Shown here one piece after another: positions 1-64,000 of a stretch of DNA of 64,000 nucleotides. Where the stretch lies: positions 256,172 to 320,171 of the forward strand of contig JACRDQ010000030.1 in the NCBI GenBank assembly GCA_016218545.1, in the 5' to 3' direction. The first letter of the stretch is position 1, and the number at the start of each line of letters is the position of its first letter. Both the position numbers and the translations under genes were made by a program. This stretch comes from Elusimicrobiota bacterium. Its GTDB lineage: Bacteria; Elusimicrobiota; Elusimicrobia; UBA1565; UBA9628. The notes below the pieces were generated by a model. It ran no database searches, was not told the DNA's origin, and saw only the letters and a list, made by a program, of their open reading frames with translations.

Positions 1-380
1 GCCCCACCACGCTCCCGTGGGGCCTGAGCATGGGCGGACACCCCCTCTGCACCACGCCCCATGAGCTCTGGGGCGTCCCCCTGCATCCAGCACAGCTCTA
101 CGAGGCCCTGGGCAACGCCGCCATCGCCCTGGTGCTCGTCAAAGCGGTCCTGCCGCGGGTCCGTTCCGGCCCCGGCCCGGGCCGCTGGCCCGCCGGCTCG
201 GCCTTCCTCGCCTACCTCGCCGCGTATTCTTGCCTGAGGTTCGGCGTCGAGGCCTTCAGGGGGGATGACCGCGGCATGTCGTGGGGCTTGTCCGTGGCGC
301 AGTGGACCGCAGGGGCCTGCTTGATCGCGGCCGTCGCGGCCGGAGCTCTGCTCCGGAGGAACACGGGAGGGAGAGCATGA
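1..380 (+). CDS. lgt: Prolipoprotein diacylglyceryl transferase Lgt, C-terminal fragment. The gene starts upstream of the window and stays in frame from position 3.
   Basis: The translation contains HPAQLYEALGN and LRFGVEAFRGDDRG, matching the Lgt C-terminal signature (HPSQLYE ... FRIIVEFFRQPD in E. coli). There is no in-frame stop between position 3 and the listed ORF start at 30. Confidence 0.6.
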   Translation, partial: PTTLPWGLSMGGHPLCTTPHELWGVPLHPAQLYEALGNAAIALVLVKAVLPRVRSGPGPGRWPAGSAFLAYLAAYSCLRFGVEAFRGDDRGMSWGLSVAQWTAGACLIAAVAAGALLRRNTGGRA

Positions 381-1321
381 TCGGCATCGGCAAAGGCAGG
401 CCTCGCAAGCTCGTGTGTCCTGAATCGCTCGAAGGGGTGAGGCTGGACGAATTCCTGGCCAAGGAGCTGGGCGTGAGCCGCTCCCTGGCCAAGCGCCTCG
501 TGGAGGAGGGCCTCGCGACCGTGGACGGCGGCGTCCGGGCGGCCGACCTGCGCCTGCGGCCGGGCCAGGCCGTGGTCCTGTCCGCCAGGCCCGAGCCTCC
601 GCCCGCCTTCGGCCTGGAGGGGCGCGTGCTCCACGAGGACCGCGAGCTCCTCGTCTTGGACAAGCCCGCAGGCCTGCTCATGCATCCGCTGGGCACCACG
701 TGGCTCACCGATCCCATGGCGGCCCGCTGGGAGCCGGACCAGAACCTGGCAGGGCTCCTGCAGGTCCTGCGTCCCGGCATCGTGAAGGCCCGAGTCCCGC
801 GCTGCGGCATCGTCCATCGTCTCGACCGGCAGACCAGCGGCGTCCTGCTCGTGGCCAAGACGCCCGCCGCGTACGAACGTCTGACCGGGGCCTTCAAGGA
901 CCGGCAGATCTCCAAGGTCTACCGGGCCATCGTTCTGGGCGTTCCCACGGACCGGTCGACCTCGGTGGACGCGCCCGTGGGCCGCCCTCCTGGCAGGAGG
1001 ATGGTCAGGGTGACGCCTCTGGGCAAGACCTCCGTGACGCGCGTCCGGGTGGTGTCCTCCTGCGCGTCCGCGGCCCTCATCGAGGCCCGGCCCTTGACCG
1101 GAAGGACGCACCAGATCAGGGCCCACCTGACGCACCTCGGCCATCCCGTGCTCGGCGACCCCGAGGCCCAGTTCCCGGCCGGCTTTCCGAAGCCTCCGCG
1201 CCTGATGCTGCACGCCTGGCGCGTGGAGCTGGTCCATCCCTCCACCGGCCGCAAGGCGGCTTACGAGGCGCCGGTGCCCGCTGACTTCACCTCGTTCTGG
1301 GCGCGCCTGCGGAAGGGATAG
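379..1321 (+). CDS. rluD: RluA-family 23S rRNA pseudouridine synthase (RluD-like) with an N-terminal S4 RNA-binding domain
   Basis: The ATG at 379 gives MIGIGKGRPRK..VRLDEFLAKELGVSRSLAKRLVEEG, an S4-like domain. The core HRLDRQTSGVLLVAKT motif is typical of the RluA family. The longer ORF beginning at 281 is an N-terminal run-on. Confidence 0.8.
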
Positions 1322-2798
1322 CGAAGACCGAGGCGCCTTCCGCGTCGTCGCGGAAGACCGGGGCTCCCAGGCTGGACTCAGCCCAGGCCCCGATGAGGGC
1401 TCCCATGTCCCTTGCCCCGGCCGGCACGAAGCCTCCGGGCAGGAAGGAGTGCTCCACGTGGATATGGGTGACTCCAGCCTGGCGCGAGGTCTCGACCCAT
1501 TCCCGCGGTCCGGAAGAGCCGAGCGGCGGGGGGAGGCACTGTCGTCCGGTCAGGAGCATCACCGTGTTGAACTTGAGGCTTTCGACGACCGCGTCCGGAG
1601 GGCTGTTGAGGCGGACCCACTCCATGGTCCGGGCCTGATAGGAGGCCGGCCTGGTCAGGGACGCTGACACCAGCCTTGCGTCCTGCCGGAGCGCGGCCAG
1701 GGCCAGGAGTGCCAGCGCGGCCCGGCCCAACCAGGCCTGTGCCGGCCGGTCCGAGGGGGAGAGGGACCCGATCGCGGAGGCCGCGAAGAGCCAGACCAAG
1801 GGCGCGAGGGGGATGACGTAGCGGGAGTCCTCGGGGCTCCAGGTCAAGTGCAGGACCAGGACCAGGACGGTGTAGGCGGCCATGGCGAAGACCAGGGGCG
1901 TCTCCTCCCTGGAGCTCGTCATGAGGCGCCCTGCGCCCCACGCAGCGCAGCTCGCCAGGGCCAGACCCGCGGCCAAGACCAGCCAGCCCGGAGCCTGGGC
2001 GCCGGCCAGCCCGTCTCCGAAGAAGGAGGCGATGACGGCCAGGGCGTGGCTTCCCTGCGCCCCGGGTTCGCCGAGCAGGGCGACTTGGCTGCGCCAGTTC
2101 ACGGCGTATCCGGTCGAGACCCCGGCCGCGAGCTTGTTGCGCAGGAGCCAGAGGCCAAGGGGCGCCAGGCTCGAGAGGAGGAACGCGCCCTGGCGCCTGC
2201 GGCCGGGAGTGGCGAGGGCTCCTGCGGCCAGGGCCAGGCACAGGAGGCCGCCGTGCGGACGGATGAGACCCGCCCAAGCAGCCGCGGCCCACGCGCAGCC
2301 GGTCAGGGCCCAGGAGCCGGACCGGGTCCCCAGGTCCAGGGCCATGAGCGTCAAGGCCAGGTAGGGGATGTCCGGGAGCACGAGCCCGGAGTGGCGCACG
2401 AAGACGGGAGAGAGCGCGGTCAGGCCGGCCGCTGCCAGGGGCCACGGGGCCGGCAGGAGCCTCCAGCCCAGCCGCCAGGTGAAGAAGACGGCCAGGACCA
2501 TGGCGGCCAGCGGCACGCCGCGCAGGAGGCCCCACCGCGGCTCCGCCAGCCAGACCGGGCCCAGGAGCAGCGCCGCGTAGCCTGGCAGCGGGTCGCTGAC
2601 GGGCACGCCCTGGGCGTCGGGAAGGGCGAAGCCTCCGTGCCGCAGGGAGCGGGCGAGCAGGACCTGGACCGAGTCGTCCTCGATGAGCCCCACGGGGTTG
2701 CCTTTCGAGGCCGCGAGATGAAGGCAGAGCAGCGCGGCTGCGGCCGGCAGGATGAGGCGCGTTCTCACGGCCCGGGCTCCTCTGCGGAAAGCGCGCAC
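1287..2798 (-). CDS. Polytopic membrane protein of the GT-C glycosyltransferase type (family 39/83-like, ArnT/PMT_2-like)
   Basis: A 503-aa hydrophobic protein. Its N-terminus LIEDDSVQVLLARSLRHGGFAL..DPLPGYAALLLGPVWL is paralogous to the next gene upstream. Confidence 0.5.
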   Translation of the reverse strand: MRAFRRGARAVRTRLILPAAAALLCLHLAASKGNPVGLIEDDSVQVLLARSLRHGGFALPDAQGVPVSDPLPGYAALLLGPVWLAEPRWGLLRGVPLAAMVLAVFFTWRLGWRLLPAPWPLAAAGLTALSPVFVRHSGLVLPDIPYLALTLMALDLGTRSGSWALTGCAWAAAAWAGLIRPHGGLLCLALAAGALATPGRRRQGAFLLSSLAPLGLWLLRNKLAAGVSTGYAVNWRSQVALLGEPGAQGSHALAVIASFFGDGLAGAQAPGWLVLAAGLALASCAAWGAGRLMTSSREETPLVFAMAAYTVLVLVLHLTWSPEDSRYVIPLAPLVWLFAASAIGSLSPSDRPAQAWLGRAALALLALAALRQDARLVSASLTRPASYQARTMEWVRLNSPPDAVVESLKFNTVMLLTGRQCLPPPLGSSGPREWVETSRQAGVTHIHVEHSFLPGGFVPAGARDMGALIGAWAESSLGAPVFRDDAEGASVFAIPSAGAPRTR

Positions 2799-4393
2799 GC
2801 CAGGCTCGGCTCGAGCTCGAGCGCGGCCTTGAGCCTGCGGCGGAGGATCTTGGACGACGCGCCTGAGGCGGGGTCGCGGGCATGGAGGCAGGCCGTGTAG
2901 GCCTCGAAGTAGCGGCCGGGAGCCGGGTGGTGGATGCGGAACACGGCCGTGCCTTCCCTCGGGTTCGCATAGAGCTCGGAGGCATAGGGCGTCTGGCGAG
3001 CCCAGGACTCCAGGGTGGGGAGCTTGAGGTACGGCAGTGAAGGGTAGGCGAACTCTCCGGACAGAAGGCCCCTGGAGACATGCAGGTGGGTGACCCCGCG
3101 CGCCAGGGCGGAGGCGAGCCAGGCGTGCCGGTCGTAGACGGTCAAACCCGGCGGGACCGTGCGCCGTCCCGTGAAGAGCTCCACGGTGTGGAAGGCCAGG
3201 CTCTCCACGCGCGCTTCAGCCGGGAGGTTCTCGGCCAGCCAGGCCATGGTCTCCGGCTCGAAGGCCGGCCGCGGGCCCAGCCCCCTAGCCGCAAAGCCCA
3301 GGTCATGGCGCAGGAGGGCTGCGGAGAAGGCCAGCAGCAGGAGGCCGGCGGCCAGGGGTCTGCGCTCCAGCCAGATCCTCAGTGAGGCCATGATGAGGAT
3401 GACGACGAACGGGAGCAGGGCGATGAGATACCTGGCCTCCTTCAGGGGCCAGGTGGAGTGCATGGCGAGCACGAAGATGACGTAGGTCGCCATGGCCGCG
3501 GCCGGGACGCCTTCGCTGCCCCGCGCCAGGCGCACCGAGCCGTGAGCGACGAGGGCCAGGCATCCCAGCCCGGCCGCGGCGCTCAGGGCCTCCGGGCCCG
3601 TGACCCCGGCCAGGCCCTGGCCGAAGAGCGCGCCCAGGAGCCCAAGGACATGTCCGGCCTGCTGGAGCGGGTCGGCGAACAGGAAGGACTGGGACTTCCA
3701 GTTCGCGACGAAGCCGGTGACCGTGTCTCCTGCGAGGAGGTTGCGGAGCATCCAGCCCGCCAGGGGGAGGAAGGCTCCGGCCAGGAAGGCAAGTCCGCGG
3801 CCCCACCCCAGCCTCAGCCACACGGCCATGCCCAGGCTCAGGCCGAGGATGCTGCCCTGGGGCCTGGTCAGGCACCCTAGAGCGGCGGCCAAGGACAGGG
3901 CCGGCAGGGCCCAAGCAGGACTTCCGGGAGCCAGGGCCGCGGCTCCGAGGAAGAGGGCCAGGGACAGGGCGAGATAGGGGATGTCCGCGATCACGAGCCC
4001 GTCGAGGCCCACCAGCACGGGGTTGAGGGCCACGACTAGGGCCGCGGCCAGGGCCCAGCCCGGGGAGAGGAAGCGCAAGGCCAGGCGCCAGGTCAGCCAG
4101 ACCGAGAGCAGGGCGAAGGCGACGATCATGGGCTGGAGCAGGTGCCAGCGAGGCTCGACCAGCCAGGACGGGATGAGGAGCAGGGCCGCAAACCCCGGCA
4201 GGGGATCGGTCACGGCGGCGCCGTCCGCCAAGGCGAAGGCGCCGGTCCTCAGGGACTTGGAGAGGAGGATGAAGAAGGCGTCGTCGTTGAACGCTCCCAC
4301 GGCGAAGCGCCGGGCCGCGAGCAGGTGGAGGCCTGCCAGGGCCAGGCAGGCAGGCGCCAAGAGCCATGCCATGGGGAACGCTCGTCTCTTCAT
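2765..4393 (-). CDS. Tandem paralog of the 1287-2798 gene (GT-C glycosyltransferase-like membrane protein)
   Basis: The N-terminus AFNDDAFFILLSKSLRTGAFALADGAAVTDPLPGFAALLLIPSWLVEPRW is clearly homologous to 1287-2798. The two genes overlap by 34 nt. Confidence 0.5.
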   Translation of the reverse strand: MKRRAFPMAWLLAPACLALAGLHLLAARRFAVGAFNDDAFFILLSKSLRTGAFALADGAAVTDPLPGFAALLLIPSWLVEPRWHLLQPMIVAFALLSVWLTWRLALRFLSPGWALAAALVVALNPVLVGLDGLVIADIPYLALSLALFLGAAALAPGSPAWALPALSLAAALGCLTRPQGSILGLSLGMAVWLRLGWGRGLAFLAGAFLPLAGWMLRNLLAGDTVTGFVANWKSQSFLFADPLQQAGHVLGLLGALFGQGLAGVTGPEALSAAAGLGCLALVAHGSVRLARGSEGVPAAAMATYVIFVLAMHSTWPLKEARYLIALLPFVVILIMASLRIWLERRPLAAGLLLLAFSAALLRHDLGFAARGLGPRPAFEPETMAWLAENLPAEARVESLAFHTVELFTGRRTVPPGLTVYDRHAWLASALARGVTHLHVSRGLLSGEFAYPSLPYLKLPTLESWARQTPYASELYANPREGTAVFRIHHPAPGRYFEAYTACLHARDPASGASSKILRRRLKAALELEPSLACALSAEEPGP

Positions 4394-4443
4394 AGGGCGC
4401 CGGTGAAGGGGCCTGGAACGGGTGCATTATATTAATTAGGCCG

Positions 4444-4452
4444 TGGTATAAT
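4444..4452 (+). promoter_or_regulatory. Extended -10 element TGGTATAAT 6 nt upstream of the ATG at 4459, suggesting a leaderless transcript
   Basis: An AT-rich island in an otherwise GC-rich region, gtgcattatattaattaggccgtggtataatgccttcATG. There is no SD sequence between the -10 box and the ATG. Confidence 0.3.
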
Positions 4453-4458
4453 GCCTTC

Positions 4459-5097
4459 ATGATGAAGATGAGGGGTCCTCTCAAGCCGGTCTTCCTGGCC
4501 GCCGTGCTGGGTATGTGCGGCGCTTCCGCTCAGGCGGAGTCCCAGCGACGCTTCGTGAGCGGGCAGATATGGAAGAACGGCTCCCACTCCTTTTCCATCA
4601 ACGAGTACTCCCTGGGCATCAGCCTCTGGGTCAATGCCTCGGGCTCGAACCTCTATTTCAGCGGCAGGCCCTTCTCCGGTTCGGTGTGGGGCTCCGGGAC
4701 GTACATGACCATCAGCGGCTCCGGCGTCCAGGCGACCGTCAGCAAGTGGGGGAGCAACTATTCCGTCAGGGGCACGTTCCACCCGGCGGCCGGCGGGCAG
4801 GCGGTGCGCGTGGACTTCACCATGCACGCTCTGGGCCGGGAGGACGACCCGGTGCGTCCTCCCTCCTACAGCGTCTACGACGGCGCCTCGGGTGCGAACC
4901 TCAACCTCAACCCCTCGGGCGCAGACGGCTACAGCATCTCAGGCTGGGTGGATACGGAGAAGTTCGGGGCCCACGGCACCTCCCTGGTCGCGCTGGTGGC
5001 CAGCGCCAGCCTCGAGGCCAGGCCCGAGCCCAAGGCCGCGCAAGAGCCGGCGAAGCTGCCCGGGGCCAGGCTGGCCCCCCTGCCTTCTCCTCTCTAG
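4459..5097 (+). CDS. Hypothetical secreted protein with an N-terminal signal peptide
   Basis: MMKMRGPLKPVFLAAVLGMCGASAQA is a signal peptide. The protein is Ser/Gly-rich with no recognisable domain. Confidence 0.55.
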   Translation: MMKMRGPLKPVFLAAVLGMCGASAQAESQRRFVSGQIWKNGSHSFSINEYSLGISLWVNASGSNLYFSGRPFSGSVWGSGTYMTISGSGVQATVSKWGSNYSVRGTFHPAAGGQAVRVDFTMHALGREDDPVRPPSYSVYDGASGANLNLNPSGADGYSISGWVDTEKFGAHGTSLVALVASASLEARPEPKAAQEPAKLPGARLAPLPSPL

Positions 5098-5157
5098 CTC
5101 CCCTTCGCCAGCGGGATCCTGACGCCCTGCCCCGCGCTCCCGGGTCCCGCGGCCGGA

Positions 5158-6405
5158 TCAGGCGCCATAGCGGCCGACGAGCTCCTCTTTCGTCTTGCCC
5201 AGGATCCCGTGCTTCCTGCCGACCTTGACGAAGGCCTCCAGCGCGCGGTCGAGGTGGCTCGTCTCGTGGCCGGCCGAGATCTGCGTGCGGATGCGGGCCG
5301 TGCCCGGCGGCACCACGGGGTAGAAGAACCCCACGGCGTAGACGCCCTCGTCGAAGAGGTCCCGGGAGAAGTCCTGGGAGAGCTTGGCGTTGAAGAGCAT
5401 GACCGGCACGATGGGGGTGTCGCCCTCCTTGAGGATGAACCCGGCCTCGGCGAGGCCCTTGCGCCAGTAGGCGGCGTTCCTCTCGAGCTTGTCGCGCCGC
5501 TCCGTGCTCTGGGTCAGCATGTCCAGGACCCGCAGGACCCCGGCGACGACGACCGGCGCGATGGTGTTGGAGAAGAGGTAGGGCCGCGCGCGCTGGCGGC
5601 ACATCTCCACGAGCTCCCGGCGGCCGGAGACGCAGCCGCCCGAGGCGCCGCCCAGGGCCTTGCCGAAGGTCGTGGTGATGAGGTCGACCTTGCCCCGGAC
5701 CCCGTACTTCTCCGGCGTGCCCCGGCCGGTCCTGCCGATGAACCCGGTCGCGTGGGAGTCGTCTACGAAGAGCAGCGCCCCATGAGCCTCGCAGAGGCGC
5801 TCCAGCTCGTCGAGCGGCGCGCAGTCGCCGTCCATGGAGAAGACGCCGTCCGTGATGACGACCTTGAGCCTCCTGCCCGCGTGCTTCTCGAGCAGGGAGG
5901 CCAGGTGCGCCATGTCGCAGTGCTGGTAGATGTCGCGCTGGGCCTTGCAGAGCCGGACGCCGTCGATGATGGAGGCGTGGACGAGCCGGTCCGAGATCAT
6001 GACGTCGCGCTCGCCGAGGACGGCCTCGAAGACGCCGGCGTTGGCGTCCATGCAGGAGGGGAAGAGGATGGTGTCCTCGGTGCCCAGGAACTCGGTCATG
6101 CGGGCCTCGAGCTCCTTGTGGATGTCCTGCGTGCCGCAGATGAAGCGCACGGAGGACATGCCGTAGCCGCGGGCGTCCAGGCCCGCGTGCGCCGCCTTGA
6201 CGACCTCGGGGTGGCTGGAGAACCCGAGGTAGTTGTTGGCGCACATGTTGATGACCTTCCTGGGAGAGGCGCCCGCCGGGAACTCCACTTCGATGTCCGC
6301 GGCCTGGGGGGAGCGGATGAAGCGCTCGGCCTTGAAGAGCCCGGAAGCCCTGATGCCCTCGAGCTCCTTCTGGAATCCCTGACGAACCGTCTCGGTGAAA
6401 GCCAT
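5158..6405 (-). CDS. kbl: Glycine C-acetyltransferase (2-amino-3-ketobutyrate CoA ligase), a PLP-dependent enzyme
   Basis: From MAFTETVRQG it aligns end to end with E. coli Kbl, including SVRFICGTQDIHKELE, SDRLVHASIIDGVRLCKA, DGVFSMDGD, TFGKALGGASGG and FFYPVVPPGTARIRTQISAGH. No tdh gene lies next to it. Confidence 0.85.
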   Translation of the reverse strand: MAFTETVRQGFQKELEGIRASGLFKAERFIRSPQAADIEVEFPAGASPRKVINMCANNYLGFSSHPEVVKAAHAGLDARGYGMSSVRFICGTQDIHKELEARMTEFLGTEDTILFPSCMDANAGVFEAVLGERDVMISDRLVHASIIDGVRLCKAQRDIYQHCDMAHLASLLEKHAGRRLKVVITDGVFSMDGDCAPLDELERLCEAHGALLFVDDSHATGFIGRTGRGTPEKYGVRGKVDLITTTFGKALGGASGGCVSGRRELVEMCRQRARPYLFSNTIAPVVVAGVLRVLDMLTQSTERRDKLERNAAYWRKGLAEAGFILKEGDTPIVPVMLFNAKLSQDFSRDLFDEGVYAVGFFYPVVPPGTARIRTQISAGHETSHLDRALEAFVKVGRKHGILGKTKEELVGRYGA

Positions 6406-6602
6406 GGTCCCTCCCGGTCCTCCGCGCCCCAAGACTACCATGATTGGCCGACGGAATCAACCTCGCGCGGGGCCCTGCCCGGGGCGGTTAGGTAGAACTA
6501 CGGAGTGCCCCTTGGGGCTGCCACGGATTGTGTCCCGGCCGGGGGTTGGGGTACCATGAAGTACCGCCCGGCTCCTCGACACGGCCGGGCAGGAGGACCT
6601 CG

Positions 6603-7295
6603 ATGGACTTCTCAAAGCCGCTCTCCATGACCCCTGAAGGACTCGGTCCGCACGCGCACGCCGCCCTCATCCACCTCTCCCGCCAGGAACAGCTCTCCTT
6701 CGTCGTGCCCTATCACCGCTCAGGGCTCGAGCGCGGGGAGAAGTGCGTCTGTGTGGCCGACGCCGACGGCGTCGAGGCCCTGTGGGCCGCCTTGAGGGCC
6801 GCCGGGGTCGACGCGGCCGGGGCCCTGGCCAAGGGGCAGCTCGCGAGCCTCTCCCCCGAGGAGGTCTACCTGAAGGACGGCCGCTTCGACCCTGCCCCGA
6901 CCTTGGCCGTGTTTCGGGGAGCCATCGAGGAGGCTCGCCGGCAGGGGTTCTCCGGGCTGCGGGTTTCCGCGGACATGACCTGGTCCTGCGGCGGGGCCGC
7001 GGCCATGCCGCTCCTGGCGGACTACGAGGCCGAGGTCAACCGCCTCTTCGAGGACCACCCCTTCGGCGCGGTCTGCCAATACGAATACGGCCGCTTCTCC
7101 GCGGACGCCCTGACCAGGGTCGTCTATACCCACCCCTTGGTGATCTTCGGCGGCAGGGTGCACTGGAACCCCTTCTTCATCCCGCCGAACGAGTACCTCA
7201 GGCCGCGGGACCCCGACGCGGAGCTCACGCGCGTGCTGAGCATGCTCTGCCGGGCGTCCTCCATGCGGGAGCGGCCCGTCCCCGTCGTCGTCTGA
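6603..7295 (+). CDS. MEDS-domain sensory protein (methanogen/methylotroph DcmR sensory domain)
   Basis: Translation starts at MDFSKP after a strong AGGAGG SD. Motifs HAALIHLSRQEQLSFVVPY..GEKCVCVAD..LRVSADMTW..YEYGRF match my memory of the MEDS family. Confidence 0.5.
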   Translation: MDFSKPLSMTPEGLGPHAHAALIHLSRQEQLSFVVPYHRSGLERGEKCVCVADADGVEALWAALRAAGVDAAGALAKGQLASLSPEEVYLKDGRFDPAPTLAVFRGAIEEARRQGFSGLRVSADMTWSCGGAAAMPLLADYEAEVNRLFEDHPFGAVCQYEYGRFSADALTRVVYTHPLVIFGGRVHWNPFFIPPNEYLRPRDPDAELTRVLSMLCRASSMRERPVPVVV

Positions 7296-7314
7296 CGGTC
7301 GGGCCCCCCCGCCG

Positions 7315-8064
7315 ATGAGTTATAATGGAAGGGTGACCCCTGGCAAGGCCGACACGAGCGGGCAGGAGGGGATCCGCTATAAGATCCTGACGGTGGATGA
7401 CGACGCCGAGTGCCTCTCCATGCTGCGGGTCTGCCTGAGCCGAGCCGGCCACACGGTGCTGGCCGCGCGCTCCGCCCGCGAAGCCCTGCTGGCCGCTGTG
7501 GACTCCGGTCCGGACCTCGTCATCTCGGACGTCCAGATGGCGGGCGATGACGGCTTCGAGCTCTCGCGCCGCCTCAAGGCCGGCCCCGCGACCGCGCGCA
7601 TCCCCATCATCCTCCTGTCCGGCGCCAGCAAGGATGTCCGGGACCAGCTCGAGGGCTTCGGCCTCGGGGTCGACGACTATCTGATCAAGCCTTTCGAGCC
7701 GGCCCTCCTCCTGGCCAAGGTCCACGCGGTCCTGCGGCGCTACGCCGTCGCCGAGGAGCTGCGGGACGTGGTGAAGTCCAGGGGCGTGGAGCTCGACGTG
7801 CAGGCGCGCACCGTGTCCTGCTCGGGGTCCCCGGTCGCGCTCAGCCGCAAGGAGTTCGACCTGCTCATCACCCTCATCCGCAAGCGGGGCCATGTCTTGA
7901 GCCCGTCGTTCCTCCTGGAATCGGTCTGGAGCCAGGACCTCGCGGAATACAACGATCCGCGCACGGTGAAGGTCCACATCTCGTCCCTGCGAAAGAAGCT
8001 GCCGCCCGCCGTGGCGCGGCGCATCATGACCGTGCCCGGCTCCGGCTACCGCTTCGACGCCTAG
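7315..8064 (+). CDS. OmpR/PhoB-family response regulator (receiver plus winged-helix domains)
   Basis: The receiver has ILTVDDD ... DLVISDVQMAGDDGFEL ... DDYLIKPF. The C-terminal winged helix has LSRKEFDLLITLI..RTVKVHISSLRKKL. Confidence 0.85.
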   Translation: MSYNGRVTPGKADTSGQEGIRYKILTVDDDAECLSMLRVCLSRAGHTVLAARSAREALLAAVDSGPDLVISDVQMAGDDGFELSRRLKAGPATARIPIILLSGASKDVRDQLEGFGLGVDDYLIKPFEPALLLAKVHAVLRRYAVAEELRDVVKSRGVELDVQARTVSCSGSPVALSRKEFDLLITLIRKRGHVLSPSFLLESVWSQDLAEYNDPRTVKVHISSLRKKLPPAVARRIMTVPGSGYRFDA

Positions 8065-8170
8065 GCGCCGGCGGGCTTCTGCCGTCGACCGCGTCCCTGG
8101 CTTGACCTTTTTTTTACCGCCATCCGGCACACTATGATTGGGGACGGCGGACGTCGCGCCGTACGATGCC

Positions 8171-10285
8171 ATGGAAGAAGACAAGAACAAGAAACTGGCC
8201 TTACGCATCGCCTCGTTGTTGGACGACGTCTCGGAAACGCCGGAGCCCCGGGGCTCCGGCGCTCCGAGCCAGCCGGTCATCTCGCTGAGACCCGCCGTGG
8301 TGGAGGCCCTCCCCGCGGGCGCGGATCTCGGCTCTCCCGCGGTCCAGGCCCCTTCCGAGGTCCTGGCCTCGCCCGAGGTCGGGTCCGCTGTGATGGATAT
8401 CCTGCCCATCTGGGCTGACCCCGACTTTCCTGCGGAGCAGGCCGTGCCCGCGCCGGCCGAAGGGGCCGCGGCCAGCGCGGCCCCCAAGAGGTCCGTGCTG
8501 GTGGTCGACGATGACCGGGACTACCGGCGGATGGTCCGGGCCCTGCTTTCCGGCAACGGCTATGACGTCTACGAGGCCGAGGATGGGCGCCGGGCTCTGC
8601 AGTTGATCGCGCTGCACCGTCCGGACCTGGTGCTCGTGGACTTCAACATGCCGCGGATGAACGGCTACGAGATGATCCAGGAGGTGCGGAGCCGGTTCGA
8701 GACCCGCGCCATTCCGATCATCATGTTCACCGGCGCTTCCAACCGGAGCCACCTGCGGAGCCTGGGCATGGCTATCTCGGATTTCCTGGAGAAGCCGGTG
8801 TCCAATGTCAGGCTGCTGGAGAGCATCTCCAGCGTGCTCGGCGCGGAGCCGTCTCCCGAGCTCATGGGAGCGGAGTCCGCCCCGTCTCCCCGGATCGTTG
8901 CGCCGCCGAAGGCTCCGGAGACGACGCCGTCCCCGAAAGTCGTCGCAGCCGAAACCATGGCTGAGAAGCCTCCGGCGGCGCCGGCGGAGCCCGCTCCGAC
9001 GGGCCTGCCGCCGGAGCCGCTCGAAGAAGGGGACGAGGACGGGACCGAGCTCCTGCAGATCGAGGAGGAGAAGAAGGAGGAGGAGAGGCAGGAGGTCATC
9101 AGCCTCGAGCACCAGGCCAATGAGTCCCCGGTCATCAGCCAGGTGAACCGCATCCTCGTCAAGGCCGTGGGGATGCGCGCCTCCGACATCCACATCGAGC
9201 CTCAGGAGAAGCACATCACGGTCCGCGTGAGGGTCGACGGCACTCTCAAGCTCCTGTGCACCCTGCCCCTCTCCATCCATCCCCGCCTGAGCGCCCGCAT
9301 CAAGATCATGTCCAGCCTGGTCATCACGGAGAGACGCCTTCCCCAGGACGGGCAGTTCAAGACCCAGATCAGGGGCAGCCGGGTCGAGTTCCGGGTGAGC
9401 ACGCTCCCGTGCCTGCACGGCGAGAAGATCGTCATGCGCATCTTGGGCACCAGCAAGCTCAACGCCGATCTGGCCCAGATGAGCCTCCGTCCCCGCGACC
9501 TGGGCTGCGTGGAGAGGGCGCTCAGGACCCCTCACGGCCTCATCCTCGTGACCGGCCCCACCGGGAGCGGCAAGACCACCACCCTCTACACCATGATCAG
9601 CGTCCTCAACAAGCCCGAAGTCAACATCCTGACCGCCGAGGACCCCGTGGAGTACGAGGTGCCGGACATCTCGCAGGTCAAGGTCCTGCCGTCCATCGGC
9701 CTGACCTTCGAGTCCGCTCTGCGGGCCTTCCTGAGGCAGGACCCGGACATCATGCTCATCGGCGAGATCCGCGACCTGGAGACGGCCAACATCGCGGTCA
9801 AGGCCTCTATCACCGGACACCTGGTCTTCTCCACCCTGCATACCAACGGCGCCGTCGCCACCGTGACGAGGCTCGTCCACATGGGGGTGGCGCCCTATCT
9901 CGTCGCGGCCAGCGTCAAGCTCGTGGCGGCCCAGCGCCTGGTCCGGGACCTCTGCCCGTCCTGCAAGGTCCCCGGCGAGGTCTCCGACGACGAGAAGAAG
10001 TTCCTCGCGGAGGAGGAGGTCGCCAGGCTCCGATCCGTCTGGCGGAGCGCGGGGTGTCCCGCCTGCCATCAGACGGGGTACTCGGGGCGCTCGGCCCTCT
10101 TCGAGATCATGCCCCTGGACTCGGCGGCCATGCGCCAGCTCATCTGCGCCGGAGACAAGGCGGAGGAGCTCAACCGTCTGGCCCTTGCGGAGGGCATGAC
10201 CACCCTGCGGCAAGCCGCCTTGGAGGCGGTGGCGCGGGGCACGACCTCGTTGAGCGAGGCGCTCAAGGTCATGCTGGGGGGATGA
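8171..10285 (+). CDS. GspE/PilB-family secretion ATPase with an N-terminal disordered segment and a receiver (REC) domain
   Basis: The REC domain is VLVVDDDRDYRRMV..DLVLVDFNMPRMNGYE..EKP. The ATPase core has SDIHIEP, Walker A GPTGSGKTTT, DIMLIGEIRD, and the tetracysteine CPSC..CPAC. The start could instead be the TTG at 8138; the ATG at 8171 is used here. Confidence 0.8.
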   Translation: MEEDKNKKLALRIASLLDDVSETPEPRGSGAPSQPVISLRPAVVEALPAGADLGSPAVQAPSEVLASPEVGSAVMDILPIWADPDFPAEQAVPAPAEGAAASAAPKRSVLVVDDDRDYRRMVRALLSGNGYDVYEAEDGRRALQLIALHRPDLVLVDFNMPRMNGYEMIQEVRSRFETRAIPIIMFTGASNRSHLRSLGMAISDFLEKPVSNVRLLESISSVLGAEPSPELMGAESAPSPRIVAPPKAPETTPSPKVVAAETMAEKPPAAPAEPAPTGLPPEPLEEGDEDGTELLQIEEEKKEEERQEVISLEHQANESPVISQVNRILVKAVGMRASDIHIEPQEKHITVRVRVDGTLKLLCTLPLSIHPRLSARIKIMSSLVITERRLPQDGQFKTQIRGSRVEFRVSTLPCLHGEKIVMRILGTSKLNADLAQMSLRPRDLGCVERALRTPHGLILVTGPTGSGKTTTLYTMISVLNKPEVNILTAEDPVEYEVPDISQVKVLPSIGLTFESALRAFLRQDPDIMLIGEIRDLETANIAVKASITGHLVFSTLHTNGAVATVTRLVHMGVAPYLVAASVKLVAAQRLVRDLCPSCKVPGEVSDDEKKFLAEEEVARLRSVWRSAGCPACHQTGYSGRSALFEIMPLDSAAMRQLICAGDKAEELNRLALAEGMTTLRQAALEAVARGTTSLSEALKVMLGG

Positions 10286-10286
10286 T

Positions 10287-11048
10287 ATGCCCGGCATGCC
10301 GTTGGTCGAGGCCTTTCGGGGCGACCTCACGACCCAGGAGCTCTGTCGTCGGGGACGCCTCAAGCTCAGGCGTTTCGATCCTCCCGGCTACGCGGAGGCC
10401 GTCGCCTTCTTCTCGGACGCGCGGGAAGGCGATCCGGAGTGCGCGGTCTCCGTGGCCGCCCTGGCCGAAGCCTACTCGCACTGGGGTTTCGCGAGGAAGC
10501 TCATAGGGCAGGAGAGCGAGAGCTATTTCCTCCTGGCTTTCGAGAACGCCTGCTTGGCGCTGGAGATGGCCCCTGAACTCGCCGAGACGCACCGGGCCAT
10601 GGCCGTCTGCCTGAGGCACCGGCCGCGCCGCGGCCCCGAGCAGGGACTCGCCGAGGCGTCGGCAGCGGTGAGGATCAACCCTTACGACGCCATGTCCTGC
10701 TACGAGCTCTGGCGGGCGATGGGCCATGACCCCGAGTCACCCATGATCCACAAGGCCCTGGCGCTCGATCCCGCGCTGCTGACCGTCAACAATGACCTGG
10801 CGGTGTCGCTCATGGAAGCGGAGCGCGCCCAAGAGGCCGGCTTCCATCTGCGCCAGTGCCTGCGGGTCAATTACGAGAACGCGGTGGCCCGATACAACAT
10901 GGTCCTGCTCCTCGCCTGCCGCGGCAAGACCGAGCAGGCGCAGACCCTGCTCGAGGCCTGGCTGAAGGGGCCCGATTTCGAGCCGCTGGTGCGCAGCGGG
11001 AACGCGTCGCTGGCTGACCCGCGCTCCACGGGGGGGATCCTCTTATGA
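10287..11048 (+). CDS. TPR-like repeat protein
   Basis: A helical repeat protein whose start is coupled to the GspE stop and whose end overlaps the kinase start. Confidence 0.55.
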   Translation: MPGMPLVEAFRGDLTTQELCRRGRLKLRRFDPPGYAEAVAFFSDAREGDPECAVSVAALAEAYSHWGFARKLIGQESESYFLLAFENACLALEMAPELAETHRAMAVCLRHRPRRGPEQGLAEASAAVRINPYDAMSCYELWRAMGHDPESPMIHKALALDPALLTVNNDLAVSLMEAERAQEAGFHLRQCLRVNYENAVARYNMVLLLACRGKTEQAQTLLEAWLKGPDFEPLVRSGNASLADPRSTGGILL

Positions 11049-13216
11049 ATCGCTTCCAATCTCCGAGCCAAGATGCCGGGGGCAAGACGCCCGATCAACT
11101 CGGCGCAGAGTTCGTCCTCGAGTTGGGAAGGGCCGTCAAGGTCGTGTCCCTGTACTACGCGAACCACCCGACCGCCCTTCAGACCCTCCGGCAAGTCCAC
11201 GCCATCCTGGAGCGGCTGTTGACCGGCCTTTCCGCGGGGCGCGTCACCTTCTCCCTGGCGGCCGGACGCTGGCTCAGGGATGGTTCCCCCCTGCCTGCCC
11301 CGGGTCCGGGCGCGGACTCCCTGCTCGGCGTGTTCGAGACCCACTCCATCGAGAGCCTCACCTTCCTGGGAGGCATCAGGCCCTTCGAGCTGGTCGCTCT
11401 GGCCGAGGTCGCGGCTTCCGTCCCGACGCGTCCGGGCCGCGCCGCGCTCCAGGAGTTCCTCCAGCAGAGAGGAGTGACCCACATCAAAGCGGACATCGAG
11501 CACTATTCCAAGGAGTCGGCTCCGCAGGGCTCGGACGGTTCCCTGGCGTCCGGCTTGCCGGCCGCCTCCTCGTCCGCTGCCAAGCCCCCTGTCGCGCCTT
11601 CCGTTCTCAGGCCTGCCGCGCCTGCGCCCGCTGGCAAGCCTTCAGCGCCTGCGTCCGCTGCCAAGCCCTCCGCGCCTGCGCCCGCTGGCAAGCCTTCGTC
11701 GCCTGCGCCCGCTGCCAAGCCCTCCGCGCCTGCGCCCGCTGGCAAGCCTTCGTCGCCTGCGCCCGCTGCCAAGCCCTCCGCGCCTGCGTCTGCTGCCAAG
11801 CTTGCCGCGCCGTCGCCTTCGGTCGCTCACAGCGTCCCGGCGCAGCCTCCCAAGCCGGCTCTCCCGCCCGTAGAGGTCCGTGCCTCCGCGGCCGGGATGT
11901 GGGGCCCGCCGTCGAGCCCTGCTCCCGACTCTCACGGGGACAGGCTTGGCGTCAGTTTCGGCAGCGTGCTTCGCAAGCTCGTGGAGACCGCGGTGCAGGA
12001 TCCCGACGAGAGGTCCCACATCTACGAGGACGTGGTGGCCATGGTCAAGGAGACCTTGGACCGCCACGTCGACCAGGCGACGCAGGCGCTCTCGGAGGAG
12101 AAGGCGCGCATCGTCAGGCAGGCCGCCAGGACCGAACGGGTGCTCACCACGGTGGCGGACGGAAAGTTCACCGTGGATAAAGAGGGAAGGGTCCTCATGA
12201 TGAACGCCAGCGCCGAGATGATCACGGGAAAGCGTCTGGCCGACCTCGCGGGCAAGCACATCACCGAGGGCGTCAAGGAGGGGGAGCACATGGTCGCGCT
12301 CGCCGAGGACCTGGCGTCCCCGGCCGTGGACGGAGCAGGGGTCACGGTCGTGGCCGATGAGGCGGTGGGCGGCGCCATGCGCCGCTCCCTGGCCCTGGTC
12401 CGAGACGACGCGGGCCGCGTGGTCGGCACGTACGCCTCCCTCCCCGACGCCGCCAAGTTCAAGGAAGCCCAGCGCCTGCAGGAGGAGTTCCTCTCCCGGG
12501 TGACGCACGACCTCCAGTCCCCGCTGGCCGCCATCTGCAGCGGACTCGAGCTCCTCGCGGACAAGGTCAGCTCCGTGGGCGGTCCCGAGACGGCCCAGTA
12601 CATCGACATCTGCATGCGCAACAGCCGTCACCTCTCGGGGATGATCCGCGAGATCCTCGATTTCTCGAAGCTCGACTCGGGCAAGATGACGGTGCACCCG
12701 GCCCCTGTCTCGGCCTCAAGCCTCCTCAAGGAGGCGGTGGAGAGCCTCCAGCCCTGGGCCAAGACCAGGAAGCTCCGCCTGGAAGCGCGTTCTGCCCACG
12801 CGGATTTCTCGGTGCTGGCGGACCAGCCGCGCGTCGTCCAGGTGCTGACCAACCTCATCTCGAACGCGGTCAAGTCCACAAAGGAAGGGGGCTCGATCAC
12901 CGTGGCGGCGGTCCCGGCAGCGGAGGACGGGCAGGGGATCTTCGCGGTGAAGGACACGGGGAGCGGGATCTCCCCTGAGGACCTCGGCCGCATCTTCGAG
13001 AAGTTCGTCCAGGTCGGGGACGGCCGCAGGGACGGGGTGGGACTCGGGCTTTCCATCGTCCAGGAGTTCGTCCGATTGCACGGCGGCGCGGTCTGGGCCG
13101 AGAGCGAGCCCGGCAAGGGTTCGGTGTTCTACTTCACGCTCCCCTTGTCGCAAGCCGGAGTCATCGGCCCCGCGGCGCAGGAGGTCCTGCCGCCTTCGGG
13201 GCGGCCCCGGCACTGA
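11045..13216 (+). CDS. Sensor histidine kinase with an N-terminal domain, a Pro/Ala-rich repeat linker, a PAS-like region, HisKA and HATPase_c
   Basis: H-box SRVTHDLQSPLAAI, N-box NLISNAVKST, and G-boxes DTGSGI and GVGLGLSIV. It shares an operon with the regulator, the REC-GspE fusion and the TPR protein. Confidence 0.8.
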   Translation: MNRFQSPSQDAGGKTPDQLGAEFVLELGRAVKVVSLYYANHPTALQTLRQVHAILERLLTGLSAGRVTFSLAAGRWLRDGSPLPAPGPGADSLLGVFETHSIESLTFLGGIRPFELVALAEVAASVPTRPGRAALQEFLQQRGVTHIKADIEHYSKESAPQGSDGSLASGLPAASSSAAKPPVAPSVLRPAAPAPAGKPSAPASAAKPSAPAPAGKPSSPAPAAKPSAPAPAGKPSSPAPAAKPSAPASAAKLAAPSPSVAHSVPAQPPKPALPPVEVRASAAGMWGPPSSPAPDSHGDRLGVSFGSVLRKLVETAVQDPDERSHIYEDVVAMVKETLDRHVDQATQALSEEKARIVRQAARTERVLTTVADGKFTVDKEGRVLMMNASAEMITGKRLADLAGKHITEGVKEGEHMVALAEDLASPAVDGAGVTVVADEAVGGAMRRSLALVRDDAGRVVGTYASLPDAAKFKEAQRLQEEFLSRVTHDLQSPLAAICSGLELLADKVSSVGGPETAQYIDICMRNSRHLSGMIREILDFSKLDSGKMTVHPAPVSASSLLKEAVESLQPWAKTRKLRLEARSAHADFSVLADQPRVVQVLTNLISNAVKSTKEGGSITVAAVPAAEDGQGIFAVKDTGSGISPEDLGRIFEKFVQVGDGRRDGVGLGLSIVQEFVRLHGGAVWAESEPGKGSVFYFTLPLSQAGVIGPAAQEVLPPSGRPRH
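11630..11819 (+). repeat. Seven tandem 27-nt units, including a perfect 54-bp duplication, encoding (A/G)KPS(A/S)PAPA inside the kinase gene
   Basis: Segments 11658-11711 and 11712-11765 are identical in sequence. Flanking units are degenerate copies. Confidence 0.7.
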
Positions 13217-13298
13217 CGCTCCCGGCCGGCCCGGCGCGGGCCTCCGGGCGACGTCATTGCGGGGGCGGGAACAAGTATGTTACCTTGAAGCCTCCCGC

Positions 13299-14021
13299 AT
13301 GAGCGATACCTGGTACCAGGAACTGGCCCTCCAGTTCGAGGACGGCACGACGGAGTCCGTTTTCCTGGACATGACCCGCAGCGGCAGGCACAAGCCGCGC
13401 GTGGCGGCCATGCCCGCCCCGTGGACGAAGCTGGAGTTCGAGCGCTGCCCGAGCTGCACGCTTCCTCCGGAGGCGGGCTGGTGCCCGGCCGCCCTCTCGC
13501 TGGAGGAGACCATCTCCAGGCTGAGCCAGCGGACCTCCATCGAGATCGTCACCGCGACCTCGGTGGACAGCGAGAACCGCTGTACGACCGTGAAGTGGCC
13601 CCTCCAGCAGGTGGGAGCGGCCTTCGTCCAGATCGCGGTCTTCTCCAGCGGGTGTCCGGTGGGAGCGCAGTTCCGGTCCATGCTCCAGGACCTGCGGCCC
13701 TTCTCCACGACCAAGGAGGTCGGCCGCCACATCGTGCTCAAGCACCTGCTGCGCCACGCCGGCTCGGTCGATGGGGCCAAGGCCGCGGTCCTCGCGAGGC
13801 TGGGGCCGCTCCGGGAGGTCTTCGGTCAGCTCTTCAAGCGCATCCAGGGCATCCCCCGCGGGGCCTCCCAGGACGCCATCCCGAACTCGATCGTGCACGT
13901 GCACGCCATGACCCAGCATCTGGAGCTCATGGTGGAGGACCTCGTGGAGGACCTCCTCAGGGAGACCCAGGTGCCGCCGACTCCGCAGCCCAAGAAGCCT
14001 CCGCCGGATCCGTCGACTTGA
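13299..14021 (+). CDS. Hypothetical protein with CPSC..WCPAA and GCPVG cysteine motifs
   Basis: MSDTWYQELALQFEDG... has no domain I recognise. The track's TTG start at 13257 is less likely than the ATG at 13299. Confidence 0.4.
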   Translation: MSDTWYQELALQFEDGTTESVFLDMTRSGRHKPRVAAMPAPWTKLEFERCPSCTLPPEAGWCPAALSLEETISRLSQRTSIEIVTATSVDSENRCTTVKWPLQQVGAAFVQIAVFSSGCPVGAQFRSMLQDLRPFSTTKEVGRHIVLKHLLRHAGSVDGAKAAVLARLGPLREVFGQLFKRIQGIPRGASQDAIPNSIVHVHAMTQHLELMVEDLVEDLLRETQVPPTPQPKKPPPDPST

Positions 14022-15177
14022 ACTTCCGCTGGTTGTAGTCCGCCCGCGTCACCGTGATGAACCTCTTGGTGGTGTCGCCCTTGTGGTCGAAGACGATCGT
14101 CCCCATCATGCTCTCGTGGCGGATCTCCCTGAGGACGTCGAGGAGCGGCTTGCGGCGCTCGAGCGAGACGGCCAGGGCCGAGACGACCAGGCGTCCCGCC
14201 TCGTAGGCGTAGTGGTCGAAGGTCCTCGGCCCGGCGCCGCCCTCGGGGCGCTCCCGCCGGTAGCGCTCGACGAAGTCCCCGGCGCTGGGCAGGTGCTCCA
14301 CCGGGATGCCGCCCACCGTGAAGTACGCTCCGTGGACCGCGGGGCCGGCGATCTTGAAGATCTCGGGGGCCTTGGCGCCGTCGCCGGTCATGAAGGCTGC
14401 GGTCATGCCCTGGCCGCGCGCCTCCTTGACGATGCGCCCGGCCTCGTTGTAGTCCCCGCCGAAGAAGATGCCGTCCGGCTTGAACCGGGAGGCCCACTCG
14501 ACGACTTCCCTGAAATCCGCGGCGCCCTTGGCCACGGCCTCGGCCGCCACCACGCGGCCTCCCTTCTCCGTGAAGCGCTTGGAGAACTCCTCGGACAGGC
14601 CGCGGCCGTAGGCGGTGCCGTCGTGGAGGACCGCGAAGGCCCTGAGGTTGAGGCGGTCGTAGGCGAACTCCGCGGTGAAGGAGCCCTGGATGTCGTCGGC
14701 AGGCGGCAGGCGGAAGACCACGCGGGGCCAGGACCAGTCCGGCTTGGTCTGCTGGACCGTGAGTTCCGGGTTCGTGGCCGAGGGGGTGATCATGGGGATC
14801 CCGGCCTTGGCGTAGACGCGGGAGGCGGCCAAAGAGCAGCCCGAGGTGAGGTGGCCCACCACGGCCTTGACCTTCGGGTCGGCGGCGATGCGCTCCGCCA
14901 CCCGCACGGCCTCCTCGGGCCGGGCCTGGTCGTCGAAGGCGCTGACCTCGATGCGGGTGGGGGGGAACTCGATGGGCTTGGCCTCGGCTGCGGCCATGCG
15001 CACCGCGGCCAGGAGGCCCTCGCCGTCGGCCGCCAATGGGCCGCTCAGGGGTGCTGCCACCGCGATGCGGACCGTCTTGGGCTCCCCGCCGCCGCAGGCC
15101 GCCAGCAGGGCCGCGAGCGCCAGGGCCTTGGCCCAGGCTGGCTGCGGCCGGCCGGCGGGGCGGGGGGGAGGCTTCAT
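13957..15177 (-). CDS. Periplasmic substrate-binding lipoprotein of the LivJ/LivK branched-chain amino acid family (Peripla_BP_6)
   Basis: A signal peptide and lipobox (LAALLAACGGG), then VRIAVAAPLSGPLAADGEG..KVKAVVGHLTSG..AGIPMITPSATNPELT. No permease or ATPase genes are adjacent. Confidence 0.8.
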   Translation of the reverse strand: MKPPPRPAGRPQPAWAKALALAALLAACGGGEPKTVRIAVAAPLSGPLAADGEGLLAAVRMAAAEAKPIEFPPTRIEVSAFDDQARPEEAVRVAERIAADPKVKAVVGHLTSGCSLAASRVYAKAGIPMITPSATNPELTVQQTKPDWSWPRVVFRLPPADDIQGSFTAEFAYDRLNLRAFAVLHDGTAYGRGLSEEFSKRFTEKGGRVVAAEAVAKGAADFREVVEWASRFKPDGIFFGGDYNEAGRIVKEARGQGMTAAFMTGDGAKAPEIFKIAGPAVHGAYFTVGGIPVEHLPSAGDFVERYRRERPEGGAGPRTFDHYAYEAGRLVVSALAVSLERRKPLLDVLREIRHESMMGTIVFDHKGDTTKRFITVTRADYNQRKFKSTDPAEASWAAESAAPGSP

Positions 15178-15710
15178 CCCCTCAGGTAGAACCTCAGGTT
15201 CTCGACGAGGTCCACGGCCTTGCCGAGCTGGTACTGGCAGGACTCGAGCTCCTTGGCCAGCGAGTCCTCGGGGAGGCTCGCGCGCGCCTCCTCGGCCAGG
15301 AGTTTCAGCGAGGCCCCGGCGTTGACGAGGAGGCTCTTGAGCTCCCGGGTCATGACCGAGGCCGTCTGGTTGGCCGACTCCTCGCGCCGGGTCTGGTCGA
15401 GCGCGGTGTCGAAGGCCGTCTTCTGGGCCTGGGCCGCGGTCTCCTCGACCTCGGAGACCTTCATCCTGGAGGCGATGAGCGCGGCGTGCTCGCGCTCGAG
15501 GTCCCGGCGGACCTCGACGAGCTGGCTCTCGCAGCGCGCGACCTTGGCCCGGAGCTTGCCGATGAGCGCCTCGCGCTGGCGGATCGGGTCGAGGAGCTTG
15601 CGGATGCGCTCGACCGGGCCGCGGAGCGACTGGGGCAGGCGGCTGGAGAGCTCCTTGAGCGCGGCGTCGGCCCTCTCGAGCGCGGCCTGGCTGAACGCCA
15701 TGTTCATATT
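15174..15710 (-). CDS. Coiled-coil hypothetical protein
   Basis: MNMAFSQAALERADAALKEL... is predicted helical throughout. Its stop overlaps the substrate-binding protein start (ATGA). Confidence 0.45.
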   Translation of the reverse strand, partial: NMNMAFSQAALERADAALKELSSRLPQSLRGPVERIRKLLDPIRQREALIGKLRAKVARCESQLVEVRRDLEREHAALIASRMKVSEVEETAAQAQKTAFDTALDQTRREESANQTASVMTRELKSLLVNAGASLKLLAEEARASLPEDSLAKELESCQYQLGKAVDLVENLRFYLRG

Positions 15711-15839
15711 ATGGCAAAAATACCCGGGAAAATGGGGAAAAGCCCGCCGGGTCGGGAAAAACATGATTTCCGTCATTTGAATTAAACGTCCCAAACGGAT
15801 AAAATATGTTTTGCCCTTGAGTTCTTCCGGGGCCTTCCA

Positions 15840-16805
15840 GTGCCGACCCGAACGCAGACGACGACCAGCCTCGAGGCTTCCCTGGGACGGGTGCGCGCAG
15901 GCATGCAAGCCCGCGCCAAGCGCATCTCCGGCCGCGTGGGCTCCGCCCTGGCCGAGCACGTGTCCCGGCCGGGCAAGATGCTCCGGGCGAGGTTCGCGGT
16001 CCAGGTCGGGGCCGCCCTCGGGGTGGCGCCGGGAAAGACCGAGACGGTCGCCCGCGCCATGGAGCTGGCGCACAACGCCTCTCTCCTCCACGACGATTGC
16101 GTCGACGACGCCTCCCTGCGTCGGGGCCTGCCCACGCCCAACAGCGTCTACGGCTCGACCGTGGCGCTCCTCCTGGGGGACATCGCCTTCACCCAGTCGC
16201 TCGAGGAGGCGCTCGAACTCGGCCCCAAGGCCGTGGAGCGCCTCGTGAGCGCGGCGCGCGAGATGGCCATCGGCGAGCTCCAGGAGGAGTTCCTGCGCGG
16301 CTCCGTGGACGTGACCCTCGAGTCCTACATGGGGGTCGCGGCGCGCAAGACCGGGGCCCTCTTCGAGTGGGGCGGCTTGACGCTCTCGGACCTAAGCCCC
16401 CTCGAGCACGCGGCCGCCGACCCCGCCAGGCTGGGCTCGGCGCTCGGCATCCTCCTGCAGATGGTCGACGACATCCACGACTACACCCTGACGGACGCCG
16501 TGGCCGGCAAGGAGCGGGCCAAGGACGCCAAGATCGGGCGCGTGACCCTTCCCGGGGTCTTTGCGCTCGCGGACGCCTCCCGCCGGGGGCGCTTCCTCGA
16601 GTTGTGGGCCGCGCTGCGCCGGGACCCGCGCGCCGCCTCGGACCTGGCGCGCTTCCTCGACGAGAGCGGGTCGCTCGACGAGGCCCGCGCCGAGTGCCGC
16701 AAGGTGGTCGGGACCATCCTCGAGCTGACCCGGCGCCTGCCGGTCCGGGGAGAGGTCGACGAGGTGGCCGAGTTCGTCTCGGCCATGGCCGAGAGGGAAT
16801 TCTGA
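15840..16805 (+). CDS. Trans-polyprenyl diphosphate synthase (IspB/hepta- or octaprenyl-PP synthase family), or possibly a ComQ-like isoprenyl transferase
   Basis: GTG start. First Asp-rich motif LLHDDCVDDASLRRG, second motif MVDDIHDY, and GKERAKDAKIGRVTLP. It is the first gene of the radical-SAM operon. Confidence 0.85.
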   Translation: MPTRTQTTTSLEASLGRVRAGMQARAKRISGRVGSALAEHVSRPGKMLRARFAVQVGAALGVAPGKTETVARAMELAHNASLLHDDCVDDASLRRGLPTPNSVYGSTVALLLGDIAFTQSLEEALELGPKAVERLVSAAREMAIGELQEEFLRGSVDVTLESYMGVAARKTGALFEWGGLTLSDLSPLEHAAADPARLGSALGILLQMVDDIHDYTLTDAVAGKERAKDAKIGRVTLPGVFALADASRRGRFLELWAALRRDPRAASDLARFLDESGSLDEARAECRKVVGTILELTRRLPVRGEVDEVAEFVSAMAEREF

Positions 16806-17002
16806 TGGGCTACGCCGACCTCATCCGGCGGGCCTGGCGGACCGGGCGCTTCGCCGCCTCGGTCCGGTCGTCCGGGAAGAAGGGCGCCGCGGGCGTCCGT
16901 CCCGGGGAGAGCCGCGGCTCCATCCGCGGCGAGATGGAAGAGATCGTCCGCCGCGAGTCCGCCGACGCGCTCGGCTTCCTCGCGCCGCGCGGGGAGGGAA
17001 TC

Positions 17003-17254
17003 ATGAAGCTCGCACCGTTCGTGAAATTCCGTGAAGAGAAGTTCGGCGCGGTCCTGTTCGAGACCCGTTCCGAGAAGGTGTTCACCCTCAATCCGACGGC
17101 CGCGGACGTGGTGCGGGAGCTCCTCGCCGGCGCCTCGGAGGGCGAGATCGGAGAGCGCCTCAAGGGCCGCTACAGCGACCCCTCGGGCAGGCTCGCCGAC
17201 GAGGCCAAGGCCCTCGTGCGCCAGCTCCGCGACAAGGGGCTCATCGCGGACTAG
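17003..17254 (+). CDS. PqqD-family peptide chaperone (RiPP recognition element)
   Basis: MKLAPFVKFREEKFGAVLFETRSEKVFTLNPTAADVVRELLAGASEGEIGERL..LRDKGLI has the PqqD/MftB pattern. A strong SD (GGGGAGGG) sits 5 nt upstream of the ATG at 17003. The in-frame extension back to 16805 is possible but less likely. Confidence 0.7.
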   Translation: MKLAPFVKFREEKFGAVLFETRSEKVFTLNPTAADVVRELLAGASEGEIGERLKGRYSDPSGRLADEAKALVRQLRDKGLIAD

Positions 17255-17255
17255 C

Positions 17256-18254
17256 ATGGCTTCGAGGAAGGACGCGGTCAAGGCCGGAGGCCGGGCGTCC
17301 CGGGCGCCCTTGGAAGAGGCGTTGGCGCCCGGGATGCGGGCGCCGCTCTACATCGGCTGGCAGCTGACCAATGCCTGCGACCTGGCGTGCGTCCACTGCA
17401 TCGAGGAGTCCGGGCCGGGCCGCGCCTTCAAGGACGAGCTGACCCGGGAGCAGGCCTTCCGTATCCTCGAGCAGATCAAGACCGAGCAGGTGCCCTACGT
17501 CGCCTTCTCCGGGGGCGAGCCCTTCCTCCACCCGCACTTCCTGGAACTGGCCGCGTTCCTCGGAGACGCCGGGGTGTCGCTCAAGGTCGAGACCAACGGC
17601 CGCCACCTCACCGAGGCGGCCGCCTCGGCGCTGCGGGACCACGGAGTCCGGGCCGTGCAGGTCAGCCTCGACGGCGCCACCCCCGAGGCCTACCGCAAGG
17701 TGCGGCCCTCCGGCGACCACGCCCGGGTCCTGGCAGGCATCCGCCTCCTGCGCTCCAGGGGCGTGGAGGTGGAGGTCAACTTCGTCCCGACGCGGCACAA
17801 CGTCCATGAGATCGGAGCCGCCGTGGACCTGGCCTTCAGCGAGGGGGTCTCCGGCTTCTACACGGGCAGGCTCATCCTGGCCGGCCACGCCGCCAAGGCG
17901 CGGGACCTGGCCCCGACCCAGGAGCAGTACGACGCCTTCTTCGCGTGCCTCAAGGCCAAGGCCCAGGAGTACAAGGGCCGCATGACCGTGCGCTATCACG
18001 AGCTGGGCATCGCGCAGGAGGTCCGCTACCGCATGGCCAACCCCGCGGCCCTCTTCGTCATCCTGCCCGACGGCAGGGTGAAGCTCCTCAACGCCCTGCC
18101 GTTCGTGTGCGGCGACCTGCGCGAGCAGAGCCTCACCGAGGTCTGGAAGGCCTTCCTCGCGGGCTGGAAGTCGCCGCGGGTGGCCGACTTCGTCGGCCGC
18201 CTGGAGGCCGACCCCGGGCTCCTGCAAGGACTGCACCGATGGATCCCTTTGTGA
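17256..18254 (+). CDS. Radical-SAM enzyme, PqqE/MftC-like core without the full SPASM cysteine set (paralog 1)
   Basis: WQLTNACDLACVHC is a CxxxCxxC motif. FSGGEPFLHPHF is the SAM-binding motif. The C-terminus ILPDGRVKLLNALPFVCGDL looks like a vestigial half-SPASM with a single Cys. Confidence 0.85.
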   Translation: MASRKDAVKAGGRASRAPLEEALAPGMRAPLYIGWQLTNACDLACVHCIEESGPGRAFKDELTREQAFRILEQIKTEQVPYVAFSGGEPFLHPHFLELAAFLGDAGVSLKVETNGRHLTEAAASALRDHGVRAVQVSLDGATPEAYRKVRPSGDHARVLAGIRLLRSRGVEVEVNFVPTRHNVHEIGAAVDLAFSEGVSGFYTGRLILAGHAAKARDLAPTQEQYDAFFACLKAKAQEYKGRMTVRYHELGIAQEVRYRMANPAALFVILPDGRVKLLNALPFVCGDLREQSLTEVWKAFLAGWKSPRVADFVGRLEADPGLLQGLHRWIPL

Positions 18255-19198
18255 CCGAGTCCGGCGTGGAGACCGACGGCCGCGCCGCTCCGGCCCGCGG
18301 CGGCGGGAGCGGGCGGCCGAATCTGGCCCTGCGGATGGCGTCTGCGGTGCGCTACCGCTTCTTCCTGTACGCGGGACTCCTCCCGTACTTCCTCGGCGCG
18401 GCCTGGGCCCTGCGCATGGAGGGAGCCTTCGCGCCCGGCCGCTTCTGGCTGGGCCTGCTGGGCATCGGCCTGTCCGTCGTGGGTGTTGAGTCCTTCAACG
18501 AGTACTTCGACGCGCGCATGGGCACGGACCGCGTCTTCAACCCTTCCGACGACGAGTACATCCCCGCCTGGATGCTCTGGCTGGGGGTCGCGGCGTTCGC
18601 GGCCGCGGCGTGCGTGGGCATGGCCCTGGCCCATGCCGGAGGCTGGCCCATCCTCCTCTACATGGGGCTGGGCGGCATGGCCGCGGCCTTCTACGTGGGC
18701 CCGCCTTTCCGCTGGGCCTACCTGGGCCTCGGCGAGACCTCGATCGCCTTGTCCTACGGGCCCTGGATGACCCTGGGCAGCATCCACCTGCACACGGGCG
18801 CTTTCTCCTGGCGCGGCCTGGCGGCCGCGCTCGTGCCCGGCTTGCTGGTGGCGTCGCTCGCCGTGGTCAACGAGATCCCGGATTTCCACCAGGACCGGCT
18901 CGTGGGCAAGCGCAACCTCGTGGTGCGGCTGGGCCGCAGGAACGGGGTCGCCCTGTACCTCGCCCTGGCCGGGGCGGGCTTGGCCGCGTGCTTCGCAGGC
19001 GCGGCCGCGGGCTGGTTCCCGGTCGCGTGCGGCCTGGCCGGGGCCCTGGGCCTGCCGTGCTGGTTCTCGAGCGCTCGGACCGCGGTCAAGGCGTGGGACA
19101 CGCCGCGGCTTTTCGTGCCCGCGGTGCGGGACATCGTGCAGTGCTATCTCGTGACCGTGAGCGCCTTCATCATGGCGCTCGCCGTGAGGCTGCCGTGA
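18239..19198 (+). CDS. UbiA-family membrane prenyltransferase (MenA/UbiA-like)
   Basis: A polytopic protein. NEYFDARMGTD is an NxxxDxxxD-like Asp-rich motif, and a second motif is VNEIPDFHQD. It overlaps the upstream radical-SAM gene by 16 nt and the downstream one by 4 nt. Confidence 0.75.
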   Translation: MDPFVTESGVETDGRAAPARGGGSGRPNLALRMASAVRYRFFLYAGLLPYFLGAAWALRMEGAFAPGRFWLGLLGIGLSVVGVESFNEYFDARMGTDRVFNPSDDEYIPAWMLWLGVAAFAAAACVGMALAHAGGWPILLYMGLGGMAAAFYVGPPFRWAYLGLGETSIALSYGPWMTLGSIHLHTGAFSWRGLAAALVPGLLVASLAVVNEIPDFHQDRLVGKRNLVVRLGRRNGVALYLALAGAGLAACFAGAAAGWFPVACGLAGALGLPCWFSSARTAVKAWDTPRLFVPAVRDIVQCYLVTVSAFIMALAVRLP

Positions 19199-20109
19199 GG
19201 ATCGCGTCCTTCGACGTTCCCCTGGCCGCTGCCTGGCGCCTGACCGACCGGTGCGACCTCTCCTGCCGGCACTGCCTCAACGCTTCCGGGCCCAAGGCTG
19301 ACACGGCCGCCGAGCTCTCCCGGCCCGAGGCTCTCAAGCTGGCCCGGAGCATCGGCTCAGCCCAGGTCCCCTACGTCATCCTCTGCGGGGGCGAGCCCAT
19401 GCTGAGCCCCGACTTCTGGCAGGCGGCCGAGACCCTGGGCGAGGCAGGCGCGTGGCTCAAGGTGGAGACGCACGGCCAGAACCTCGGGCGCACCCAGGCG
19501 GAGCGCCTGGCCAAGCTCCCCATCCGCTCGGTCCAGGTCTCTCTCGACGGGGTCACCCAGCAGGCTTACGAGTCCCTGCGGCCAGGGGCCTCCCTGGCCA
19601 AGACCTTGGAAGCTTGCCGCGAGGTGCGGCGTCAAGGCATGCCCCTCGAGATCTCCTTCGTCCCGGTCCAGGGCAACATCCACGAGGCTCCGGCGGTCAT
19701 CGACCTGGCCCTGGACCTGGGCGCCTTCCGGTTCAACACCGGGACCCTCATCAAGCGCGGCCGCGCCGCAGCCGCTTGGAAGAAGCTCCTTCCTGATGCC
19801 GAGTCCATGGCAGGCTTGCTCGCGGTCCTCACCCGTCGCGAAGCCACCCTGGCCGGGAGGCTCGAGCTCTGCTTCAGGCCTTTCAATTTCGAAGACCAGG
19901 TCCGCGCCGAACGCGCGGAGCCCTCAGGCACGCTCACGATCCTGCCTGACGGCAAGGTCCCTGTCTCGGCCTCCTCGGACGTCGTCTGCGCCGACCTTCG
20001 GACGCAGACGGTCAGGGAGGCCTGGCGCGCTTACTTGGCGGCGCACGGCAAGGGGCCACGATCGGAAAGATGGGTCGGCTCGTGTCTTGAGCCGGCTACC
20101 CGGTCCTAG
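19195..20109 (+). CDS. Radical-SAM enzyme, paralog 2
   Basis: The GTG start overlaps the UbiA stop (GTGA), with GAGG 5 nt upstream. Motifs WRLTDRCDLSCRHC, CGGEPMLSPDF, KVETHG, VQVSLDG, LPDGKVP..VVCADL. Confidence 0.75.
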   Translation: MRIASFDVPLAAAWRLTDRCDLSCRHCLNASGPKADTAAELSRPEALKLARSIGSAQVPYVILCGGEPMLSPDFWQAAETLGEAGAWLKVETHGQNLGRTQAERLAKLPIRSVQVSLDGVTQQAYESLRPGASLAKTLEACREVRRQGMPLEISFVPVQGNIHEAPAVIDLALDLGAFRFNTGTLIKRGRAAAAWKKLLPDAESMAGLLAVLTRREATLAGRLELCFRPFNFEDQVRAERAEPSGTLTILPDGKVPVSASSDVVCADLRTQTVREAWRAYLAAHGKGPRSERWVGSCLEPATRS

Positions 20110-20129
20110 GCCGGGATTTAGGAGACAGC

Positions 20130-20255
20130 ATGAGAGACAAGAAGAACGTGACGGATGGAAAGGCGAAGGCCGACAAGAAGCCCGTGTGGCAGACCCCTTC
20201 TCTCGAAGAGGTCACCGAGCGTGTCATGGCCCAGCCGTACATCAGGTTCACGTGA
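20130..20255 (+). CDS. Candidate 41-aa RiPP precursor peptide
   Basis: MRDKKNVTDGKAKADKKPVWQTPSLEEVTERVMAQPYIRFT. GGAGA lies 5 nt upstream of the ATG. It is the only gap in an otherwise overlapping operon, and its TGA stop overlaps the GTG of the next radical-SAM gene. Confidence 0.5.
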   Translation: MRDKKNVTDGKAKADKKPVWQTPSLEEVTERVMAQPYIRFT

Positions 20256-21226
20256 CGCACCCGAGGGGGGCGGCGGTAGGAGACTACCGCGCCCCCCTCT
20301 TTGTCGCGTGGCAACTCACCAACCGCTGCCGCGGCCGCTGCCTGGCCTGCTGCGAGGAATCCGGTCCGGGCAAGGGAATCCGCCAAGGCGGGTCCTGGCA
20401 GGCTGAGCTCACCAAGCAGGAAGCCCTCCGCGTCAGCCGCGACATCGCGGCCTCCGGGGTCTCCTACGTGGCGTTCGGCGGGGGGGAACCCATGGAGGTG
20501 CCGCACTTCTGGGACATCCTCTCCATCCTCTCCAAGGGCGGGGTCCGCATCAAGATCGAGACCAACGGCGGGACCATCGGCCGCTCCCAGGCCAAGCGCC
20601 TCTCCGCCTTGGGCGTGTCCTCCATCCAGATCAGCCTCGACGGCCCCACGGCCCGCGAGCACGAGGCCTTGAGGCCCGGCTCGAGCTTCAACAAAGCGGT
20701 CCGGGCGGTCCGCTGTCTGGCTGAGGAAGGGCTCGGGCCTGAGGTCGTGTTCATCCCCATGAAGAGGAACGTGGGCCAGGCCGTCAAGGTCTACCGATTG
20801 GCGGCCAGTCTCGGAGCCAGGGTGCTTGCGACCGGCCCTCTCATGCGCCTGGGACGCGCCGGAGCAGCATGGAAGGAACTCGCCCCGTCGGCCGGGCGAT
20901 GGCGGACCGCGGTCCGGGCGCTCAAGGCCGAGGCCGCCCGTGCCAAGGCAGGGCCCAAGCTCTCCATCTATCCCTGGGGCATCCAGAGGGAGATCGAGAC
21001 CAGGCTCGAGCATCCCCAGGCCATGGTCCTCGTGGTGCCTGACGGCAAGGTCAAGCTCCTCAATGCCCTCCCTTTTGCTCCAGGCGACCTGCGGCGACAC
21101 TCCCTGGCCCAGGCCTGGACGCGCTGCCTCGGAGCTTGGCGCGACCCCAAGGTGCGGGCTTTCTGCCGCAAGGCCGTGAAGGACCCCGGGCTCCTGGCGC
21201 ACGCCAACGAATGCTGGCCCGCCTAA
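20252..21226 (+). CDS. Radical-SAM enzyme, paralog 3, closest to paralog 1
   Basis: WQLTNRCRGRCLACC is a CxxxCxxC motif. Also FGGGEPMEVPHF, KIETNG, IQISLDG, VVPDGKVKLLNALPFAPGDLRRHSLAQAW. The start is inferred as the GTG at 20252; no alternative in-frame start follows the downstream GGAGAC. Confidence 0.7.
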   Translation: MTHPRGAAVGDYRAPLFVAWQLTNRCRGRCLACCEESGPGKGIRQGGSWQAELTKQEALRVSRDIAASGVSYVAFGGGEPMEVPHFWDILSILSKGGVRIKIETNGGTIGRSQAKRLSALGVSSIQISLDGPTAREHEALRPGSSFNKAVRAVRCLAEEGLGPEVVFIPMKRNVGQAVKVYRLAASLGARVLATGPLMRLGRAGAAWKELAPSAGRWRTAVRALKAEAARAKAGPKLSIYPWGIQREIETRLEHPQAMVLVVPDGKVKLLNALPFAPGDLRRHSLAQAWTRCLGAWRDPKVRAFCRKAVKDPGLLAHANECWPA

Positions 21227-22286
21227 TCCAAGCAGGCTGAGAAGAGCGCGGGGAGCTCGCCGAGCCTGCCCGCCTCGGCGAGCTTGCCCAGGTCGAAGAG
21301 GATGAGGCCTCCGGAGCCTCCCTGCCAGGCGGCGTCGGCGGCGGCCCTGAGCTCGCCGGGTCCGAGGGGATGCTCCGCGTCTCCCACGAAGATGATGGGC
21401 CAGACCGGCTTGCCCGAATCGGCCTTGACGGCCATGGAGGCGTCCGTGATCCAGGACGCGGGCCTGCGCAGGAGCGCGTGGTACGCCATGGGCGAGACCA
21501 CGTCCGCTGCCCTGCCCATGAGGCGGTGGTCCTGGCCGAGGATCTCGAGGACGGCCCCGCGCTTCTCCGAGCGCTCCCAGGGCACGGCGAAGTAGCCCAC
21601 CAGGGCCGCGGGGTCGGCCGCGTGGACCGCGTCTGCGACCTCGCTGACGAGGCCCGCGATGCTCGCGGTCTTGAACGCGGTCCAGCGCTCCTTGTGGTCC
21701 GACAGGATCCAGCGCGCCTTCTCCCTGGCCGTGAGCTCCTCCGGGACCGCGACCCCGGTTTCCTTGCGGAACTCCCTCAGGCACACCGGGCAGAAGCAGG
21801 TCTGCTCGAGATGGGGCTCGGGGACCTCCCAGTGGCCGGGATAGCGGATGAAGTCGAGCCACACGCCGTCGACTTCCTGCTTGCGCACCAGGGACACGGC
21901 GCGCTTCTTGATGTCCAGCCTGAGCCAAGTCTGGTTGGGGCAGACGGCGGCGTACCACTTGACCTTGGCGAGGGGTTCGCCGACCTCGCTGACCGGCCTG
22001 CTCTCGGGCCGCGTCTTCCAATGACGCTCTCCCGCGAAGGCTGTGAGCTCCGCGAACACGCGGATGCCACGGCCGCGCAGGGCCTTGCGGAGGAGCGGGT
22101 CCTTGTAGCCGCCGAAGACCGCGTTCACGCCCCAGGAGGAGAGGGCCTCGGCGATCCGCTCCGGGGTCTTGCCCTTGAAGGCCGCGGACTTGGGGTCGAA
22201 GCCGTAGACCCCGCACACCGGTCCGGCGTCAGCGGCAAGAGCGGGCTGGACCGCGAGGATGAGGCCGGCGAGGATGAGGAGGAGCA

Positions 22287-22287
<1 letters not shown>
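21223..22287 (-). CDS. Secreted glycoside hydrolase-like protein (GHL10/YngK-like)
   Basis: The GTG start overlaps the purH stop. Signal peptide LLLILAGLILAVQPALAADA. GVWLDFIRYPGHWE resembles the D(Y/F)IRYP motif of the GHL10 family. This call rests on my memory of the family. Confidence 0.45.
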
Positions 22288-26296
<4,009 letters not shown>

Positions 26297-26316
26297 CTAC
26301 GATATTGCCCTTCCGG

Positions 26317-26961
26317 TCACAAGCGCGGGCGCTTCTGGATGGACTCGGCCAGGGCGGCGAGCTCGGCGCGGTGCCGGCTCTCAAGGGACGCCAGCGCGAG
26401 CCGGCGGGACTCGCGCTCGTGCGCGACCTGGTGCTCCAGCCGCTCGCGCTCCTCTTGGGCCAGGACCTGGACCTTGCGCACGGTCCGGCTGGCCGCCTCC
26501 TCGAGCGACTTCTTCAACGCCTCCAGCTCGGCCGCGTGCTCGGCTTTGAGGGCGGAGAGGCGCTCCTTGTAGGACTGCCGCAGGGAGAGCGCGCCGGCCC
26601 CGACCTCGGGGCTCTCCAGATCCTCGCGGGAGGGCGCCGCCGGAGCCTCCTCCGGGGCGGCCTCGGCCCGCGCGGTCTCCAGGCGTTCCGCCAGGGTCTT
26701 GGCAAGGACCTCGGACTCCTGGAGCTTGGCGGCGTAGTAGTTGAAGGTCCGCTGGAGGGCGCGCAGGTCCTCCAAGGCCGCCCGCTTCTCCCTGGACTCG
26801 GTCTCGGACTTGCCCCGTAGCGCGTCGCGCTCGCTCTCGACCGCCCGGATCCGCTCCAGGGCCCAGCGCAACGCCAGACGCGCGGTCTGGAGGTCCGCGA
26901 TGGCCTCGATCTCCGAGGAGTCCTTGGGCAGGAGGCGCCTGGGTTTGGGCGATTCTTCCAT
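26317..26961 (-). CDS. Coiled-coil hypothetical protein, the C-terminal real part of an 895-aa spurious ORF
   Basis: Starts MEESPKPRRLLP. Helical heptad-rich sequence. Sits upstream of nusB on the same strand. Confidence 0.45.
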   Translation of the reverse strand: MEESPKPRRLLPKDSSEIEAIADLQTARLALRWALERIRAVESERDALRGKSETESREKRAALEDLRALQRTFNYYAAKLQESEVLAKTLAERLETARAEAAPEEAPAAPSREDLESPEVGAGALSLRQSYKERLSALKAEHAAELEALKKSLEEAASRTVRKVQVLAQEERERLEHQVAHERESRRLALASLESRHRAELAALAESIQKRPRL

Positions 26962-27087
26962 GGGAGCTAAGCCCTGGAATGGTAGCCTTTTGGTGTTAAA
27001 TTTTTTAGGTCCCTTCCCCGGGAGGGGTCCCCCCGGGGCGGACGACGCTTCTCCCGTCGACGATCCGCCTTTTGCGGCTGGGGTTTT

Positions 27088-27095
27088 TGTATAAT
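27088..27095 (+). promoter_or_regulatory. Extended -10 TGTATAAT 7 nt upstream of the speA ATG, suggesting a leaderless transcript
   Basis: gggtttttgtataatctccgtcATG. There is no SD. An AT-rich divergent region separates the coiled-coil gene from speA. Confidence 0.3.
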
Positions 27096-27102
27096 CTCCG
27101 TC

Positions 27103-29076
27103 ATGGCAAAGACCACGTGGACCATCGAAGACTCGGCGCAGACCTACAACCTCAAGGGTTGGGGGCTCAAGCATTTCGGGATCAACGAGGACGGGAACCT
27201 CGTGGTCTACCCGCGCCGGACCCCGGACCGCGCCATCGACATCAAGCGGGTGGTCGACGACGTGGTCAGCCGCGGCATCAAGCTTCCGGTGCTCGTGCGC
27301 TTCCAGGACATCCTGCGCCACCGCGTGGAGCAGCTCAACCGCGCCTTCCGGGAGGCCATCGAGGAGCACAAATACAGCGGCAAGTACACGGGCGTCTATC
27401 CCATCAAGGTCAACCAGCTCCGCGAGGTCGTCGAGGAGATCCTCGACGCCGGCGAGCCCTTCCAGTACGGCCTGGAGGCGGGCAGCAAGGGCGAGCTCAT
27501 GGCGGTCATCGCCATGAACGGGACCGAGAACCTCACGGTCGTCAACGGCTACAAGGACGAGTCGGTCATGCGCCTGGCCGCGGTGGGCCTGAAGATGGGC
27601 AAGAAGGTCATCGTGGTGGTGGAGAAGCTCAACGAGCTCGCGGCCCTCGTCAAGATCTGCAAGGAGATGGGCGTGCGCCCCCTCATCGGCCTGCGCTGCC
27701 GCCTCCAGACCCAGGGCAGCGGCAAGTGGAGGGGCTCGACCGGCGACGCGGCCAAGTTCGGGCTCACCACGCCCGACATCCTGCGCGCGGTCCAGGACCT
27801 CAAGGCCGAGGGCTTGGGCGACTGCGTCAAGCTCCTGCACTTCCACATCGGCTCGCAGATCACGGACATCCAGGCCGTCAAGGACGCGGTGAAAGAGGGT
27901 TCCCGGATGTACGCCAAGCTCCGGAAGATGGGGCTCGGCCTGGAGTACGTGGACTGCGGCGGCGGACTCGGGGTGGACTACGACGGCACGCACACCACGG
28001 GCCTGCACTCCATGAACTACACCCTGCGCGAGTACGTCAGCGGCGTGGTCTACACGATGCACGAGATCTGCAAGCAGGAGAAGGTGCCCGAGCCCAACAT
28101 CGTCACCGAGTCGGGCCGCTCCATCGTGGCGCACCACTCCCTGCTCGTGGTCAACGTCTTCGGCTCCATCCAGGCGGGCTCGGCCCCCGTGGACTTCGAG
28201 AAGACCCCGGAGGAGCACGAGGTCGTAGGCGAGATGCGCGACATCCTCGAGAACTTGAGCCCCCGGAACATCGAGGAAGCCTACCACGACGCCCAGCAGC
28301 GGCGCGAGGAGGCCTACTCCCTCTTCAAGCTCGGCTACCTCGGCATGGAGGAGCGGGCCAAGGTCGAGGCCATCTACTGGAAGACGTGCCTGGAGATCCA
28401 GCGCCTCCTGCCGCGCGCCAAGTTCGTCTCGGACGAGCTGGCCGAGATGACGAAGACCCTGACCGACCAGTACCTCTGCAACTTCTCGCTCTTCCAGTCC
28501 GTGCCCGACGCCTGGGCCATCGGCCAGGTCTTCCCGGTCATGCCGGTCCACCGGCTGACCGAGGAGCCCACGCGGGCCGCCACCCTGGTGGACATCACCT
28601 GCGACTCGGACGGCAAGATCTCGCAGTACGTGGGCAAGCGCGACGTGAGCTCCAGCATCCAGATGCACCCCTTGAACGGCGACCCCTACTACCTGGCCGT
28701 CTTCCTCGTGGGCGCCTACCAGGCCAGCATGGGCGACATCCACAACCTTTTCGGCCGGGTCAACGAGGTGCACGTGTTCGAGGACGCCGAGGAGCCGGGC
28801 GGCTACTACGTCGAGGAGGTCATCCACGGCCAGACCGTGCGCGACGTGCTGGCCTCCATCCAGTACAGCGAGTTCGAGCTGGCCCGCATGGTCAAGTCCG
28901 CCATCGACGTGCAGGTCAAGGCCGGGAACCTCAAGCCCCGCGAGGGCGTGGACCTCCTCAACCAGTACGAGGCCGTGATGCAGGAGTACACCTACATCGA
29001 CCACGAGGTCTCCACCAAGACCGACACCGCGGCGGGCAAGGCTCCCGCCCCGGTCCCGGTCGCCCAGCCGGCCTAG
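27103..29076 (+). CDS. speA: Biosynthetic arginine decarboxylase
   Basis: 657 aa. MAKTTWTIEDSAQTYNLKGWG..VRFQDILRHRV..YPIKVN is the SpeA N-terminus. It has a PLP fold-III decarboxylase core. Confidence 0.9.
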   Translation: MAKTTWTIEDSAQTYNLKGWGLKHFGINEDGNLVVYPRRTPDRAIDIKRVVDDVVSRGIKLPVLVRFQDILRHRVEQLNRAFREAIEEHKYSGKYTGVYPIKVNQLREVVEEILDAGEPFQYGLEAGSKGELMAVIAMNGTENLTVVNGYKDESVMRLAAVGLKMGKKVIVVVEKLNELAALVKICKEMGVRPLIGLRCRLQTQGSGKWRGSTGDAAKFGLTTPDILRAVQDLKAEGLGDCVKLLHFHIGSQITDIQAVKDAVKEGSRMYAKLRKMGLGLEYVDCGGGLGVDYDGTHTTGLHSMNYTLREYVSGVVYTMHEICKQEKVPEPNIVTESGRSIVAHHSLLVVNVFGSIQAGSAPVDFEKTPEEHEVVGEMRDILENLSPRNIEEAYHDAQQRREEAYSLFKLGYLGMEERAKVEAIYWKTCLEIQRLLPRAKFVSDELAEMTKTLTDQYLCNFSLFQSVPDAWAIGQVFPVMPVHRLTEEPTRAATLVDITCDSDGKISQYVGKRDVSSSIQMHPLNGDPYYLAVFLVGAYQASMGDIHNLFGRVNEVHVFEDAEEPGGYYVEEVIHGQTVRDVLASIQYSEFELARMVKSAIDVQVKAGNLKPREGVDLLNQYEAVMQEYTYIDHEVSTKTDTAAGKAPAPVPVAQPA

Positions 29077-29087
29077 GGAGCAGCGGC

Positions 29088-29675
29088 ATGCCTGCCGCCG
29101 CCCTCCTTTTCGACCTCGACGGCGTCCTCGTGGACACCTACGGGGTATGGGAGGGCCTCGTCCGCGACACGGCCGTGCTCCTGGGCTACGCTCCTCCCGG
29201 AGCCGGGGCCTTCCGCTCCTCCTGGGGCCAGGGCATCGAGGACGACGTGCGGACCTTCTTCACCCGCCACGCCGTAGACGAGGTGCGGGCCGCCTACGAG
29301 AAGGGCTACCCCGGCCACCTCGGCAGGGTCAAGGTGATGCCCGGTGCGCAGGCCGCTCTCGAGTCCCTGCCCCAGCCCAAGGCCGTGGTCTCCAACACCC
29401 CGAGCGCCCTGGTCGGGCTCACCCTGCGCCTGGCCGGCCTGGACCGCCATTTCAAGACCGCGCTCGGGCCCGACGACGTGGGAGCCTCCAAGCCCGCCCC
29501 GCAGATGCTGCTGGAGGCCTGCCGCAGGCTCGGGGCGCGGCCCCGGGACTCCCTGATGGTGGGGGACTCCGACTACGACGAGAAAGCCGCCCGGGCCGCC
29601 GGCGCGGCCTTCGTCCGCTTCCGAGGGGACTGGGCGCCGGTCCTGACCGCTACTCGAAGTAGCCGAATTCCTTGA
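29088..29675 (+). CDS. HAD-superfamily hydrolase (phosphatase-like)
   Basis: FDLDGVLVDT is HAD motif I. The C-terminus has MVGDSDYD. GGGAG lies 8 nt upstream of the ATG. Confidence 0.7.
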   Translation: MPAAALLFDLDGVLVDTYGVWEGLVRDTAVLLGYAPPGAGAFRSSWGQGIEDDVRTFFTRHAVDEVRAAYEKGYPGHLGRVKVMPGAQAALESLPQPKAVVSNTPSALVGLTLRLAGLDRHFKTALGPDDVGASKPAPQMLLEACRRLGARPRDSLMVGDSDYDEKAARAAGAAFVRFRGDWAPVLTATRSSRIP

Positions 29676-30537
29676 GGCTGCGCGGGTCCCTGCGCCAGTC
29701 CTTGCGGACCTTGATCTGAAGCTCGAGACGCACCCTGCGGCCGAGGAAGGCTTCCACCGCCCGGGTCGAGCGCTCGGAGAGCTCGCGGATCATGCGTCCG
29801 GCTTTGCCGATGAGGATGCCCTTCTGGGAATCGCGCTCCACGAAGACCGAGGCCATGATCTCGTCGGGCCTGCCCTTGGCCTCGCGGAAGAGCTCGATCT
29901 GCACCGCGCAGGCGTGCGGGACCTCCTCCTCGAAGAGCTCGAAGATCTTCTCCCGGATGATCTCGGAGACGAAGAAGCGCTCGTAGCGGTCCGAGAGGTT
30001 GTCGCGGTCGTAGAAGGGCTCGCCCTCGGGCATGAGGGCCTTGACCGCCTCCAGGAGCGCCGGGATCCCGTTCCCCTTCAGGGCCGAGACGCTCAAGACC
30101 GCCTTGGGAGAGAGGGCCTTGGCCCAGGCGGCTTCGACGTCCGCGAGCCCCGAGGCCTTGAGGTCCGACTTGTTCACGGCCACGATCAGGGGGATCTCAG
30201 GGTTCTTCAAGGCCGAGAGCTCGGAGACGAAGTCCGGGTCCGGAGCCGCCGGGTCGACGAGGAGCACGACCGCGTCCGCGTCGGAGCGCAGGGCGTTGCG
30301 CGCGGTCTTGAGCAGGGTCTTGCGCAGGTCGTCCTGCGGCCCGACCAGGAGGCCCGGGGTGTCGAGGAGGCAGATCTGGAAGTCCGGCCCGTTCAAGATG
30401 CCCAGGATCTTGTGGCGCGTGGTCTGGGGCTTGGCCGAGACGATGGAGAGCTTGGACCCGAGGAGCGCGTTGAGCAGGGTGGATTTGCCGGCATTGGGCC
30501 TGCCCGCGAGCACGGCGAAGCCTGATTTGAATCCCAT
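29650..30537 (-). CDS. era: GTPase Era
   Basis: G1 GRPNAGKSTL, G3 DTPG, G4 NKSD, and a KH domain C-terminus. The start overlaps the stop of the Wzy-like gene (ATGA). Confidence 0.9.
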   Translation of the reverse strand: MGFKSGFAVLAGRPNAGKSTLLNALLGSKLSIVSAKPQTTRHKILGILNGPDFQICLLDTPGLLVGPQDDLRKTLLKTARNALRSDADAVVLLVDPAAPDPDFVSELSALKNPEIPLIVAVNKSDLKASGLADVEAAWAKALSPKAVLSVSALKGNGIPALLEAVKALMPEGEPFYDRDNLSDRYERFFVSEIIREKIFELFEEEVPHACAVQIELFREAKGRPDEIMASVFVERDSQKGILIGKAGRMIRELSERSTRAVEAFLGRRVRLELQIKVRKDWRRDPRSLKEFGYFE

Positions 30538-32261
30538 CAGTCCCTCCTGCCAGGATGGATGACGCCGGGACGGCGGCGAGCACCGCCGCCGGCGGGGTCC
30601 GAGCCGGCCCGGCGCAGCTTCCGGCGCAGCGCGTCGAGCCTGTCCTTCCAGAACGGCCTGCCCCGCTCCAGGACGTCGGCCTGGTCGAGCGCGGCCAGGG
30701 CCTCCGCTGCCCTGCCGGAGGCCGCGAGGTAGGTTCCCAGCTCCAGCCGCAGGATGGGGTCGAGCGGGTTGAGCCCCACGGCGCGCTCCTGGCTGGCCAC
30801 GGCCTCGGCCAGGGCGGCCGTGTCGTCCGTGGCCGCGTGGCGCGCGGCATGGACCAGGGCCAGCCCGCGCTCGGGCTCGAAGTGGGGAGGCTGGACCTCG
30901 ATGGCGGCTGAAAAGGCCCGGGCCGCCCGGTCCAGGTCGCCCGCTTCCAGAGCCGCCCGGCCTTCGACGCAGAGCCTGCTGCCCATCCACGGGGACACGA
31001 CCCAGGGCAGGCTGGCGAGCAGCAGGGCCGACGCCACGAGCGCCGCGGACTTGCGGGGGGCCCACCACGGCTCAGCCGCCGGGGCCGCGAGCAGGGCCAG
31101 GCAGAGCGCGGCCGAGAGCAGGGTCGCGAGATACTCGGCTGCCACGTTGACCACGGCGAACGAGGCGAACAAGACGAGGCCCAGCAGGAAGGGCCAGCGG
31201 TCCGAGACCGCGGCCCAGCGCCGCTTGAGGCGCAGGGCCCACCAGGCGCAGAACGCGGCCAGGCTGCCTGCGCCGATGAGCCCGGTCTCGGCCAGGGAGC
31301 CGAGCACGAGGCTGTGGCTCGCCCGCACGTTGAGCGCGGCCGAGGGGTCCCTGAAGGCAGGGTAGGCGGAAGCGAAGCAATCGGGTCCCACGCCGAGCCA
31401 GGGGTGCGCGAGGAACATCTGCCACGCGCTGGCCCACCACTTGAGCCTCACGAAGTGCCCTCCGCTCGCCATGGCCGGGCCCGCCAGTTGGAAGCTGACG
31501 TGGAGCTTCTTCCAGAGGACCCACGCCAGGAAGACCGCGGCCGCTCCTGCCGCTGCCCCGGCTCCGACGCGATGCCGGGTGAGCCAGGACTTGAGGGGCC
31601 CGAGCCCGAGCATGAAGGGCGCGGCCAAGAGCACGCAGAGCAGGCCCCAGACGGACTCGGCCAGAGGGATGCAGGCCAGGGCGCCGGCGAGTCCCATGGC
31701 CCAGTACCAGCGCGGCGCGTTCCCCTGGCCGCTGCCGCCGAAGGTCCTCGCTGCGAGAGGAGGGATCCAGGGCAGGACGAAGGCCACGGCTCCGTGGGCG
31801 TTGGGGAAGGTGCCTGGAGCCTGGTGGTTGAACGGGTCCACCACCCTGGCGTGCTGGACGACCATGACGACCGCCTCGAAGGCCAGGAAGGGCGCCAGGC
31901 AGGCCAGGAAGACCTCGGCGGCCGAGGCTTCCCTGAAGGCCCTCAAGGCCGCGAAGAAGAGGACCAGGGCGCAGAGCCAGTCCGCCAGCCCGAGCAGGGA
32001 CTCTCCGGGATTGATCGAGAAGCGCCACGAGAGCGCCATGGCTGCGGCGACCAGCGCGGCCCAGGGCGCTGATGCCACAGGCAGGCCCGGGTCCTCGGTG
32101 GACCACGCCGAGAGCAGGAGAGTCGCGGCCAGGCCGAGCAGGGCCGCGACGTAGACCGCGGTGGAGGCCCACAGGTCATGCGCTCCTTGGGCGGCTCCGG
32201 AGGCCGCGAGGAGGAGTCCCAGCAGGGCTGCGCCGGAAGCGAATGAGACCTTGCGCTGCAT
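30537..32261 (-). CDS. O-antigen ligase/polymerase (Wzy_C)-like polytopic membrane protein with a C-terminal TPR region
   Basis: RASHSLVLGSLAETGLIGAG is the Wzy_C H..E.G motif. The tail has TPR-like helical repeats. Confidence 0.6.
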   Translation of the reverse strand: MQRKVSFASGAALLGLLLAASGAAQGAHDLWASTAVYVAALLGLAATLLLSAWSTEDPGLPVASAPWAALVAAAMALSWRFSINPGESLLGLADWLCALVLFFAALRAFREASAAEVFLACLAPFLAFEAVVMVVQHARVVDPFNHQAPGTFPNAHGAVAFVLPWIPPLAARTFGGSGQGNAPRWYWAMGLAGALACIPLAESVWGLLCVLLAAPFMLGLGPLKSWLTRHRVGAGAAAGAAAVFLAWVLWKKLHVSFQLAGPAMASGGHFVRLKWWASAWQMFLAHPWLGVGPDCFASAYPAFRDPSAALNVRASHSLVLGSLAETGLIGAGSLAAFCAWWALRLKRRWAAVSDRWPFLLGLVLFASFAVVNVAAEYLATLLSAALCLALLAAPAAEPWWAPRKSAALVASALLLASLPWVVSPWMGSRLCVEGRAALEAGDLDRAARAFSAAIEVQPPHFEPERGLALVHAARHAATDDTAALAEAVASQERAVGLNPLDPILRLELGTYLAASGRAAEALAALDQADVLERGRPFWKDRLDALRRKLRRAGSDPAGGGARRRPGVIHPGRRD

Positions 32262-33523
32262 CAGCGGCTCCCCGCGGCCCGCCGGGAAGCCGCGAGGTCG
32301 TAGAGCCAGAGCGCTCCCCTCGCGGTCAGGATCAGGACGAAGGGCATCACGGTCAGCCTGTAGCGGATGACGGATTGGCTGATGGAGAAGCTCATGGTCA
32401 AGACGAGCACGAAGACCCCCATCCAGCGGACCCCGGGCCTGCTCCAGCCGAGGACGAGCCCTGCCAGGGCCAGGGGCAGGACCCAGCCGTCGGAGAGCAG
32501 GGCCAGCAGGCGCACGGCCGAGGTCCGGTGGGTGTAGGCCCGGTCGCGCGGGACGATCCTCCAGAGGCCGAAGAACCTGCCGGCGCAGTCCATGGCGAAG
32601 CTCCAGGGCCGGGCCGCGGCCAGGCGCAGGGCGGCCAGGACGTAGGCGCGGTTGCTCTCGAGCTCAGGCAGGACCGAGATCCTCTGAAACTCGGTGTCGT
32701 CTCCGGGCCTTCCCAGGATGCGGTCCTGCTCCGGCGTGCCCCGGATCTCATAGGGAACGCTGAAGGCGACGTACATCTCCACGCCGAGGGAGGTCGAGGT
32801 CGGGATGAACGCCTTCATCACGAGGGCGTTGCGGAGCAGCCAGCCTCCCATCAGGCTTCCGGCCACGAGCGCGAAGGCCAGGAGACCCTTCCAGCGCCGG
32901 GCCGGCTCCTGCTGCCAGGCCAGGAAGGCCCCGAAGGCCGCGGTCAGCGGGGTCAGGGCCGTGTTCGTGAGGCACATCCACCCTGCCAGGCCGCCTGCGC
33001 CGGCCCCTGCTCCTACGCCGCTGGAGCGGAGCGACACGAAGAAGGCAGCGGAGGCCAGGAAGGGCAGCAGGGTCTCCCGGAAGAGGAAGCCCGGGTAGTA
33101 GCAGAAGTAGGGATAGAAGCTCGCGATCCATAGGGCGGCGCGGCTCGTCCGGGGGTCGAAGATGAGCAGGGCCAGGCGGAAGACCAGGTAGACCGTGGCC
33201 GTGGACAAGGCCGCCTGCGCTGCCAGCACCGCCCAGGGGCTCTGGCCTGAGAGGGCGTAGAGGCCGGCGATGAAGAGCGGGTAGCCCGGCTCCCGGACCG
33301 CCATGGGCGCGGGAGGGACGAGGGTGTAGACCCCGTGGCGCAGGATGTTGATCCCGATCTGCTCGTAGTCCAGGCTGCCGAAGATCTGCCTGCCGTCGAA
33401 GGAATAGGCCGCGAATCCGAAGCGCAGCAGGAGCGCTGCAGCCAGGCACAAGAGGAGCTCACAGCGGCTCGGTCCTCCCGCTTGGGGGGAGCCGACGGAC
33501 CCCTCAGAAGCGTCCGGTGACAT
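32261..33523 (-). CDS. GT-C-type membrane glycosyltransferase-like protein, third copy
   Basis: Polytopic. Starts MSPDASEGSV. Its stop overlaps the Wzy-like start. Confidence 0.5.
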   Translation of the reverse strand: MSPDASEGSVGSPQAGGPSRCELLLCLAAALLLRFGFAAYSFDGRQIFGSLDYEQIGINILRHGVYTLVPPAPMAVREPGYPLFIAGLYALSGQSPWAVLAAQAALSTATVYLVFRLALLIFDPRTSRAALWIASFYPYFCYYPGFLFRETLLPFLASAAFFVSLRSSGVGAGAGAGGLAGWMCLTNTALTPLTAAFGAFLAWQQEPARRWKGLLAFALVAGSLMGGWLLRNALVMKAFIPTSTSLGVEMYVAFSVPYEIRGTPEQDRILGRPGDDTEFQRISVLPELESNRAYVLAALRLAAARPWSFAMDCAGRFFGLWRIVPRDRAYTHRTSAVRLLALLSDGWVLPLALAGLVLGWSRPGVRWMGVFVLVLTMSFSISQSVIRYRLTVMPFVLILTARGALWLYDLAASRRAAGSR

Positions 33524-33946
33524 GAGGAGGCAAGGGGTTCGTCGGTGGCATGGGCTGGTCGTGGAGGGGTCCGCCAGGCGAGAAAGTACCAAATCCACGG
33601 CAGGGGCGCAAACGCAGTCCTTCAGCCGTTCCTCATGGTCCAAGCCTGCGCCTGATATCGTCCACCCGCCGCCTGATCTCCTCCTCGCTGGGGAGCTGCA
33701 CCTTGCCTGGATCTGCCTCCGGGCCATCCGCGTTTGAAGGCCCTGACGGGTTCGGCCGTGCCGCAGGGTACTTTGCCGTGAGCTGGACGGAAACCGTGTT
33801 GAAGAGCTCCTGCCATGTGCCTCCCGGGGGAGTCTTGCCGAACTGTCCTGTCCAAGTGTAGCAGCCGCAGAGGCCGCAGTCAGGGGTCTCCAGACCCAAG
33901 GATGCAATCGGATCAGGACCCAGGGGGCATGGGCCCTGCGTTCGCC

Positions 33947-33976
33947 TTGATAACGGCGTTGGATTTTTGAGAGAAT
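33947..33976 (+). promoter_or_regulatory. Sigma70-like promoter candidate for the SPFH gene: TTGATA, an 18-nt spacer, then GAGAAT
   Basis: The TTGATA hexamer is at 33947-33952 and GAGAAT at 33971-33976. GGAGG lies 9 nt before the ATG at 34011. Confidence 0.25.
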
Positions 33977-34010
33977 GAAGCGACAATCCCATCGGCGGAG
34001 GTCCAAAGAA

Positions 34011-34754
34011 ATGTTCCAGAGCACGTCGTCCGTCCTCATCATCCTCGTGGTCGCGGCGTTCCTGTCCATCAAGCTGGTCAATGAGTACGACCGGGTGGTG
34101 GTCTTCGTCCTGGGCCGGCTCTGGAAGGTCTGCGGCCCCGGGCCCATCATCGTGGTGCCCGGCATCATGCGCGGCCAGCTGGTGAGCCTCCGGACCGTGG
34201 TCCTCGACGTGCCCCCGCAGGACGTCATCACCAAGGACAACGTCTCCATCAAGGTCAACGCCGTCGTCTATCTGCGGGTGGTGGACGCGCAGCGGGCGGT
34301 CATCCAGGTGGAGAACTACCTCTATGCCACGAGCCAGTGGGCGCAGACGACCCTGCGCTCGATCCTGGGCAAGTCCGAGGTCGACGAGATCCTGGCGCAC
34401 CGCGACAAGATCAACAACGAGCTCCAGCAGATCCTCGACGCCCACACCGAGCCGTGGGGCGTGAAGGTCTCCAACGTCGAGATCAAGAACGTGGACTTCG
34501 CGCAGGAGATGCTGCGCGCCATGGCCAAGCAGGCCGAGGCCGAGCGCGAGCGCCGCGCCAAGGTCATCCACGCGGAAGGCGAGCTCCAGGCCTCCGAGAA
34601 GCTGGGACAGGCCGCCAAGGTCCTGTCGGCCGACCCGGCCTCCATCCAGCTCCGGTACCTGCAGACGCTCTCTGAGATCGCGATCGACAAGAACTCCACC
34701 ACCATCTTCCCGGTGCCGGTGGACGTGATCTCGATGTTCGTCAAGAAGACTTGA
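34011..34754 (+). CDS. SPFH/band-7 (stomatin-like) membrane protein
   Basis: An N-terminal TM helix followed by the stomatin core [36 protein letters not shown]. Confidence 0.8.
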
Positions 34755-35857
34755 GCGACGCCGGGCTGTACGTCCACGTCCCGTTCTGCTCGGGGAAGTG
34801 CTCCTATTGCGACTTCGTCTCCTTCCCCGGCAGGGCGGCGTCGGTCCCAGGGTACCTGAAGGCCCTCGAGGCTGAGGCGGGGCTGCGGCCTGCCGCGCGT
34901 CCTGAGACCCTCTACGTGGGCGGGGGCACGCCCACGGAGCTCTCGGCGGAGGACCTGGCCGCGCTCCTGGGGTCGGTCCGGCGGTCGTACCCCGGCCCTG
35001 TCTTCGAGGAGGCCACGGTCGAGGCCAATCCCGAGAGCCTCACGCCTGAGAAGGCCGCGGCCTTGAGGGAGGGCGGGGTCACCCGCCTGAGCCTGGGACT
35101 GCAGACCACGGACGATCGTCTCCTCGAGCGCATCGGCAGGAGACACCGCTTCTCCGACGCGGTCCGAGCCTTCCGGCTCGGCCGGGACGCGGGCTTCGAC
35201 ATGAGCGTGGACCTCATGTTCGGCCTTCCGGGCCAGACCCTGGAGGGCCTGGAGCGGAGCCTCTCTACAGTGCTGGCCATGCGGCCGGAGCACCTGTCGG
35301 TCTACGGGCTCGACGTGCACGAGGACACGCCCTTCGGCCGGGAGGGCGTGGTCCACGACGAGGACCTGGGACGCGCCATGTTCGAGCTCGTCATCGTCCG
35401 CGCGAGAGCCGCGGGCTACCACCACTACGAGATCTCGAACTTCGCCCTGCCCGGGCGCGAGTGCCGCCACAACATGCTCTATTGGAGGAACGAGGACTAC
35501 CTCGGCCTGGGCCCGGCCGCGGTCTCCCATCAGGACGGAGAGCGCTCCACGAACTCCCCGGGCTTGGACGAGTACCGTTCCGGCGTCCTCGCGGGCAGGC
35601 GGCCCCTGGCCCATGCCGAGCGCCTGGAGGGCAAGGAGAAGCTGGGCGAGACGGCGATGCTGGGCTTGAGGCTCCTCGACGGCGCGGAGCTCGGGCCCGA
35701 GCTCGAGGAGGCGTTCGCCCGGGAGCTTGAGTCCCTGGCGGAGCGCGGCCTCATCCTGCGCGATGGGAGGAGGACGAGGCTCTCCTCCGAGGGGCTCTTC
35801 ATGGCCAACGTCGTGGCGTCCGAGTTCGTCGCGCCGTTCGCGGAGGCGGCATGCTAG
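34751..35857 (+). CDS. hemW: Radical-SAM HemW (HemN-like heme chaperone)
   Basis: [16 protein letters not shown] is a CxxxCxxC motif. TTG start overlapping the SPFH stop. Confidence 0.8.
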
Positions 35858-38526
35858 ACAAGACCTACGATCCCCAGCCGGTCGAGAGCAAGTGGTGCGG
35901 CGCGTGGCGCCGGAGCAAGCTCTTCGGCTCCCAGGCGGCCGCTTCCTCCGGCCCCAAGCCCTTCGTGGTCGTCATCCCGCCGCCGAACGTGACCGGCGCC
36001 CTGCACATCGGGCACGCCCTCAACAACACCCTGCAGGACATCCTGGTGCGCTGGCACAAGCTCCACGGCCGGCCCGTGTGCTGGGTGCCCGGCACGGACC
36101 ACGGCGGCATCGCGACGCAGAACGTCAAGGAGCGCCAGCTCAAGGCCGAGAACAAGACCCGGCATGACCTCGGCCGCGAGGCGTTCGTCTCTTCCATGCA
36201 GTCCTGGTCCTCCGAATGCAAGAAGACCATCCTCGGCCAGCTCGAGCGGCTCGGCTGCGGCCTGGATTGGGACCGCGAGGCCTTCACCATGGACGCGGCC
36301 CGGGCCAAGGCCGTGCACGCGGCCTTCGAGAGCTACTGGAAGAAGGGACTCATCTACCGCGGCGAGCGCATGGTCAACTGGTGCGTCCGCTGCGGGACCG
36401 CGCTCTCGGACATCGAGGTCGAGTACGAGGAGCGCAAGGGCCACCTCTGGCACATCCACTACCCCTTGAAGGGCGGGGGCGAGGGCCTGACCGTGGCCAC
36501 GACCCGGCCCGAGACCATGCTGGGGGACACCGCCGTGGCCGTGCATCCCAAGGACGCCCGGTACGCGGGCCTCATCGGCAAGTCCCTGACCCTGCCCCTC
36601 ATGGAACGGGACATCCCGGTCGTGGCCGACGACGTCGTGGAGTCCTCCTTCGGCACCGGGGCGGTCAAGGTGACGCCCGCCCACGACCCCAACGACTTCG
36701 AGATCGGCGGCCGCCACGGACTGGCCCTCATCAAGGTCATCGGCCCGGACGGCAAGATGACGTCCGAGGCGGGCGCGTACGCGGGCCTCTCCCGGGAGAA
36801 GGCCAGGGACAAGGTCCTCGAGGACCTCAAGGCCGGCGGCCGCCTCGTCAAGACCGAGGACCACCGGCACAGCGTGGGCGTCTGCTACCGCTGCATGTCC
36901 GCGGTCGAGCCCTTGGTCTCCAAGCAGTGGTTCGTGCGCATGAAGGACCTCGCGGCCCCGGCTCTGAAGGCCGTGGAGGAGGGCCGGTTCCGTATCTACC
37001 CCGAATCCTGGACCAAGCCCTACGTCGAGTGGCTCTCCAACATCCGCGACTGGTGCGTGTCGCGCCAGATCTGGTGGGGCCACCGGATCCCGGTCTGGTA
37101 CTGCGCGGCCTGCCGGGAGAAGGACGGCTACAAGCCCCAGGTGGGGGCCTCCCAGCCGGCCTCGTGCCCGGACTGCGGGGGGACGGTCCTCGAGCAGGAC
37201 CCCGACGTGCTCGACACCTGGTTCTCCTCGGCCCTCTGGCCGTTCTCCGTCTTCGGCTGGCCCGACCAGGGGCCGGACCTCTCCTTCCATTATCCCACGA
37301 GCGTGCTCGTGACGGGCTATGAGATCCTCTACCTATGGGTCGCGCGCATGCAGATGTCGGGCCTCGAGGCCCTCGGCCAGGTCCCCTTCGAGCACGCCGT
37401 CATCCACGGCATCGTCCGCGACAAGAAGGGCAAGAAGATGTCGAAGTCCCTGGGCAACGTCATCGACCCGCTCGTGATGATGGACAAGTACGGCACCGAC
37501 GCCCTGCGCTTCTCGCTGGCGGTCCAGGCCCACCCGGGCCGGGACATCCCGTTCTCCGAGGAGTCTCTCACCGGCTCGCGGAACTTCGCCAACAAGCTCT
37601 GGAACTCCACGCGCTTCGTGCTCATGAACCTGCCGGAGACCGCGCCCGAGGGCGGGCTCTCCCTGAAGGGCTTCGCCCCGGAGGCCCTCGACCTCTGCGA
37701 CCGCTGGATCCTGGCCGAGTACGCTCAGACCCTTTCCCGCTGCCGCGGGCTCATGAAGGAATACGAGGTCGCGGCCGCCGCGGACGTCCTCTACGGCTTC
37801 CTCTGGGACCGCTTCTGCGACTGGTACGTCGAGCTGGCCAAGATCCGCCTCCAGGGCGCCGACGAGGCCGCCAAGGCCGCGCCGCGCGCGGTCCTGGCGC
37901 ACGTGCTGACCGGGACCCTCAAGATGCTCCACCCCTTCATGCCCTACATCACCGAGGAGCTCTACGCGAGCCTCAAGCCCTTCGTGGGCGAGCATGCGGA
38001 CTTCCTCCTGCGGTCCGGGGCGCCGGAGCCGGGGTCCGAGTGGGAGTCCGCGGGCGCGATCCGGGAGATGGGACGGCTCATCGACGTGGTCAAGGCCCTG
38101 CGGACCTTGCGCTCCGAGATGTGCGTGCCTCCGGGCCTGAGGATCTCTGCCATCGCCGAGGGCGGGGAGTCCCGCGACCGGGACCTCCTCTTCAAGTACG
38201 GCGAGTACGTGAGGTTCCTCGCCAGGCTCTCGGAGCTCAAGCCCTCGCACGACGGCGAGCGGCCCCCGCACAGCGCCACGGCCGTGGCCTCGGGCATGAC
38301 CTTCTTCGTGCCCCTGGAGGGCGTCATCGACCTCTCCAAGGAGCGTCAGCGCCTGGAGAAGGAGGTCGGACGGCTGGAGGTCGAGGCCGCGCGGCTGGCC
38401 GCCAAGCTGGGCGACGCCGTGTTCATGGAGCGCGCGCCCCGCGAGCAGGTGGACCTCTCCCGCTCCCAGCACGCGGACGCGAACGCCCGCCTGGGCCGGC
38501 TCAAGGACGTCCTGAAGTCCCTCTGA
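35851..38526 (+). CDS. valS: Valine--tRNA ligase
   Basis: HIGH motif (ALHIGHA), KMSKS motif, CP1 editing domain and coiled-coil C-terminus. 891 aa. Confidence 0.95.
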   Translation: MLDKTYDPQPVESKWCGAWRRSKLFGSQAAASSGPKPFVVVIPPPNVTGALHIGHALNNTLQDILVRWHKLHGRPVCWVPGTDHGGIATQNVKERQLKAENKTRHDLGREAFVSSMQSWSSECKKTILGQLERLGCGLDWDREAFTMDAARAKAVHAAFESYWKKGLIYRGERMVNWCVRCGTALSDIEVEYEERKGHLWHIHYPLKGGGEGLTVATTRPETMLGDTAVAVHPKDARYAGLIGKSLTLPLMERDIPVVADDVVESSFGTGAVKVTPAHDPNDFEIGGRHGLALIKVIGPDGKMTSEAGAYAGLSREKARDKVLEDLKAGGRLVKTEDHRHSVGVCYRCMSAVEPLVSKQWFVRMKDLAAPALKAVEEGRFRIYPESWTKPYVEWLSNIRDWCVSRQIWWGHRIPVWYCAACREKDGYKPQVGASQPASCPDCGGTVLEQDPDVLDTWFSSALWPFSVFGWPDQGPDLSFHYPTSVLVTGYEILYLWVARMQMSGLEALGQVPFEHAVIHGIVRDKKGKKMSKSLGNVIDPLVMMDKYGTDALRFSLAVQAHPGRDIPFSEESLTGSRNFANKLWNSTRFVLMNLPETAPEGGLSLKGFAPEALDLCDRWILAEYAQTLSRCRGLMKEYEVAAAADVLYGFLWDRFCDWYVELAKIRLQGADEAAKAAPRAVLAHVLTGTLKMLHPFMPYITEELYASLKPFVGEHADFLLRSGAPEPGSEWESAGAIREMGRLIDVVKALRTLRSEMCVPPGLRISAIAEGGESRDRDLLFKYGEYVRFLARLSELKPSHDGERPPHSATAVASGMTFFVPLEGVIDLSKERQRLEKEVGRLEVEAARLAAKLGDAVFMERAPREQVDLSRSQHADANARLGRLKDVLKSL

Positions 38527-38536
38527 CCCGGCGGGC

Positions 38537-40666
38537 TCAGCGCGCGATGCGGAAGCCCACGCGCGAGTCGCCGCTCGACATGCCCTCGCGGTGCGTGGTG
38601 GTGGCCTTGGAAGCGCCGTAGCGCCAGACCCCGCCGCGGATCATCGTGGAACTGCCCGACGTGGTCCAGGCTCCGGCGTTCGAGGGCGCCCCGCTGTACG
38701 TGTCGTGGAAGAGGTCCTCGACCCACTCGTAGACGTTGCCCGCCATGTCGCAGACCCCGTGGACCGTCACGTCCCTCTTGGAGCAGGGCGGCCAGGGCAC
38801 GTTCCTGCCGCAGCCGTCACCCGCCACGTCCGTGACCGCGTGATCGCAGGTGAGGGCCTCGTTCCCCCAGGGGTACTTCCAGTCCTTCCCGCCCCCGCGG
38901 GCGGCGTATTCCCACTCGGCCTCGGAGGGCAGGCGGCCGCCCGCCCACCGGGCGAAGGCCTGGGCCTGGTCCTGGTTGATGCACACGACCGGGAGCTCGT
39001 CCTGCATGAATTGGCTCAGCGTGGCCGCCCCGAACACGGTGCAGGAGGCGTTGGTCGGGGTGCAGGCCCCGGCTCCGACGCACTCCTTGTACTGCCCCAG
39101 GGTGACCTCGGTCTTGGAGAGCTGGAACGAGGGCACGGTGACCATGTGGACCGGCTTCTCGGTGCCGTCGTCGTTGGAGCCCATCATGAACGTCCCGCCC
39201 GGAATCGGGACCCACACGATCCCGCTCCTGCCCTTGACGGGCGCGGACTTGAGCGCCTCCGGCGGGACCGTGCCCGCCGGCAGAAGGGGGGCCAGCTCCG
39301 AGAGGAAGGGGTTGTCCTCGCTCGTGCGGCCGTAGGCCTGGACGAACATCATGGCCCAGCGCTTCTTGTCCTTGTCCGGGATGACGGAGAGGCTCAGCAG
39401 CCTGCGGAGCTTGCTCCAGTCCTTGTCCCGGGCCTCGGCGCGGCGCGCGCGCGCCTCCTCGGCCGCCTTCTTGGCCTCGGAGAACTTCTTCCACTCCTCG
39501 GCGCGGCGGTTGGCTTTGTCGGCGAACTGCGGGCTCGACTGCGCCAGGGCCAGCCACCGGGCGGCCTTGTCCTCGGCCGAGGCCTCGCCCTTGTCGAAGG
39601 CGATGGCCGCGTCGTACTTCTCCAGGGCGTCCACGTCGAGGTCGCGCCAGTCCGCGGTGTCCGCGTCGGAGGCGAGGGCCTCGGGCGCCGAGACCGCGGG
39701 CACCGTGGGCAGCTCGCTGATCTGGAACATCTCCGCGGTGGAGCGGCCCGCGGACTCCTTGGCGAGGACCGACAGGTCCGGGCCGGCCTCGCCGGCCGAG
39801 GTCCCGAAGACGGCGGCGGTCTTGCCGGTGAGCTCCGGGGTCTGCTCGCGGCCCCTGAGGGTCGCGCGCAGGGCCTCGTCCGCGAAGCTGAAGATCTCGC
39901 CGGCCGTCACCTTGCCGTCGTGGTCGGAGTCGGCCCAGCCGCGCAGCGCTCCGAGGAGCAGGTAGCTGAAGGCGGGCCTCTTGGCTCCGGGGAGGGGGCC
40001 GGCGAACTGGTTGCCCTTGGCCGCGGTGAGCACCACGAAGCGCGCGTCCTGCGGAGGGGTGAGCGCGGCCAGGACCAGGGGCTGGAGGCCCTCCACCAGG
40101 GCGCCGGCCTCGGTCCTGCCTGAGAAGCACGCGTCGATGACGACGTTCACCTGGCTCGCCTTGGTCGAGCCGAGCAGGCGCAGGACCTCTCCCCTGGGGA
40201 GGCTCCGGGCGTAGAGGCTGGCGGCCTTCTGCTGGGCGTCCACGCCCACGAGGACCCCGTCCTTGGCGTCCTGGCCGGGGGCTCCGTGGCCGATGAAGAC
40301 GAACCAGAGGGTCCCTCCCTGCGCGGCGCGCACGGCGCTCTCGACCGCGGCCTGGCGGATCTCCTCGACGGTCCCGTCCGACTCGAGGAGGAGGCGGATG
40401 TTGGCGGGCTTGAGCCCCCGGGTCTTGGTGAGGTAGTCGTACCAGGCCCGGGCGTTGTCTCCGGCCCCTTTGACCGGGGACACGAACGCGTAGCGCTCGA
40501 TGCCCACGATGACCGCGGCGTCGCTCTCTCCACCGCCGATGGAGGCGGCGGGCTTGCCGAGGTCCGGCCAGGAGACCTTCGCCCACGCCTCCGGCGCGGC
40601 GCAGAGCGCGGCGGCGGCGAGCAGCAAGGTCGCGCGGATCACGCGGGGGCGGAAGGTCTTGTCCAT
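38537..40666 (-). CDS. Secreted fusion protein: N-terminal caspase-like peptidase C14 domain plus C-terminal FGE-sulfatase (SUMF1/formylglycine-generating enzyme-like) domain
   Basis: A signal peptide. IGHGAPG..VVIDACFSG is the caspase His/Cys dyad context. The C-terminus has GGTFMMGSNDDG..RLPSEAEWEYAARGG..GNVYEWVED..RGGVWRYG..RVGFRIAR. AGGAG SD before the ATG at 40666. Confidence 0.75.
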   Translation of the reverse strand: MDKTFRPRVIRATLLLAAAALCAAPEAWAKVSWPDLGKPAASIGGGESDAAVIVGIERYAFVSPVKGAGDNARAWYDYLTKTRGLKPANIRLLLESDGTVEEIRQAAVESAVRAAQGGTLWFVFIGHGAPGQDAKDGVLVGVDAQQKAASLYARSLPRGEVLRLLGSTKASQVNVVIDACFSGRTEAGALVEGLQPLVLAALTPPQDARFVVLTAAKGNQFAGPLPGAKRPAFSYLLLGALRGWADSDHDGKVTAGEIFSFADEALRATLRGREQTPELTGKTAAVFGTSAGEAGPDLSVLAKESAGRSTAEMFQISELPTVPAVSAPEALASDADTADWRDLDVDALEKYDAAIAFDKGEASAEDKAARWLALAQSSPQFADKANRRAEEWKKFSEAKKAAEEARARRAEARDKDWSKLRRLLSLSVIPDKDKKRWAMMFVQAYGRTSEDNPFLSELAPLLPAGTVPPEALKSAPVKGRSGIVWVPIPGGTFMMGSNDDGTEKPVHMVTVPSFQLSKTEVTLGQYKECVGAGACTPTNASCTVFGAATLSQFMQDELPVVCINQDQAQAFARWAGGRLPSEAEWEYAARGGGKDWKYPWGNEALTCDHAVTDVAGDGCGRNVPWPPCSKRDVTVHGVCDMAGNVYEWVEDLFHDTYSGAPSNAGAWTTSGSSTMIRGGVWRYGASKATTTHREGMSSGDSRVGFRIAR

Positions 40667-40742
40667 GGGGGCTCCTTGTCCGACCCTCTCATTATAGGAG
40701 CGAGAGGAGGGTCCCGTCAATGACGCCGGACACGTCCGGGGG

Positions 40743-40830
40743 CTAGTCCTTGCGGAACAGGGCCAGCCAGGAGACGGTCACGATGGGGATCACGGACGCG
40801 GCCAGGAGCGCGATGGTGCGCCAGGTCATG
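40743..40830 (-). CDS. Possible 29-aa single-TM micropeptide (MTWRTIALLAASVIPIVTVSWLALFRKD)
   Basis: A small ORF 3 nt downstream of the BON gene stop. Hydrophobic helix with a polar tail. Confidence 0.25.
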
Positions 40831-40833
40831 AGG

Positions 40834-41133
40834 TCATTCCTTGATGACGAGGTTGTCGACCACCTGCTCGACGCCCCGCGCGTCCTTGGCCGCGCGGCGG
40901 ATGGCCTCTTTCTGTTCCCAGGTGTCCACGAGGCCGGAGAGGGTCACGATCCGGGCGTGCACGTCGATGCTGACGGTGCCGGGCTTGACGCCCCGCTGGC
41001 TGGCCAGGACGCTCTCGATGTTGGCGAGGATGCCGGGGTCCGAGATGTCCGCGTCCCCGGCAGCGGGCATGCCGACGCAGGCGCACAGGCCTGCCAGGCC
41101 GGCGGCCGCGAGCAGGCGGAGGAGAACGCTCAC
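40834..41133 (-). CDS. BON-domain (OsmY-like) lipoprotein
   Basis: Signal peptide and lipobox. HARIVTLSGLVDTWEQKEAIRRAAKDARGVEQVVDNLVI is a BON domain. Confidence 0.7.
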   Translation of the reverse strand: MSVLLRLLAAAGLAGLCACVGMPAAGDADISDPGILANIESVLASQRGVKPGTVSIDVHARIVTLSGLVDTWEQKEAIRRAAKDARGVEQVVDNLVIKE

Positions 41134-41198
41134 GGAAGAAATGGTAACATTTACGGACGCCCAATGGAACCCGCTCGGGGCCTCGGGCTCCCTGGAAG

Positions 41199-43493
41199 AT
41201 GACGATGAGGATCCTGCTGGCCACCCGGAACCGCCACAAGGCGCGGGAGCTCGCGGCCATGACCGCGGGCAGCGGCGTCGCGTTCGCCCTGCTCGACGAG
41301 TTCCCAGCGTTCCCCGAGACCGTCGAGGACCTCCCCACCGTGGAGGGCAACGCCTCCAAGAAGGCCCGTGAGGCGGCGCTGCGCCTCAAGATGTGGACCT
41401 TGGCCGACGACACGGGGCTCGAGGTCGAGGCGCTCGGCGGGGCTCCCGGCGTCAGAGCCGCGCGCTTCGCGGGCCCGGGCTGCACCTACGCGGACAACAA
41501 CGCCAAGCTCCTCGCCTCCCTCCGGGGGGTGGAAGGTCCGCGCCGCAAGGCGGTCTTCCGCACGGTCATGGCCTTGAGCGATCCGGAGGGCAGGGTCACG
41601 CTCGAGGAGGGCAGGCTCCCCGGCTCCATCGCGTCCGGACCCAGGGGTTCGGCCGGCTTCGGCTACGACCCGCTCTTCCTCGTGGAGGACACGGGCCGGA
41701 CCCTGGCGGAGCTCTCCGACGAGGAGAAGAACCGGGTGAGCCACCGGCGGCGCGCCATGGAGAGGATGCTCCCTCACCTGGCGCGCGTCGCGGCCCTGGG
41801 GCTGGCGCTCCTCTGCTCCTGGACCGCCCCTGCCGCGGCGGGGCGGACCGAGCCGGGGCAGGAGACGATCTGGGACCAGATCATGGCGACCCAGGCCAAC
41901 CGCGGGATGCGGGCCGGGACCCGGCACATGGACGCGCAGCAGTATGACCTGGCCGAGGCCGAGTTCGCCAAGGCCGTGCACTCCAGCCCCAACGACGCCA
42001 ACGCCCACATGCTCCTGGGCGCCGCCTACTACTGGCGCGGCAAGGTGGACATGGCTCTCGGGGAGTTCCGCAAGGCCATCGAGCTCGACGACCGCAACGC
42101 CCAGGCCTGGATGCTCCTGGGCATCGCCATGGCCTGGAAGGGGGAGGCCCTGCCCGCGTACGAGGCGTTCCGCAAGGCGGGCGAGCTCGACGGCGCGCGC
42201 GCCGACATCCAGATGAACATGGGCTCGATCCTGGAGACCATGGGGCGCAACCAGGAGGCCCTCGGCCACTTCCGCAAGGCCGTGAACCTCGAGCCCACGC
42301 ACCCGCTCTACCATTTCCAGCTGGGCATGCTTTACCGGAGGCTCGGCCGCGACGGGGACGCCATCGAGTGCATGAAGGACGCCCTCAAGCTCTACCCGCA
42401 GTACGAGGACGCCCTCCTCGAGTTGGGGGCCGCCGAGGAGCGGCTGGGCCAGGACAAGGCCGCGTCGCACAGCTTCCGGAAGGCCGTCTCCCTCAAGTCG
42501 AAGGACGCGGTCGCCCGGTTCCGGCTGGGCAGACTCCTGCTGCGCGCCGGACAGCGGGCCGAGGCGCGGTCCGTCTTCTCCGACGCCTTCCACCTCACCC
42601 CCGAGGGCGAGGGGGGCGGCCTTCAGCTCTCGGTGGCCTATACCGGGGGCAAGAAGAAGCTCGCGGCCGGGGGCGGCGGGGGCTCCCCCTCGGGCTCCCA
42701 GCCGCCCGGGGAGCCTCCGCCTGCCGACGACCCGCTCTCCGTCTTCGCGCGCAACCTCGAGCGCATCCCGCTCGAGCAGGGCGCGGTCATGAACGTGGAC
42801 GTCGCCATGGTCCCCAAGCCCAAGCTCACCAAGGCCGACGACATCGAGAGCCGCGCTTCTCTCAAGCGCGCCCTGGAGAAGGGGATGAAGCCCGAGCGCT
42901 CCTCCATGAAGCTGGTGCGGCGGGAGTACGACCTGCCCGCGGGGCCGGAGTCGGCCCGGCAGGCCCAGATCAAGAAGATCCTCAACGACCTCTCCGACGT
43001 GGTCAAGAGCGCGCCTCCGGACTCGGACGTGCGCCTGGGCATGAACCTGACCTACAAGCGCCTCACCGACGCCGGGGCCCGGCGCGGGGCGGCCGAGAGC
43101 GCGGCCAAGGTCTCCTTCCAGCCCCGGGAGGTCGGCAACGACATGGGGCTCTGGGTCATCGGCACGGGCTGGATGACCCTCGTCGAGGAGATGCTGCCCG
43201 AGGCCGGGGCCGAGCTCCCGCGGAGCGACGACTCGGACTGGTGGGTGGCCCTGGGCCTGGGCTACGCCACCCTCGGCGACGGCCAGCGCGCCATGACGGC
43301 CTTCGAGCACGCGCTCCGGCACGACGCCCGGCATGAGGTCGCCCTGCTCGGTCGGGGCGTGGCCGCGGTCATGACCGGAGACGAGGCTCGGGCCCTGGCC
43401 GACTACCGCCGGGTCCTCCAGCTCAACCCGGCCAACCGCGCCGCGGCCGAGGGGCTCAAGTGGCTCCTGCGGCCTGTCAGGAGGAAGCAGTGA
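41199..43493 (+). CDS. In-frame fusion: RdgB/Ham1 non-canonical NTP pyrophosphatase domain, then a hydrophobic segment, then a TPR-repeat domain
   Basis: N-terminus MRILLATRNRHKARE..FGYDPLF is RdgB. From MERMLPHLARVAALGLALLCSWTAPAAA a signal-peptide-like segment precedes multiple TPRs. No stop separates the two parts. Confidence 0.6.
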   Translation: MTMRILLATRNRHKARELAAMTAGSGVAFALLDEFPAFPETVEDLPTVEGNASKKAREAALRLKMWTLADDTGLEVEALGGAPGVRAARFAGPGCTYADNNAKLLASLRGVEGPRRKAVFRTVMALSDPEGRVTLEEGRLPGSIASGPRGSAGFGYDPLFLVEDTGRTLAELSDEEKNRVSHRRRAMERMLPHLARVAALGLALLCSWTAPAAAGRTEPGQETIWDQIMATQANRGMRAGTRHMDAQQYDLAEAEFAKAVHSSPNDANAHMLLGAAYYWRGKVDMALGEFRKAIELDDRNAQAWMLLGIAMAWKGEALPAYEAFRKAGELDGARADIQMNMGSILETMGRNQEALGHFRKAVNLEPTHPLYHFQLGMLYRRLGRDGDAIECMKDALKLYPQYEDALLELGAAEERLGQDKAASHSFRKAVSLKSKDAVARFRLGRLLLRAGQRAEARSVFSDAFHLTPEGEGGGLQLSVAYTGGKKKLAAGGGGGSPSGSQPPGEPPPADDPLSVFARNLERIPLEQGAVMNVDVAMVPKPKLTKADDIESRASLKRALEKGMKPERSSMKLVRREYDLPAGPESARQAQIKKILNDLSDVVKSAPPDSDVRLGMNLTYKRLTDAGARRGAAESAAKVSFQPREVGNDMGLWVIGTGWMTLVEEMLPEAGAELPRSDDSDWWVALGLGYATLGDGQRAMTAFEHALRHDARHEVALLGRGVAAVMTGDEARALADYRRVLQLNPANRAAAEGLKWLLRPVRRKQ

Positions 43494-43528
43494 GGGTCTT
43501 CAGGAAAGGCGCCGAGCTTCCCGGCAAC

Positions 43529-44899
43529 ATGGGTTCCTTCATCCGGCGCGTCCACTTCGTGGGCATCGGCGGGGTCGGGATGAGCGGCATCGCCGAGGTC
43601 CTGCGCAACCTGGGCTACGAGGTCTCCGGCTCGGACCTCAAGGAAACGGAGGTGACCCGCCGGCTCGCCGGGCTGGGCGTCACGGTGCGTCTGGGCCACG
43701 CCGCGTCCCACATCCGGGGCGCCGAGGTGGTGGTCGTCAGCTCCGCCGTGGGCCCGGACAACCCGGAGGTGGCCGCGGCCCGGGAGCAGGGCATCCCGGT
43801 CGTCCAGCGGGCCCTGATGCTCGCCGAGCTCGGCCGCATGAAGAAGACGGTCACCGTGGCCGGGAGCCACGGCAAGACCACCACCACCTCCATGGTCGCC
43901 ATGGCCCTGCGTTCCGCCGGGGCGGACCCGACCATGGTCGTGGGCGGGCAGATCAAGGACATCCGCTCCAACGCCCGCCTGGGCGTGGGCGACTACCTCG
44001 TGGCCGAGGCCGACGAGTCCGACGGGTCCTTCCTGCACCTCTCGCCCTTGGTGGCCGTGGTGACCAACGTGGACGACGACCACCTCGACTTCCACAAGAC
44101 CGTCGAGCGGCTCCGGGAGGCCTTCGCCGAGCATCTGCGCCGGCTCCCCTTCTACGGCGCCGCGGTGCTGTGCGCGGACGACCCTCCCCTCATGGCCCTG
44201 GCTCGCGGCCTCGACCGCCGCGTCATCACCTACGGCTTCGCGAAGTCCGCCCAGTGGCGGGCCGCGGACCTCAAGCTCGCGAGCGCGGGGAGTTCCTTCT
44301 CCGTGCTCTGCCGGGGCCGCCGCCTGGGGACGCTGCGCATGCGGGTGCCGGGAAGGCACAACGTGCTCAACGCCCTGGGCGCCCTGGCGGCCGGGAGCTT
44401 CCTGGGCCTGCCGTTCCGGCGCCTGGCCGCGGGGCTTGCGGAGTTCCGCGGCGTGGGCCGCCGCCTCGACGTCCTCGGCTCGGCCTCGGGCATCGTGTTC
44501 GTGGACGACTACGGCCACCACCCCACGGAGATCGCCGCCACCCTCGACGCCCTGCGCCTCTGGAAGGGCCGGCGCGTGGTGGTCTTCCAGCCGCACCGCT
44601 ACTCCCGGACCAAGCTCCTTGCCCGCCGCTTCGGACCCGCCTTCAAGGCCGCGGACCTCGTCTACGTCATGGACATCTACGCGGCCGGCGAGAAGCCCAT
44701 GCCCGGCGTGACCTCGAGGCTCATCCTCGACTCCCTGCGCCGGGCCCGGGTGCGCTGCGCCCCCTTCGTCTCGGCCCTGGACACCGCGCGCGAGCTGGCG
44801 GCGGGCGACGTCGTCTTGACCCTGGGGGCCGGAGACGTCTGGAAGATCGGCGAGGACCTCCTGCGGCGCAGCCGCAGCCGGTTCACCAGCCCGGTCTGA
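43529..44899 (+). CDS. murC: UDP-N-acetylmuramate--L-alanine ligase
   Basis: VHFVGIGGVGMSGIA, GSHGKTTTTSM, Mur ligase middle and C-terminal domains. Confidence 0.9.
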   Translation: MGSFIRRVHFVGIGGVGMSGIAEVLRNLGYEVSGSDLKETEVTRRLAGLGVTVRLGHAASHIRGAEVVVVSSAVGPDNPEVAAAREQGIPVVQRALMLAELGRMKKTVTVAGSHGKTTTTSMVAMALRSAGADPTMVVGGQIKDIRSNARLGVGDYLVAEADESDGSFLHLSPLVAVVTNVDDDHLDFHKTVERLREAFAEHLRRLPFYGAAVLCADDPPLMALARGLDRRVITYGFAKSAQWRAADLKLASAGSSFSVLCRGRRLGTLRMRVPGRHNVLNALGALAAGSFLGLPFRRLAAGLAEFRGVGRRLDVLGSASGIVFVDDYGHHPTEIAATLDALRLWKGRRVVVFQPHRYSRTKLLARRFGPAFKAADLVYVMDIYAAGEKPMPGVTSRLILDSLRRARVRCAPFVSALDTARELAAGDVVLTLGAGDVWKIGEDLLRRSRSRFTSPV

Positions 44900-44905
44900 C
44901 GGCCC

Positions 44906-45685
44906 ATGGGAGCCAGGCTCGGCCAGCATTTCCTCAAGGACCCGGTCGTGCGCGGCCGCATCCTCGCCGCGGCGCGCATCCAGCGGGGGGACTCGGTCGT
45001 GGAGATCGGCCCTGGCCGCGGGTTCCTGACCCGGGAGCTCCTGCGCCTCTCGGACCTGACCGCGGTGGAGATGGACGAGCGCCTGGCCGAGTCCCTGCGC
45101 CTGGAGTTGGGCGCGGAGAGCGGCCTGCGCCTCATCGCCTCCGACTTCCTCAAGGTCGAGCCCGCGGCCCTGGGCAGGCCTCCGCTCAAGTTCGTGGCGA
45201 ACCTCCCCTACTCGGTCGCCACGCCTATCCTGCAGAGGATCCTCTCCTGGGACTGCTGGAGCTCCGCGGTGCTCATGTTCCAGAAGGAGGTCGCCCTGCG
45301 CATCACGGCCGGGCCGGGCAGCCGCGACTACGGGCTCCTCACCCTGTCTGCGGCGATCAAGGCCGAGGCCGAGCTCGTGGCCGCGGCCCCTGCCGAGTCC
45401 TTCTCTCCCAAGCCCAAGGTGGAGTCCGCGGTGGTGCTCCTCAGGCGCAGGGCCGCGCCGCTGGTGAGGCCCGAGCGGGAGGACGGCTTCTTCCGCGTGG
45501 CGCGCGCCGCCTTCAGCCAGCGGCGCAAGACCGTCCTCCATCCCCTGTGCGGGGGCCTGGGCATCGGCCGGGAAACCGCCCTGGCCGCGCTCGAGCGCTG
45601 CGGCATCCCGTCCCGGGCCCGGGCCGAGGAGATCCCGCTCGAGGGCTTCCTTAAGCTGGCCGACATCCTGGGCCGACCCGGCTGA
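44906..45685 (+). CDS. rsmA: 16S rRNA (adenine1518/1519-N6)-dimethyltransferase
   Basis: LGQHFLKD, VVEIGPGRGFLT and NLPYSV motifs. Confidence 0.85.
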   Translation: MGARLGQHFLKDPVVRGRILAAARIQRGDSVVEIGPGRGFLTRELLRLSDLTAVEMDERLAESLRLELGAESGLRLIASDFLKVEPAALGRPPLKFVANLPYSVATPILQRILSWDCWSSAVLMFQKEVALRITAGPGSRDYGLLTLSAAIKAEAELVAAAPAESFSPKPKVESAVVLLRRRAAPLVRPEREDGFFRVARAAFSQRRKTVLHPLCGGLGIGRETALAALERCGIPSRARAEEIPLEGFLKLADILGRPG

Positions 45686-45725
45686 CGCCCGATTTTTCCC
45701 GTTCGTTCTTGATATACTCTGTGCC

Positions 45726-47462
45726 ATGGGCTTCCTCATCAGGGCGGAGTTCCCGGGCAAGCCGCCGGTCACCAAGGAGCTCGTCGAGGGCGGCCACCTC
45801 GTGCTCGGCCGCGCCAAGCAAGCCACCTTCAGGATCCCGGAGGACCTCGAGATGAGCCGCCTCCACGCCGAGGTCCTCGTGGACAACGGCCTGCTCGTGG
45901 TCCGGCGGAACCCCGAGTCCACCAACCCCGTGTTCCGCGACGGCCGCCCCATGGACGAGTTCGGCCTGGCTCCGGGGGAGAGCTTCCTCATCGGCAAGAC
46001 CAAGTTCACCTTCCTCATCCTCGACGCTCCGGCCGGGGCCGCTCCCGAGGCCGTGGCTCAGTCCCCGGCGGCAAAGAAGCCCTCCGGAGGGGGCGGCGCG
46101 GCCCCGGAGCACGTCGAGCTCCTGACCATGTCCGCCAAGGACCTCTACGCCATGGGCGACCCGGCGGGGAGGCTCAAGTACTCGCATCTCCTCGAGATCC
46201 CGGAGATCCTGCGCAAGCGCGACCGCAAGGACTCCTTCGCCCGCATCGCGGCCGTGCTCCGGGACTCCACGGACGGCGTCTTCGCGTGCGTCGTCACCGA
46301 GGAGGGCGGCGTGCTCGGCGAGGACCGCTCTGCCGGGGCGGTCCGGTACCAGCCGAGCAAGACCCTCATCCGGAAGGCCTGCGCCGAGGCCCCTCAGCCC
46401 ACGGTCTACTCGTGGTCCCAGCCCGCGGGAGAGGTCGCGACGCGGCAGGCCGGGCTCGACTGGGCCGTGTGCGCCGCGGCCCGCATCCCGCACGAGCCCT
46501 CCGTGGTCTTCTACGTGGCCGGGTCCCAGTCCTCGGCGGGCTCGGAGTCCCTCCAGCGCGAGCGCGCCCGTTTCGTGGGGCTCATCGCGGACATGGTCGG
46601 CCGGAGCATGGCCATGGACCGGCTGACCACCTGGGAGGGGCGCCTGGAGCGCTTCTTCGCCGGCCCGGTGGTGAACAAGATCCTGTCCTCGCCGGATCTC
46701 GGGGACATCGAGCCCAGGCTCGCGGTGAGCACCGTGATGTTCTTCGACATCCGCGGCTTCTCCAAGCGCACCGAGGAGAAGAACGAGGACATCCTCCAGT
46801 ACATCGGTGAGCTCCGGCGCGCCATGACGGCCATGACCGCCGTCATCCTCGAGGAGCAGGGCGTGGTGCTCCAGTACATGGGGGACGGCATCCTCGCCTG
46901 CTGGAACGTCCCGTTCCAGGACCTCTCGCACGTGGACCTGGCCTGCCGGGCGAGCCTTCGCATGGCGGAGGCCTTCTCCCGCCAGACCGGCGGCTGGCGC
47001 TGCGGCATCGGGCTCCACTCCGGGGAGGTCGTGGCCGGAGCCATCGGCTCGGAGCAGGTCTTCTCCTACGGGCTGCTGGGCGCCACCGTGAACCAGGCCT
47101 CCCGCGTGGAGGGCATCACCAAGGCCCTCGGCGTCGGGATCCTGGCCACCGAGGACGTGGCCTCCAAGGTCTCCCCTTCCGTGGCCATGCCCGTGCCCGT
47201 GGGACGCTTCCGGCCGGCCGGGATGTCGTCCGCCATCGACCTCTTCGAGCTCACCCCGGCTCCGGGCGACTCCAGGCGCAGGGAAGCGTTCCAGGGAGGG
47301 GTGGCCGCGCTCAAGAGCGGCGACTTCGCCGCCGCGAGCCTGGCCTTCGGCGCCCTGCCTGCCGAGGACAAGCCCGCGGCCTATCTGCGGTCCCTGGCGG
47401 ACAAGCTCTCCAGGACCCCTCCGCGCGATTGGGACGGGGTCATCGAACTCTCCCAAAAATGA
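45726..47462 (+). CDS. FHA-domain protein fused to a class III adenylate/guanylate cyclase catalytic domain
   Basis: FHA: LVLGRAKQATFRIPEDLEMSRLHAEV..NPVFRDG. Cyclase: VMFFDIRGFSKRTE..YMGDGILACW..GLHSGEVVAGAIGSE..YGLLGATVNQASRVEG. Confidence 0.8.
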   Translation: MGFLIRAEFPGKPPVTKELVEGGHLVLGRAKQATFRIPEDLEMSRLHAEVLVDNGLLVVRRNPESTNPVFRDGRPMDEFGLAPGESFLIGKTKFTFLILDAPAGAAPEAVAQSPAAKKPSGGGGAAPEHVELLTMSAKDLYAMGDPAGRLKYSHLLEIPEILRKRDRKDSFARIAAVLRDSTDGVFACVVTEEGGVLGEDRSAGAVRYQPSKTLIRKACAEAPQPTVYSWSQPAGEVATRQAGLDWAVCAAARIPHEPSVVFYVAGSQSSAGSESLQRERARFVGLIADMVGRSMAMDRLTTWEGRLERFFAGPVVNKILSSPDLGDIEPRLAVSTVMFFDIRGFSKRTEEKNEDILQYIGELRRAMTAMTAVILEEQGVVLQYMGDGILACWNVPFQDLSHVDLACRASLRMAEAFSRQTGGWRCGIGLHSGEVVAGAIGSEQVFSYGLLGATVNQASRVEGITKALGVGILATEDVASKVSPSVAMPVPVGRFRPAGMSSAIDLFELTPAPGDSRRREAFQGGVAALKSGDFAAASLAFGALPAEDKPAAYLRSLADKLSRTPPRDWDGVIELSQK

Positions 47463-49192
47463 CGACGGCGCCCGTCGCGGCCCTGCGCTCGAGGACACTC
47501 CGGCTCGGCCTCGTCCTCTCTTGCGCGGCCCTGCTCCCCGCTCCCTGCTCCGCCGGGTGCGACCAGGGCTCCTACGACGCGGCGTACGCCGCCTGCAACG
47601 CCGATCCCCCGGGGCCCCAGTGCGCCCCGGTCTACAACGAGATGCGCTCCGCCTGCGAGAGCGACCTCCAGAAGGCGATCGCGGCCGTGGACAAGTCCAA
47701 GCCCGCGGATAGGGACGCTGCGGTCGAGGCATTGAGCGACCTCCGCATGAAGATCTACTACGACATGGGCGGGTTCAAGAGCTACGGGATCCTGGGAAGC
47801 TCCGGCAAGCACATCACGGTCGGGGGAGAGAGCTTCAACACTTATGCGAACGAGGCGTGGGAACGCGCGGAGAAGACCTTCGACGATCACGGCTACGAGG
47901 TCTCCGATGACGGCGAGATCCTGGCCGGGCCCGGGGACGGCGAAGAGGCCGGCGACCCTGCCGCGGACCAGAAGCCCGGCGCCGCCGGCAAGCCTCGGTC
48001 CGGGGCGCAGGGTGAGGCCCAGCCGCGGAAGGAGCGGGTCGAGGCTCTGCTCGACCAAGGCAAGGCCGCGGAAGCCGAGGACCTGCTCGACGAGCTCCTG
48101 CAAGACGACCCGGAGAACCCGGAGCTCCTCGCCATGAGGTCCGTGGCCAGGCTCAACCAGGAGGACAAGTCGGGCGCTCTCTCGGATGCCAAGGCCTCCC
48201 TGAAGTCCGACCCTGAGAACAAGACCGCCCAGGAGGTGAAGGATTTCATCGAGCTCACGGGCAGAGCGGCCGGGGTGAGCCTCAAGCTCAAGGGGCCCAA
48301 GTGGGAGTCCAAGGACATGGGCTCCAGGTTCGACGGGAGCGGCGGGGACGGGGCGGCCGGAGCCGGCGGCAAGCTCATGGCCGGCGGAGGCTGGCGGAGC
48401 GGCGGCCCGAGCCGGGCCTCGGGCGGAGGCTACGACGCGGTGGACGCCGGCGGGTCAGGCTGGTCCGCCACGGGGAGCGGTCCCGGAGCAGGGGCCTATG
48501 CCCCGGGCGCGCAGGCCACCCTGCCCATGTCCCAGGGCCTGACCGGCTCGCAGGTGCTCGTGCGCGAGGCGCGCAAGAAGCTCAGGCTCGGGGACCTGAG
48601 CGGCGCCTTCCTCGAAGCCGCCCGCGCCCTGCAGGCCGACGCCAGGAACCCCGCGGCCTGGACCACGCGCGCCGCGGTGTCGAACAAGCTCAAGAACTTC
48701 GACGCCGCCATCGGCGACGCGACCGAGGCTTTGAAGCTCGAGCCCAAGAACGTGCCCGCCATGCTCGAGCGGGGCTACGCGCAGTACAACATGGGGAACC
48801 TCACGGCCGCGCTCGAGGACATCGGCTCAGCCATCAAGATCGAGCCCATGAACGCCCTGGCCTACCTCTACCGGGGCATGATCTTCGAGAAGATGACCCG
48901 CTACACCGAGGCCCTCGCGGATTACGAGACCGCGGCCCGCCTGGACCCCACGCTCCGACAGTTCTGGGAGGATGCCAAGACCCGCCTCCTGGGCGGCGGC
49001 AAGGGCAAGGGCAAGACCGGCCCAGGGGCGCGGAGGCCCGGCCGCGGGCTCTTCTGGCTCATCCCCTCGGGCCTCTCCCTGCTCATCCTCGTCATCTTCA
49101 TCCGCAGGAGGCTCAAGGAACGTGCGCAGCCGGCGGCGGAACCCGAGCCTCCGGCCGGGGCCGAGCCCGGCCAGCCCAAAGACGAGTCCTGA
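47459..49192 (+). CDS. Membrane-anchored TPR protein with a signal peptide, Cys-rich N-module, TPRs and a C-terminal TM helix (paralog 1 of 3)
   Basis: The ATG overlaps the cyclase stop (ATGA). C-terminal TM LFWLIPSGLSLLILVIFIRRR. Confidence 0.7.
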   Translation: MTTAPVAALRSRTLRLGLVLSCAALLPAPCSAGCDQGSYDAAYAACNADPPGPQCAPVYNEMRSACESDLQKAIAAVDKSKPADRDAAVEALSDLRMKIYYDMGGFKSYGILGSSGKHITVGGESFNTYANEAWERAEKTFDDHGYEVSDDGEILAGPGDGEEAGDPAADQKPGAAGKPRSGAQGEAQPRKERVEALLDQGKAAEAEDLLDELLQDDPENPELLAMRSVARLNQEDKSGALSDAKASLKSDPENKTAQEVKDFIELTGRAAGVSLKLKGPKWESKDMGSRFDGSGGDGAAGAGGKLMAGGGWRSGGPSRASGGGYDAVDAGGSGWSATGSGPGAGAYAPGAQATLPMSQGLTGSQVLVREARKKLRLGDLSGAFLEAARALQADARNPAAWTTRAAVSNKLKNFDAAIGDATEALKLEPKNVPAMLERGYAQYNMGNLTAALEDIGSAIKIEPMNALAYLYRGMIFEKMTRYTEALADYETAARLDPTLRQFWEDAKTRLLGGGKGKGKTGPGARRPGRGLFWLIPSGLSLLILVIFIRRRLKERAQPAAEPEPPAGAEPGQPKDES

Positions 49193-49213
49193 AGCATTTG
49201 ATATGATGGTCGG

Positions 49214-50872
49214 ATGAGGTCCCAAGCCTCGTTGTTTTCAAGGGGCTCCCTTGCTGGACTCATCTCCGCGTGCGTCGTCGTGCCTTCTTTCGCGGCGACC
49301 TGCACCATGGAGAGCTTCTCCTCGGCCATCGGCTGCGTGTGCAGGCGTGACCTCCCGCCGGGATGGGAAAAGCCCTTCGATTGCACGGCCTGCCTCCAAG
49401 GGGTCGAGCGGCTTCGGGCCGCGTGCGAGCAGGAGTACGAGCAAGGCATGGAGAAGGTCCAGGCTGCCAAGACCCCCGCGGAGGTCGAGGCTCAAAAGGA
49501 GGACCTCTATCGGGTTGCTGAGGTCGCGAGCAGAGGCGACATCGCCTTTGACGGCCGCCAGGAGAGGGGGAGGGTCCTCGAGGACCTTGTGCTGGTGGAG
49601 AGCATCCCCGAGCCCCATCAGGTCACGGCGGACATCAACGATATCCAGCAGGGGTTGGTGGATAAGGCCAAGAACGCCCAAGTGGAAGACAAGAAGATCG
49701 AGCCGGACCCCAGCGCTCTTGAAGCGAGGAATAAGAGCCTGGGCTTGGCCATGGACTTCCTGGGGGGGGCGAACATCGCCTTGGGCGGCAAGGATTCCGA
49801 CGGCGCGGTGGAGAGGACCGAGGCGGAGAGGACCGAAGCCGTGAGGACGGAGCAGGCCAAGAAGGACATGGAGGCGGGAAACTCCGAGGCTGCCGAGAAG
49901 TCCGTTGACCAGGCCCTGGCCTCGAACCCTAAGAACCGCGAGGCCCGCGAGGTCCGGGCCCTGGCGCGGATGAACCAGGGCAAGAACGAGGAGTCTCTCG
50001 CGGACGTCCATGAACTGCTCAGGCAGGATCCCAAGAACCAGGTCGCGCTCGACATGAAGACCTACATCGAGTCCTCAGGCCGCCTGGCAGGCAAGACCCT
50101 GAGTCTCAAGAGGCCTGATTTCGGAGGCCATGCCTCGAGAGAGGGTCTGGAAGCGGGTCTTGCCGCTGCCCTGCCTGGCGCCGAGGGCCGTTCTGGCCCT
50201 GGCACGGCCGAGGACGCGGTCCAAGCCGGGGGCCGGTCCTACCGCGGCACCCTGCCCTTGTCGCAGGGGCAGACCCAGGCCCAGGTTCTGGCCAGGGGAG
50301 CCGCCAAGAAGCTCAAGATGGGAGACTTGAGCGCGGCCTTGCTCGAGGCCACGCGCTCCATCAGGGCGGACAAGGGGCATGCCCCGGCCTGGGCCCTGCG
50401 CGCGGCTGTCGCCAACAAGCTCGCCAGGTACGACGCCGCCCTGGCTGACGCGACCGAGGCCCTCAAGCTCGAGCCGGACAACGTGACCGCGCTCCTGGAG
50501 CGGGGCTTAGCCCAGTACGGCATCGCCAACTACGCGGCCGCGCTCGAGGATGTCAGCCGCGCCCTGGCGCTCGAGCCCATGAACGCCCTGGGCTACCTGT
50601 ACCGCGGCATGATCTTCGAGAAGCTCTCCCGGTACAGCGAGGCCCTGTCCGACTACGAGACGGCCGCGCGCCTGGACCCGACTCTGCGCCAGCTCTGGGT
50701 GGACGCCAAGGCGCGCCTCTCGACCGGCAAGGAGACCTCGGTCCGGCGGGGGATCTCCTCGGAGACCGTGGCCTGGCTGGCCTGCGCGGCAGCTCTGGCA
50801 TCGGCAGCAGGCCTTGCCGCGGCCCTGGTCGTGACGCGCAGGAGAGTCCGGGCAGAGGAGAGCCCCTCATGA
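49214..50872 (+). CDS. Membrane-anchored TPR protein (paralog 2)
   Basis: Same architecture as paralog 1. The conserved C-terminal block reads EPMNALGYLYRGMIFEKLSRYSEALSDYETAARLDPTLRQ, against EPMNALAYLYRGMIFEKMTRYTEALADYETAARLDPTLRQ in paralog 1. Confidence 0.7.
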   Translation: MRSQASLFSRGSLAGLISACVVVPSFAATCTMESFSSAIGCVCRRDLPPGWEKPFDCTACLQGVERLRAACEQEYEQGMEKVQAAKTPAEVEAQKEDLYRVAEVASRGDIAFDGRQERGRVLEDLVLVESIPEPHQVTADINDIQQGLVDKAKNAQVEDKKIEPDPSALEARNKSLGLAMDFLGGANIALGGKDSDGAVERTEAERTEAVRTEQAKKDMEAGNSEAAEKSVDQALASNPKNREAREVRALARMNQGKNEESLADVHELLRQDPKNQVALDMKTYIESSGRLAGKTLSLKRPDFGGHASREGLEAGLAAALPGAEGRSGPGTAEDAVQAGGRSYRGTLPLSQGQTQAQVLARGAAKKLKMGDLSAALLEATRSIRADKGHAPAWALRAAVANKLARYDAALADATEALKLEPDNVTALLERGLAQYGIANYAAALEDVSRALALEPMNALGYLYRGMIFEKLSRYSEALSDYETAARLDPTLRQLWVDAKARLSTGKETSVRRGISSETVAWLACAAALASAAGLAAALVVTRRRVRAEESPS

Positions 50873-53259
50873 ACCGCCGCCTGCTGCTGGCCTGCCTCAT
50901 GCTCGCCTGGGCCGGGACCGCCCGGGCCGAGTGCAGCAGGAAGGCCTACACGGAGATGAAGGACTGCGAGGTCACAGCCGCGGGGAGCCATGTCGTCAAG
51001 AATCCGGACGGCACCCAGACCACGGTGGCGGACTACGACAGCAGCGCGTGCCTGCGACTCGTGGGCGACGTGGCGGACGAGTGCGGCGAGGCCTATGACA
51101 AGGCCCTCGAGGTCCTCAAGACGGCCAAGACCGAGGCTGAGATCAGCGCAAGCGAGGCGAAGCTCAAGGAGATCGCGGACATCGTCAAGGACGTCAAGAC
51201 CATCAAGGGCGTCACTCAGGACCCGAAGAACCCGCTCATGCCCTTGTCCGAGTTGGCCGAGCTGGACACCAGCGTCATCCCGGACGCGGTCAACGCGGCC
51301 AAGGAACGCCTCAAGGCTCCAAGCGTCGGCGGAACCCCTGACCCCAACGCGGTCCCTGGCCCGGCGCTGCCGCCGGTCCAGCAGGTCAGGGACCTCATCG
51401 AGGATGGGGACACCGCGGCCGCCCTGGACAAGCTCGACGGACTCATCGGGCCCGGCACCCAGGACCCGGACCTTTTCTCCATGCGCTCCTGGGGCCTGGC
51501 CAGATCCGGGGACCGCGCGGCCGCGCTCAGGGACGCGGAGGCTGCGCTCCAGCTCGACCCGAAGAACGAGCTCGCGGGCCAAGTCAAGGCTTACCTGGAG
51601 TCAGCGGGGAGCATGGGCAAGTCCAGGGTCGAGCTCAAGGCCCCGGATTTCTCGGGCCTCTCGTCCTCGAAGGGCAAGGACTCCTCGGCATGGCTCCAGG
51701 AGGGAGGGGCCCCTTCCGGAGGAGAGTGGATGTGGGGGAGCGGAGGAGCGGGCGCTCCGCCCAGGCCCGGGGGCGCCGCGGCCCAGGCCGCAGGCGCGGT
51801 CGGGCCGGCCGAGCCGCTGCTCAAGAGTTCCATGGCGAAGTTCCGCGTGGGCGACCTCAACGGAGCCCTCCTCGACGCCACGCGCGCGCTCCAGGCGGAC
51901 AAGTCCGACCTTCGGGCCCGGGCCATCCGGGCCGCCGTGGCCAACCGCCAGAAGAACCACGAGGGCGCGCTCTGGGAGGCGGGGGAGATCCTCAAGACCC
52001 ATCCCAACAACGTCCCGGCCTACCTGGAGAAGTCCCTGGCCGAGTACGGGCTCCTCCAGTACGACGCCGCGCTCGCCGACGTCGCGACCGCGTCCAAGCT
52101 CGACCCTTCCAATGCCCTGGCCAGGGTGTATGAAGGCATGATCCTCGAGAAGACCGGACGGGATGCAGAGGCGTTCGCGGCCTACGAGAGAGCGGCCGGG
52201 CTCGACTCCGGCATGGCCCGCTGCCTTGCGGACGCACGCAGCCGGCTGGAGCCCGGAGAGGCTCCGCAGGGCTTCGACTGGAAGAGACTGGCGCGTTGGG
52301 GCGGGCCCGTCGGCCTGGCCCTGGCTTTCGTCATCACCGGCGCTTGGTGGCGCTCCTCCGGCCCGGGCGCTGCTGCGGCGGGGGCAGGGACCGCGCCCCA
52401 GTCCTTTCCGGCGCGCGCAGCGGAGGGCCTGCGGACCTCAGCGGCCACGGTGGCCCAGGCTCCGGAGGGGGCCCTGCTGGCCGGGACGTACCGCGTGGTG
52501 CGGGAGCTGGGCAGCGGAGGCATGGGCGAGGTCTACGAGGCCGTCGACGAGAAGCTCCAGCGGTCCGTGGCGCTCAAGCGTCTCAAGAGGCAGGCCTATG
52601 CCTCGCCGGAGCTCAGGGACCGCTTTTTGAAGGAGGCGCGGCTCGTGGCCAAGCTGCGCCACCCGCACCTGGCCGAGATCTTCACCGTGGCCGGGGACGA
52701 GGAGCTCTACCTGGTCTTCGAGCTCGTGCAGGGAGAGGCCCTGGACAAGACCCTGTCTCGGCGCGGCCGCCTGGGGCTCGACGAGGCCCAGAGGATCGTG
52801 GGCGAGGTCTGCTCCGCGCTCGAGTACGCGCACGACGAGCATGTCATCCACCGGGACCTCAAGCCCTCCAACATCATGTTCGACGGCGAGGGCCGCGCCA
52901 AGGTCATGGATTTCGGCATCGCGCACGAGGCGCGGGGCTCGGCCGACCTGACGCAGACCGCCGCGTGGGGCACGCCTCCTTACATGGCTCCCGAGCAGGA
53001 GGGGGGCCGCGTGGGCCGCGAGTCGGACCTCTACGCCCTTGCCGTGATGGCCTACGAGATGCTCACCGGCAGCCGTCCCTTCCCCGGCCCCTATTTCCTG
53101 GAGAAGAAGCTCAAGAAGCAATACCCGGCTCCCACCGCGGTCAACGGCACCCTGCCGAGGTCCGTGGACGCGTTCTTCGCCAAGGCCCTTGAACCCGAGC
53201 CGGAGAAGCGCTACCGCACCGCGGCCGAGTTCGCGGCCGCGTTCCGCGGCCTTGCTTGA
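50869..53259 (+). CDS. TPR ectodomain (paralog 3), TM helix, and cytoplasmic Hanks-type Ser/Thr protein kinase
   Basis: Kinase subdomains LGSGGMGEVY, VALK, HRDLKPSN, DFG and APE. The N-terminal half is homologous to the two preceding genes. Confidence 0.85.
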   Translation: MNRRLLLACLMLAWAGTARAECSRKAYTEMKDCEVTAAGSHVVKNPDGTQTTVADYDSSACLRLVGDVADECGEAYDKALEVLKTAKTEAEISASEAKLKEIADIVKDVKTIKGVTQDPKNPLMPLSELAELDTSVIPDAVNAAKERLKAPSVGGTPDPNAVPGPALPPVQQVRDLIEDGDTAAALDKLDGLIGPGTQDPDLFSMRSWGLARSGDRAAALRDAEAALQLDPKNELAGQVKAYLESAGSMGKSRVELKAPDFSGLSSSKGKDSSAWLQEGGAPSGGEWMWGSGGAGAPPRPGGAAAQAAGAVGPAEPLLKSSMAKFRVGDLNGALLDATRALQADKSDLRARAIRAAVANRQKNHEGALWEAGEILKTHPNNVPAYLEKSLAEYGLLQYDAALADVATASKLDPSNALARVYEGMILEKTGRDAEAFAAYERAAGLDSGMARCLADARSRLEPGEAPQGFDWKRLARWGGPVGLALAFVITGAWWRSSGPGAAAAGAGTAPQSFPARAAEGLRTSAATVAQAPEGALLAGTYRVVRELGSGGMGEVYEAVDEKLQRSVALKRLKRQAYASPELRDRFLKEARLVAKLRHPHLAEIFTVAGDEELYLVFELVQGEALDKTLSRRGRLGLDEAQRIVGEVCSALEYAHDEHVIHRDLKPSNIMFDGEGRAKVMDFGIAHEARGSADLTQTAAWGTPPYMAPEQEGGRVGRESDLYALAVMAYEMLTGSRPFPGPYFLEKKLKKQYPAPTAVNGTLPRSVDAFFAKALEPEPEKRYRTAAEFAAAFRGLA

Positions 53260-53278
53260 ACCACGACGGAGGATCGCC

Positions 53279-54802
53279 ATGAAAGAGACAGCCGAGAAGA
53301 ACGGGACCGCCGGGGGCAAGGACGAGTACGCCCCTCCCAAAGGGTCGGTCACCTCGCACGCGTGCGTGCTGGCCGGCCGCGACCTCGAGTATGAGGCGCG
53401 CGCCGAGTGGCTGGTGCTCCGCAAGAAGGACAAGCCGCACGCCGAGATGTTCCACATCGCCTATCTGGAGAAGGGCAAGGAGCCCGGGGCCCGGCCCGTC
53501 ACTTTCGTCTTCAACGGGGGGCCGGGCGCCGCGTCCGCCTATCTGCACATGGGAGCCCTGGGCCCCTCCCGGGTCGTGTTCGAGCCCGCGGGCTCGGCGC
53601 CCAAGCCTCCGATGCGGCTCGTGCACAACGACGAGTCCTGGCTCGCCTTCACGGACCTGGTCTTCATCGACCCCATCGGCACGGGCTTCAGCAGGATGAT
53701 CGACGAGGAGGACCTCCCGAAGAAGGGGGGCGCCGAGAAGGACGGCAAGGCAGCGGAGGAGAAGCGCGACGAGAAGGAGTTCTACAAGCTCAACCGGGAC
53801 CTCGAGTCCCTGGGCGAGTTCGTCTCCAAGTTCCTCTCCAAGCACAAGAGATGGGAGTCCCCGGTCTTCGTGGCCGGGGAGAGCTACGGGGGCTTCCGCG
53901 CCGCCTGCATGGCCAAGCGCCTGCAGGAGGGCTTCGGCGTGGGCTTGAACGGGGTGGTCATCATCTCCCCTGCCATGGAGTTCACCCCGCTCAACCCCAG
54001 CGACTACGACCTCCAGGCCTGGATGGACGTCTTCCCCACCATGGCCGCGGCCGCGTCCCTGCACGGCAGGTCCAAGCGGTTCGGGCCGGACCTGGGCGCG
54101 GAGGAGGTCGCGAGGGCCGCGGAGGAGTTCGCCTCCTCGAGGATGTACCGCCTGCTCGCCCATGGAGACGCGCTGGCCGAGGACGAGAGCAAGGCGATCG
54201 TCCGCGAGATGTCCGAGATCATCGGCATCCCCGAGGACTACCTGAGGGACGCCTCCGGCAGGATCGCCCACTGGACGTTCTGCCGCAAGCTCTTGAAGGA
54301 CCGCAACCGGGTCTGCGGGCTCTACGACGCCTCCATCACCGCGGTCAACCCCTTCCCGGACCGCGAATGGGAGTTCGGCCCCGATCCGACCCTCTCCGGC
54401 ATCGAGAGGGTCTTCGCCGCCGGGATCAACACGCACCTGAGGAAGAACCTGGCGCTCGACTCGGAGCGCGACTACCATCTGCTCAGCGAGGAGGTCAGCA
54501 AGTCCTGGCAGGACGACCGCCAGCAGCACTTCTTCATGAGGCAGATCGGCGCGACCGACGAGCTCCGCTACGGCATGGCCCTCAACCCCCACATGAGGGT
54601 CTTCATCACGCACGGCTTCTACGACCTCGTGACCCCGTGCTGCTCCTCGAGCAGGCTGGTCCGCCAGATGCGGCTCGACGAGTCCCTGAGGGAGAACCTG
54701 ACCTTGAGGCACTTCAGGGGCGGCCACATGTTCTACACCTGGGAGGAGTCTCGCAAGGCCTTCAGGGCCGCCATGGCCGCCTTCTACGCTTCCGCGGTCT
54801 AG
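53279..54802 (+). CDS. Peptidase S10 (serine carboxypeptidase)-like protein
   Basis: FVFNGGPGAASAYLHMGALGP resembles the S10 NGGPGCSS block, and VAGESYGGF the GESYxG nucleophile motif. GGAGG SD. Confidence 0.65.
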   Translation: MKETAEKNGTAGGKDEYAPPKGSVTSHACVLAGRDLEYEARAEWLVLRKKDKPHAEMFHIAYLEKGKEPGARPVTFVFNGGPGAASAYLHMGALGPSRVVFEPAGSAPKPPMRLVHNDESWLAFTDLVFIDPIGTGFSRMIDEEDLPKKGGAEKDGKAAEEKRDEKEFYKLNRDLESLGEFVSKFLSKHKRWESPVFVAGESYGGFRAACMAKRLQEGFGVGLNGVVIISPAMEFTPLNPSDYDLQAWMDVFPTMAAAASLHGRSKRFGPDLGAEEVARAAEEFASSRMYRLLAHGDALAEDESKAIVREMSEIIGIPEDYLRDASGRIAHWTFCRKLLKDRNRVCGLYDASITAVNPFPDREWEFGPDPTLSGIERVFAAGINTHLRKNLALDSERDYHLLSEEVSKSWQDDRQQHFFMRQIGATDELRYGMALNPHMRVFITHGFYDLVTPCCSSSRLVRQMRLDESLRENLTLRHFRGGHMFYTWEESRKAFRAAMAAFYASAV

Positions 54803-54826
54803 CCTGTGGTAGAATAGAGTTCGGAC

Positions 54827-56104
54827 ATGCGCGCGCTCCTGCTCTGCCTTGCCGGCTTCCTGGCCGGACCTGCCCTGGCCGCCGAGTGGCCGCCCGAGGT
54901 CCCGGAGTGGGCCAGGCTGCGCGTGACGGCGCCCAAGGCCGCGGGCTCCGAGTGTCCGCCCGGCTCGCCGCGCCGCAGGCCGGTCCGGACCCTGTCCGAG
55001 GAGCCCTCCTTCGAGGTCAAGGAGCTCAAGCCCTGGGCCGAGGTGCCCCTGCCCCAAGACGACCTGGCCGCGTCCTCGGCGGTGGAGGCGGCGGAGAAGA
55101 CCCGCGCCTACTGGGCCGCCAGGCCCGGAGACGAGAAGGTCGCAGTGGGAGGCCTGACCTACACCGCGGCGCACATGGTCCGGAGCTTCTCTGCCCTGGC
55201 CGCGCTGCTCTCCCAGGGCCTGCCGGCCAAGGAGCTCAAGGCGCGGCTCGAGCGGGACTTCGACGTGTACCAGGCGGTCAAACCCGACGGCGGCCTCTCA
55301 GGCACCATGACCGCGTACTACGACCCGGAGATCCCCGTCTCAGGCGTGGGCCAGGCCGGCGTGCCCATCCACGCCAGGCCCGCGGACCTCGTCCGGGTGG
55401 ACCCTGCCTCGGGCCTGTCCTTCGACTGGGGCAGGCCCGACGGTCACGGCGGGCTCGCGCCTCACGCCTCGCGCAGGGAGGTCGACGCGGGCGCGCTCGC
55501 GGGCCAGGGGCTGGAGCTCTACTCCACGAGGCACCCGACCGACCTCCTCAACCTCCAGACCGAGGGCTCGGGCTGGGGCGTGCTCCCGGGCGGCCGCAGG
55601 GTCCGCCTGGCCTTCAACGGCGCCAACGGCCACGTGTTCAAGTCCGTGGGCAAGACCCTCATCGACTGCGGCCTCCTCCCGGCCGGCACCGGCTCCTTCG
55701 CCATCCTCGACTATCTCAAGTCCCAGACCCTCGAGCGGGAGCTGGAGCTCGTGGGCTTCAACCCGCGCTACGTCTACTTCAAGGAGGTCGCCTCGACCGG
55801 CGGGCCATGGGGCGCCACCGGAGTCGAGCTCGTGGCCGGCCGCTCCGTGGCCTCGGACCCCAAGCAGGTGCGCCTCGGCCTGGCCGGCATCCTCGTGTCC
55901 CGCAAGCCGGTCGCGGCCGAGGACGGGACCTTCCAGGGCTTCTCGGACTTCACGCGCTTCGTCTTCACCCACGACGTGGGCTCCGCCATCCGGGGCCCGG
56001 TCCGGCTCGACGTGTTCTGGGGCCGCGGGGCCAAGGCCGAGTCCGAGGCGCACCGCATGCTGTTCCCGGGCAAGCTCACCATCATCGTCCTCAAGCAGCG
56101 CTAG
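54827..56104 (+). CDS. mltA: Membrane-bound lytic murein transglycosylase A
   Basis: Signal peptide. TAYYDPEIPVSG resembles the MltA domain. The C-terminal 3D domain has FVFTHDVGSAIRGPVRLDVFWG. Confidence 0.7.
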   Translation: MRALLLCLAGFLAGPALAAEWPPEVPEWARLRVTAPKAAGSECPPGSPRRRPVRTLSEEPSFEVKELKPWAEVPLPQDDLAASSAVEAAEKTRAYWAARPGDEKVAVGGLTYTAAHMVRSFSALAALLSQGLPAKELKARLERDFDVYQAVKPDGGLSGTMTAYYDPEIPVSGVGQAGVPIHARPADLVRVDPASGLSFDWGRPDGHGGLAPHASRREVDAGALAGQGLELYSTRHPTDLLNLQTEGSGWGVLPGGRRVRLAFNGANGHVFKSVGKTLIDCGLLPAGTGSFAILDYLKSQTLERELELVGFNPRYVYFKEVASTGGPWGATGVELVAGRSVASDPKQVRLGLAGILVSRKPVAAEDGTFQGFSDFTRFVFTHDVGSAIRGPVRLDVFWGRGAKAESEAHRMLFPGKLTIIVLKQR

Positions 56105-56284
56105 CCTGGAATCCCCAGTTGGACGCGGGATTCGACGAAGGCTGCCGGGACATTTCTATGCAAAATCTCGCGACCGTAGCTACGGCTACGCTCGCGAGAT
56201 TTTGCGTCGACCTGTCCTCGGCATCCTTCGTCTCGGTCCACGCGCCAACTGGGGATTCCAGGCTAGCCGAGGAGCGGCTCTTCA
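56100..56284. repeat. Roughly 185-bp long inverted repeat with 23-bp perfect outer arms (gctagcctggaatccccagttgg), imperfect inner arms and a palindromic centre (cgtagctacg)
   Basis: Read directly from the sequence. It lies between the convergent mltA gene, whose stop falls inside the left arm, and the minus-strand gene ending at 56308. Confidence 0.7.
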
Positions 56285-56307
56285 CAAGAAGAGTCTGTGG
56301 ATAACTC

Positions 56308-56955
56308 CTAGGGCTGCTGCGGAGCGGGCACGGGCGCGGAGACCTTGCGCAGGATCTCGTCGGCCTCGCGGTGGCTGTCGCGGATGTCGCGCTCGACGTC
56401 CGCGGAGTACCGGGAGATGTCCCAGGCCTCCATGGAGAAGCCCGCGCGGCGGATGTCCCACTCGGCCCAGCGGGCCTCGCTGGCCAGCCAGCCGATCTCG
56501 CTCTCGGTCCAGGTGAAGGAGTCCGTGAAGCGGCGGGCCGATTGGATCTGCCCCGGATCGGGGCGGGCCTGCATGGCGAGGCGTTCTGCGTCCATGCGCA
56601 CGCGCTGGACCGCCCACTGCAGGTCCCGGAGGGCCCACACCGCGCGGTTGAGGTCGTTGCGGAAGAAGGGGTCGTTGTTCGGCTGGCCCGGCTGGATGCG
56701 CTGGGCGCGGCGGCGCAGGTCCTGCAGGTCGGACTTCAGGCGCTGGGCCGTCCACTGGAAGCCGCGCACGTCGGAGGCGAGGCGGTCGAGGTCATAGGCG
56801 GCCTGGAGGTTCTTCGCCTCGATGCGTTCGGCCTTGGCGGCGAGGATGTTCGCGCGCAGTCCGGTCAAGGCGGCCTCGAAGCCCGGCAGGGCCGGGACCA
56901 CGGCGGCATGGGCCGAGCAGGTCAGGGATACGAGCAGGGTAGCGACGAGCATCAT
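56308..56955 (-). CDS. Hypothetical secreted protein
   Basis: MMLVATLLVSLTCSAHAA is a signal peptide. Its ATG overlaps the stop of the upstream kinase (ATGA). Confidence 0.5.
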   Translation of the reverse strand: MMLVATLLVSLTCSAHAAVVPALPGFEAALTGLRANILAAKAERIEAKNLQAAYDLDRLASDVRGFQWTAQRLKSDLQDLRRRAQRIQPGQPNNDPFFRNDLNRAVWALRDLQWAVQRVRMDAERLAMQARPDPGQIQSARRFTDSFTWTESEIGWLASEARWAEWDIRRAGFSMEAWDISRYSADVERDIRDSHREADEILRKVSAPVPAPQQP

Positions 56956-58145
56956 GGACGTCCTCCTTGGGGTAGGGCCGAGGGGCCCTCGGGGTCGGGC
57001 TGACGCGGAGCGGCCGGGACGGCCGCCGCCAGAGGGATCGTGAAGGAGAAGGTAGCACCCGCCCCGGGATGGGACTCCGCCCAGATGCGGCCGCCGTGCA
57101 GCTCGACGAGCGAGCGGCAGATGTTGAGGCCCAAGCCGAGGCCCTTGTTCTGCTGCCGGTCGGCGTCCTCCTGATAGAAGCGGTCGAAGACGTGCGGCAG
57201 GCCCTCGGGAGAGATGCCCTTTCCCGTGTCGCGCACCTGGAAGCGCGCGAAGGCGCCCTCGCGGCACAGCGAGATGGTCACCGAGCCGCCTTCGGGGGTG
57301 AACTTCATGGCGTTGCCCACGAGGTTGGCGAGGATCTGGTGGAGGCGGCCGTCGTCGGCCCGCACGGTCAGGCCTTCCCCGGCCCGGGCGTCGAGCTGCA
57401 GCTCGATGCCGCGGCGGCCGGCCTCGAGCTTGGAGTTCTCGAAGGCGTCGCGGACCGCGCGGGCCGCGGAGAGCTCGCCGCGGTCGAGCTCGACCTTGTG
57501 CTGCGCCAGCCGGGTGGACTCGAGGAGCTCCTCGAGGAGCACGGAGAGCCGCTCCGCGTTCCTGTTGATGGACTCGAGGTTGCGGCGGAGCTCCGCGGGG
57601 TTCTGGTCCTCGGCCTTCTGCCTCAGGAGGAAGGTGCTGTAGCCGTAGACCACGGTGAGGGGGTTCTTGAGCTCGTGCGAGGCGTCCTGGATGAGCTGGG
57701 TCTTGGCCTCGAGCTGGCGCTGGACCTTCTCGAGCATGGAGGTCTTCTGCAGCAGGGCCTTGTTGAGGCGGAAGTGCTCCATGCCGCGGCGGACGGCGGC
57801 GAGCATGGCCTCGGTGTGCACGGGTTTGTTGATGTAGTCGTAGACGCCCTCGCGCAGGGCCTCCATCGCGGAGTCCACCGAGCCGTGGGCCGTGACGATG
57901 AGGCCCACGGTCGTGGGGTCGGCCTTGCGCGCGGCCGCGAGCACGTCGAGGCCCGACATGTCCGGGAGGCGCAGGTCCGCGAGGACCATGCACAGGCGCG
58001 ATTGGGCGATGAGGCGGCAGGCCGCGGTCCCCGTCGAGGCGGAGAGGAGCTCGCAGCCTAGGGGCTTCAAGGCGGCGCGGAGGTACTTGAGGAACTCCTC
58101 ATCGTCGTCGACGATGAGCAGGGTCTCGGCTGAGTCGGCGTTCAT
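56952..58145 (-). CDS. Cytoplasmic hybrid protein: N-terminal receiver domain followed by HisKA and HATPase_c
   Basis: REC: LLIVDDDEEFL..MVLADLRLPDMSGLDV..NKP. H-box ASHELKNPLT. N/G boxes NLVGNAMKFT, DTGKGI, GLGLGL. No TM segment. Confidence 0.8.
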   Translation of the reverse strand: MNADSAETLLIVDDDEEFLKYLRAALKPLGCELLSASTGTAACRLIAQSRLCMVLADLRLPDMSGLDVLAAARKADPTTVGLIVTAHGSVDSAMEALREGVYDYINKPVHTEAMLAAVRRGMEHFRLNKALLQKTSMLEKVQRQLEAKTQLIQDASHELKNPLTVVYGYSTFLLRQKAEDQNPAELRRNLESINRNAERLSVLLEELLESTRLAQHKVELDRGELSAARAVRDAFENSKLEAGRRGIELQLDARAGEGLTVRADDGRLHQILANLVGNAMKFTPEGGSVTISLCREGAFARFQVRDTGKGISPEGLPHVFDRFYQEDADRQQNKGLGLGLNICRSLVELHGGRIWAESHPGAGATFSFTIPLAAAVPAAPRQPDPEGPSALPQGGRP

Positions 58146-58267
58146 CTTCAGCAGTAGTGTGGGTCCCCTGACCCTCCCGCGACAGGGCCCATGGGCCCAG
58201 GAGCGGGTGGGACTTTGGTCCCAGGACCCCATCTTACCATATCCCGGGGCCGATGTTGTATAATCAT

Positions 58268-58293
58268 CCGCCGCCTCGTCCCGGCGGCGGACG
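58268..58293 (-). terminator. Stem-loop ccgccgcc/ggcggcgg immediately downstream of the GT9 gene stop, followed by an A/U-rich tract on the minus strand
   Basis: A perfect 8-bp GC stem with a 7-8-nt loop, then auGAUUAUACAACAU. Confidence 0.3.
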
Positions 58294-59331
58294 TCAGGCC
58301 GCGGGCGGGCGGAGGCCGTCGAGGACCGTCCGGAGCGCGGTGAAGGCGTCGTCGACGGAGACGCTCCGGCAGGAGTCCCAGGCCGCCGCGACCAGGCCCG
58401 TGTGCGCCGGCCCTCGCGGCCTCCAGACCTTGTCGGCGTAGCCGGAGTAGAACCCGAAGGTCGGGGTCCCGACGGCGGCGGCCAGGTGCATCGTCCCGGT
58501 GCAGTTGACGACGGCCAGGTCGAATCTGGCCAGCACGGCGGCCGTCACGCCGATGGGGCCGGGGGCGACGAGAGGGACGGCGGCGCCGGTCAGGGCGAGG
58601 ATCTCCCGGACCCGGGCCTCCTCGCCGGGGCCGGCGAGGAAGACGGGACGGACGTCAGGTTCTTTGAGCAGGCGACGGGTCAGGGCCGCGAACTTCTCCT
58701 CCGGCCAGCGGTGGTCGTATTTCTTGAAGTTGCCCGGATGGATGAGGACGTTGCGCTTGTCGGGCAGGACGCCGGCTTCCATCAGCAGCCAGCCGGCGGC
58801 CTTCTCGTGCTCGGGGCGCAGGACCAGCTCGGTCCGATCCTCGAAGACGCCGCCGAACGCCGAAGCGAGGCGGCGGTAGCGGTCGAGCATGTGCTCGGAC
58901 TCCCCGGCCGGGGCGACCTGCCGGGTGAAGGCGGCGTCGAGCCTTCCCTTGCGCAAGGAGAGCTTCTCGGTCGCCCGGGCGAGGAAGGCCAGGGCCGCCG
59001 AGGTCCTGGAGAAGGACGGGTTGAGGTCGATGAGCAGGTCCCAGCGCCGGCCCAGCAGGGAGGCGGCCAGCCGGGCCGTGGCGAGGGGACGGGCGAGGCC
59101 GCCGTGGACCGCGACCTCGTCGACGAAGGGGATGAGACGGGCTGTGTCGGCGCAGCGTTCGCCGACGACGAGCAGGATGCGGGCGCCCGGATGGGCCCGC
59201 CGGAGGGAGCGCAGGACGGGAGTCGAGATGATGAGGTCTCCCACCCTGCCGAGCCAGAGGGCCGCGGCGCTCCGGACTTGCGCCGAGGGCGCAGGGGCCG
59301 AGGCCCCCGAAGACGCGCCGATTCCGTGCAT
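58294..59331 (-). CDS. Glycosyltransferase family 9 (heptosyltransferase-like)
   Basis: GDLIISTPVLRSLRRAHPGARILLVVG is the GT9 N-terminal signature. Start MHGIGASS. Only 16 bp separate it from the divergent efp start. Confidence 0.7.
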   Translation of the reverse strand: MHGIGASSGASAPAPSAQVRSAAALWLGRVGDLIISTPVLRSLRRAHPGARILLVVGERCADTARLIPFVDEVAVHGGLARPLATARLAASLLGRRWDLLIDLNPSFSRTSAALAFLARATEKLSLRKGRLDAAFTRQVAPAGESEHMLDRYRRLASAFGGVFEDRTELVLRPEHEKAAGWLLMEAGVLPDKRNVLIHPGNFKKYDHRWPEEKFAALTRRLLKEPDVRPVFLAGPGEEARVREILALTGAAVPLVAPGPIGVTAAVLARFDLAVVNCTGTMHLAAAVGTPTFGFYSGYADKVWRPRGPAHTGLVAAAWDSCRSVSVDDAFTALRTVLDGLRPPAA

Positions 59332-59347
59332 GGGGTGATTGTAACAA

Positions 59348-59911
59348 ATGATAACGACAGCTGAATTGAAGCCGGGGGTGGTCATCGAGGATGCGGGAGA
59401 GTGGCTGGAGGTCCTCCACGCGCAGCACCACCGCAAGTCCCAGGCCGCGGCCGTCTATCGCGCCACCCTGCGGAACCTCAACACCGGGGGCGTGGTGGAG
59501 CGGTCCTATTCCTCGGGCACCAAGTTCAAGGAGATCCCGGTCAACCGCCGGGAGAAGTCCTACATCTACGACGAGGGCGAGAACGGCGTGTTCATGGACC
59601 TCGAGACCTACGAGCAGGTGTCTTTCCCCAAGAAGAAGCTGGGAGAGCAGGCGCGCTTCCTCAAGGAGAACCTGCAGGTCCTGGGGGTCTACATCAACAA
59701 CGTGCTCGCCGCCATCGAGCTTCCGGCCAACGTGGTGCTCGTCGTGACCTCCACGGTCCCGGGCGTCAAGGGAGACTCGGTCTCGAACATGGTCAAGCCC
59801 GCGACCCTCGACACGGGCCTGGAGATCAACGTCCCGCTCTTCATCAAGGAGGGGGACAAGATCAGGGTGGACACCCGGACCTGCCAGTACGTCGAGAGGG
59901 TCAGAGAATAA
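59348..59911 (+). CDS. efp: Elongation factor P
   Basis: 187 aa. KPATLDTGLEINVPLF..VDTRTCQYVERV. Confidence 0.9.
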   Translation: MITTAELKPGVVIEDAGEWLEVLHAQHHRKSQAAAVYRATLRNLNTGGVVERSYSSGTKFKEIPVNRREKSYIYDEGENGVFMDLETYEQVSFPKKKLGEQARFLKENLQVLGVYINNVLAAIELPANVVLVVTSTVPGVKGDSVSNMVKPATLDTGLEINVPLFIKEGDKIRVDTRTCQYVERVRE

Positions 59912-59915
59912 GGCC

Positions 59916-60611
59916 GTGATCAAGGCCGTCATCTTCGACGTCGACAACACGCTCACCGACTTCATGAAGACGAAGCGGGCGGCCGTGGATTCGGCCGTGG
60001 ACGCCATGATCGGCGCGGGCCTGCGGGTCGAGAAGGCCTCCATGGTCGAGAAGGTCTTCGAGATCTACTGGAAGGACGGGGTCGAGGACCAGCGCATCCT
60101 CGACAAGGTCCTCCTCAAGGAGCTCGGCCGCATCGACTACAAGATCCTCGCGGCCGGCATCCTCGGCTACCGCCGCGCCAAGTCGGGCTCCATGACCCTC
60201 TACCCCAAAGTCGAGATGACCTTGATCGAGCTCACGCGCATGGGCGTCCGGATGGGGGCCCTCTCGGACGCTCCGAGGCTGGAGGCCTGGCTGAGGGTGG
60301 TGGGCCTCGGCCTGCACCATTTCTTCGAGCACGTGGTGACCGCCGAGGACGCGGGCGCGCGCAAGCCCGCGCCCGAGCCCTTCCGCAAGGCCCTCGAGCT
60401 CCTGGGCTCCAAGCCCTCCGAGACCCTCATGGTCGGAGACTGGGCGGAGCGCGACGTGGCCGGGGCCAAGAGGCTGGGCATCCGCACCGCCTGGGCCAAG
60501 TACGGGGACACCCACGACACCCAGGACTCGGGGGCCGAGTTCGTGCTCCAGGACATCCACGGGCTCGTGGACATCATCCGCAGGGAGAACGGCGCCCGCG
60601 CCAAGGTATGA
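59916..60611 (+). CDS. HAD-superfamily hydrolase
   Basis: GTG start. VIFDVDNTLTDF is HAD motif I. MVGDWAERDVAGAKRLG is motif IV. Confidence 0.7.
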   Translation: MIKAVIFDVDNTLTDFMKTKRAAVDSAVDAMIGAGLRVEKASMVEKVFEIYWKDGVEDQRILDKVLLKELGRIDYKILAAGILGYRRAKSGSMTLYPKVEMTLIELTRMGVRMGALSDAPRLEAWLRVVGLGLHHFFEHVVTAEDAGARKPAPEPFRKALELLGSKPSETLMVGDWAERDVAGAKRLGIRTAWAKYGDTHDTQDSGAEFVLQDIHGLVDIIRRENGARAKV

Positions 60612-62221
60612 GGTCTGCTTCAGCGGTGTGGTGGGCGTGCGTCGTCTCAGCCGTGCTTCCGAGCCTTTCCTGGGCCATCCGCGTCGAGACCCTGACCGGG
60701 GTCCTGGCGGACGGGAGGCCCGTGGAGGTCGTGGCCGGCCAGGTCCTGGTGCGCTTCTCCACGGCCGCGGCTCACGCCCAGGCCCGGGCCGCGGCGCTCG
60801 AGAGCAGGGGCGGCCGCGACCGCGGGAGCGTGGGCGGGACGGATTGGGCCCTCGTGGACCTGCCTCCGGGCATGAAGGTCAGCGAGGGTCTGGGCTGGGT
60901 CAAGGCCCTGCCTGGCGCGCTCGCAGCGGAGCCCAACCATGTCATGCGGCCCAACAGGACCCCCAACGACCCGATCGTCTCCTCGCAGTGGGCCCTGAGG
61001 GCGGTCAATGCCTTCGGAGCGTGGGAGTATGAGACAGGAGGCTCCTCCCGGGTCACGGTCGCGGTCATCGACGCGGGCATCGACGCTGTCCATCCCGACC
61101 TGAGCGGCAAGCTCGTGGGCACGAGCCGCTTCTACGACCCTGACCTGGGCGACGGGGACCAGAGCGGGGTCAACCAGCCTCCGACTCCTGCCTGCAACCA
61201 CGCCACCCGCGTGGCGGGCGTGGCAGGCGCCTCCTCGGACAACGGGCTGGGCATCGCGGGCATGTCCTGGGGCGCGGGGCTGCTGTCCCTCAAGGTCTTC
61301 GAGGACAACGACTGCGACCTCACCGACTCCGGGTGCGGGCTCAGCGGGTGCGCCACCTCGATCGCGGCCGTGGTCGCCGCCCTCAACTACGCCAGGACCC
61401 TCCACAACACCGCGGCCATCGGCAAGATCGTGGTGAACATGAGCATCGGCGACGCCGTGACTTGTCCCGGGGCCCTGCAGGCCGGCGTCACCGACGCGGT
61501 CAACGACGGGCTCCTCCTCGTGGCCTCGGCCGGCAACGACGGCAGCGGCGTGATGTCTCCGGCCAACTGCACGGGAGTCATGCCCGTGGGAGCCACGGAC
61601 GAGAACAACGCGGTCGCTTCCTTCTCCTCGCGCGGCTCGGCCATGGCTTCCTACGGCCTGGTGGCCCCGGGCGTGATCGTGGTGACCTCGACCTTGGGCG
61701 ACACCTACGCGGGCGCGACCGGCACTTCCTTCTCCGCTCCCATGGTATCGGGCGCCGCTGCCCTGGTCTGGTCCGCCAGGCCGGAGTTCACGGCGGAGCA
61801 GGTCAAGCAGACCCTGAGGCTTTCCGCGGACAACATCGGCGCCATGGGGTTGGCGAGCGTCGGGTCACGGGTCATGGGCGATGCGAGCGGGGCAGGCAGG
61901 CTCAACGCCTTCCGGGCCATGCGCCTGGCCGTGAGAGGCACGCTCGCGGACTTCGAAGGCGACGCCAAGGCCATCGCGTTCCCGAACCCCTTCCGTCCCG
62001 GGGCCGACGGCCAGACGACCCTCACGGTCCCGCTCGAGGTCCAGGGGAGCCGGCTTTCCATCAAGGTCTACGACGCGGCCGGCAGGCTCGTGCGGGAGTT
62101 GAGCTCCACGAGCTGGGACGGCAAGAACACCGCGGGCGCGCGGGTGGCCTCCGGGGTCTACACCTTCTTCGTGAGCACGGACAAGGGCTCGGCCCTGGGC
62201 CGGCTGACCGTGGTCCGCTAG
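60608..62221 (+). CDS. Secreted subtilisin-like serine protease (peptidase S8) with a C-terminal beta-sandwich sorting-like domain
   Basis: Asp: VAVIDAGID. His: NHATRVAG. Ser: GTSFSAPMVSGAAAL. The C-terminus FPNPFRPG..GVYTFFV resembles FlgD-Ig/T9SS-type tails. Confidence 0.85.
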   Translation: MRSASAVWWACVVSAVLPSLSWAIRVETLTGVLADGRPVEVVAGQVLVRFSTAAAHAQARAAALESRGGRDRGSVGGTDWALVDLPPGMKVSEGLGWVKALPGALAAEPNHVMRPNRTPNDPIVSSQWALRAVNAFGAWEYETGGSSRVTVAVIDAGIDAVHPDLSGKLVGTSRFYDPDLGDGDQSGVNQPPTPACNHATRVAGVAGASSDNGLGIAGMSWGAGLLSLKVFEDNDCDLTDSGCGLSGCATSIAAVVAALNYARTLHNTAAIGKIVVNMSIGDAVTCPGALQAGVTDAVNDGLLLVASAGNDGSGVMSPANCTGVMPVGATDENNAVASFSSRGSAMASYGLVAPGVIVVTSTLGDTYAGATGTSFSAPMVSGAAALVWSARPEFTAEQVKQTLRLSADNIGAMGLASVGSRVMGDASGAGRLNAFRAMRLAVRGTLADFEGDAKAIAFPNPFRPGADGQTTLTVPLEVQGSRLSIKVYDAAGRLVRELSSTSWDGKNTAGARVASGVYTFFVSTDKGSALGRLTVVR

Positions 62222-62568
62222 TGGAGGCCTTCGACGCTGCCCGCGGCCGCACCGTGGCCTCCCGGGTCGTCAAGGCCGAGGCCCTCCTCGACCGCATGCG
62301 AGGCCTGCTGGGCAAAGACTCCCTTCCCGAGGGCGAGGGGCTCTGGATCATCCCCTGCCCTCAGATCCACACCTTCTTCATGCGCTTTCCCATCGACGTC
62401 CTCTTCCTCGACCGCGGCCTCAAGGTCGTGCTGGTCAAGGAGCGCCTCGGGCCCTGGCGGCTTGCGCCCTGGCTGCCGTGGACCTGCGACGCGCACAGCG
62501 TGCTCGAGCTGGCGGCCGGGGCGCTCAGGGGCTCGGTCGAGGTCGGCGACCGGCTGGAGTTCCGCTGA
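62221..62568 (+). CDS. DUF192 (COG1430) family protein
   Basis: LWIIPCPQIHTFFMRFPIDVLFLDRGLKVV matches the DUF192 core. The GTG start overlaps the S8 stop (TAGTG). Confidence 0.55.
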   Translation: MEAFDAARGRTVASRVVKAEALLDRMRGLLGKDSLPEGEGLWIIPCPQIHTFFMRFPIDVLFLDRGLKVVLVKERLGPWRLAPWLPWTCDAHSVLELAAGALRGSVEVGDRLEFR

Positions 62569-62589
62569 CGGCTTGCGACATTGAACCGG

Positions 62590-62611
62590 CGAGGCGTTTT
62601 TTAGTAAGAAA
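62590..62611 (+). terminator. Possible operon end: a GC-rich segment followed by a T6 run
   Basis: ccggcgaggcgttttttag lies downstream of the DUF192 stop. No convincing stem. Confidence 0.2.
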
Positions 62612-62671
62612 TGTAAGATAAGGGCCGGGCCGCCCCTCGGGGCGGCTCCAGCGGGCCCAGGGAGAGCCAGT

Positions 62672-64000
<1,329 letters not shown>

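Follow-up and report, generated by a model that had tools for sequence, protein, structure and literature searches.

The 64-kb stretch of DNA analysed here (the window) belongs to a MAG of the Elusimicrobiota and carries a set of same-strand genes built around a PilB/GspE-type ATPase fused to a receiver (REC) domain (Table 1). This cluster probably extends from the gene for a MEDS-domain protein to that for a DUF6901 protein. The MEDS gene is possibly its first gene in this genome; the absence of a MEDS homolog beside the ATPase in relatives L001–L014 suggests an accessory or local addition. The DUF6901 gene is possibly a member as well, and a homolog of it adjoins the regulator in the relative locus L011. 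The DNA-binding regulator consists of a REC domain (about 7384–7722) and a winged helix (about 7825–8055). A possible, putative internal promoter or attenuator lies in the gap that separates it from the ATPase gene, where a consensus scan found no sigma-70-like site and no terminator on the plus strand. The ATPase and TPR genes are one nucleotide apart (TGA-T-ATG at 10283–10289), and the TPR and kinase genes overlap by the four nucleotides ATGA (11045–11048), so that the TPR gene is translationally coupled to both of its neighbors. A first-pass annotation had described this arrangement of OmpR regulator, REC-GspE/PilB fusion, TPR protein and PAS kinase, including the coupling of the last three genes, and the Pfam domains, open reading frames and junctions agree with it. 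None of the six cluster proteins significantly matched a PADLOC defence-system model; the weak matches obtained, all below 21 bits, were to generic P-loop or REC regions.

Table 1 Features of the receiver-fused ATPase locus and the second extension-type ATPase, in window coordinates
Feature	Position	Strand	Evidence
MEDS-domain protein	6528–7295	+	Pfam MEDS 152.9 bits; 20 bp upstream of regulator
OmpR-type DNA-binding response regulator	7315–8064	+	Pfam Response_reg 74.3 bits, Trans_reg_C 74.5 bits
Intergenic gap, about 107 bp, T-rich tract	8065–8170	+	Regulator-to-ATPase spacer; read from sequence
REC-fused PilB/GspE-type ATPase, 704 aa	8171–10285	+	Pfam Response_reg and T2SSE
Short N-terminal helix of the ATPase, residues 2–18	8174–8224	+	AlphaFold2, pLDDT about 76
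Disordered Pro/Ala-rich stretch, residues 21–102	8231–8476	+	AlphaFold2, pLDDT <50
Receiver domain, residues 105–225	8483–8845	+	AlphaFold2, pLDDT >90
Disordered low-complexity Pro/Ala/Glu linker, residues 233–299	8867–9067	+	AlphaFold2, pLDDT <50; unconserved in family
ATPase core: N2 (residues 320–430) and C-terminal domain (440–704)	9128–10282	+	Pfam T2SSE, AlphaFold2
Cytoplasmic TPR protein	10287–11048	+	Pfam TPR_19 25.0 bits against a gathering cutoff of 25 (weak)
Soluble PAS histidine kinase	11045–13216	+	Pfam PAS, HisKA, HATPase_c
DUF6901 protein	13257–14021	+	Pfam DUF6901 61.3 bits; 41 bp downstream of kinase
Second extension-type ATPase, MshEN and T2SSE	62672–64000	+	Pfam MshEN 63.8 bits, T2SSE 229.8 bits

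Read from the ATG at 8171, the product of the ATPase gene is identical to the public NCBI protein P0001. Both of its Pfam domains score far above their cutoffs (Response_reg, 87.9 bits against 30.2; T2SSE, 429.8 bits against 24.9, over residues 326–709 in TTG-start numbering), and its codon-position GC values of 0.66/0.46/0.91 are typical of real genes in this window. The short helix at the very N terminus carries a recurrent motif, with a consensus around LDAMF, that is visible in most N termini of the family. N-terminal disorder and a low-complexity linker ahead of the core had been expected from the first reading of the sequence, and the AlphaFold2 model bears out both. Within the receiver, the modeled strands and helices alternate as the receiver fold predicts, and the phospho-acceptor Asp157 (codon 8639–8641) is accompanied by the acidic pair D113/D114, T187, and K208. 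The linker that follows occupies the position at which ordinary extension ATPases have an N1 (GSPII/MshEN) domain, the part of those motors that receives c-di-GMP or contacts the membrane machinery. No MshEN or T2SSE_N domain was matched by Pfam in the fused protein, and from REC to N2 the chain is disordered and shows no conservation. The core contains Walker A (residues 462–469; 9554–9577), the Asp box, Walker B, the His box, and ERRxPQDG, as well as the four cysteines C595, C598, C629, and C632, a Zn-type tetracysteine motif that is typical of extension ATPases.

Far from being the single curiosity that it had first seemed, the combination of REC and T2SSE is found in over 115 protein clusters; the contigs that carry it are many, independent, and drawn from several sources. 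Judged by these sequences, the REC-fused ATPases are a conserved and widespread family that extends across the phylum Elusimicrobiota. Its 120 members share 50–67% identity, and their PilB-like cores are 60–80% identical. In the family alignment, D114 and D157 are present in all of the aligned sequences (118/118 each), K208 in every member (120/120), and a threonine or serine at position 187 in 116 of 120. The Asp and Lys on which the receiver assignment had hung are thus conserved, and the domain looks like a real, functional receiver. Its first helix contains a family-specific and family-invariant D117-Y118-R119 (DYR) motif; helix 1 of receivers contributes to kinase specificity in two-component systems. 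The five core motifs are invariant or nearly so across the 120 sequences, each of the four cysteines is found in all 120, and by its motifs the core is catalytically complete. The generic naming of these proteins at NCBI and the low complexity of the N terminus and linker could be taken as signs that the receiver is a degenerate pseudo-receiver, that the gene is an extra paralog in decay, or that annotation or assembly has produced an artefact. We give this reading almost no weight, since it is contradicted by the conservation of every ATPase motif and of each of the five receiver signature residues, by a gene-like codon-position GC profile, and by the recurrence of the architecture on independent contigs.

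The family is apparently unstudied. Our literature search found no paper that describes a receiver-fused PilB-type ATPase, and the names given by NCBI are "Flp pilus assembly complex ATPase component TadA" or "ATPase, T2SS/T4P/T4SS family." Fusions of REC to PilB-like proteins, at either the N or the C terminus, also occur in Nitrospirota and Omnitrophota, and a cNMP-binding domain is fused to a PilB-like ATPase in Desulfobulbales. The sensory ends of PilB-type ATPases (MshEN, N- or C-terminal REC, and cNMP_binding) are modular.

The histidine kinase encoded downstream comprises a conserved N-terminal domain of unknown fold (about 11045–11524), a Pro/Ala/Lys-rich repeat linker (about 11537–11944), and PAS (about 12128–12448), HisKA (about 12479–12682), and HATPase_c (about 12821–13150) domains; a 54-bp tandem repeat is present in 3.4 copies at 11611–11811. 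In 12 of 13 informative loci, a kinase ortholog sharing this unique N-terminal domain lies 3′ of the ATPase; one family locus, L007, has no kinase. From this arrangement we infer that the adjacent kinase is the phosphodonor of the fused receiver. Orthologs of the TPR protein, at 40–45% identity, stand between ATPase and kinase in L003, L005, L010, and L011, a distribution that marks it as an optional component of the family. By reading, its N terminus is unlike a signal peptide.

An OmpR- or AraC-type DNA-binding regulator adjoins the ATPase in at least 7 of 14 family loci, which raises the possibility that the fused receiver acts mainly as a phosphate sink or competitor, tuning signaling from kinase to regulator and leaving ATPase activity unaffected. 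Receivers of this kind have been proposed in pilus signaling, PilH being one example (PMC11656802), and with so long a disordered linker, allosteric coupling to the core is less obvious. A sink, however, needs no fusion to a conserved motor of roughly 400 residues, yet this one has been kept across the >115 clusters, and fusions like it are seen again in separate clades. Moreover, the kinase is paired with the ATPase in more loci than with a regulator (12 of 13 against about half), and the regulator switches between OmpR and AraC types from locus to locus. We therefore regard a purely sink-like role as improbable.

A Pfam scan of the open reading frames called across the window detected no T2SSF, pilin, PilM/N/O, or secretin gene, and a T2SSF profile search of all window open reading frames of at least 150 aa gave no match. 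The same holds for the family: T2SSF (PilC/GspF) is encoded near 0 of 18 REC-fused loci as opposed to 51 of 71 other PilB-like loci (Fisher p = 1.1e-8), and no platform, pilin, or secretin gene was found within the examined flanks of the 18. Control loci show the order pilB-pilT-pilC-pilS. Other sensor-fused PilB-like proteins, with C-terminal REC or cNMP-binding domains, are likewise orphans without T2SSF nearby. The first-pass annotation had noted the missing secretion and pilus genes correctly and had gone on to suggest a non-secretory role. In its developed form, this suggestion describes a phosphorylation-controlled ATPase that has left filament work to become a stand-alone, signal-driven motor or scaffold needing no PilC-type platform, one that, for example, remodels or translocates a cytoplasmic or membrane substrate or regulates another process. 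M. xanthus PilB, for instance, regulates exopolysaccharide. The linkage statistics speak for such a role, as do the loss of the machine-facing N1 domain, the orphan state of the other sensor-fused proteins, and the fact that the conserved neighbors are signaling proteins only. We nevertheless consider it unlikely, if less so than a phosphate sink. The core is highly PilB-like and keeps all motifs, the tetracysteine, and 60–80% identity, as is typical of a motor with a conserved partner.

The missing neighbors are also a weak guide to function, because the unfused MshEN-PilB of this lineage is equally unlinked. In all three relatives examined it is separated from pilT/pilC and pairs instead with a GAF/HD-GYP-like gene, and one of these three genomes encodes a pilin and a prepilin peptidase elsewhere. 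Scattered machine genes thus appear normal in the lineage, so synteny cannot separate the filament-motor and stand-alone readings here, and the step from absent partner genes to a non-secretory role is a weak one.

The window itself contains an MshEN-type ATPase outside the operon, the second GspE/PilB with a T2SSE_N domain that had been reported at 62672. Both the window and the source contig end inside its coding sequence, and its public record (P0121) is a partial protein of 450 aa on this same contig (320,192 bp). The two cores are 42% identical. Against the PilB model, the REC-fused core alone scores 524 bits and the MshEN protein 528 bits over its full length, and the core-only PilF and EpsE structures score the REC-fused core above the MshEN copy. 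The label of an "extra paralog," attached earlier to the REC-fused protein, accordingly fits poorly, its core being the closer of the two to canonical PilB. Of the solved structures, M. xanthus PilB (3jc8) is the one it matches best, with 382 bits over the core. It does fall below the NCBIfam equivalog cutoffs for both PilB (TIGR02538, its best NCBIfam hit; 524.5 bits against 675.65, covering model positions 152–561 only) and GspE (TIGR02533; 504.5 bits against 630.25).

Phosphorylation control of the ATPase, as first suggested, remains the natural reading of the conserved receiver residues, the complete core, and the syntenic kinase. We favor, at a probability of roughly 55%, an extension-type motor that is gated by phosphorylation and works for a type IV filament machine whose genes lie elsewhere. 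On this view the locus would be a two-component module with a motor protein as its main output. In it, the soluble PAS kinase would sense a cytoplasmic cue and phosphorylate Asp157 of the receiver, which a disordered linker of roughly 70 residues tethers to a complete core of the hexameric PilB/GspE type. In this protein the receiver replaces the N1 domain, and that substitution for a c-di-GMP-receiving or machinery-contacting part suggests that phosphorylation gates the motor, which it could do by promoting hexamer assembly or releasing it, or by recruiting the motor to a PilC/PilM-type platform of a type IV filament encoded elsewhere in the genome. The OmpR-type regulator would provide a parallel transcriptional output of the same kinase, and the TPR protein may be an optional cytoplasmic adaptor. 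We further infer that phosphorylation alters the activity or localization of the ATPase and that a type IV pilus-like machine is its client. Counting for this mechanism are the invariance of the motifs and receiver, kinase synteny, the DYR helix, the PilB-like core, the filament genes of the lineage, and the modular sensory ends. Counting against it are the lack of a platform, pilin, or secretin gene near any of the 18 REC-fused loci, the absence of the N1 domain, which is the GspL-binding part of GspE, the kinase-less locus L007, and the scores below the PilB and GspE equivalog cutoffs. The long disordered linker, in turn, argues against rigid allosteric coupling of receiver and ATPase.

When and where a pilus extension motor fires is an open problem in the field. 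Known inputs are c-di-GMP through N1/MshEN, adaptor proteins (PilZ-FimX), and response regulators acting in trans. The receiver-PilB fusion and its neighboring kinase offer a ready-made minimal system for phosphorylation control of a PilT-like hexamer, and would bring a motor ATPase in among the response-regulator output domains, with two-component signaling wired directly to a motor. A more tentative extension, which we think doubtful as it stands, is that the receiver-fused protein is the principal type IVa-like extension motor in Elusimicrobiota and that orphan, sensor-ended PilB-type ATPases form an unrecognized class of "motor response regulators." If so, these proteins would dock on shared filament platforms on demand, the signal picking the motor and perhaps the filament; in a radical version, they may work without any PilC-type platform. 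Automated annotation labels such fusions "TadA" or a generic "T2SS/T4P/T4SS ATPase," and detection of type IV filaments from gene clusters will miss unlinked, sensor-fused ATPases.

Among known systems, the type IVa PilB proteins (M. xanthus 3jc8; Geobacter 5tsg, 5zfr, and 6olj) most resemble the REC-fused ATPase. The likeness runs end to end through N2 and the C-terminal core and includes Walker A, the Asp box, Walker B, the His box, the arginine-rich ERRxPQDG, and the tetracysteine Zn site. Unlike them, the REC-fused ATPase has no N1 domain, possesses a receiver and disordered linkers, and is unlinked to pilT/pilC. The type II secretion ATPase GspE/EpsE shares the Zn tetracysteine but matches slightly less well than PilB (352 bits to V. 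cholerae EpsE), and the fused protein lacks both the N1E domain for GspL binding and a gsp cluster. The c-di-GMP-gated ATPases of the MshE/MshEN type (V. cholerae MshE, M. xanthus and C. thermophilum PilB) follow the same logic, in that filament assembly is tied to a cellular signal by an N-terminal sensory domain on a PilB/GspE core (PMC4624772, PMC10333796, PMC11656802); a 2024 review of PilB control treats N1D as its regulatory, machine-facing domain (PMC11656802). Here, however, the predicted input is His-Asp phosphotransfer from a dedicated kinase rather than a nucleotide second messenger. Receiver phosphorylation also controls the activity or localization of the extension motor through Synechocystis PixG/PixH (PATAN-REC) and P. 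aeruginosa PilG/PilH, although in trans (PMC11181946, bioRxiv 10.1101/2021.06.11.447907, PMC10519157, PMC11656802), and direct contact of PilG or PilH with PilB is not reported (PMC11656802). In those systems the receiver is a protein of its own, supplied by a chemotaxis-like CheA kinase, whereas here it is part of the motor and has a classical HisKA kinase encoded beside it. As a model of how a receiver-motor fusion could work, the NtrC family of activators is the best precedent, by analogy only; its members likewise carry an N-terminal receiver on an oligomeric ring ATPase. In NtrC, NtrC1, and DctD, phosphorylation switches ring assembly. The NtrC family differs in its AAA+ sigma-54 activator fold, as opposed to the PilT-like ASCE fold, in its DNA-binding domain, which the REC-fused ATPase lacks, and in joining receiver to ring through a coiled coil, where the REC-fused ATPase uses a long, disordered linker.

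The REC-fused ATPase gene belongs to a same-strand run of genes that spans 6528–14021 by codon-position GC, in a window with a GC content of ≈70%. The first-pass annotation described an OmpR-type regulator, the ATPase, a TPR protein, and a PAS histidine kinase, and its coordinates and domain description proved correct on inspection of the ORFs, Pfam matches, and junction sequences. The ATG start at 8171 yields a 704-residue product identical to a public protein (P0001) annotated as 'Flp pilus assembly complex ATPase component TadA', which belongs to an Elusimicrobia MAG and is encoded on a 320,192-bp contig that ends just beyond the window. A T-rich spacer of 107 bp separates the regulator and ATPase genes, the ATPase and TPR genes meet at TGA-T-ATG, and the TPR and kinase genes share an ATGA overlap. 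Promoter, terminator, and Rfam scans of 6000–14500 gave no informative result, and PADLOC assigned none of the cluster proteins to a defense system. Upstream, a stand-alone MEDS protein is encoded 20 bp before the regulator, with an aminotransferase gene transcribed divergently from it; here the MEDS gene may be the first of the operon, and the loci of relatives lack it. At the other end, the DUF6901 gene recurs only once among relatives, where a homolog adjoins the OmpR-type regulator (L011, 8146–8727, − strand), a hint that it is loosely linked to the REC-ATPase module.

Features of the REC-ATPase gene cluster and the second ATPase gene in the window
Feature	Position	Strand	Evidence
MEDS domain protein	6528–7295	+	Pfam, 152.9 bits
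OmpR-type regulator (REC, Trans_reg_C)	7315–8064	+	Pfam
REC-fused ATPase (Response_reg, T2SSE)	8171–10285	+	Pfam, 87.9 bits (Response_reg) and 429.8 bits (T2SSE)
TPR protein	10287–11048	+	Pfam, borderline TPR_19 match
Histidine kinase (PAS, HisKA, HATPase_c)	11045–13216	+	Pfam
DUF6901 protein, directly 3′ of the kinase	13257–14021	+	Pfam
MshEN plus T2SSE ATPase, cut by the contig end	62672–64000	+	Pfam

The receiver proposed in the first-pass annotation retains both its phospho-acceptor aspartate and its conserved lysine. In an alignment of the 120 best homologs (50–67% identity), Asp114 and the phospho-acceptor Asp157 are each kept in 118/118 aligned sequences and Lys208 in 120/120; position 113 is Asp or Glu, and position 187 is Thr or Ser in 116 of the 120. 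The ATPase half is preserved too, with the Walker A, Asp box, Walker B, His box, and ERRxPQDG motifs and the four Zn-site cysteines invariant or nearly so. Precomputed domain assignments list REC plus T2SSE in every one of these homologs except one partial sequence. Judged by sequence, the receiver and the ATPase both look functional. A degenerate gene is contradicted by this conservation, and we rejected a pseudo-receiver, a decaying paralog, and an assembly artifact.

The AlphaFold2 model, computed from 45 sequences of the family (mean pLDDT of 72), contains a short helix (residues 2–18), a disordered stretch (21–102), a confident receiver (105–225), and a second disordered stretch (233–299), followed by the N2 and C-terminal domains. 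A short motif in the N-terminal helix recurs in most family members. The alignment to the NCBIfam PilB model begins only at model position 152, so the N1/GSPII domain, the usual N-terminal domain of extension ATPases, is absent, and the receiver occupies its place. With scores of 524.5 bits on the PilB model and 504.5 bits on the GspE model, the protein falls below both NCBIfam equivalog cutoffs, and its closest solved structures are the PilB proteins of M. xanthus and Geobacter, followed by V. cholerae EpsE.

To examine genomic context, we collected four relatives by exact look-up and ten loci from a scan of species-representative genomes and compared them with the window's proteins by tblastn. 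Generic PilB patterns (LRQDPDIM and ITERR.PQD) dominated the scan: of the 80 loci it yielded, only 10 belong to the family, whose taxonomic spread is therefore sampled rather than measured. An orthologous kinase gene follows the ATPase gene directly, or after an intervening TPR gene, in 12/13 informative family loci. It is missing from L007 and from L012, a more distant REC-ATPase locus. The TPR gene is present in 5/14 loci, and a DNA-binding regulator adjoins the ATPase in at least 7/14, of the OmpR type in the window, L004, L005, L011, and L013 and of the AraC type in L001 and L002. The kinase joins a conserved PAS-HisKA-HATPase_c core to an N-terminal domain of ≈150 residues (11045–11524, + strand) with conserved K..LY...HP and W/E/G/Y patterns. 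This domain has no Pfam match, the matches from profile searching of PDB sequences were all spurious, a homolog search returned none, and a single-sequence AlphaFold2 model was unusable (pLDDT of 46). The Pro/Ala/Lys-rich linker of the kinase differs greatly in length among orthologs and is encoded here by a 54-bp tandem repeat of 3.4 copies (27-bp subperiod, 7.4 copies) at 11611–11811 (+ strand). We take the kinase to be soluble because its sequence, as read, has no hydrophobic transmembrane stretch.

A Pfam scan of ORFs called across the window detected no T2SSF (PilC/GspF platform), pilin, PilM/N/O, or secretin domain. In a T2SSF profile search, none of 18 REC-fused loci had the platform gene nearby, as opposed to 51/71 other PilB-like loci (Fisher p = 1.1 × 10−8), the control figure of 72% being a lower bound because some control loci are truncated; as a control, the pilB-pilT-pilC-pilS order was confirmed in two ordinary PilB loci. 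The missing partner genes reported in the first-pass annotation are therefore real, but its further suggestion of a nonsecretory role does not follow, as the MshEN paralog is unlinked too. A platform-independent role is a rival reading.

The MshEN paralogs of relatives (69–93% identity, three loci, including L085 and L090 10001–13131) lie in a conserved EF-P/HAD/subtilase/DUF192 neighborhood. In all three, the gene after the ATPase encodes GAF plus HD_5 (HD-GYP-like) domains, and in none of those examined is it pilT or pilC; pilin and prepilin peptidase genes occur ≈8 kb away in one. This arrangement suggests a c-di-GMP hydrolase dedicated to the MshEN ATPase as its partner. In this lineage, both extension-type ATPases are therefore unlinked from the machine genes, and each is wired to its own signaling partner, the MshEN copy to a c-di-GMP-related one and the REC copy to a His-Asp phosphorelay. 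The two cores share 42% identity. The REC-fused protein reaches 524 bits against the NCBIfam PilB model from its core alone, whereas the MshEN protein reaches 528 only over its full length; against core-only structures, the REC-fused core scores 315 versus 294 bits for T. thermophilus PilF and 352 versus 301 bits for V. cholerae EpsE. Because all three comparisons favor the REC-fused core, its designation as an extra paralog is unsupported, and we favor it, on these scores, as the more PilB-like of the two.

Elsewhere in the window, three consecutive or overlapping radical-SAM genes (17031–18254, 18610–20109, and 19796–21226, + strand; span 17031–21226) adjoin a polyprenyl synthetase gene (15840–16805). 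A signaling cluster at 45726–53259 (+ strand) encodes an FHA-adenylate/guanylate cyclase, two TPR proteins, and a TPR-Ser/Thr protein kinase, with a Ham1-TPR fusion upstream (41199–43493). A kinase of REC-HisKA-HATPase_c architecture, its receiver at the N terminus (56952–58232, − strand), adjoins a heptosyltransferase gene, a neighborhood conserved in L085 and L090. The ORFs at 2765–4393 (− strand), 4459–5097 (+ strand), and 15174–16091 (− strand) have no Pfam match. Codon-position GC is gene-like for the first two; the third runs antisense to part of the polyprenyl synthetase gene and could be spurious.

To place the family among related ATPases, we searched 1.84 billion representative proteins and mapped domains on the best 150 with HMMs built from the family. 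REC is N-terminal in 42 and C-terminal in 57 of these 150, an enrichment expected because the query itself has REC; 36 are plain, and 15 scored two core domains, comprising 14 tandem T2SSE-T2SSE proteins of ≈1000 residues and one apparently single core that was split. The tandem proteins (P0244 and relatives; 14 representative clusters) have two complete PilB-type cores and in Parcubacteria bear the name 'General secretory pathway protein E'. Where given, the source names include Elusimicrobia, Thermodesulfovibrionales, Omnitrophota, and Parcubacteria. The large C-terminal-REC clade, Omnitrophota included, is represented by P0281 (L086, 10001–12175, + strand), an MshEN-T2SSE-REC protein that combines a c-di-GMP-type N-domain with a C-terminal receiver and is encoded by an orphan gene amid housekeeping genes. 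The contexts examined around three nonfamily REC fusions held no pilus genes. A different sensor appears in Desulfobulbus rhabdoformis and other Desulfobulbales as MshEN-T2SSE-cNMP_binding proteins; that of strain DSM 8777 (L020, 9404–11653, + strand) has ≈750 residues and a C-terminal cyclic-nucleotide-binding domain. Eleven further Desulfobulbales-type loci (L019, L025, L030, L032, L039, L041, L047, L050, L057, L063, and L080) encode proteins that resemble it in length and are likewise extended at the C terminus, and the examined flanks of all these loci, L020 included, lack T2SSF. A neighbor-joining tree of the cores places the window's family as a single clade inside a broader N-terminal-REC group, apart from the C-terminal-REC clade and the Elusimicrobial MshEN paralogs. 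The tree carries no support values and was used only for clade coherence and separation, not to count fusions.

The most economical reading of these data has four elements and centers on a motor gated by phosphorylation. The soluble PAS kinase would phosphorylate Asp157 of a receiver held on a flexible linker where the regulatory, machine-facing N1 domain normally sits, and the receiver would turn the motor on or off by way of oligomerization or by bringing it to a platform encoded elsewhere. A transcriptional branch would come from the DNA-binding regulator, and the TPR protein may serve as an optional adaptor. We infer the phosphotransfer, how it acts on the ATPase, and which machine the motor serves; a receiver acting as a phosphate sink is a rival account of the same domain.

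Outside Galperin's 2006 response-regulator census, which may contain an earlier mention, neither full-text literature searches nor a 2024 review of PilB regulation (PMC11656802) yielded any account of a PilB/GspE fused to a receiver. The architecture is already present in automated annotation, where one IMG name reads 'PilB-like protein/CheY-like...'. The REC-ATPase family is well defined, conserved, and tractable by experiment. We regard its members as extension ATPases of the PilB type that carry a phosphorelay input module and work on familiar principles. Receiver control of a ring ATPase has a precedent in the NtrC family. PixG/PixH and PilG/PilH are precedents for receivers that control PilB in trans (PMC11181946, PMC10519157, PMC11656802).

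Follow-up and report, generated by a model that had tools for sequence, protein, structure and literature searches.

A conserved operon for a 41-residue precursor peptide, a PqqD-family chaperone, radical-SAM enzymes and a UbiA prenyltransferase may direct the synthesis of a prenylated, peptide-derived membrane molecule

Introduction

Redox cofactors can be built from short ribosomal peptides. PQQ is made by pqqABCDE(F), and its precursor PqqA carries the reactive residues E16 and Y20 and a leader that is bound by PqqD (PMC10906245). The mftABCDEF genes build mycofactocin out of the C-terminal end of a small precursor, with a PqqD-like protein (MftB) and a radical-SAM enzyme (MftC). Isoprenoid quinones differ in origin: every known head group is formed from chorismate or a related small molecule, and none from a ribosomal peptide. 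No route through a peptide or a radical-SAM enzyme appears in a July 2026 survey of bacterial quinone pathways (PMC13386864).

Here we analyse seven tightly coupled genes of an Elusimicrobiota bacterium, which lie in a window of 64,000 nucleotides (contig JACRDQ010000030.1; the window is the whole stretch of DNA that was analysed). A preliminary description had proposed a new pathway, either for a RiPP or for a prenylated cofactor derived from a peptide, distinct from PQQ, mycofactocin and futalosine. Family cutoffs and co-conservation support this candidate. We give about even chances to the reading that the RiPP-type operon yields a polyprenylated, peptide-derived membrane molecule working with quinone-dependent respiratory complexes.

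Results

Organization of the operon

All seven reading frames were found on the + strand between 15840 and 21226 when the ORF coordinates were checked on the sequence (Table 1). The junctions largely agree with the preliminary description: the end of rSAM1 and the start of ubiA share 16 nt (ubiA ATG at 18239, rSAM1 stop at 18254), and the two 4-nt overlaps both read GTGA (ubiA/rSAM2, 19195-19198; peptide/rSAM3, 20252-20255). The 1-nt overlap of ips and pqqD also exists, but reads TGATG rather than ATGA, the last base of the ips stop (TGA, 16803-16805) being the first of the pqqD ATG (16805). The 20-nt gap at 20110-20129, which indeed holds the ribosome binding site of the peptide gene, is not the only one, since a single nucleotide separates the pqqD stop, ending at 17254, from the rSAM1 ATG at 17256. 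A promoter scan of 15500-21500 returned one sigma70-like site, located in an AT-rich divergent intergenic region, where shuffles expect 0.2; the same scan found no excess of internal terminators across the operon. Because a convergent gene on the - strand ends at 21223, the operon finishes with rSAM3. GC3 lies between 0.81 and 0.95 in all called frames, the N-terminal extension of PqqD being no exception, and the surroundings in the window are housekeeping genes of uniform GC without island character.

Table 1. Coordinates of the operon features in the window
Feature	Position	Strand	Basis or remark
sigma70-like promoter candidate	15777..15805	+	TTGAAT-17-TAAAAT, upstream of first gene; consensus match only
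trans-polyprenyl diphosphate synthase, ips	15840..16805	+	PF00348, 139 bits
PqqD-family peptide chaperone (RiPP recognition element)	16805..17254	+	PF05402 residues 82-147
radical-SAM enzyme 1 (rSAM1)	17256..18254	+	PF04055
UbiA-superfamily membrane prenyltransferase, MenA/UBIAD1-like	18239..19198	+	PF01040
radical-SAM enzyme 2 (rSAM2), type I-specific paralog	19195..20109	+	PF04055, CX3CX2C invariant
Shine-Dalgarno AGGAGA of peptide gene	20120..20125	+	ends 4 nt before ATG 20130; read from sequence
41-aa precursor peptide MRDKKNVTDGKAKADKKPVWQTPSLEEVTERVMAQPYIRFT	20130..20255	+	profile and codon conservation
radical-SAM enzyme 3 (rSAM3), type I-specific paralog	20252..21226	+	PF04055; translationally coupled to peptide gene

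The precursor peptide

The precursor consists of a variable, Lys-rich leader, a recognition-like motif (W20-x-x-P-x-L-E-E-V28, 20187-20213) and a core (V32-T41, 20223-20252). The last ten residues, VMAQPYIRFT, are the same in 145 of 167 loci, and the core codons of 76 loci show three to four synonymous codons at Ala, Pro, Arg and Thr without any amino-acid change. Invariance despite free synonymous variation marks the peptide as a genuine gene, and with an invariant protein, free synonymous change and a variable leader the core appears to evolve like a cofactor precursor. A profile search yielded 97 representative clusters with the C-terminal consensus [VIL]-M-A-Q-P-[YF]-I-R-F-T; one coherent clade has Phe for the core Tyr, and the core Met (to T, I or V) and Gln vary as well. 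No Pfam or NCBIfam family matches the peptide, which was called as an ORF in only 12 cases among 5.8e9 proteins, all of them 'hypothetical' or unnamed.

The encoded enzymes

The expected Pfam families PF00348, PF05402, PF04055 (three times) and PF01040 were all matched, whereas PF13186 (SPASM) matches none of the three radical-SAM enzymes. Their proposed likeness to PqqE holds for the fold but not for the SPASM cysteines. In rSAM1, the CX3CX2C motif (C41, C45, C48) and C285 are invariant in 73 sequences, and the best PDB matches of its AF2 model (pLDDT 76.6) are PqqE 6c8v (E = 1.8e-15), SkfB and SuiB. The radical-SAM protein of one-rSAM systems has its best bit score against rSAM1 (38-42% identity), and rSAM1 is the ortholog of this single enzyme of the minimal module. 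rSAM2 forms its own ortholog group with 36-41% identity to rSAM1 and rSAM3; its extra cysteines C141, C226 and C265 are 92-96% conserved and could be auxiliary cluster ligands. rSAM3 combines CX3CX2C with a neighbouring invariant Cys (C26, C30, C33, C34) and follows directly after the peptide stop codon in nearly all type I loci. In line with the preliminary description, the three enzymes fall outside MqnC/MqnE and MoaA, with scores under the curated cutoffs, and the same is true for AhbD and NirJ.

The PqqD-like protein reaches 43.8 bits with PF05402 (cutoff 23.4) and stays below the NCBIfam cutoffs of the PqqD, MftB and lasso-PqqD equivalogs. Its homologs are abundant. Strong conservation begins at M67 (MKLApfVKFREEKFG); the preceding 66 aa are specific to Elusimicrobiota, and their GC3 of 0.95 indicates that this extension is coding. 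Orthologs of Proteobacteria, Planctomycetota and Thaumarchaeota comprise 82-103 aa.

Both DDxxD motifs of ips are present (DDCVD at residue 85, DDIHD at residue 210), and positions -5/-4 ahead of the first are occupied by small residues (A, S). Solanesyl-, heptaprenyl- and octaprenyl-PP synthases are the top NCBIfam matches, none reaching its cutoff, and the product is probably of medium or long chain. The GTG start at 15840 is uncertain, as conservation extends from about residue 17 on. In UbiA, NEYFDxxxGTD and DFHQD are both invariant. The top NCBIfam match, MenA NF004751, scores 102 bits where the cutoff is 264, and the all-helical AF2 model (pLDDT 73.7) retrieved UBIAD1 8djk_B first from the PDB (E = 8e-6), followed by DGGGP synthases and archaeal UbiA.

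No curated NCBIfam model is matched at cutoff by any of the seven proteins. Considering the earlier caveat that the pathway might be known and annotated, the annotation of the cluster is generic only, and no description of the operon was found in the literature searched.

Conservation and forms of the module

Carriers belong to Elusimicrobiota, Pseudomonadota, Planctomycetota and Nitrososphaerota. All 80 species-level genomes found by UbiA keep the gene order wherever the contig allows, and the order is the same in most of 80 metagenome loci found by the peptide; this recurrence over both searches places the arrangement far beyond chance. A three-rSAM form (type I), to which the window locus belongs, occurs in Elusimicrobiota and Proteobacteria, and a minimal one-rSAM form in Planctomycetota, soil Thaumarchaeota and others. 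UbiA was found in 19 of the 20 peptide-found one-rSAM loci having enough downstream sequence, and its linkage to the peptide is kept in two gene orders across both domains; one locus, L088, has peptide, PqqD and rSAM without an adjacent UbiA. The conserved core comprises peptide, PqqD, rSAM and UbiA. The ancestral module had one radical-SAM enzyme, and the set of three is an elaboration of particular lineages.

The block predicted to be co-conserved is seen across phyla and domains, but not with all seven genes as its unit. ips is accessory to the core module: 53 Elusimicrobiota loci have it next to the other genes, whereas the proteobacterial loci and most of the minimal ones lack it. Among the loci, no conserved hydroxylase, methyltransferase, protease, exporter or immunity gene was found beside the module, nor did it show linkage to men, mqn or ubi genes.

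Gene neighbourhood

A respiratory context was observed in 40 of 167 loci. In 24 the module is embedded in, or immediately adjoins, an operon for NQR-type NADH:quinone reductase, as in L097 with the complete order ips-nqrABCDE-pep-pqqD-rSAM-ubiA-nqrF, in L094 with the same order minus ips, and in L138 and L153, where the peptide gene follows nqrABCDEF. NqrC and NqrD score above the curated cutoffs and NqrF reaches 287 versus 295. FrdCAB adjoins the module in nine loci, all three subunits passing curated cutoffs, and MtrCAB-like conduits in seven; among the neighbours are multihaem cytochromes, a dihaem FrdC and HemN. No respiratory neighbours were found at Elusimicrobiota loci, the window included, and no linked respiratory complex at Thaumarchaeota loci. 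Many of the hosts are Burkholderiales-type Betaproteobacteria. Overall, the neighbours of the module point towards electron transport in the membrane.

Discussion

The operon, whose conservation extends over soil archaea and three bacterial phyla, may encode an undescribed electron-transport cofactor. We consider it likely that peptide maturation and prenylation form one coupled pathway. The seven genes would be expressed as one transcript, their overlaps providing translational coupling. For the steps past translation, all of which we infer, the PqqD-type chaperone would bind the precursor via the W-x-x-P-x-L-E-E-V leader motif, as PqqD does with PqqA. The radical-SAM enzymes would cleave SAM at the CX3CX2C cluster, and the resulting 5'-deoxyadenosyl radical would cross-link or oxidise residues of the conserved C-terminal P-[Y/F]-I-R-F-T. 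The ancestral step would fall to rSAM1, which would be enough in one-rSAM systems, while rSAM2 and rSAM3 would catalyse further steps particular to the three-rSAM form. The IspB-like synthase would supply a long polyprenyl diphosphate, whose tail UbiA would attach to the modified core, most simply through an aromatic carbon, as MenA does; an ester of the C-terminal carboxylate (cf. chlorophyll synthase) or a Thr ether (cf. DGGGP synthase) could also be formed. Held in the membrane, the lipidated product may serve NQR-type enzymes, fumarate reductase and Mtr-type conduits, as its gene neighbourhood suggests.

This reading is supported by the domain content, the PqqE/SkfB/SuiB-like fold of rSAM1, the UBIAD1-like fold of UbiA and the invariant Asp-rich motifs, and also by reciprocal co-occurrence, the cofactor-like evolution of the core and the respiratory context. 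Against it count the missing conserved hydroxylase, methyltransferase, protease and exporter, which would account for quinone oxygens and leader release, the absence from the radical-SAM enzymes of the auxiliary Fe-S cysteines used by PqqE and MftC, and the Elusimicrobiota loci without respiratory neighbours. The product is most likely a cofactor with redox function or an electron carrier resembling a quinone. That it acts in respiratory electron transport seems to us an evenly balanced proposition, and that it is a diffusible quinone-like carrier is doubtful. The peptide-derived, quinone-like moiety of the preliminary description is kept as a general reading, but the Phe clade shows the Tyr hydroxyl to be inessential, which weakens both a quinone ring derived from Tyr and a UbiA-like prenylation ortho to a phenol.

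Ubiquinone is present in Proteobacteria. In Thaumarchaeota and Planctomycetes, menaquinone is generally made by the futalosine pathway, judging from the genes encoded (PMC3914697). In these groups the product would be an additional compound and not the sole quinone. Lineages of Elusimicrobia from groundwater carry genes for two quinone-using enzymes, complex I and complex II; lineage V has a third one, cytochrome bd oxidase (10.1101/765248). For Pseudomonadota, it was predicted that gain of a low-potential quinone should be accompanied by gain of fumarate reductase (PMC11707229).

The same biosynthesis could also yield a product that is not redox-active, namely a lipid-anchored peptide acting as subunit, assembly factor, stabiliser or regulator of respiratory complexes. 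Six to ten C-terminal residues kept whole would fit docking on a conserved protein partner, Phe is tolerated for Tyr, no conserved protease would free a small head group, and the module can lie between nqrE and nqrF; ApbE and NqrM are known examples of accessory maturation genes in nqr operons. The partners are, however, diverse (NQR-type, FrdCAB, MtrCAB or, at Elusimicrobiota and Thaumarchaeota loci, no linked complex), so that their common factor is the quinone pool rather than a protein surface, and a long-chain polyprenyl synthase with a MenA/UBIAD1-like transferase recalls quinone-tail chemistry. We regard a non-redox product as unlikely.

A prenylated lipopeptide antibiotic, signal or surfactant outside core physiology has a small chance. 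Precursor, PqqD and rSAM are the usual layout of many RiPP natural-product clusters, and prenylation is already known among the RiPP modifications that confer activity (PMC12715784; PMC10853753). Yet the cores of antibiotics and signals diversify, while the core found here is invariant over two domains, its surroundings are housekeeping or respiratory instead of island-like, and exporter, immunity gene and leader protease are not conserved. The candidate transferase also differs from the known RiPP prenyltransferases, which to our knowledge are soluble ABBA- or ComQ-type enzymes and in no case UbiA membrane proteins.

Slightly less probable still is mere co-location, with UbiA and the polyprenyl synthase making a menaquinone-type tail and peptide, PqqD and rSAM a separate soluble cofactor. 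MenA is the best family match of UbiA, automatic pipelines label it accordingly (1,4-dihydroxy-2-naphthoate octaprenyltransferase), and L088 lacks an adjacent UbiA. But the MenA score is far from its cutoff, ubiA is nested among rSAM genes with overlapping frames and accompanies the peptide in both gene orders and both domains, and further men or mqn genes are not linked in any locus. Moreover, 825 of 871 Men-pathway occurrences in Pseudomonadota belong to five gammaproteobacterial orders (PMC11707229), whereas many hosts of the module are betaproteobacterial. A tetrapyrrole pathway, in which AhbC/AhbD/NirJ-like rSAMs and a haem O/chlorophyll synthase-like UbiA would provide prenylated haem for adjacent cytochromes, is scarcely credible: the top NCBIfam matches of the rSAMs do include AhbD, NirJ and AhbC models, chlorophyll synthase models weakly match UbiA, and multihaem cytochromes, dihaem FrdC and HemN are nearby, but the matches are far under cutoff (AhbD 120 vs 500) and cover the generic rSAM core only, no haem O synthase model matches UbiA, and the invariant peptide and PqqD chaperone, the most conserved parts of the module, are left unexplained.

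Comparison with known systems

As in PQQ biosynthesis, the precursor is a short ribosomal peptide whose C-terminal core is strictly conserved, the PqqD chaperone (PF05402) is a protein of its own, and the predicted rSAM1 fold is nearest to PqqE. Both precursors contain W-x-x-P with an acidic and then a hydrophobic residue, and an aromatic residue 17 positions past the Trp, close to the C-terminal end. The E16/Y20 numbering of PqqA in this comparison agrees with the literature (PMC10906245). Unlike in PqqA, the position of the cross-linked Glu is a variable Met (T, I, V), Tyr is replaceable by Phe, and the Pfam PqqA model does not match the peptide at E <= 10. The rSAMs lack SPASM cysteines and reach only 54-87 bits against the PqqE cutoff of 381; pqqB, pqqC and pqqF are all missing, and the UbiA prenyltransferase and polyprenyl synthase of the operon are not known from any PQQ cluster.

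Mycofactocin is similar in being a redox cofactor formed from the C-terminal residues of a short precursor with an invariant core and cofactor-like evolution, and MftC is the top NCBIfam match of all three rSAMs. Their 99-128 bits are nevertheless below the MftC cutoff of 265, as is PqqD with 23 against 33 for MftB, the core does not end in Gly-Val-Tyr, and MftD, MftE and MftF are missing. Mycofactocin is also soluble, glycosylated and not prenylated, and tied to nicotinoprotein dehydrogenases instead of membrane respiratory complexes.

The isoprenoid quinones (menaquinone, ubiquinone, plastoquinone, methyl-plastoquinone) resemble the proposed product in the pairing of UbiA, nearest to MenA in sequence and to UBIAD1 in structure, with an IspB-like polyprenyl-PP synthase, and in genomic linkage to quinone users (NQR-type, fumarate reductase, Mtr conduits). 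Apart from the origin of the head group, the difference is that UbiA stays under every MenA cutoff and that men, mqn and ubi genes are unlinked here.

In prenylated RiPPs (ComX/ComQ, cyanobactin F-type, PalQ-type), an isoprenoid is likewise placed on a ribosomal peptide, and ComQ is a homolog of polyprenyl synthases. A ComQ-like chemistry, the alternative offered in the preliminary description, is argued against by the dispensability of ips, absent from proteobacterial and most minimal loci, which implies that it is not the peptide prenyltransferase. Moreover, the enzymes of those systems are soluble and move C5-C15 units onto variable secondary-metabolite peptides, whereas the candidate transferase of the present operon is an integral-membrane UbiA and its peptide is invariant across domains of life.

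Operon structure and surroundings

Seven ORFs on the plus strand (GC3 0.81-0.95) code for a polyprenyl-PP synthase (ips), the peptide chaperone PqqD, the radical-SAM paralogs rSAM1, rSAM2 and rSAM3, a UbiA membrane prenyltransferase and a peptide of 41 aa. The window has a GC content of ~70%, which is uniform along its length. ORFs, junctions and Pfam domains (polyprenyl_synt, PqqD, Radical_SAM three times, UbiA) confirmed the seven-gene operon proposed in the preliminary description. Direct reading of the sequence also bore out the coupling of the reading frames and the lone gap with the RBS of the peptide. The overlap of one base between ips and pqqD was likewise found, only its notation as ATGA has to be corrected to TGATG. 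A single sigma70-like promoter was detected just upstream of the operon, with 0.2 expected, and a scan of the operon gave no excess of internal terminator-like sites above chance. The 3' end of the operon abuts a convergent gene, of which a stretch of 331 aa had no Pfam match; the longer ORF enclosing this stretch has a signal-peptide-like segment.

Coordinates of features in the window and in related loci (L-numbers; own coordinates)
Feature	Locus	Position	Strand	Remark
Two adjacent large ORFs	window	1287-4393	-	503 and 542 aa
Sensor, regulator and ATPase genes	window	6528-10285		three in a row
Histidine kinase ORF	window	11045-13216		repetitive linker
Promoter	window	15777-15805		sigma70-like
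Seven-gene operon	window	15840-21226	+
ips/PqqD junction	window	16805	+	TGA and ATG share one base; sequence TGATG
PqqD/rSAM1 junction	window	PqqD stop 17254, rSAM1 start 17256	+	single base between
rSAM1/UbiA junction	window		+	16-nt overlap
UbiA/rSAM2 junction	window		+	GTGA overlap
Gap before peptide	window	20110-20129	+	sole real gap; AGGAGA ahead of peptide ATG
Peptide/rSAM3 junction	window		+	GTGA overlap
331-aa stretch of convergent gene	window	21223-22216	-
Fourth radical-SAM gene	window	34751-35857		368 aa, PF04055
Four large genes	window	45726-53259		cyclase-domain, TPR-repeat and kinase proteins
Fic-motif ORF	L009	10062-11564		500 aa
LPG_synthase_TM gene	L087	2869-3981		flippase-like
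Genes ahead of ips-nqr-peptide operon	L091	312-4091
FMN_red-family gene	L091	7472-8113		between nqrB and nqrC
Lone precursor gene	L096	3609-3752		core VMAQPYIRFT
Lone precursor gene	L117	6951-7103		core VMAQPYIRFT
Lone precursor gene	L127	9923-10075		core VMAQPYIRFT
nqrC-F, peptide, two tandem rSAM, UbiA	L153	2672-6086

The flanks of the window hold housekeeping genes (purH, ligA, nusB, speA, valS, murC, ksgA) together with signalling genes. In the histidine kinase ORF, the N-terminal part is separated from the sensor/kinase part by a long, repetitive linker rich in Pro, Ala and Lys (repeats such as AAKPSAPAPAGKPSSPAP). An uncommon regulatory arrangement is formed by the genes for a sensor with a MEDS domain, a response regulator of the OmpR type and a fusion of a T2SSE/PilB-like ATPase with a receiver domain. 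Four overlapping or closely spaced genes may constitute a signalling module: one product has an adenylate/guanylate cyclase domain and the other three have TPR repeats, combined in one of them with a Ser/Thr kinase domain at the C-terminus. At E <= 1e-5, neither of the two large minus-strand ORFs, both with strong coding GC3, matched a Pfam family. The stop of the fourth radical-SAM gene overlaps the valS start by a few bases; its position is unrelated to the operon.

Distribution and two gene orders

An Elusimicrobiota MAG contains a protein with 100% identity to UbiA of the window, and relatives number >2,300. Scanning one genome per GTDB species for UbiA gave 245 loci, of which 80 were retained. 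By tblastn, the order PqqD-rSAM1-UbiA-rSAM2-peptide-rSAM3 was present in all 80, as far as the contigs extend, including MAGs of Beta-, Gamma- and Alphaproteobacteria. A metagenome scan starting from the peptide returned >600 matches (551 confirmed), and the contexts of 80 of its loci, like those of the variant peptides from a profile search, brought out a second architecture. This one, peptide-PqqD-one rSAM-UbiA, is at times followed by a polyprenyl synthase; its radical-SAM enzyme has the highest bit score against rSAM1 (38-42% identity), and between its UbiA and that of the window identity is 36-48%. Peptide and UbiA were thus found together from either starting point: the peptide is present in 167/177 loci (102 three-rSAM, 44 one-rSAM, 21 too short or ambiguous for typing), and UbiA in 19/20 one-rSAM loci with sufficient downstream sequence.

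By database names, the one-rSAM loci belong to a Planctomycetota MAG and to soil Nitrososphaerota/Thaumarchaeota, where the genes are annotated merely as 'PqqD family protein', 'radical SAM protein' and 'prenyltransferase'. Since these loci carry the module, it occurs in two domains of life and in two gene orders, with the link between peptide and UbiA kept. Among the top matches to the Elusimicrobiota or proteobacterial UbiA, no cultured carrier was seen, all being MAGs or metagenome contigs. The interpretation in the preliminary description is supported, and the genes are conserved as a block; the core, however, comprises not seven genes but the four for peptide, PqqD, rSAM and UbiA, which leaves out the polyprenyl synthase. 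Among the loci found by UbiA, ips adjoins the module only in Elusimicrobiota and is missing from all proteobacterial ones, and most one-rSAM loci lack it too. On these grounds and with UbiA nearly constant, ComQ/ComX-type prenylation, considered earlier as an alternative, was rejected: the polyprenyl synthase is accessory to the module and ComQ-like chemistry therefore unlikely.

A few loci depart from these orders. In L009, an Elusimicrobiota-type locus, an ORF with a Fic motif (HPFADGNGRVARA) lies between the peptide gene and rSAM3 and disrupts their otherwise universal coupling; a split rSAM3 was rejected for this locus, as rSAM3 is intact and the Fic-domain ORF is inserted beside it. L153 has two tandem rSAM genes and no detectable PqqD, and may be intermediate between the one-rSAM and three-rSAM architectures. 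In L087, a one-rSAM locus with the Phe variant of the peptide, UbiA is followed by an LPG_synthase_TM protein, which may further connect the module to membrane lipids.

Precursor peptide

The last ten residues of the peptide, VMAQPYIRFT, are the same in all of the 80 retained UbiA-found loci, and the leader differs between loci in both length and sequence, save for W-E-[TK]-P-x-[LMI]-E-[ED]-V. Over 76 loci the core codons change freely between synonyms, with three to four synonymous codons at several positions (Ala: GCC 31, GCT 21, GCG 22, GCA 2; Arg: CGG 38, CGC 35, CGT 2, AGG 1), and not a single amino acid is exchanged. Because synonymous codons vary while the amino acids are fixed, the peptide is unambiguously a translated product under purifying selection. 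Gene callers nearly always miss its ORF, which is represented by 12 clusters among 5.8 billion proteins, named 'hypothetical' or unnamed, and neither NCBIfam nor Pfam holds a family for it even at E <= 10.

Searching exhaustively with a profile of the peptide led to 97 representative clusters with the core consensus [VIL]-M-A-Q-P-[Y/F]-I-R-F-T. Four clusters with a common leader type have Phe in place of Tyr, Met varies to T, I or V, and Gln to R; due to this variation the strict core is P-aromatic-I-R-F-T at the C-terminus. The locus shows what generally characterises RiPPs: a small precursor gene, selected as a translated product, combines a variable leader with a conserved core, and PqqD (PF05402, above cutoff) and a modifying enzyme adjoin it in both architectures. 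In L096, L117 and L127 the precursor gene stands without adjacent PqqD, rSAM and UbiA. In L096 it is followed by an uncharacterised ORF of 250 aa and a polyprenyl synthase. L127 has it flanked by NuoF/NuoG-like genes on one side and a HemN-like rSAM on the other; ~4 kb upstream there is a more weakly matching nqrA-F-like set (24-51% identity). These must be either orphan copies or precursors whose maturation genes are located elsewhere.

Enzymes

None of the seven proteins reached the curated cutoff of a model in NCBIfam (June 2026 release). The best match of the rSAMs is the mycofactocin enzyme MftC, with 99-128 bits against a cutoff of 265. All three paralogs have an invariant CX3CX2C motif (60-74 sequences each), as do SPASM/twitch maturases, and lack the C-terminal Cys-rich domain for auxiliary clusters. 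The expected SPASM domain (PF13186) was not found by Pfam in any of them, and the seven-Cys SPASM motif is absent from all three. Further Cys residues are one invariant in rSAM1, three in rSAM2 (92-96% conserved) and one or two in rSAM3 (CC pair); rSAM2 may hold a reduced auxiliary Fe-S site. The paralogs are mutually 36-41% identical, and because they form separate ortholog groups, the triplication is older than the spread across phyla. The AF2 model of rSAM1 (pLDDT 76.6) is nearest to PqqE, followed by SkfB and SuiB, all of them peptide maturases, and a sequence search of the PDB concurs.

The prenyltransferase shows the features of the UbiA superfamily, namely PF01040 (56.6 bits vs. cutoff 34.2), two invariant Asp-rich motifs (NEYFDxxxGTD and DFHQD) and a predicted multi-helix membrane fold. 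Its AF2 model (pLDDT 73.7) comes closest to the human MenA-type enzyme UBIAD1, with DGGGP synthases and archaeal UbiA next. Its best NCBIfam match is MenA NF004751, with 102 vs. a cutoff of 264 (TIGR00751: 63 vs. 102). The ips product matches PF00348 and has both DDxxD motifs, with the small residues A and S at -4/-5 before the first one. A medium or long chain is suggested, which we only infer, as all chain-length-specific NCBIfam models score far under their cutoffs (best 118 vs. 450).

Respiratory neighbourhood

In 24 loci the module is located inside or directly after an NQR-type operon on the same strand. The arrangement [ips]-nqrABCDE-pep-pqqD-rSAM-ubiA-nqrF is complete in L094 and L097, in L140 and L153 nqrABCDEF is followed by pep-pqqD-rSAM-ubiA (without detectable PqqD in L153), and L138, with its nqr operon followed by the peptide, stops just past the latter. 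In L094, NqrC (145.4 vs. 144) and NqrD (249.5 vs. 235) score above the curated cutoffs; NqrB (333 vs. 414) and NqrF (287 vs. 295) miss them narrowly, and clearly lower are NqrE (210 vs. 248) and NqrA (200 vs. 450), the latter with an RnfC-like Fe-S C-terminus. Judged by these scores the complex is a divergent NQR type. The Planctomycetota locus L091 has an unusual set of redox genes: ahead of its ips-nqr-peptide operon lie a NarJ-like chaperone, a protein that combines a cupredoxin domain with a DMSO-reductase type II haem b subunit domain, a Fer4_5 protein and a further cupredoxin, and an FMN_red-family gene is inserted within the nqr genes.

In nine proteobacterial loci frdCAB adjoins the module, and FrdC, FrdA and FrdB all exceed the curated cutoffs of models for fumarate reductases with a single cytochrome b subunit. 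Enzymes of this kind are of the Wolinella type and take their electrons from a low-potential quinol. Pseudomonadota lost low-potential quinones early and regained them sporadically, and such a gain is predicted to bring fumarate reductase along (PMC11707229). An outer-membrane cytochrome conduit like MtrC/MtrA/MtrB adjoins the module in seven loci. All proteobacterial loci that came from genome and protein look-ups and have enough flank show an NQR, Frd, Mtr or HemN neighbour; two of them keep just an SdhB fragment. The common trait of the NQR, Frd and Mtr partners is dependence on the membrane quinone pool. Groundwater lineages of Elusimicrobia encode complexes I and II, joined in lineage V by a bd oxidase (10.1101/765248).

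Proposed function

Most likely, the module encodes a cofactor-type RiPP pathway with a polyprenylated, membrane-resident product. PqqD would bind the leader of the peptide, as it binds the PqqA leader (PMC10906245), radical-SAM chemistry would act on P-[Y/F]-I-R-F-T, UbiA would transfer a long polyprenyl chain, and the product would work with NQR-type, Frd and Mtr systems. A quinone derived from Tyr is doubtful, since the clade with Phe for Tyr weakens both such a quinone and prenylation ortho to the phenol; the variable Met and Gln also led us to downgrade it. The prenyl chain may instead be attached to the carboxylate of the C-terminus or to the hydroxyl of Thr, which is feasible because UbiA-family enzymes also form esters and ethers.

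All-against-all clustering of flank ORFs revealed no conserved protease, methyltransferase, hydroxylase or exporter in three-rSAM and one-rSAM loci. The lack of the first three, together with rSAMs devoid of the usual auxiliary clusters, counts against the favoured cofactor-type pathway, and the main rival of the latter is a non-redox, lipid-anchored peptide that serves as accessory subunit or assembly factor. An ordinary antibiotic-type RiPP cluster is unlikely, given the strong conservation of the core and the lack of a conserved exporter. Accidental co-location of MenA and a peptide cofactor cluster is improbable as well, peptide and UbiA staying together in both gene orders, and so is a tetrapyrrole pathway, which would leave the peptide and its PqqD unaccounted for.

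Within the cofactor-type pathway, a possible, if rather doubtful, product is an electron carrier or cofactor of ribosomal origin that radical-SAM enzymes tailor and that is then polyprenylated, in effect a peptide-derived counterpart of menaquinone and a previously unknown class of respiratory lipid. If true, this lipid would be so old that Archaea (Nitrososphaerota) share it with Bacteria (Elusimicrobiota, Planctomycetota, Pseudomonadota). Its users would be a divergent NQR-type NADH dehydrogenase, single-cytochrome-b fumarate reductase and Mtr-type extracellular conduits, and respiring Elusimicrobiota might even rely on it as their main pool carrier. Another point against the favoured reading is that Proteobacteria have ubiquinone, and Thaumarchaeota and Planctomycetes a futalosine pathway; in these hosts the product is probably an extra, specialised compound. 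Futalosine genes are generally present in the latter two groups (Zhi 2014, PMC3914697), and a universal replacement of menaquinone by the module was dropped for this reason.

We rate the module as a putative new RiPP or peptide-cofactor class with a predicted membrane prenylation step that is unprecedented. The only redox cofactors derived from ribosomal peptides known to us are PQQ and mycofactocin, both soluble, and to our knowledge the head groups of the known respiratory quinones all originate from chorismate-type small-molecule metabolism. A respiratory carrier would be categorically new among electron-transport lipids, and a pathway uniting RiPP logic (precursor, PqqD, radical SAM) with quinone-tail logic (IspB-like synthase, MenA-like membrane transferase) would join two fields unconnected so far. 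The module is wider than one MAG, with a UbiA ortholog in 245 species-level genomes and the peptide on >550 JGI metagenome contigs, and it is carried, among others, by Thaumarchaeota that are abundant in soil and by bacteria widespread in groundwater, peat and soil. In carrier genomes the UbiA gene is at present annotated as MenA, so that a menaquinone step may have been misinferred in metabolic reconstructions. The siting inside NQR-type operons and beside Frd and Mtr offers a directly testable hypothesis on the wiring of electron transport in uncultured anaerobes and microaerophiles, and the minimal version of four genes is compact enough for heterologous reconstitution.

Comparison with known pathways

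The full-text literature searched, to which ~1.4 million subscription-journal manuscripts do not belong, contained no description of the module. Its nearest systems are PQQ, mycofactocin and the MenA/UBIAD1 quinone step. The peptide has the layout of PqqA, with W-x-x-P, an acidic and then a hydrophobic residue and an aromatic residue 17 positions past Trp. It lacks, however, the Glu-x3-Tyr pair of PqqA (E16/Y20, PMC10906245), as Met, in variants T, I or V, stands at the position of the reactive Glu and Phe may replace Tyr, and it gave no PqqA match in Pfam or NCBIfam at E <= 10. Against the PqqE model TIGR02109 the rSAMs score 83, 87 and 54 bits (cutoff 381), against TIGR03859 PqqD scores 19 (cutoff 46), and pqqB and pqqC are absent from the window flanks and from the conserved genes of related loci. 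For mycofactocin the values are 99-128 vs. 265 (TIGR03962, MftC) and 23 vs. 33 (TIGR03967, MftB), MftA ends in Gly-Val-Tyr whereas the peptide ends in IRFT, and mftD/E/F are absent, with no additional conserved genes in related loci.

MqnC and MqnE models are not among the best 25 of the 48-69 families matching each rSAM (E <= 0.01), and the flanks of three-rSAM and one-rSAM loci contained no men or mqn gene. With scores below cutoff, defining genes missing and Mqn models absent from those best 25, the claim of the preliminary description that the pathway is distinct from PQQ, mycofactocin and futalosine holds. The identity of UbiA as MenA was rejected on its scores below the MenA equivalog cutoffs and the missing men/mqn linkage. 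The cluster thus lies outside what defines PQQ, mycofactocin and MenA, and unites features of peptide-cofactor and quinone pathways.

Follow-up and report, generated by a model that had tools for sequence, protein, structure and literature searches.

A widely conserved operon combining three paralogous radical SAM genes, a PqqD-family chaperone, a UbiA-superfamily prenyltransferase and a 41-codon peptide gene

The locus and its genes

The window, that is, the whole stretch of DNA analysed, comprises 64,000 nucleotides from an Elusimicrobiota bacterium (GCA_016218545.1 JACRDQ010000030.1:256172-320171). It carries a cassette of genes with overlapping or almost contiguous ends:

15840..16805, + strand: IspB-like polyprenyl diphosphate synthase, 321 aa (PF00348, 139 bits)
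17003..17254, + strand: PqqD-family peptide chaperone (RiPP recognition element, RRE), 83 aa (PF05402, 43.8 bits vs GA 23.4)
17256..18254, + strand: radical SAM enzyme rSAM1, 332 aa; CX3CX2C core and Cys-poor SPASM/twitch-like C-domain
18239..19198, + strand: MenA/UBIAD1-like UbiA-superfamily prenyltransferase, 319 aa (PF01040, 56.6 bits vs 34.2)
19195..20109, + strand: radical SAM enzyme rSAM2, 304 aa; CX3CX2CC core
20130..20255, + strand: precursor-like peptide MRDKKNVTDGKAKADKKPVWQTPSLEEVTERVMAQPYIRFT, 41 aa; GGAG upstream, stop overlapping the rSAM3 start
20252..21226, + strand: radical SAM enzyme rSAM3, 324 aa; CX3CX2CC core, hairpin Cys replaced (PFAPGDL)

The earlier note had placed three paralogous radical SAM genes at 17256-21226, and this is borne out; they are related to MftC/PqqE/SkfB-type enzymes. 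The UbiA gene, which overlaps rSAM1 by 16 nt and rSAM2 by 4 nt, and the 41-aa ORF lie in the same interval and were absent from that note. The starts of rSAM1 and rSAM2 match database proteins (P0001 and P0121) at 100% identity over the full length, and the PqqD start at 17003 is preceded by GGGAGGGAATC and gives a length that agrees with the 83-86 aa of orthologues.

The order (IspB) PqqD-rSAM1-UbiA-rSAM2-peptide-rSAM3 is kept in 84 of the 84 loci read, and syntenic cassettes occur in Elusimicrobiota, Burkholderiales/Casimicrobiaceae/Usitatibacter, Acetobacteraceae and Steroidobacteraceae. All three rSAM genes were found in each complete cassette, and the PqqD gene in all loci extending far enough. 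In one divergent cassette (L095, GC 48%), the proteins are just 36-49% identical to those of the window. The IspB-like gene stands immediately 5' of PqqD in all 43 Elusimicrobiota loci with enough upstream DNA vs none of 22 in Proteobacteria, and is read as the accessory gene for the prenyl donor in Elusimicrobiota cassettes. In Elusimicrobiota the cassette adjoins purH-ligA-nusB, a housekeeping setting whose synteny extends over many MAGs. Genes for a transporter, a protease, immunity or a peptidase able to release a head group are not conserved with the cassette, and conserved heme or tetrapyrrole genes are likewise lacking around all 84 loci. The operon is undescribed, widely conserved and self-contained, and rSAM1, rSAM2 and rSAM3 are taken as its radical SAM maturases.

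Three old radical SAM paralogues

The three enzymes belong to the Radical SAM superfamily (PF04055, 92.3, 71.0 and 76.5 bits for rSAM1, rSAM2 and rSAM3 vs GA 29.5), and their Pfam matches at E<=0.01 are limited to Radical_SAM and Fer4_12. Their paralogy is far beyond chance (BLASTP: rSAM1-rSAM2 41% identity, E 5e-74; rSAM1-rSAM3 39%, E 1e-75; rSAM2-rSAM3 36%, E 8e-62). The shared motifs quoted in the earlier note are present, save for an H-for-N deviation in rSAM2. In the order rSAM1/rSAM2/rSAM3, these are the WxLT(N/D)xC..C..C region (WQLTNACDLACVHC / WRLTDRCDLSCRHC / WQLTNRCRGRCLAC), GGEP (FSGGEP/LCGGEP/FGGGEP), ETNG (KVETNG/KVETHG/KIETNG), SLDG (VSLDG/VSLDG/ISLDG) and a C-terminal block (ILPDGRV..VCGDL/ILPDGKV..VCADL/VVPDGKV..APGDL). 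This block had been called nearly identical in rSAM1 and rSAM3, which overstates a match of 21 of 37 residues (57%).

AlphaFold2 (AF2) models have a (beta/alpha)6 core, with confident full-length folds where modelled; that of rSAM2 (pLDDT 92) has the same architecture as rSAM1. A SPASM/twitch-type C-domain, a beta-hairpin and helix packed on the core, is present. rSAM1, rSAM2 and rSAM3 form separate orthogroups across phyla (44-54% identity), with mean distances of about 1.25 between paralogues vs about 0.5-0.6 inside an orthogroup, and monophyly in 87, 65 and 100 of 100 NJ bootstraps, respectively. Because all keep CX3CX2C and GGEP and form separate orthogroups across phyla, the three copies are of old origin and non-redundant.

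Cysteine content of the C-domains

The 7-Cys SPASM motif (CX9-15GX4C...CX2CX5CX3C...C), which binds two auxiliary clusters, is absent from rSAM1, rSAM2 and rSAM3, as previously noted. PF13186 scores 17.7 bits for rSAM1 and 13 bits for rSAM2, with no match for rSAM3 (GA 21.5), which places none of them in the SPASM subfamily. The twitch domains of BtrN, MoaA and SkfB hold one auxiliary Fe-S cluster with at least three Cys ligands from a truncated domain; rSAM1 and rSAM3 lack such a set. rSAM1 has 5 Cys in total, 2 of them beyond the core, and C285 (in PFVCGDL) is the sole conserved non-core Cys. rSAM3 has 8 Cys; its orthologues carry Pro or Ala in place of the hairpin Cys, and the other Cys of its C-domain are found in 57-69% of them. 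rSAM1 and rSAM3 are thus predicted from sequence to be unable to bind auxiliary clusters of the PqqE/MftC/AhbD sort.

rSAM2 also has 8 Cys, including a conserved fourth Cys beside the CX3CX2C motif. Its orthologues conserve C141 (95%), C226 (87%) and C265 (96%; in VVCADLR), of which C141 lies in core helix 134-146 of the AF2 model and C226 and C265 in C-domain strands. These further conserved Cys leave room for an unusual site, which rSAM2 may possess. The single-Cys vestige proposed earlier for all three enzymes therefore applies to rSAM1 (C285) and fails for rSAM3, with Pro instead, and for rSAM2, with its extra conserved Cys.

Relatives outside the cassette, located in operons for heme biosynthesis or in other clusters with PqqD, share the Cys-poor C-domain motif for motif, and this domain is not peculiar to the cassette. 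The paralogy and the missing auxiliary-cluster motifs of the earlier interpretation thus stand, but not a lone Cys common to the three or special to this locus. Closer kinship with rSAM families that do not modify peptides, which would speak against that interpretation, is partly indicated because P0246 (41% identical to rSAM1), the best-scoring non-cassette relative among those with readable context, lies between URO-D and ferrochelatase genes. P0265 is likewise in a URO-D/ferrochelatase operon, and neither operon has PqqD. Further Cys-poor relatives adjoin PqqD genes. At one locus (L096) the order differs (polyprenyl synthase, rSAM with 35% identity to rSAM1, PqqD, 57-aa ORF, UbiA), and this second system couples the same five functions independently.

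The peptide gene and its partners

The peptide gene came to light when the window was compared with four other loci (L001-L004) in which genes of 48-50 aa had been called, and relatives are encoded in at least 202 species of Elusimicrobiota and Proteobacteria. The C-terminal VMAQPYIRFT* is invariant in 84 of 84 loci and is kept even in L095. Across the 10 tail codons, third positions vary in 9 and second positions in 0, and the single variable first position reflects a synonymous CGN/AGG change. Strong purifying selection acts on the ORF, which is a genuine gene. Its leader holds a conserved stretch, W-(E/Q)-T-P-x-(L/M)-E-(E/D)-V. No NCBIfam model matches the peptide and no paper on it was found. 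A PqqD-like RRE and a short putative precursor stand beside the maturases, the gene set of RRE-dependent RiPP-type pathways, with the peptide in 84 of 84 loci. The earlier note's implication of one chaperone and one substrate has become more credible with a PqqD gene (17003-17254) and a peptide gene (20130-20255) in the same tightly packed operon.

The MftB, PqqD and lasso-PqqD NCBIfam matches of the chaperone are all under cutoff (MftB 23-25 bits vs 33). The UbiA protein belongs to the UbiA superfamily by PF01040 and carries the Asp-rich motifs NEYFDARMGTD and NEIPDFHQDRLVGKRN; in 74 orthologues, most positions of NEYFDaxMGTD and NxIPDfhQDRLVGK are at least 95% conserved. Its best NCBIfam match is a DHNA polyprenyltransferase (NF004751, 102.3 bits vs cutoff 264), TIGR00751 also falls short (63.3 vs 102.15 bits), and UBIAD1 (8djk) is its only PDB sequence match. 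The best NCBIfam matches of the IspB-like synthase are solanesyl/heptaprenyl/octaprenyl-PP synthases, none reaching cutoff, and its Asp-rich motifs, HNASLLHDDCVD and VDDIHDY, are conserved in 46 orthologues.

Comparison with known systems

MftC (TIGR03962) is the best NCBIfam match of the three rSAM enzymes, well under its cutoff (128/99/108 bits for rSAM1/rSAM2/rSAM3 vs 265), and in the PDB the peptide maturases SkfB and PqqE match best. As in mycofactocin, a PqqD-family chaperone accompanies a small precursor whose Tyr-containing C-terminus is highly conserved, and conservation of the core is cofactor-like. A weak likeness is that MftA, which ends in IDGMCGVY, has Met at Tyr-4, as does the cassette peptide. 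However, the match to the MftC profile ends at about position 233 of 339, ahead of the SPASM part, and the cassette has three rSAM enzymes instead of one, without auxiliary-cluster Cys and without MftD/E/F homologues, and adds a UbiA prenyltransferase and a polyprenyl synthase. Its peptide ends in -QPYIRFT, not -GVY, with the Tyr internal. PQQ biosynthesis also differs: PqqE (TIGR02109) scores 83/87/54 bits vs 381, the alignment stops at PqqE residue 243, short of the AuxI ligand Cys248, the peptide lacks the Glu at Tyr-4 of PqqA (E-X3-Y), PqqB and PqqC are missing, and the prenyltransferase is extra. SkfB, a sactisynthase (6efn), has an auxiliary cluster bound to its twitch domain, where rSAM1 has one conserved Cys and rSAM3 none, and has its own N-terminal RRE, whereas the RRE of the cassette is a separate PqqD protein.

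The UbiA enzyme, which retains both Asp-rich motifs, is closest to MenA/UBIAD1, and its pairing with an IspB-like synthase in Elusimicrobiota resembles the arrangement of quinone pathways. It nevertheless scores under all MenA cutoffs, sits between rSAM genes outside any men/mqn operon and is present in Betaproteobacteria too. Betaproteobacteria typically use ubiquinone rather than menaquinone.

The AhbD/NirJ/AhbC enzymes resemble the cassette in sequence scores comparable to those of MftC, in the occurrence of Cys-poor rSAM1 relatives in heme operons, and in the use of several paralogous rSAM enzymes in series within one pathway, as seen in the alternative heme pathway (PMC13564367). In contrast, the SPASM domain of AhbD carries auxiliary [4Fe-4S] clusters (PMC13564367), the AhbD model (TIGR04545) gives 120/86/76 bits for rSAM1/rSAM2/rSAM3 vs a cutoff of 500, these enzymes lack the auxiliary Cys, and the cassette has PqqD and a peptide with no tetrapyrrole genes nearby.

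Proposed pathway and product

The gene content, order and conservation of the operon, the purifying selection on the peptide, the absent cluster ligands and the fold suggest the peptide as substrate, and suggest an order of steps, a chemistry and a product. We consider it probable that this is a PQQ/mycofactocin-like pathway in which the three rSAM enzymes modify the peptide core and UbiA polyprenylates it, giving a membrane-anchored peptide-derived product. The PqqD-type chaperone would bind the conserved leader stretch and present the core VMAQPYIRFT. rSAM1, rSAM2 and rSAM3 would each contribute one non-redundant 5'-deoxyadenosyl-radical step, most probably around the single Tyr; three sequential radical steps on one substrate, as implied in the earlier note, are what we infer. 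Since the Tyr is internal and position Tyr-4 is occupied by Met rather than Glu, MftC or PqqE chemistry is not directly transferable. The enzymes would function without auxiliary Fe-S clusters, their cluster-free SPASM/twitch-like domain providing a surface for capping and docking. The SPASM domain of PqqE is the docking site of PqqD (PMC10906245), which offers a reason for keeping the fold without clusters. The UbiA enzyme would then couple a long polyprenyl chain to the modified core or to an excised piece of it. Counting against this reading, the AhbD and NirJ scores of rSAM1 (120 and 113 bits) nearly equal that of MftC, P0246 and P0265 lie in heme-type operons, peptide C-C crosslinking and oxidative decarboxylation by the known relatives PqqE, MftC and AhbD use auxiliary clusters, which rSAM1 and rSAM3 are unable to bind, and the cassette lacks a conserved head-group-releasing peptidase.

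That last feature would suit a lipidated RiPP, in which the modified peptide, whole or mostly, is the end product and UbiA polyprenylates a side chain; its role would be not that of a cofactor but that of a signal, surfactant or antimicrobial. Precursor, RRE chaperone, several rSAM maturases and a tailoring transferase follow standard RiPP logic, and related Cys-poor rSAM genes are clustered with genes for MFS or ABC transporters. We nonetheless regard this as unlikely: antimicrobial RiPPs do not usually have a 10-residue core that is invariant from Elusimicrobiota to Proteobacteria and also in a cassette just 36-49% identical, exporter and immunity genes are not conserved with the cassette, its surroundings in Elusimicrobiota are housekeeping genes, and MenA/UBIAD1-type prenyltransferases act on small aromatic head groups.

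Less probable still is that rSAM1-3 act on a non-peptide substrate, either a tetrapyrrole, as do AhbC/AhbD/NirJ in series, or a quinone aromatic head group, with the peptide and PqqD as carrier, scaffold or regulatory elements. AhbD, NirJ and NirJ2 score near MftC for rSAM1 and rSAM2, P0246 and P0265 share the entire C-terminal block and lie in URO-D/ferrochelatase(/HemY-like) operons, serial paralogous rSAM enzymes fit the alternative heme pathway (PMC13564367), and tetrapyrroles are also prenylated by UbiA-superfamily enzymes, with weak BchG/ChlG matches found here. Yet each cassette has PqqD and a peptide with an invariant tail, heme genes are not conserved around the 84 loci, other relatives adjoin PqqD, and the prenyltransferase scores 102 bits for MenA/UBIAD1 vs 31 bits for chlorophyll synthases, with no heme O synthase model at E<=0.01. 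The loss of auxiliary-cluster ligands, and of the hairpin Cys from rSAM3, could also be read as decay, with one working copy and two non-catalytic scaffolds remaining after duplication, but this is very improbable given CX3CX2C and GGEP in all three, the confident full-length folds where modelled, an orthogroup across phyla for each copy at 44-54% identity, and the presence of all three in every complete cassette.

Under the PQQ/mycofactocin-like reading, the pathway would yield a small molecule derived from the peptide and anchored in the membrane, for which the analogy with PQQ and mycofactocin makes a redox cofactor or quinone-like lipid plausible. The invariant core, the lack of a conserved transporter, protease or immunity gene, and the purH-ligA-nusB surroundings fit a cofactor better than an antibiotic. 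More tentatively, it is possible that the cassette adds a third member to the ribosomally derived redox cofactors, next to PQQ and mycofactocin: the three rSAM enzymes, free of auxiliary clusters, would cut a Tyr-based head group out of VMAQPYIRFT, and the MenA-like enzyme would polyprenylate it to give a quinone-like electron carrier in the membrane. If so, it would be an electron carrier used by respiratory free-living Elusimicrobiota and several proteobacterial lineages.

Operon organization

The three paralogous radical-SAM (rSAM) genes, rSAM1 to rSAM3 (r1 to r3), lie in a single, tightly packed operon at 15840-21226 on the + strand, in a window of approximately 70% G+C. Adjacent genes either overlap (4-16 nt) or are separated by gaps of 1-20 nt, and the cassette comprises six to seven genes in approximately 5.4 kb. 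An Elusimicrobia metagenome-assembled genome encodes a protein that matches r1 with 100% identity.

Genes of the cassette in the window
15840-16805, +, polyprenyl-PP synthase (IspB-like), 321 aa
17003-17254, +, PqqD-family protein, 83 aa (GGGAGG site ahead of the start at 17003)
17256-18254, +, rSAM1 (r1), 332 aa
18239-19198, +, UbiA-family prenyltransferase, 319 aa
19195-20109, +, rSAM2 (r2), 304 aa
20130-20255, +, 41-codon ORF, 41 aa (precursor-like peptide)
20252-21226, +, rSAM3 (r3), 324 aa

Given this layout, the interval that the earlier note had assigned to three rSAM enzymes includes, besides their genes, two that it left out. Directly downstream (21223-26259, - strand) are an ORF without a Pfam match (tested over 21226-22290, 355 aa, with an apparent N-terminal signal-like segment) and then purH, ligA and nusB.

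Elsewhere in the window, a long repeat linker rich in Pro, Ala and Lys (AAKPSAPAPAGKPSSPAPAAKPSAPAPAGKPSS...) separates the N-terminal region of a 723-aa histidine kinase (11045-13216) from the kinase core. One T2SSE/PilB-type secretion ATPase (8138-10282) has a response-regulator receiver domain fused at its N-terminus, and a second, with an MshEN domain (62585-64000), runs past the window end. A 746-aa protein (38540-40777, - strand) combines a C-terminal FGE-sulfatase (formylglycine-generating enzyme-like) domain with approximately 520 N-terminal residues that match no Pfam family.

The rSAM paralogs and their C-terminal domains

Paralogy of the three rSAM genes, first read from the sequence alone, is borne out by identities of 39% for r1-r3 (E 1e-75), 41% for r1-r2 (5e-74) and 36% for r2-r3 (8e-62). 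The motifs listed in the earlier note as shared were all found, except that r2 has KVETHG instead of KVETNG; the near identity claimed for the r1 and r3 C-termini was overstated, with 21 of 37 residues matching (57%) vs 39% overall. As had been claimed, the 7-Cys SPASM pattern is absent. Pfam at E<=0.01 returns Radical_SAM alone (plus Fer4_12 in r1 and r2) and no SPASM domain. Profile alignments to PqqE and SkfB end at the close of helix alpha-6, and that to PqqE ends at residue 243, with the AuxI ligand Cys248 just beyond. When the C-terminal 86-94 residues were scanned alone, PF13186 (gathering score 21.5 bits) gave sub-threshold matches centred on the LPDG hairpin in r1 (17.7 bits, E 0.004) and r2 (13 bits), and no match in r3.

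Cysteine conservation was counted over 71-78 orthologs per copy. Window r1 has five cysteines, three of them within CX3CX2C; the hairpin residue C285 (PFVCGDL) is found in 100% of its orthologs as the sole conserved C-domain Cys, and a core-helix Cys present in 90% of them is Ala in window r1. Orthologs of r2 conserve a motif-adjacent fourth Cys (92%), C141 (95%), C226 (87%) and the hairpin C265 (96%); in r3 orthologs this hairpin position is Pro or Ala. The single C-domain cysteine attributed to all three enzymes thus holds for r1, but not for r3 or for r2 with its extra conserved cysteines. On this pattern of conservation, a classical auxiliary cluster is excluded for r1 and r3, and an unusual auxiliary site in r2 is conceivable. 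A fourth Cys right after the cluster motif (CX3CX2CC) occurs in r2, r3 and 92-96% of their orthologs, and is absent in r1.

In a neighbour-joining tree of 12 orthologs per copy, rooted on the cores of PqqE and SkfB, r1, r2 and r3 were each monophyletic (87, 65 and 100 of 100 bootstraps). The branching order among copies was not settled by the tree (r1+r3 37%, r2+r3 27%, r1+r2 1% of bootstraps). Distances between copies (approximately 1.25) far exceed those within one copy across phyla (0.5-0.6), which, with the monophyly, indicates that the triplication is older than the spread of the cassette and that none of the three enzymes can stand in for another.

When 1.8 billion representatives were searched exhaustively, 38,395 matched at E<=1e-3 and 68 at E<=1e-30. 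The full-length matches include numerous 300-370-aa proteins that have 0-3 post-core Cys, interleaved with 7-Cys SPASM proteins; the Cys-poor C-domain is not peculiar to this operon. None of ten that were tested reached an NCBIfam cutoff. Five relatives (P0246, P0265, P0270, P0269 and P0258) have in common a G(K/R)VK..LPFxCGDLR..W....W block. Three of them (P0270, P0269, P0258) adjoin PqqD genes and other rSAMs, and P0246 (324 aa, 41% to r1) and P0265 (310 aa, lacking any post-core Cys) are encoded in heme-biosynthesis operons.

Heme-operon loci of the Cys-poor relatives
L087, 1139-4087: URO-D - rSAM - ferrochelatase
L086, 1276-5690: URO-D - ferrochelatase - rSAM - HemY-like oxidase

Both look like AhbD-type coproheme decarboxylases without SPASM cysteines, and both score far below the AhbD model cutoff (118 bits for P0265, cutoff 500). 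The common block and the mixed gene contexts therefore bear out in part, at the sequence level, the closeness to non-peptide-modifying rSAM families that the earlier note had listed as speaking against its reading. The peptide-substrate case for r1-r3 rests on gene context.

Conservation and spread of the cassette

In Acetobacteraceae, in Burkholderiales and on one more contig, of 1 Mb, r1 homologs lie in the order PqqD - rSAM - UbiA - rSAM - 48-50-aa ORF - rSAM, and the same small peptide gene is present but uncalled in the window. When one genome was scanned for each species, at least 202 species proved to encode relatives of the peptide: mostly free-living Elusimicrobiota, and also Casimicrobiaceae, Usitatibacter, Burkholderiales, Caldimonas, Acidocella, Rhodopila and Steroidobacteraceae. 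Complete genomes that carry the cassette include CP096137.1 and CBDIQC010000001.1. Gene order was invariant in the 84 loci read, wherever the contig extends far enough. The polyprenyl synthase gene immediately precedes the PqqD gene in 43/43 Elusimicrobiota loci and in 0/22 proteobacterial loci. Elusimicrobiota cassettes adjoin purH, ligA and nusB (31, 26 and 16 of the loci read), an accompaniment that points to vertical inheritance in this phylum.

No further gene was consistently linked to the cassette among the loci read. SRPBCC, methyltransferase, fmt and DUF6455 genes beside Acetobacteraceae copies, and CCG/Fer4 and DctM genes beside Burkholderiales copies, occur in only 2-5 loci and were rejected as system parts.

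Locus L095 (1-4389), from a genome of 48% GC (GCA_042563375.1), holds the full cassette with proteins 36-49% identical to those of the window; its uncalled peptide has the identical tail (...VMAQPYIRFT), and its third rSAM, unlike window r3, keeps the hairpin Cys (PFTCGDLR). Locus L096 (178-3625), more distant still, couples the cassette's functions a second time and in another order: polyprenyl synthase - rSAM (35% to r1) - PqqD - 57-aa ORF (end KDNYIVSTLF) - UbiA (29% identical to window UbiA), with a single rSAM visible before the contig changes character. Its 57-aa ORF and the window peptide both have a Tyr-Ile pair near the C-terminus.

All 84 peptide copies end in VMAQPYIRFT-stop; VMAQPY was part of the search pattern and is to that extent ascertainment-biased, IRFT lay outside it, and the search drew in addition on an independent second pattern. 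Among the tail's ten codons, the third position varies in nine, the second in none and the first in one (synonymous CGN/AGG). Upstream is a conserved stretch W-(E/Q)-T-P-x-(L/M)-E-(E/D)-V. The W...Y spacing is presumably that of Klebsiella PqqA, and we take the EEVS...M...Y pattern to be as in MftA; no NCBIfam model matched the peptide even at E<=10, and these resemblances are kept only as a lead.

The UbiA protein scores above the Pfam threshold and conserves both Asp-rich motifs. Its closest NCBIfam models are for DHNA polyprenyltransferase (102 bits vs a cutoff of 264), and its closest solved structure is human UBIAD1. Both DDxxD motifs are present in the polyprenyl synthase, and Ala and Ser occupy positions -5 and -4 relative to the first; judged by established work on how prenyl synthases set chain length, a medium- or long-chain product would fit.

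Proposed pathway and alternatives

The cassette is most economically read as a PQQ/mycofactocin-like pathway with a polyprenylation step. The PqqD chaperone would present the peptide, each of r1, r2 and r3 would contribute a single radical step at the invariant tail, and the MenA-like UbiA enzyme would add the polyprenyl chain. In PqqE, the SPASM domain is where PqqD docks (PMC10906245). That the cluster-free C-domain might be kept as a docking surface for chaperone or peptide is a conjecture, because the heme-operon relatives keep this domain too. MftC-type decarboxylation requires a C-terminal Tyr and PqqE-type crosslinking a Glu at Tyr-4, whereas the peptide here has neither; auxiliary clusters are electron conduits in known relatives, but r1 and r3 are without them.

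A cofactor fits better than an antibiotic because the core is invariant, no export or immunity genes are linked and the neighbourhood is housekeeping. A lipidated RiPP that is itself the end product would match the usual RiPP set of precursor, RRE chaperone, rSAM maturases and tailoring transferase, and with such an invariant tail appears unlikely. The heme-operon relatives lend some weight to a non-peptide rSAM substrate, a tetrapyrrole or a quinone; the peptide gene keeps its place between r2 and r3 across the loci and its tail is invariant, and we consider such a substrate quite improbable. A check of the window for other quinone pathways of the host showed, besides the cassette, only housekeeping, signalling and pilus/secretion-ATPase genes. 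Degeneration among r1-r3, which the cysteine losses might suggest, is scarcely credible for copies that are each monophyletic and maintained in fixed order.

The system is filed among RRE-dependent, rSAM-matured peptide pathways and is so far unnamed. Membership in MftC, PqqE, AhbD, SPASM or MenA was rejected because the defining features of each were tested and found lacking. No NCBIfam model reached its cutoff for any cassette protein, and a literature search aimed at this system found no description.

Implications

If the proposed pathway is true, a lipid-anchored compound produced by radical chemistry that needs no oxygen would join the few cofactors derived from peptides, and MftC/PqqE-like enzymes could act on peptides without the auxiliary Fe-S clusters now held central to the subfamily. 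It would also be the first case found of a UbiA-type long-chain prenyltransferase in a RiPP-like operon. The pathway would further provide a function for a gene set that occurs in no fewer than 202 species-level genomes and in more than 1,000 metagenomic proteins, whose present annotation is solely 'radical SAM protein'.
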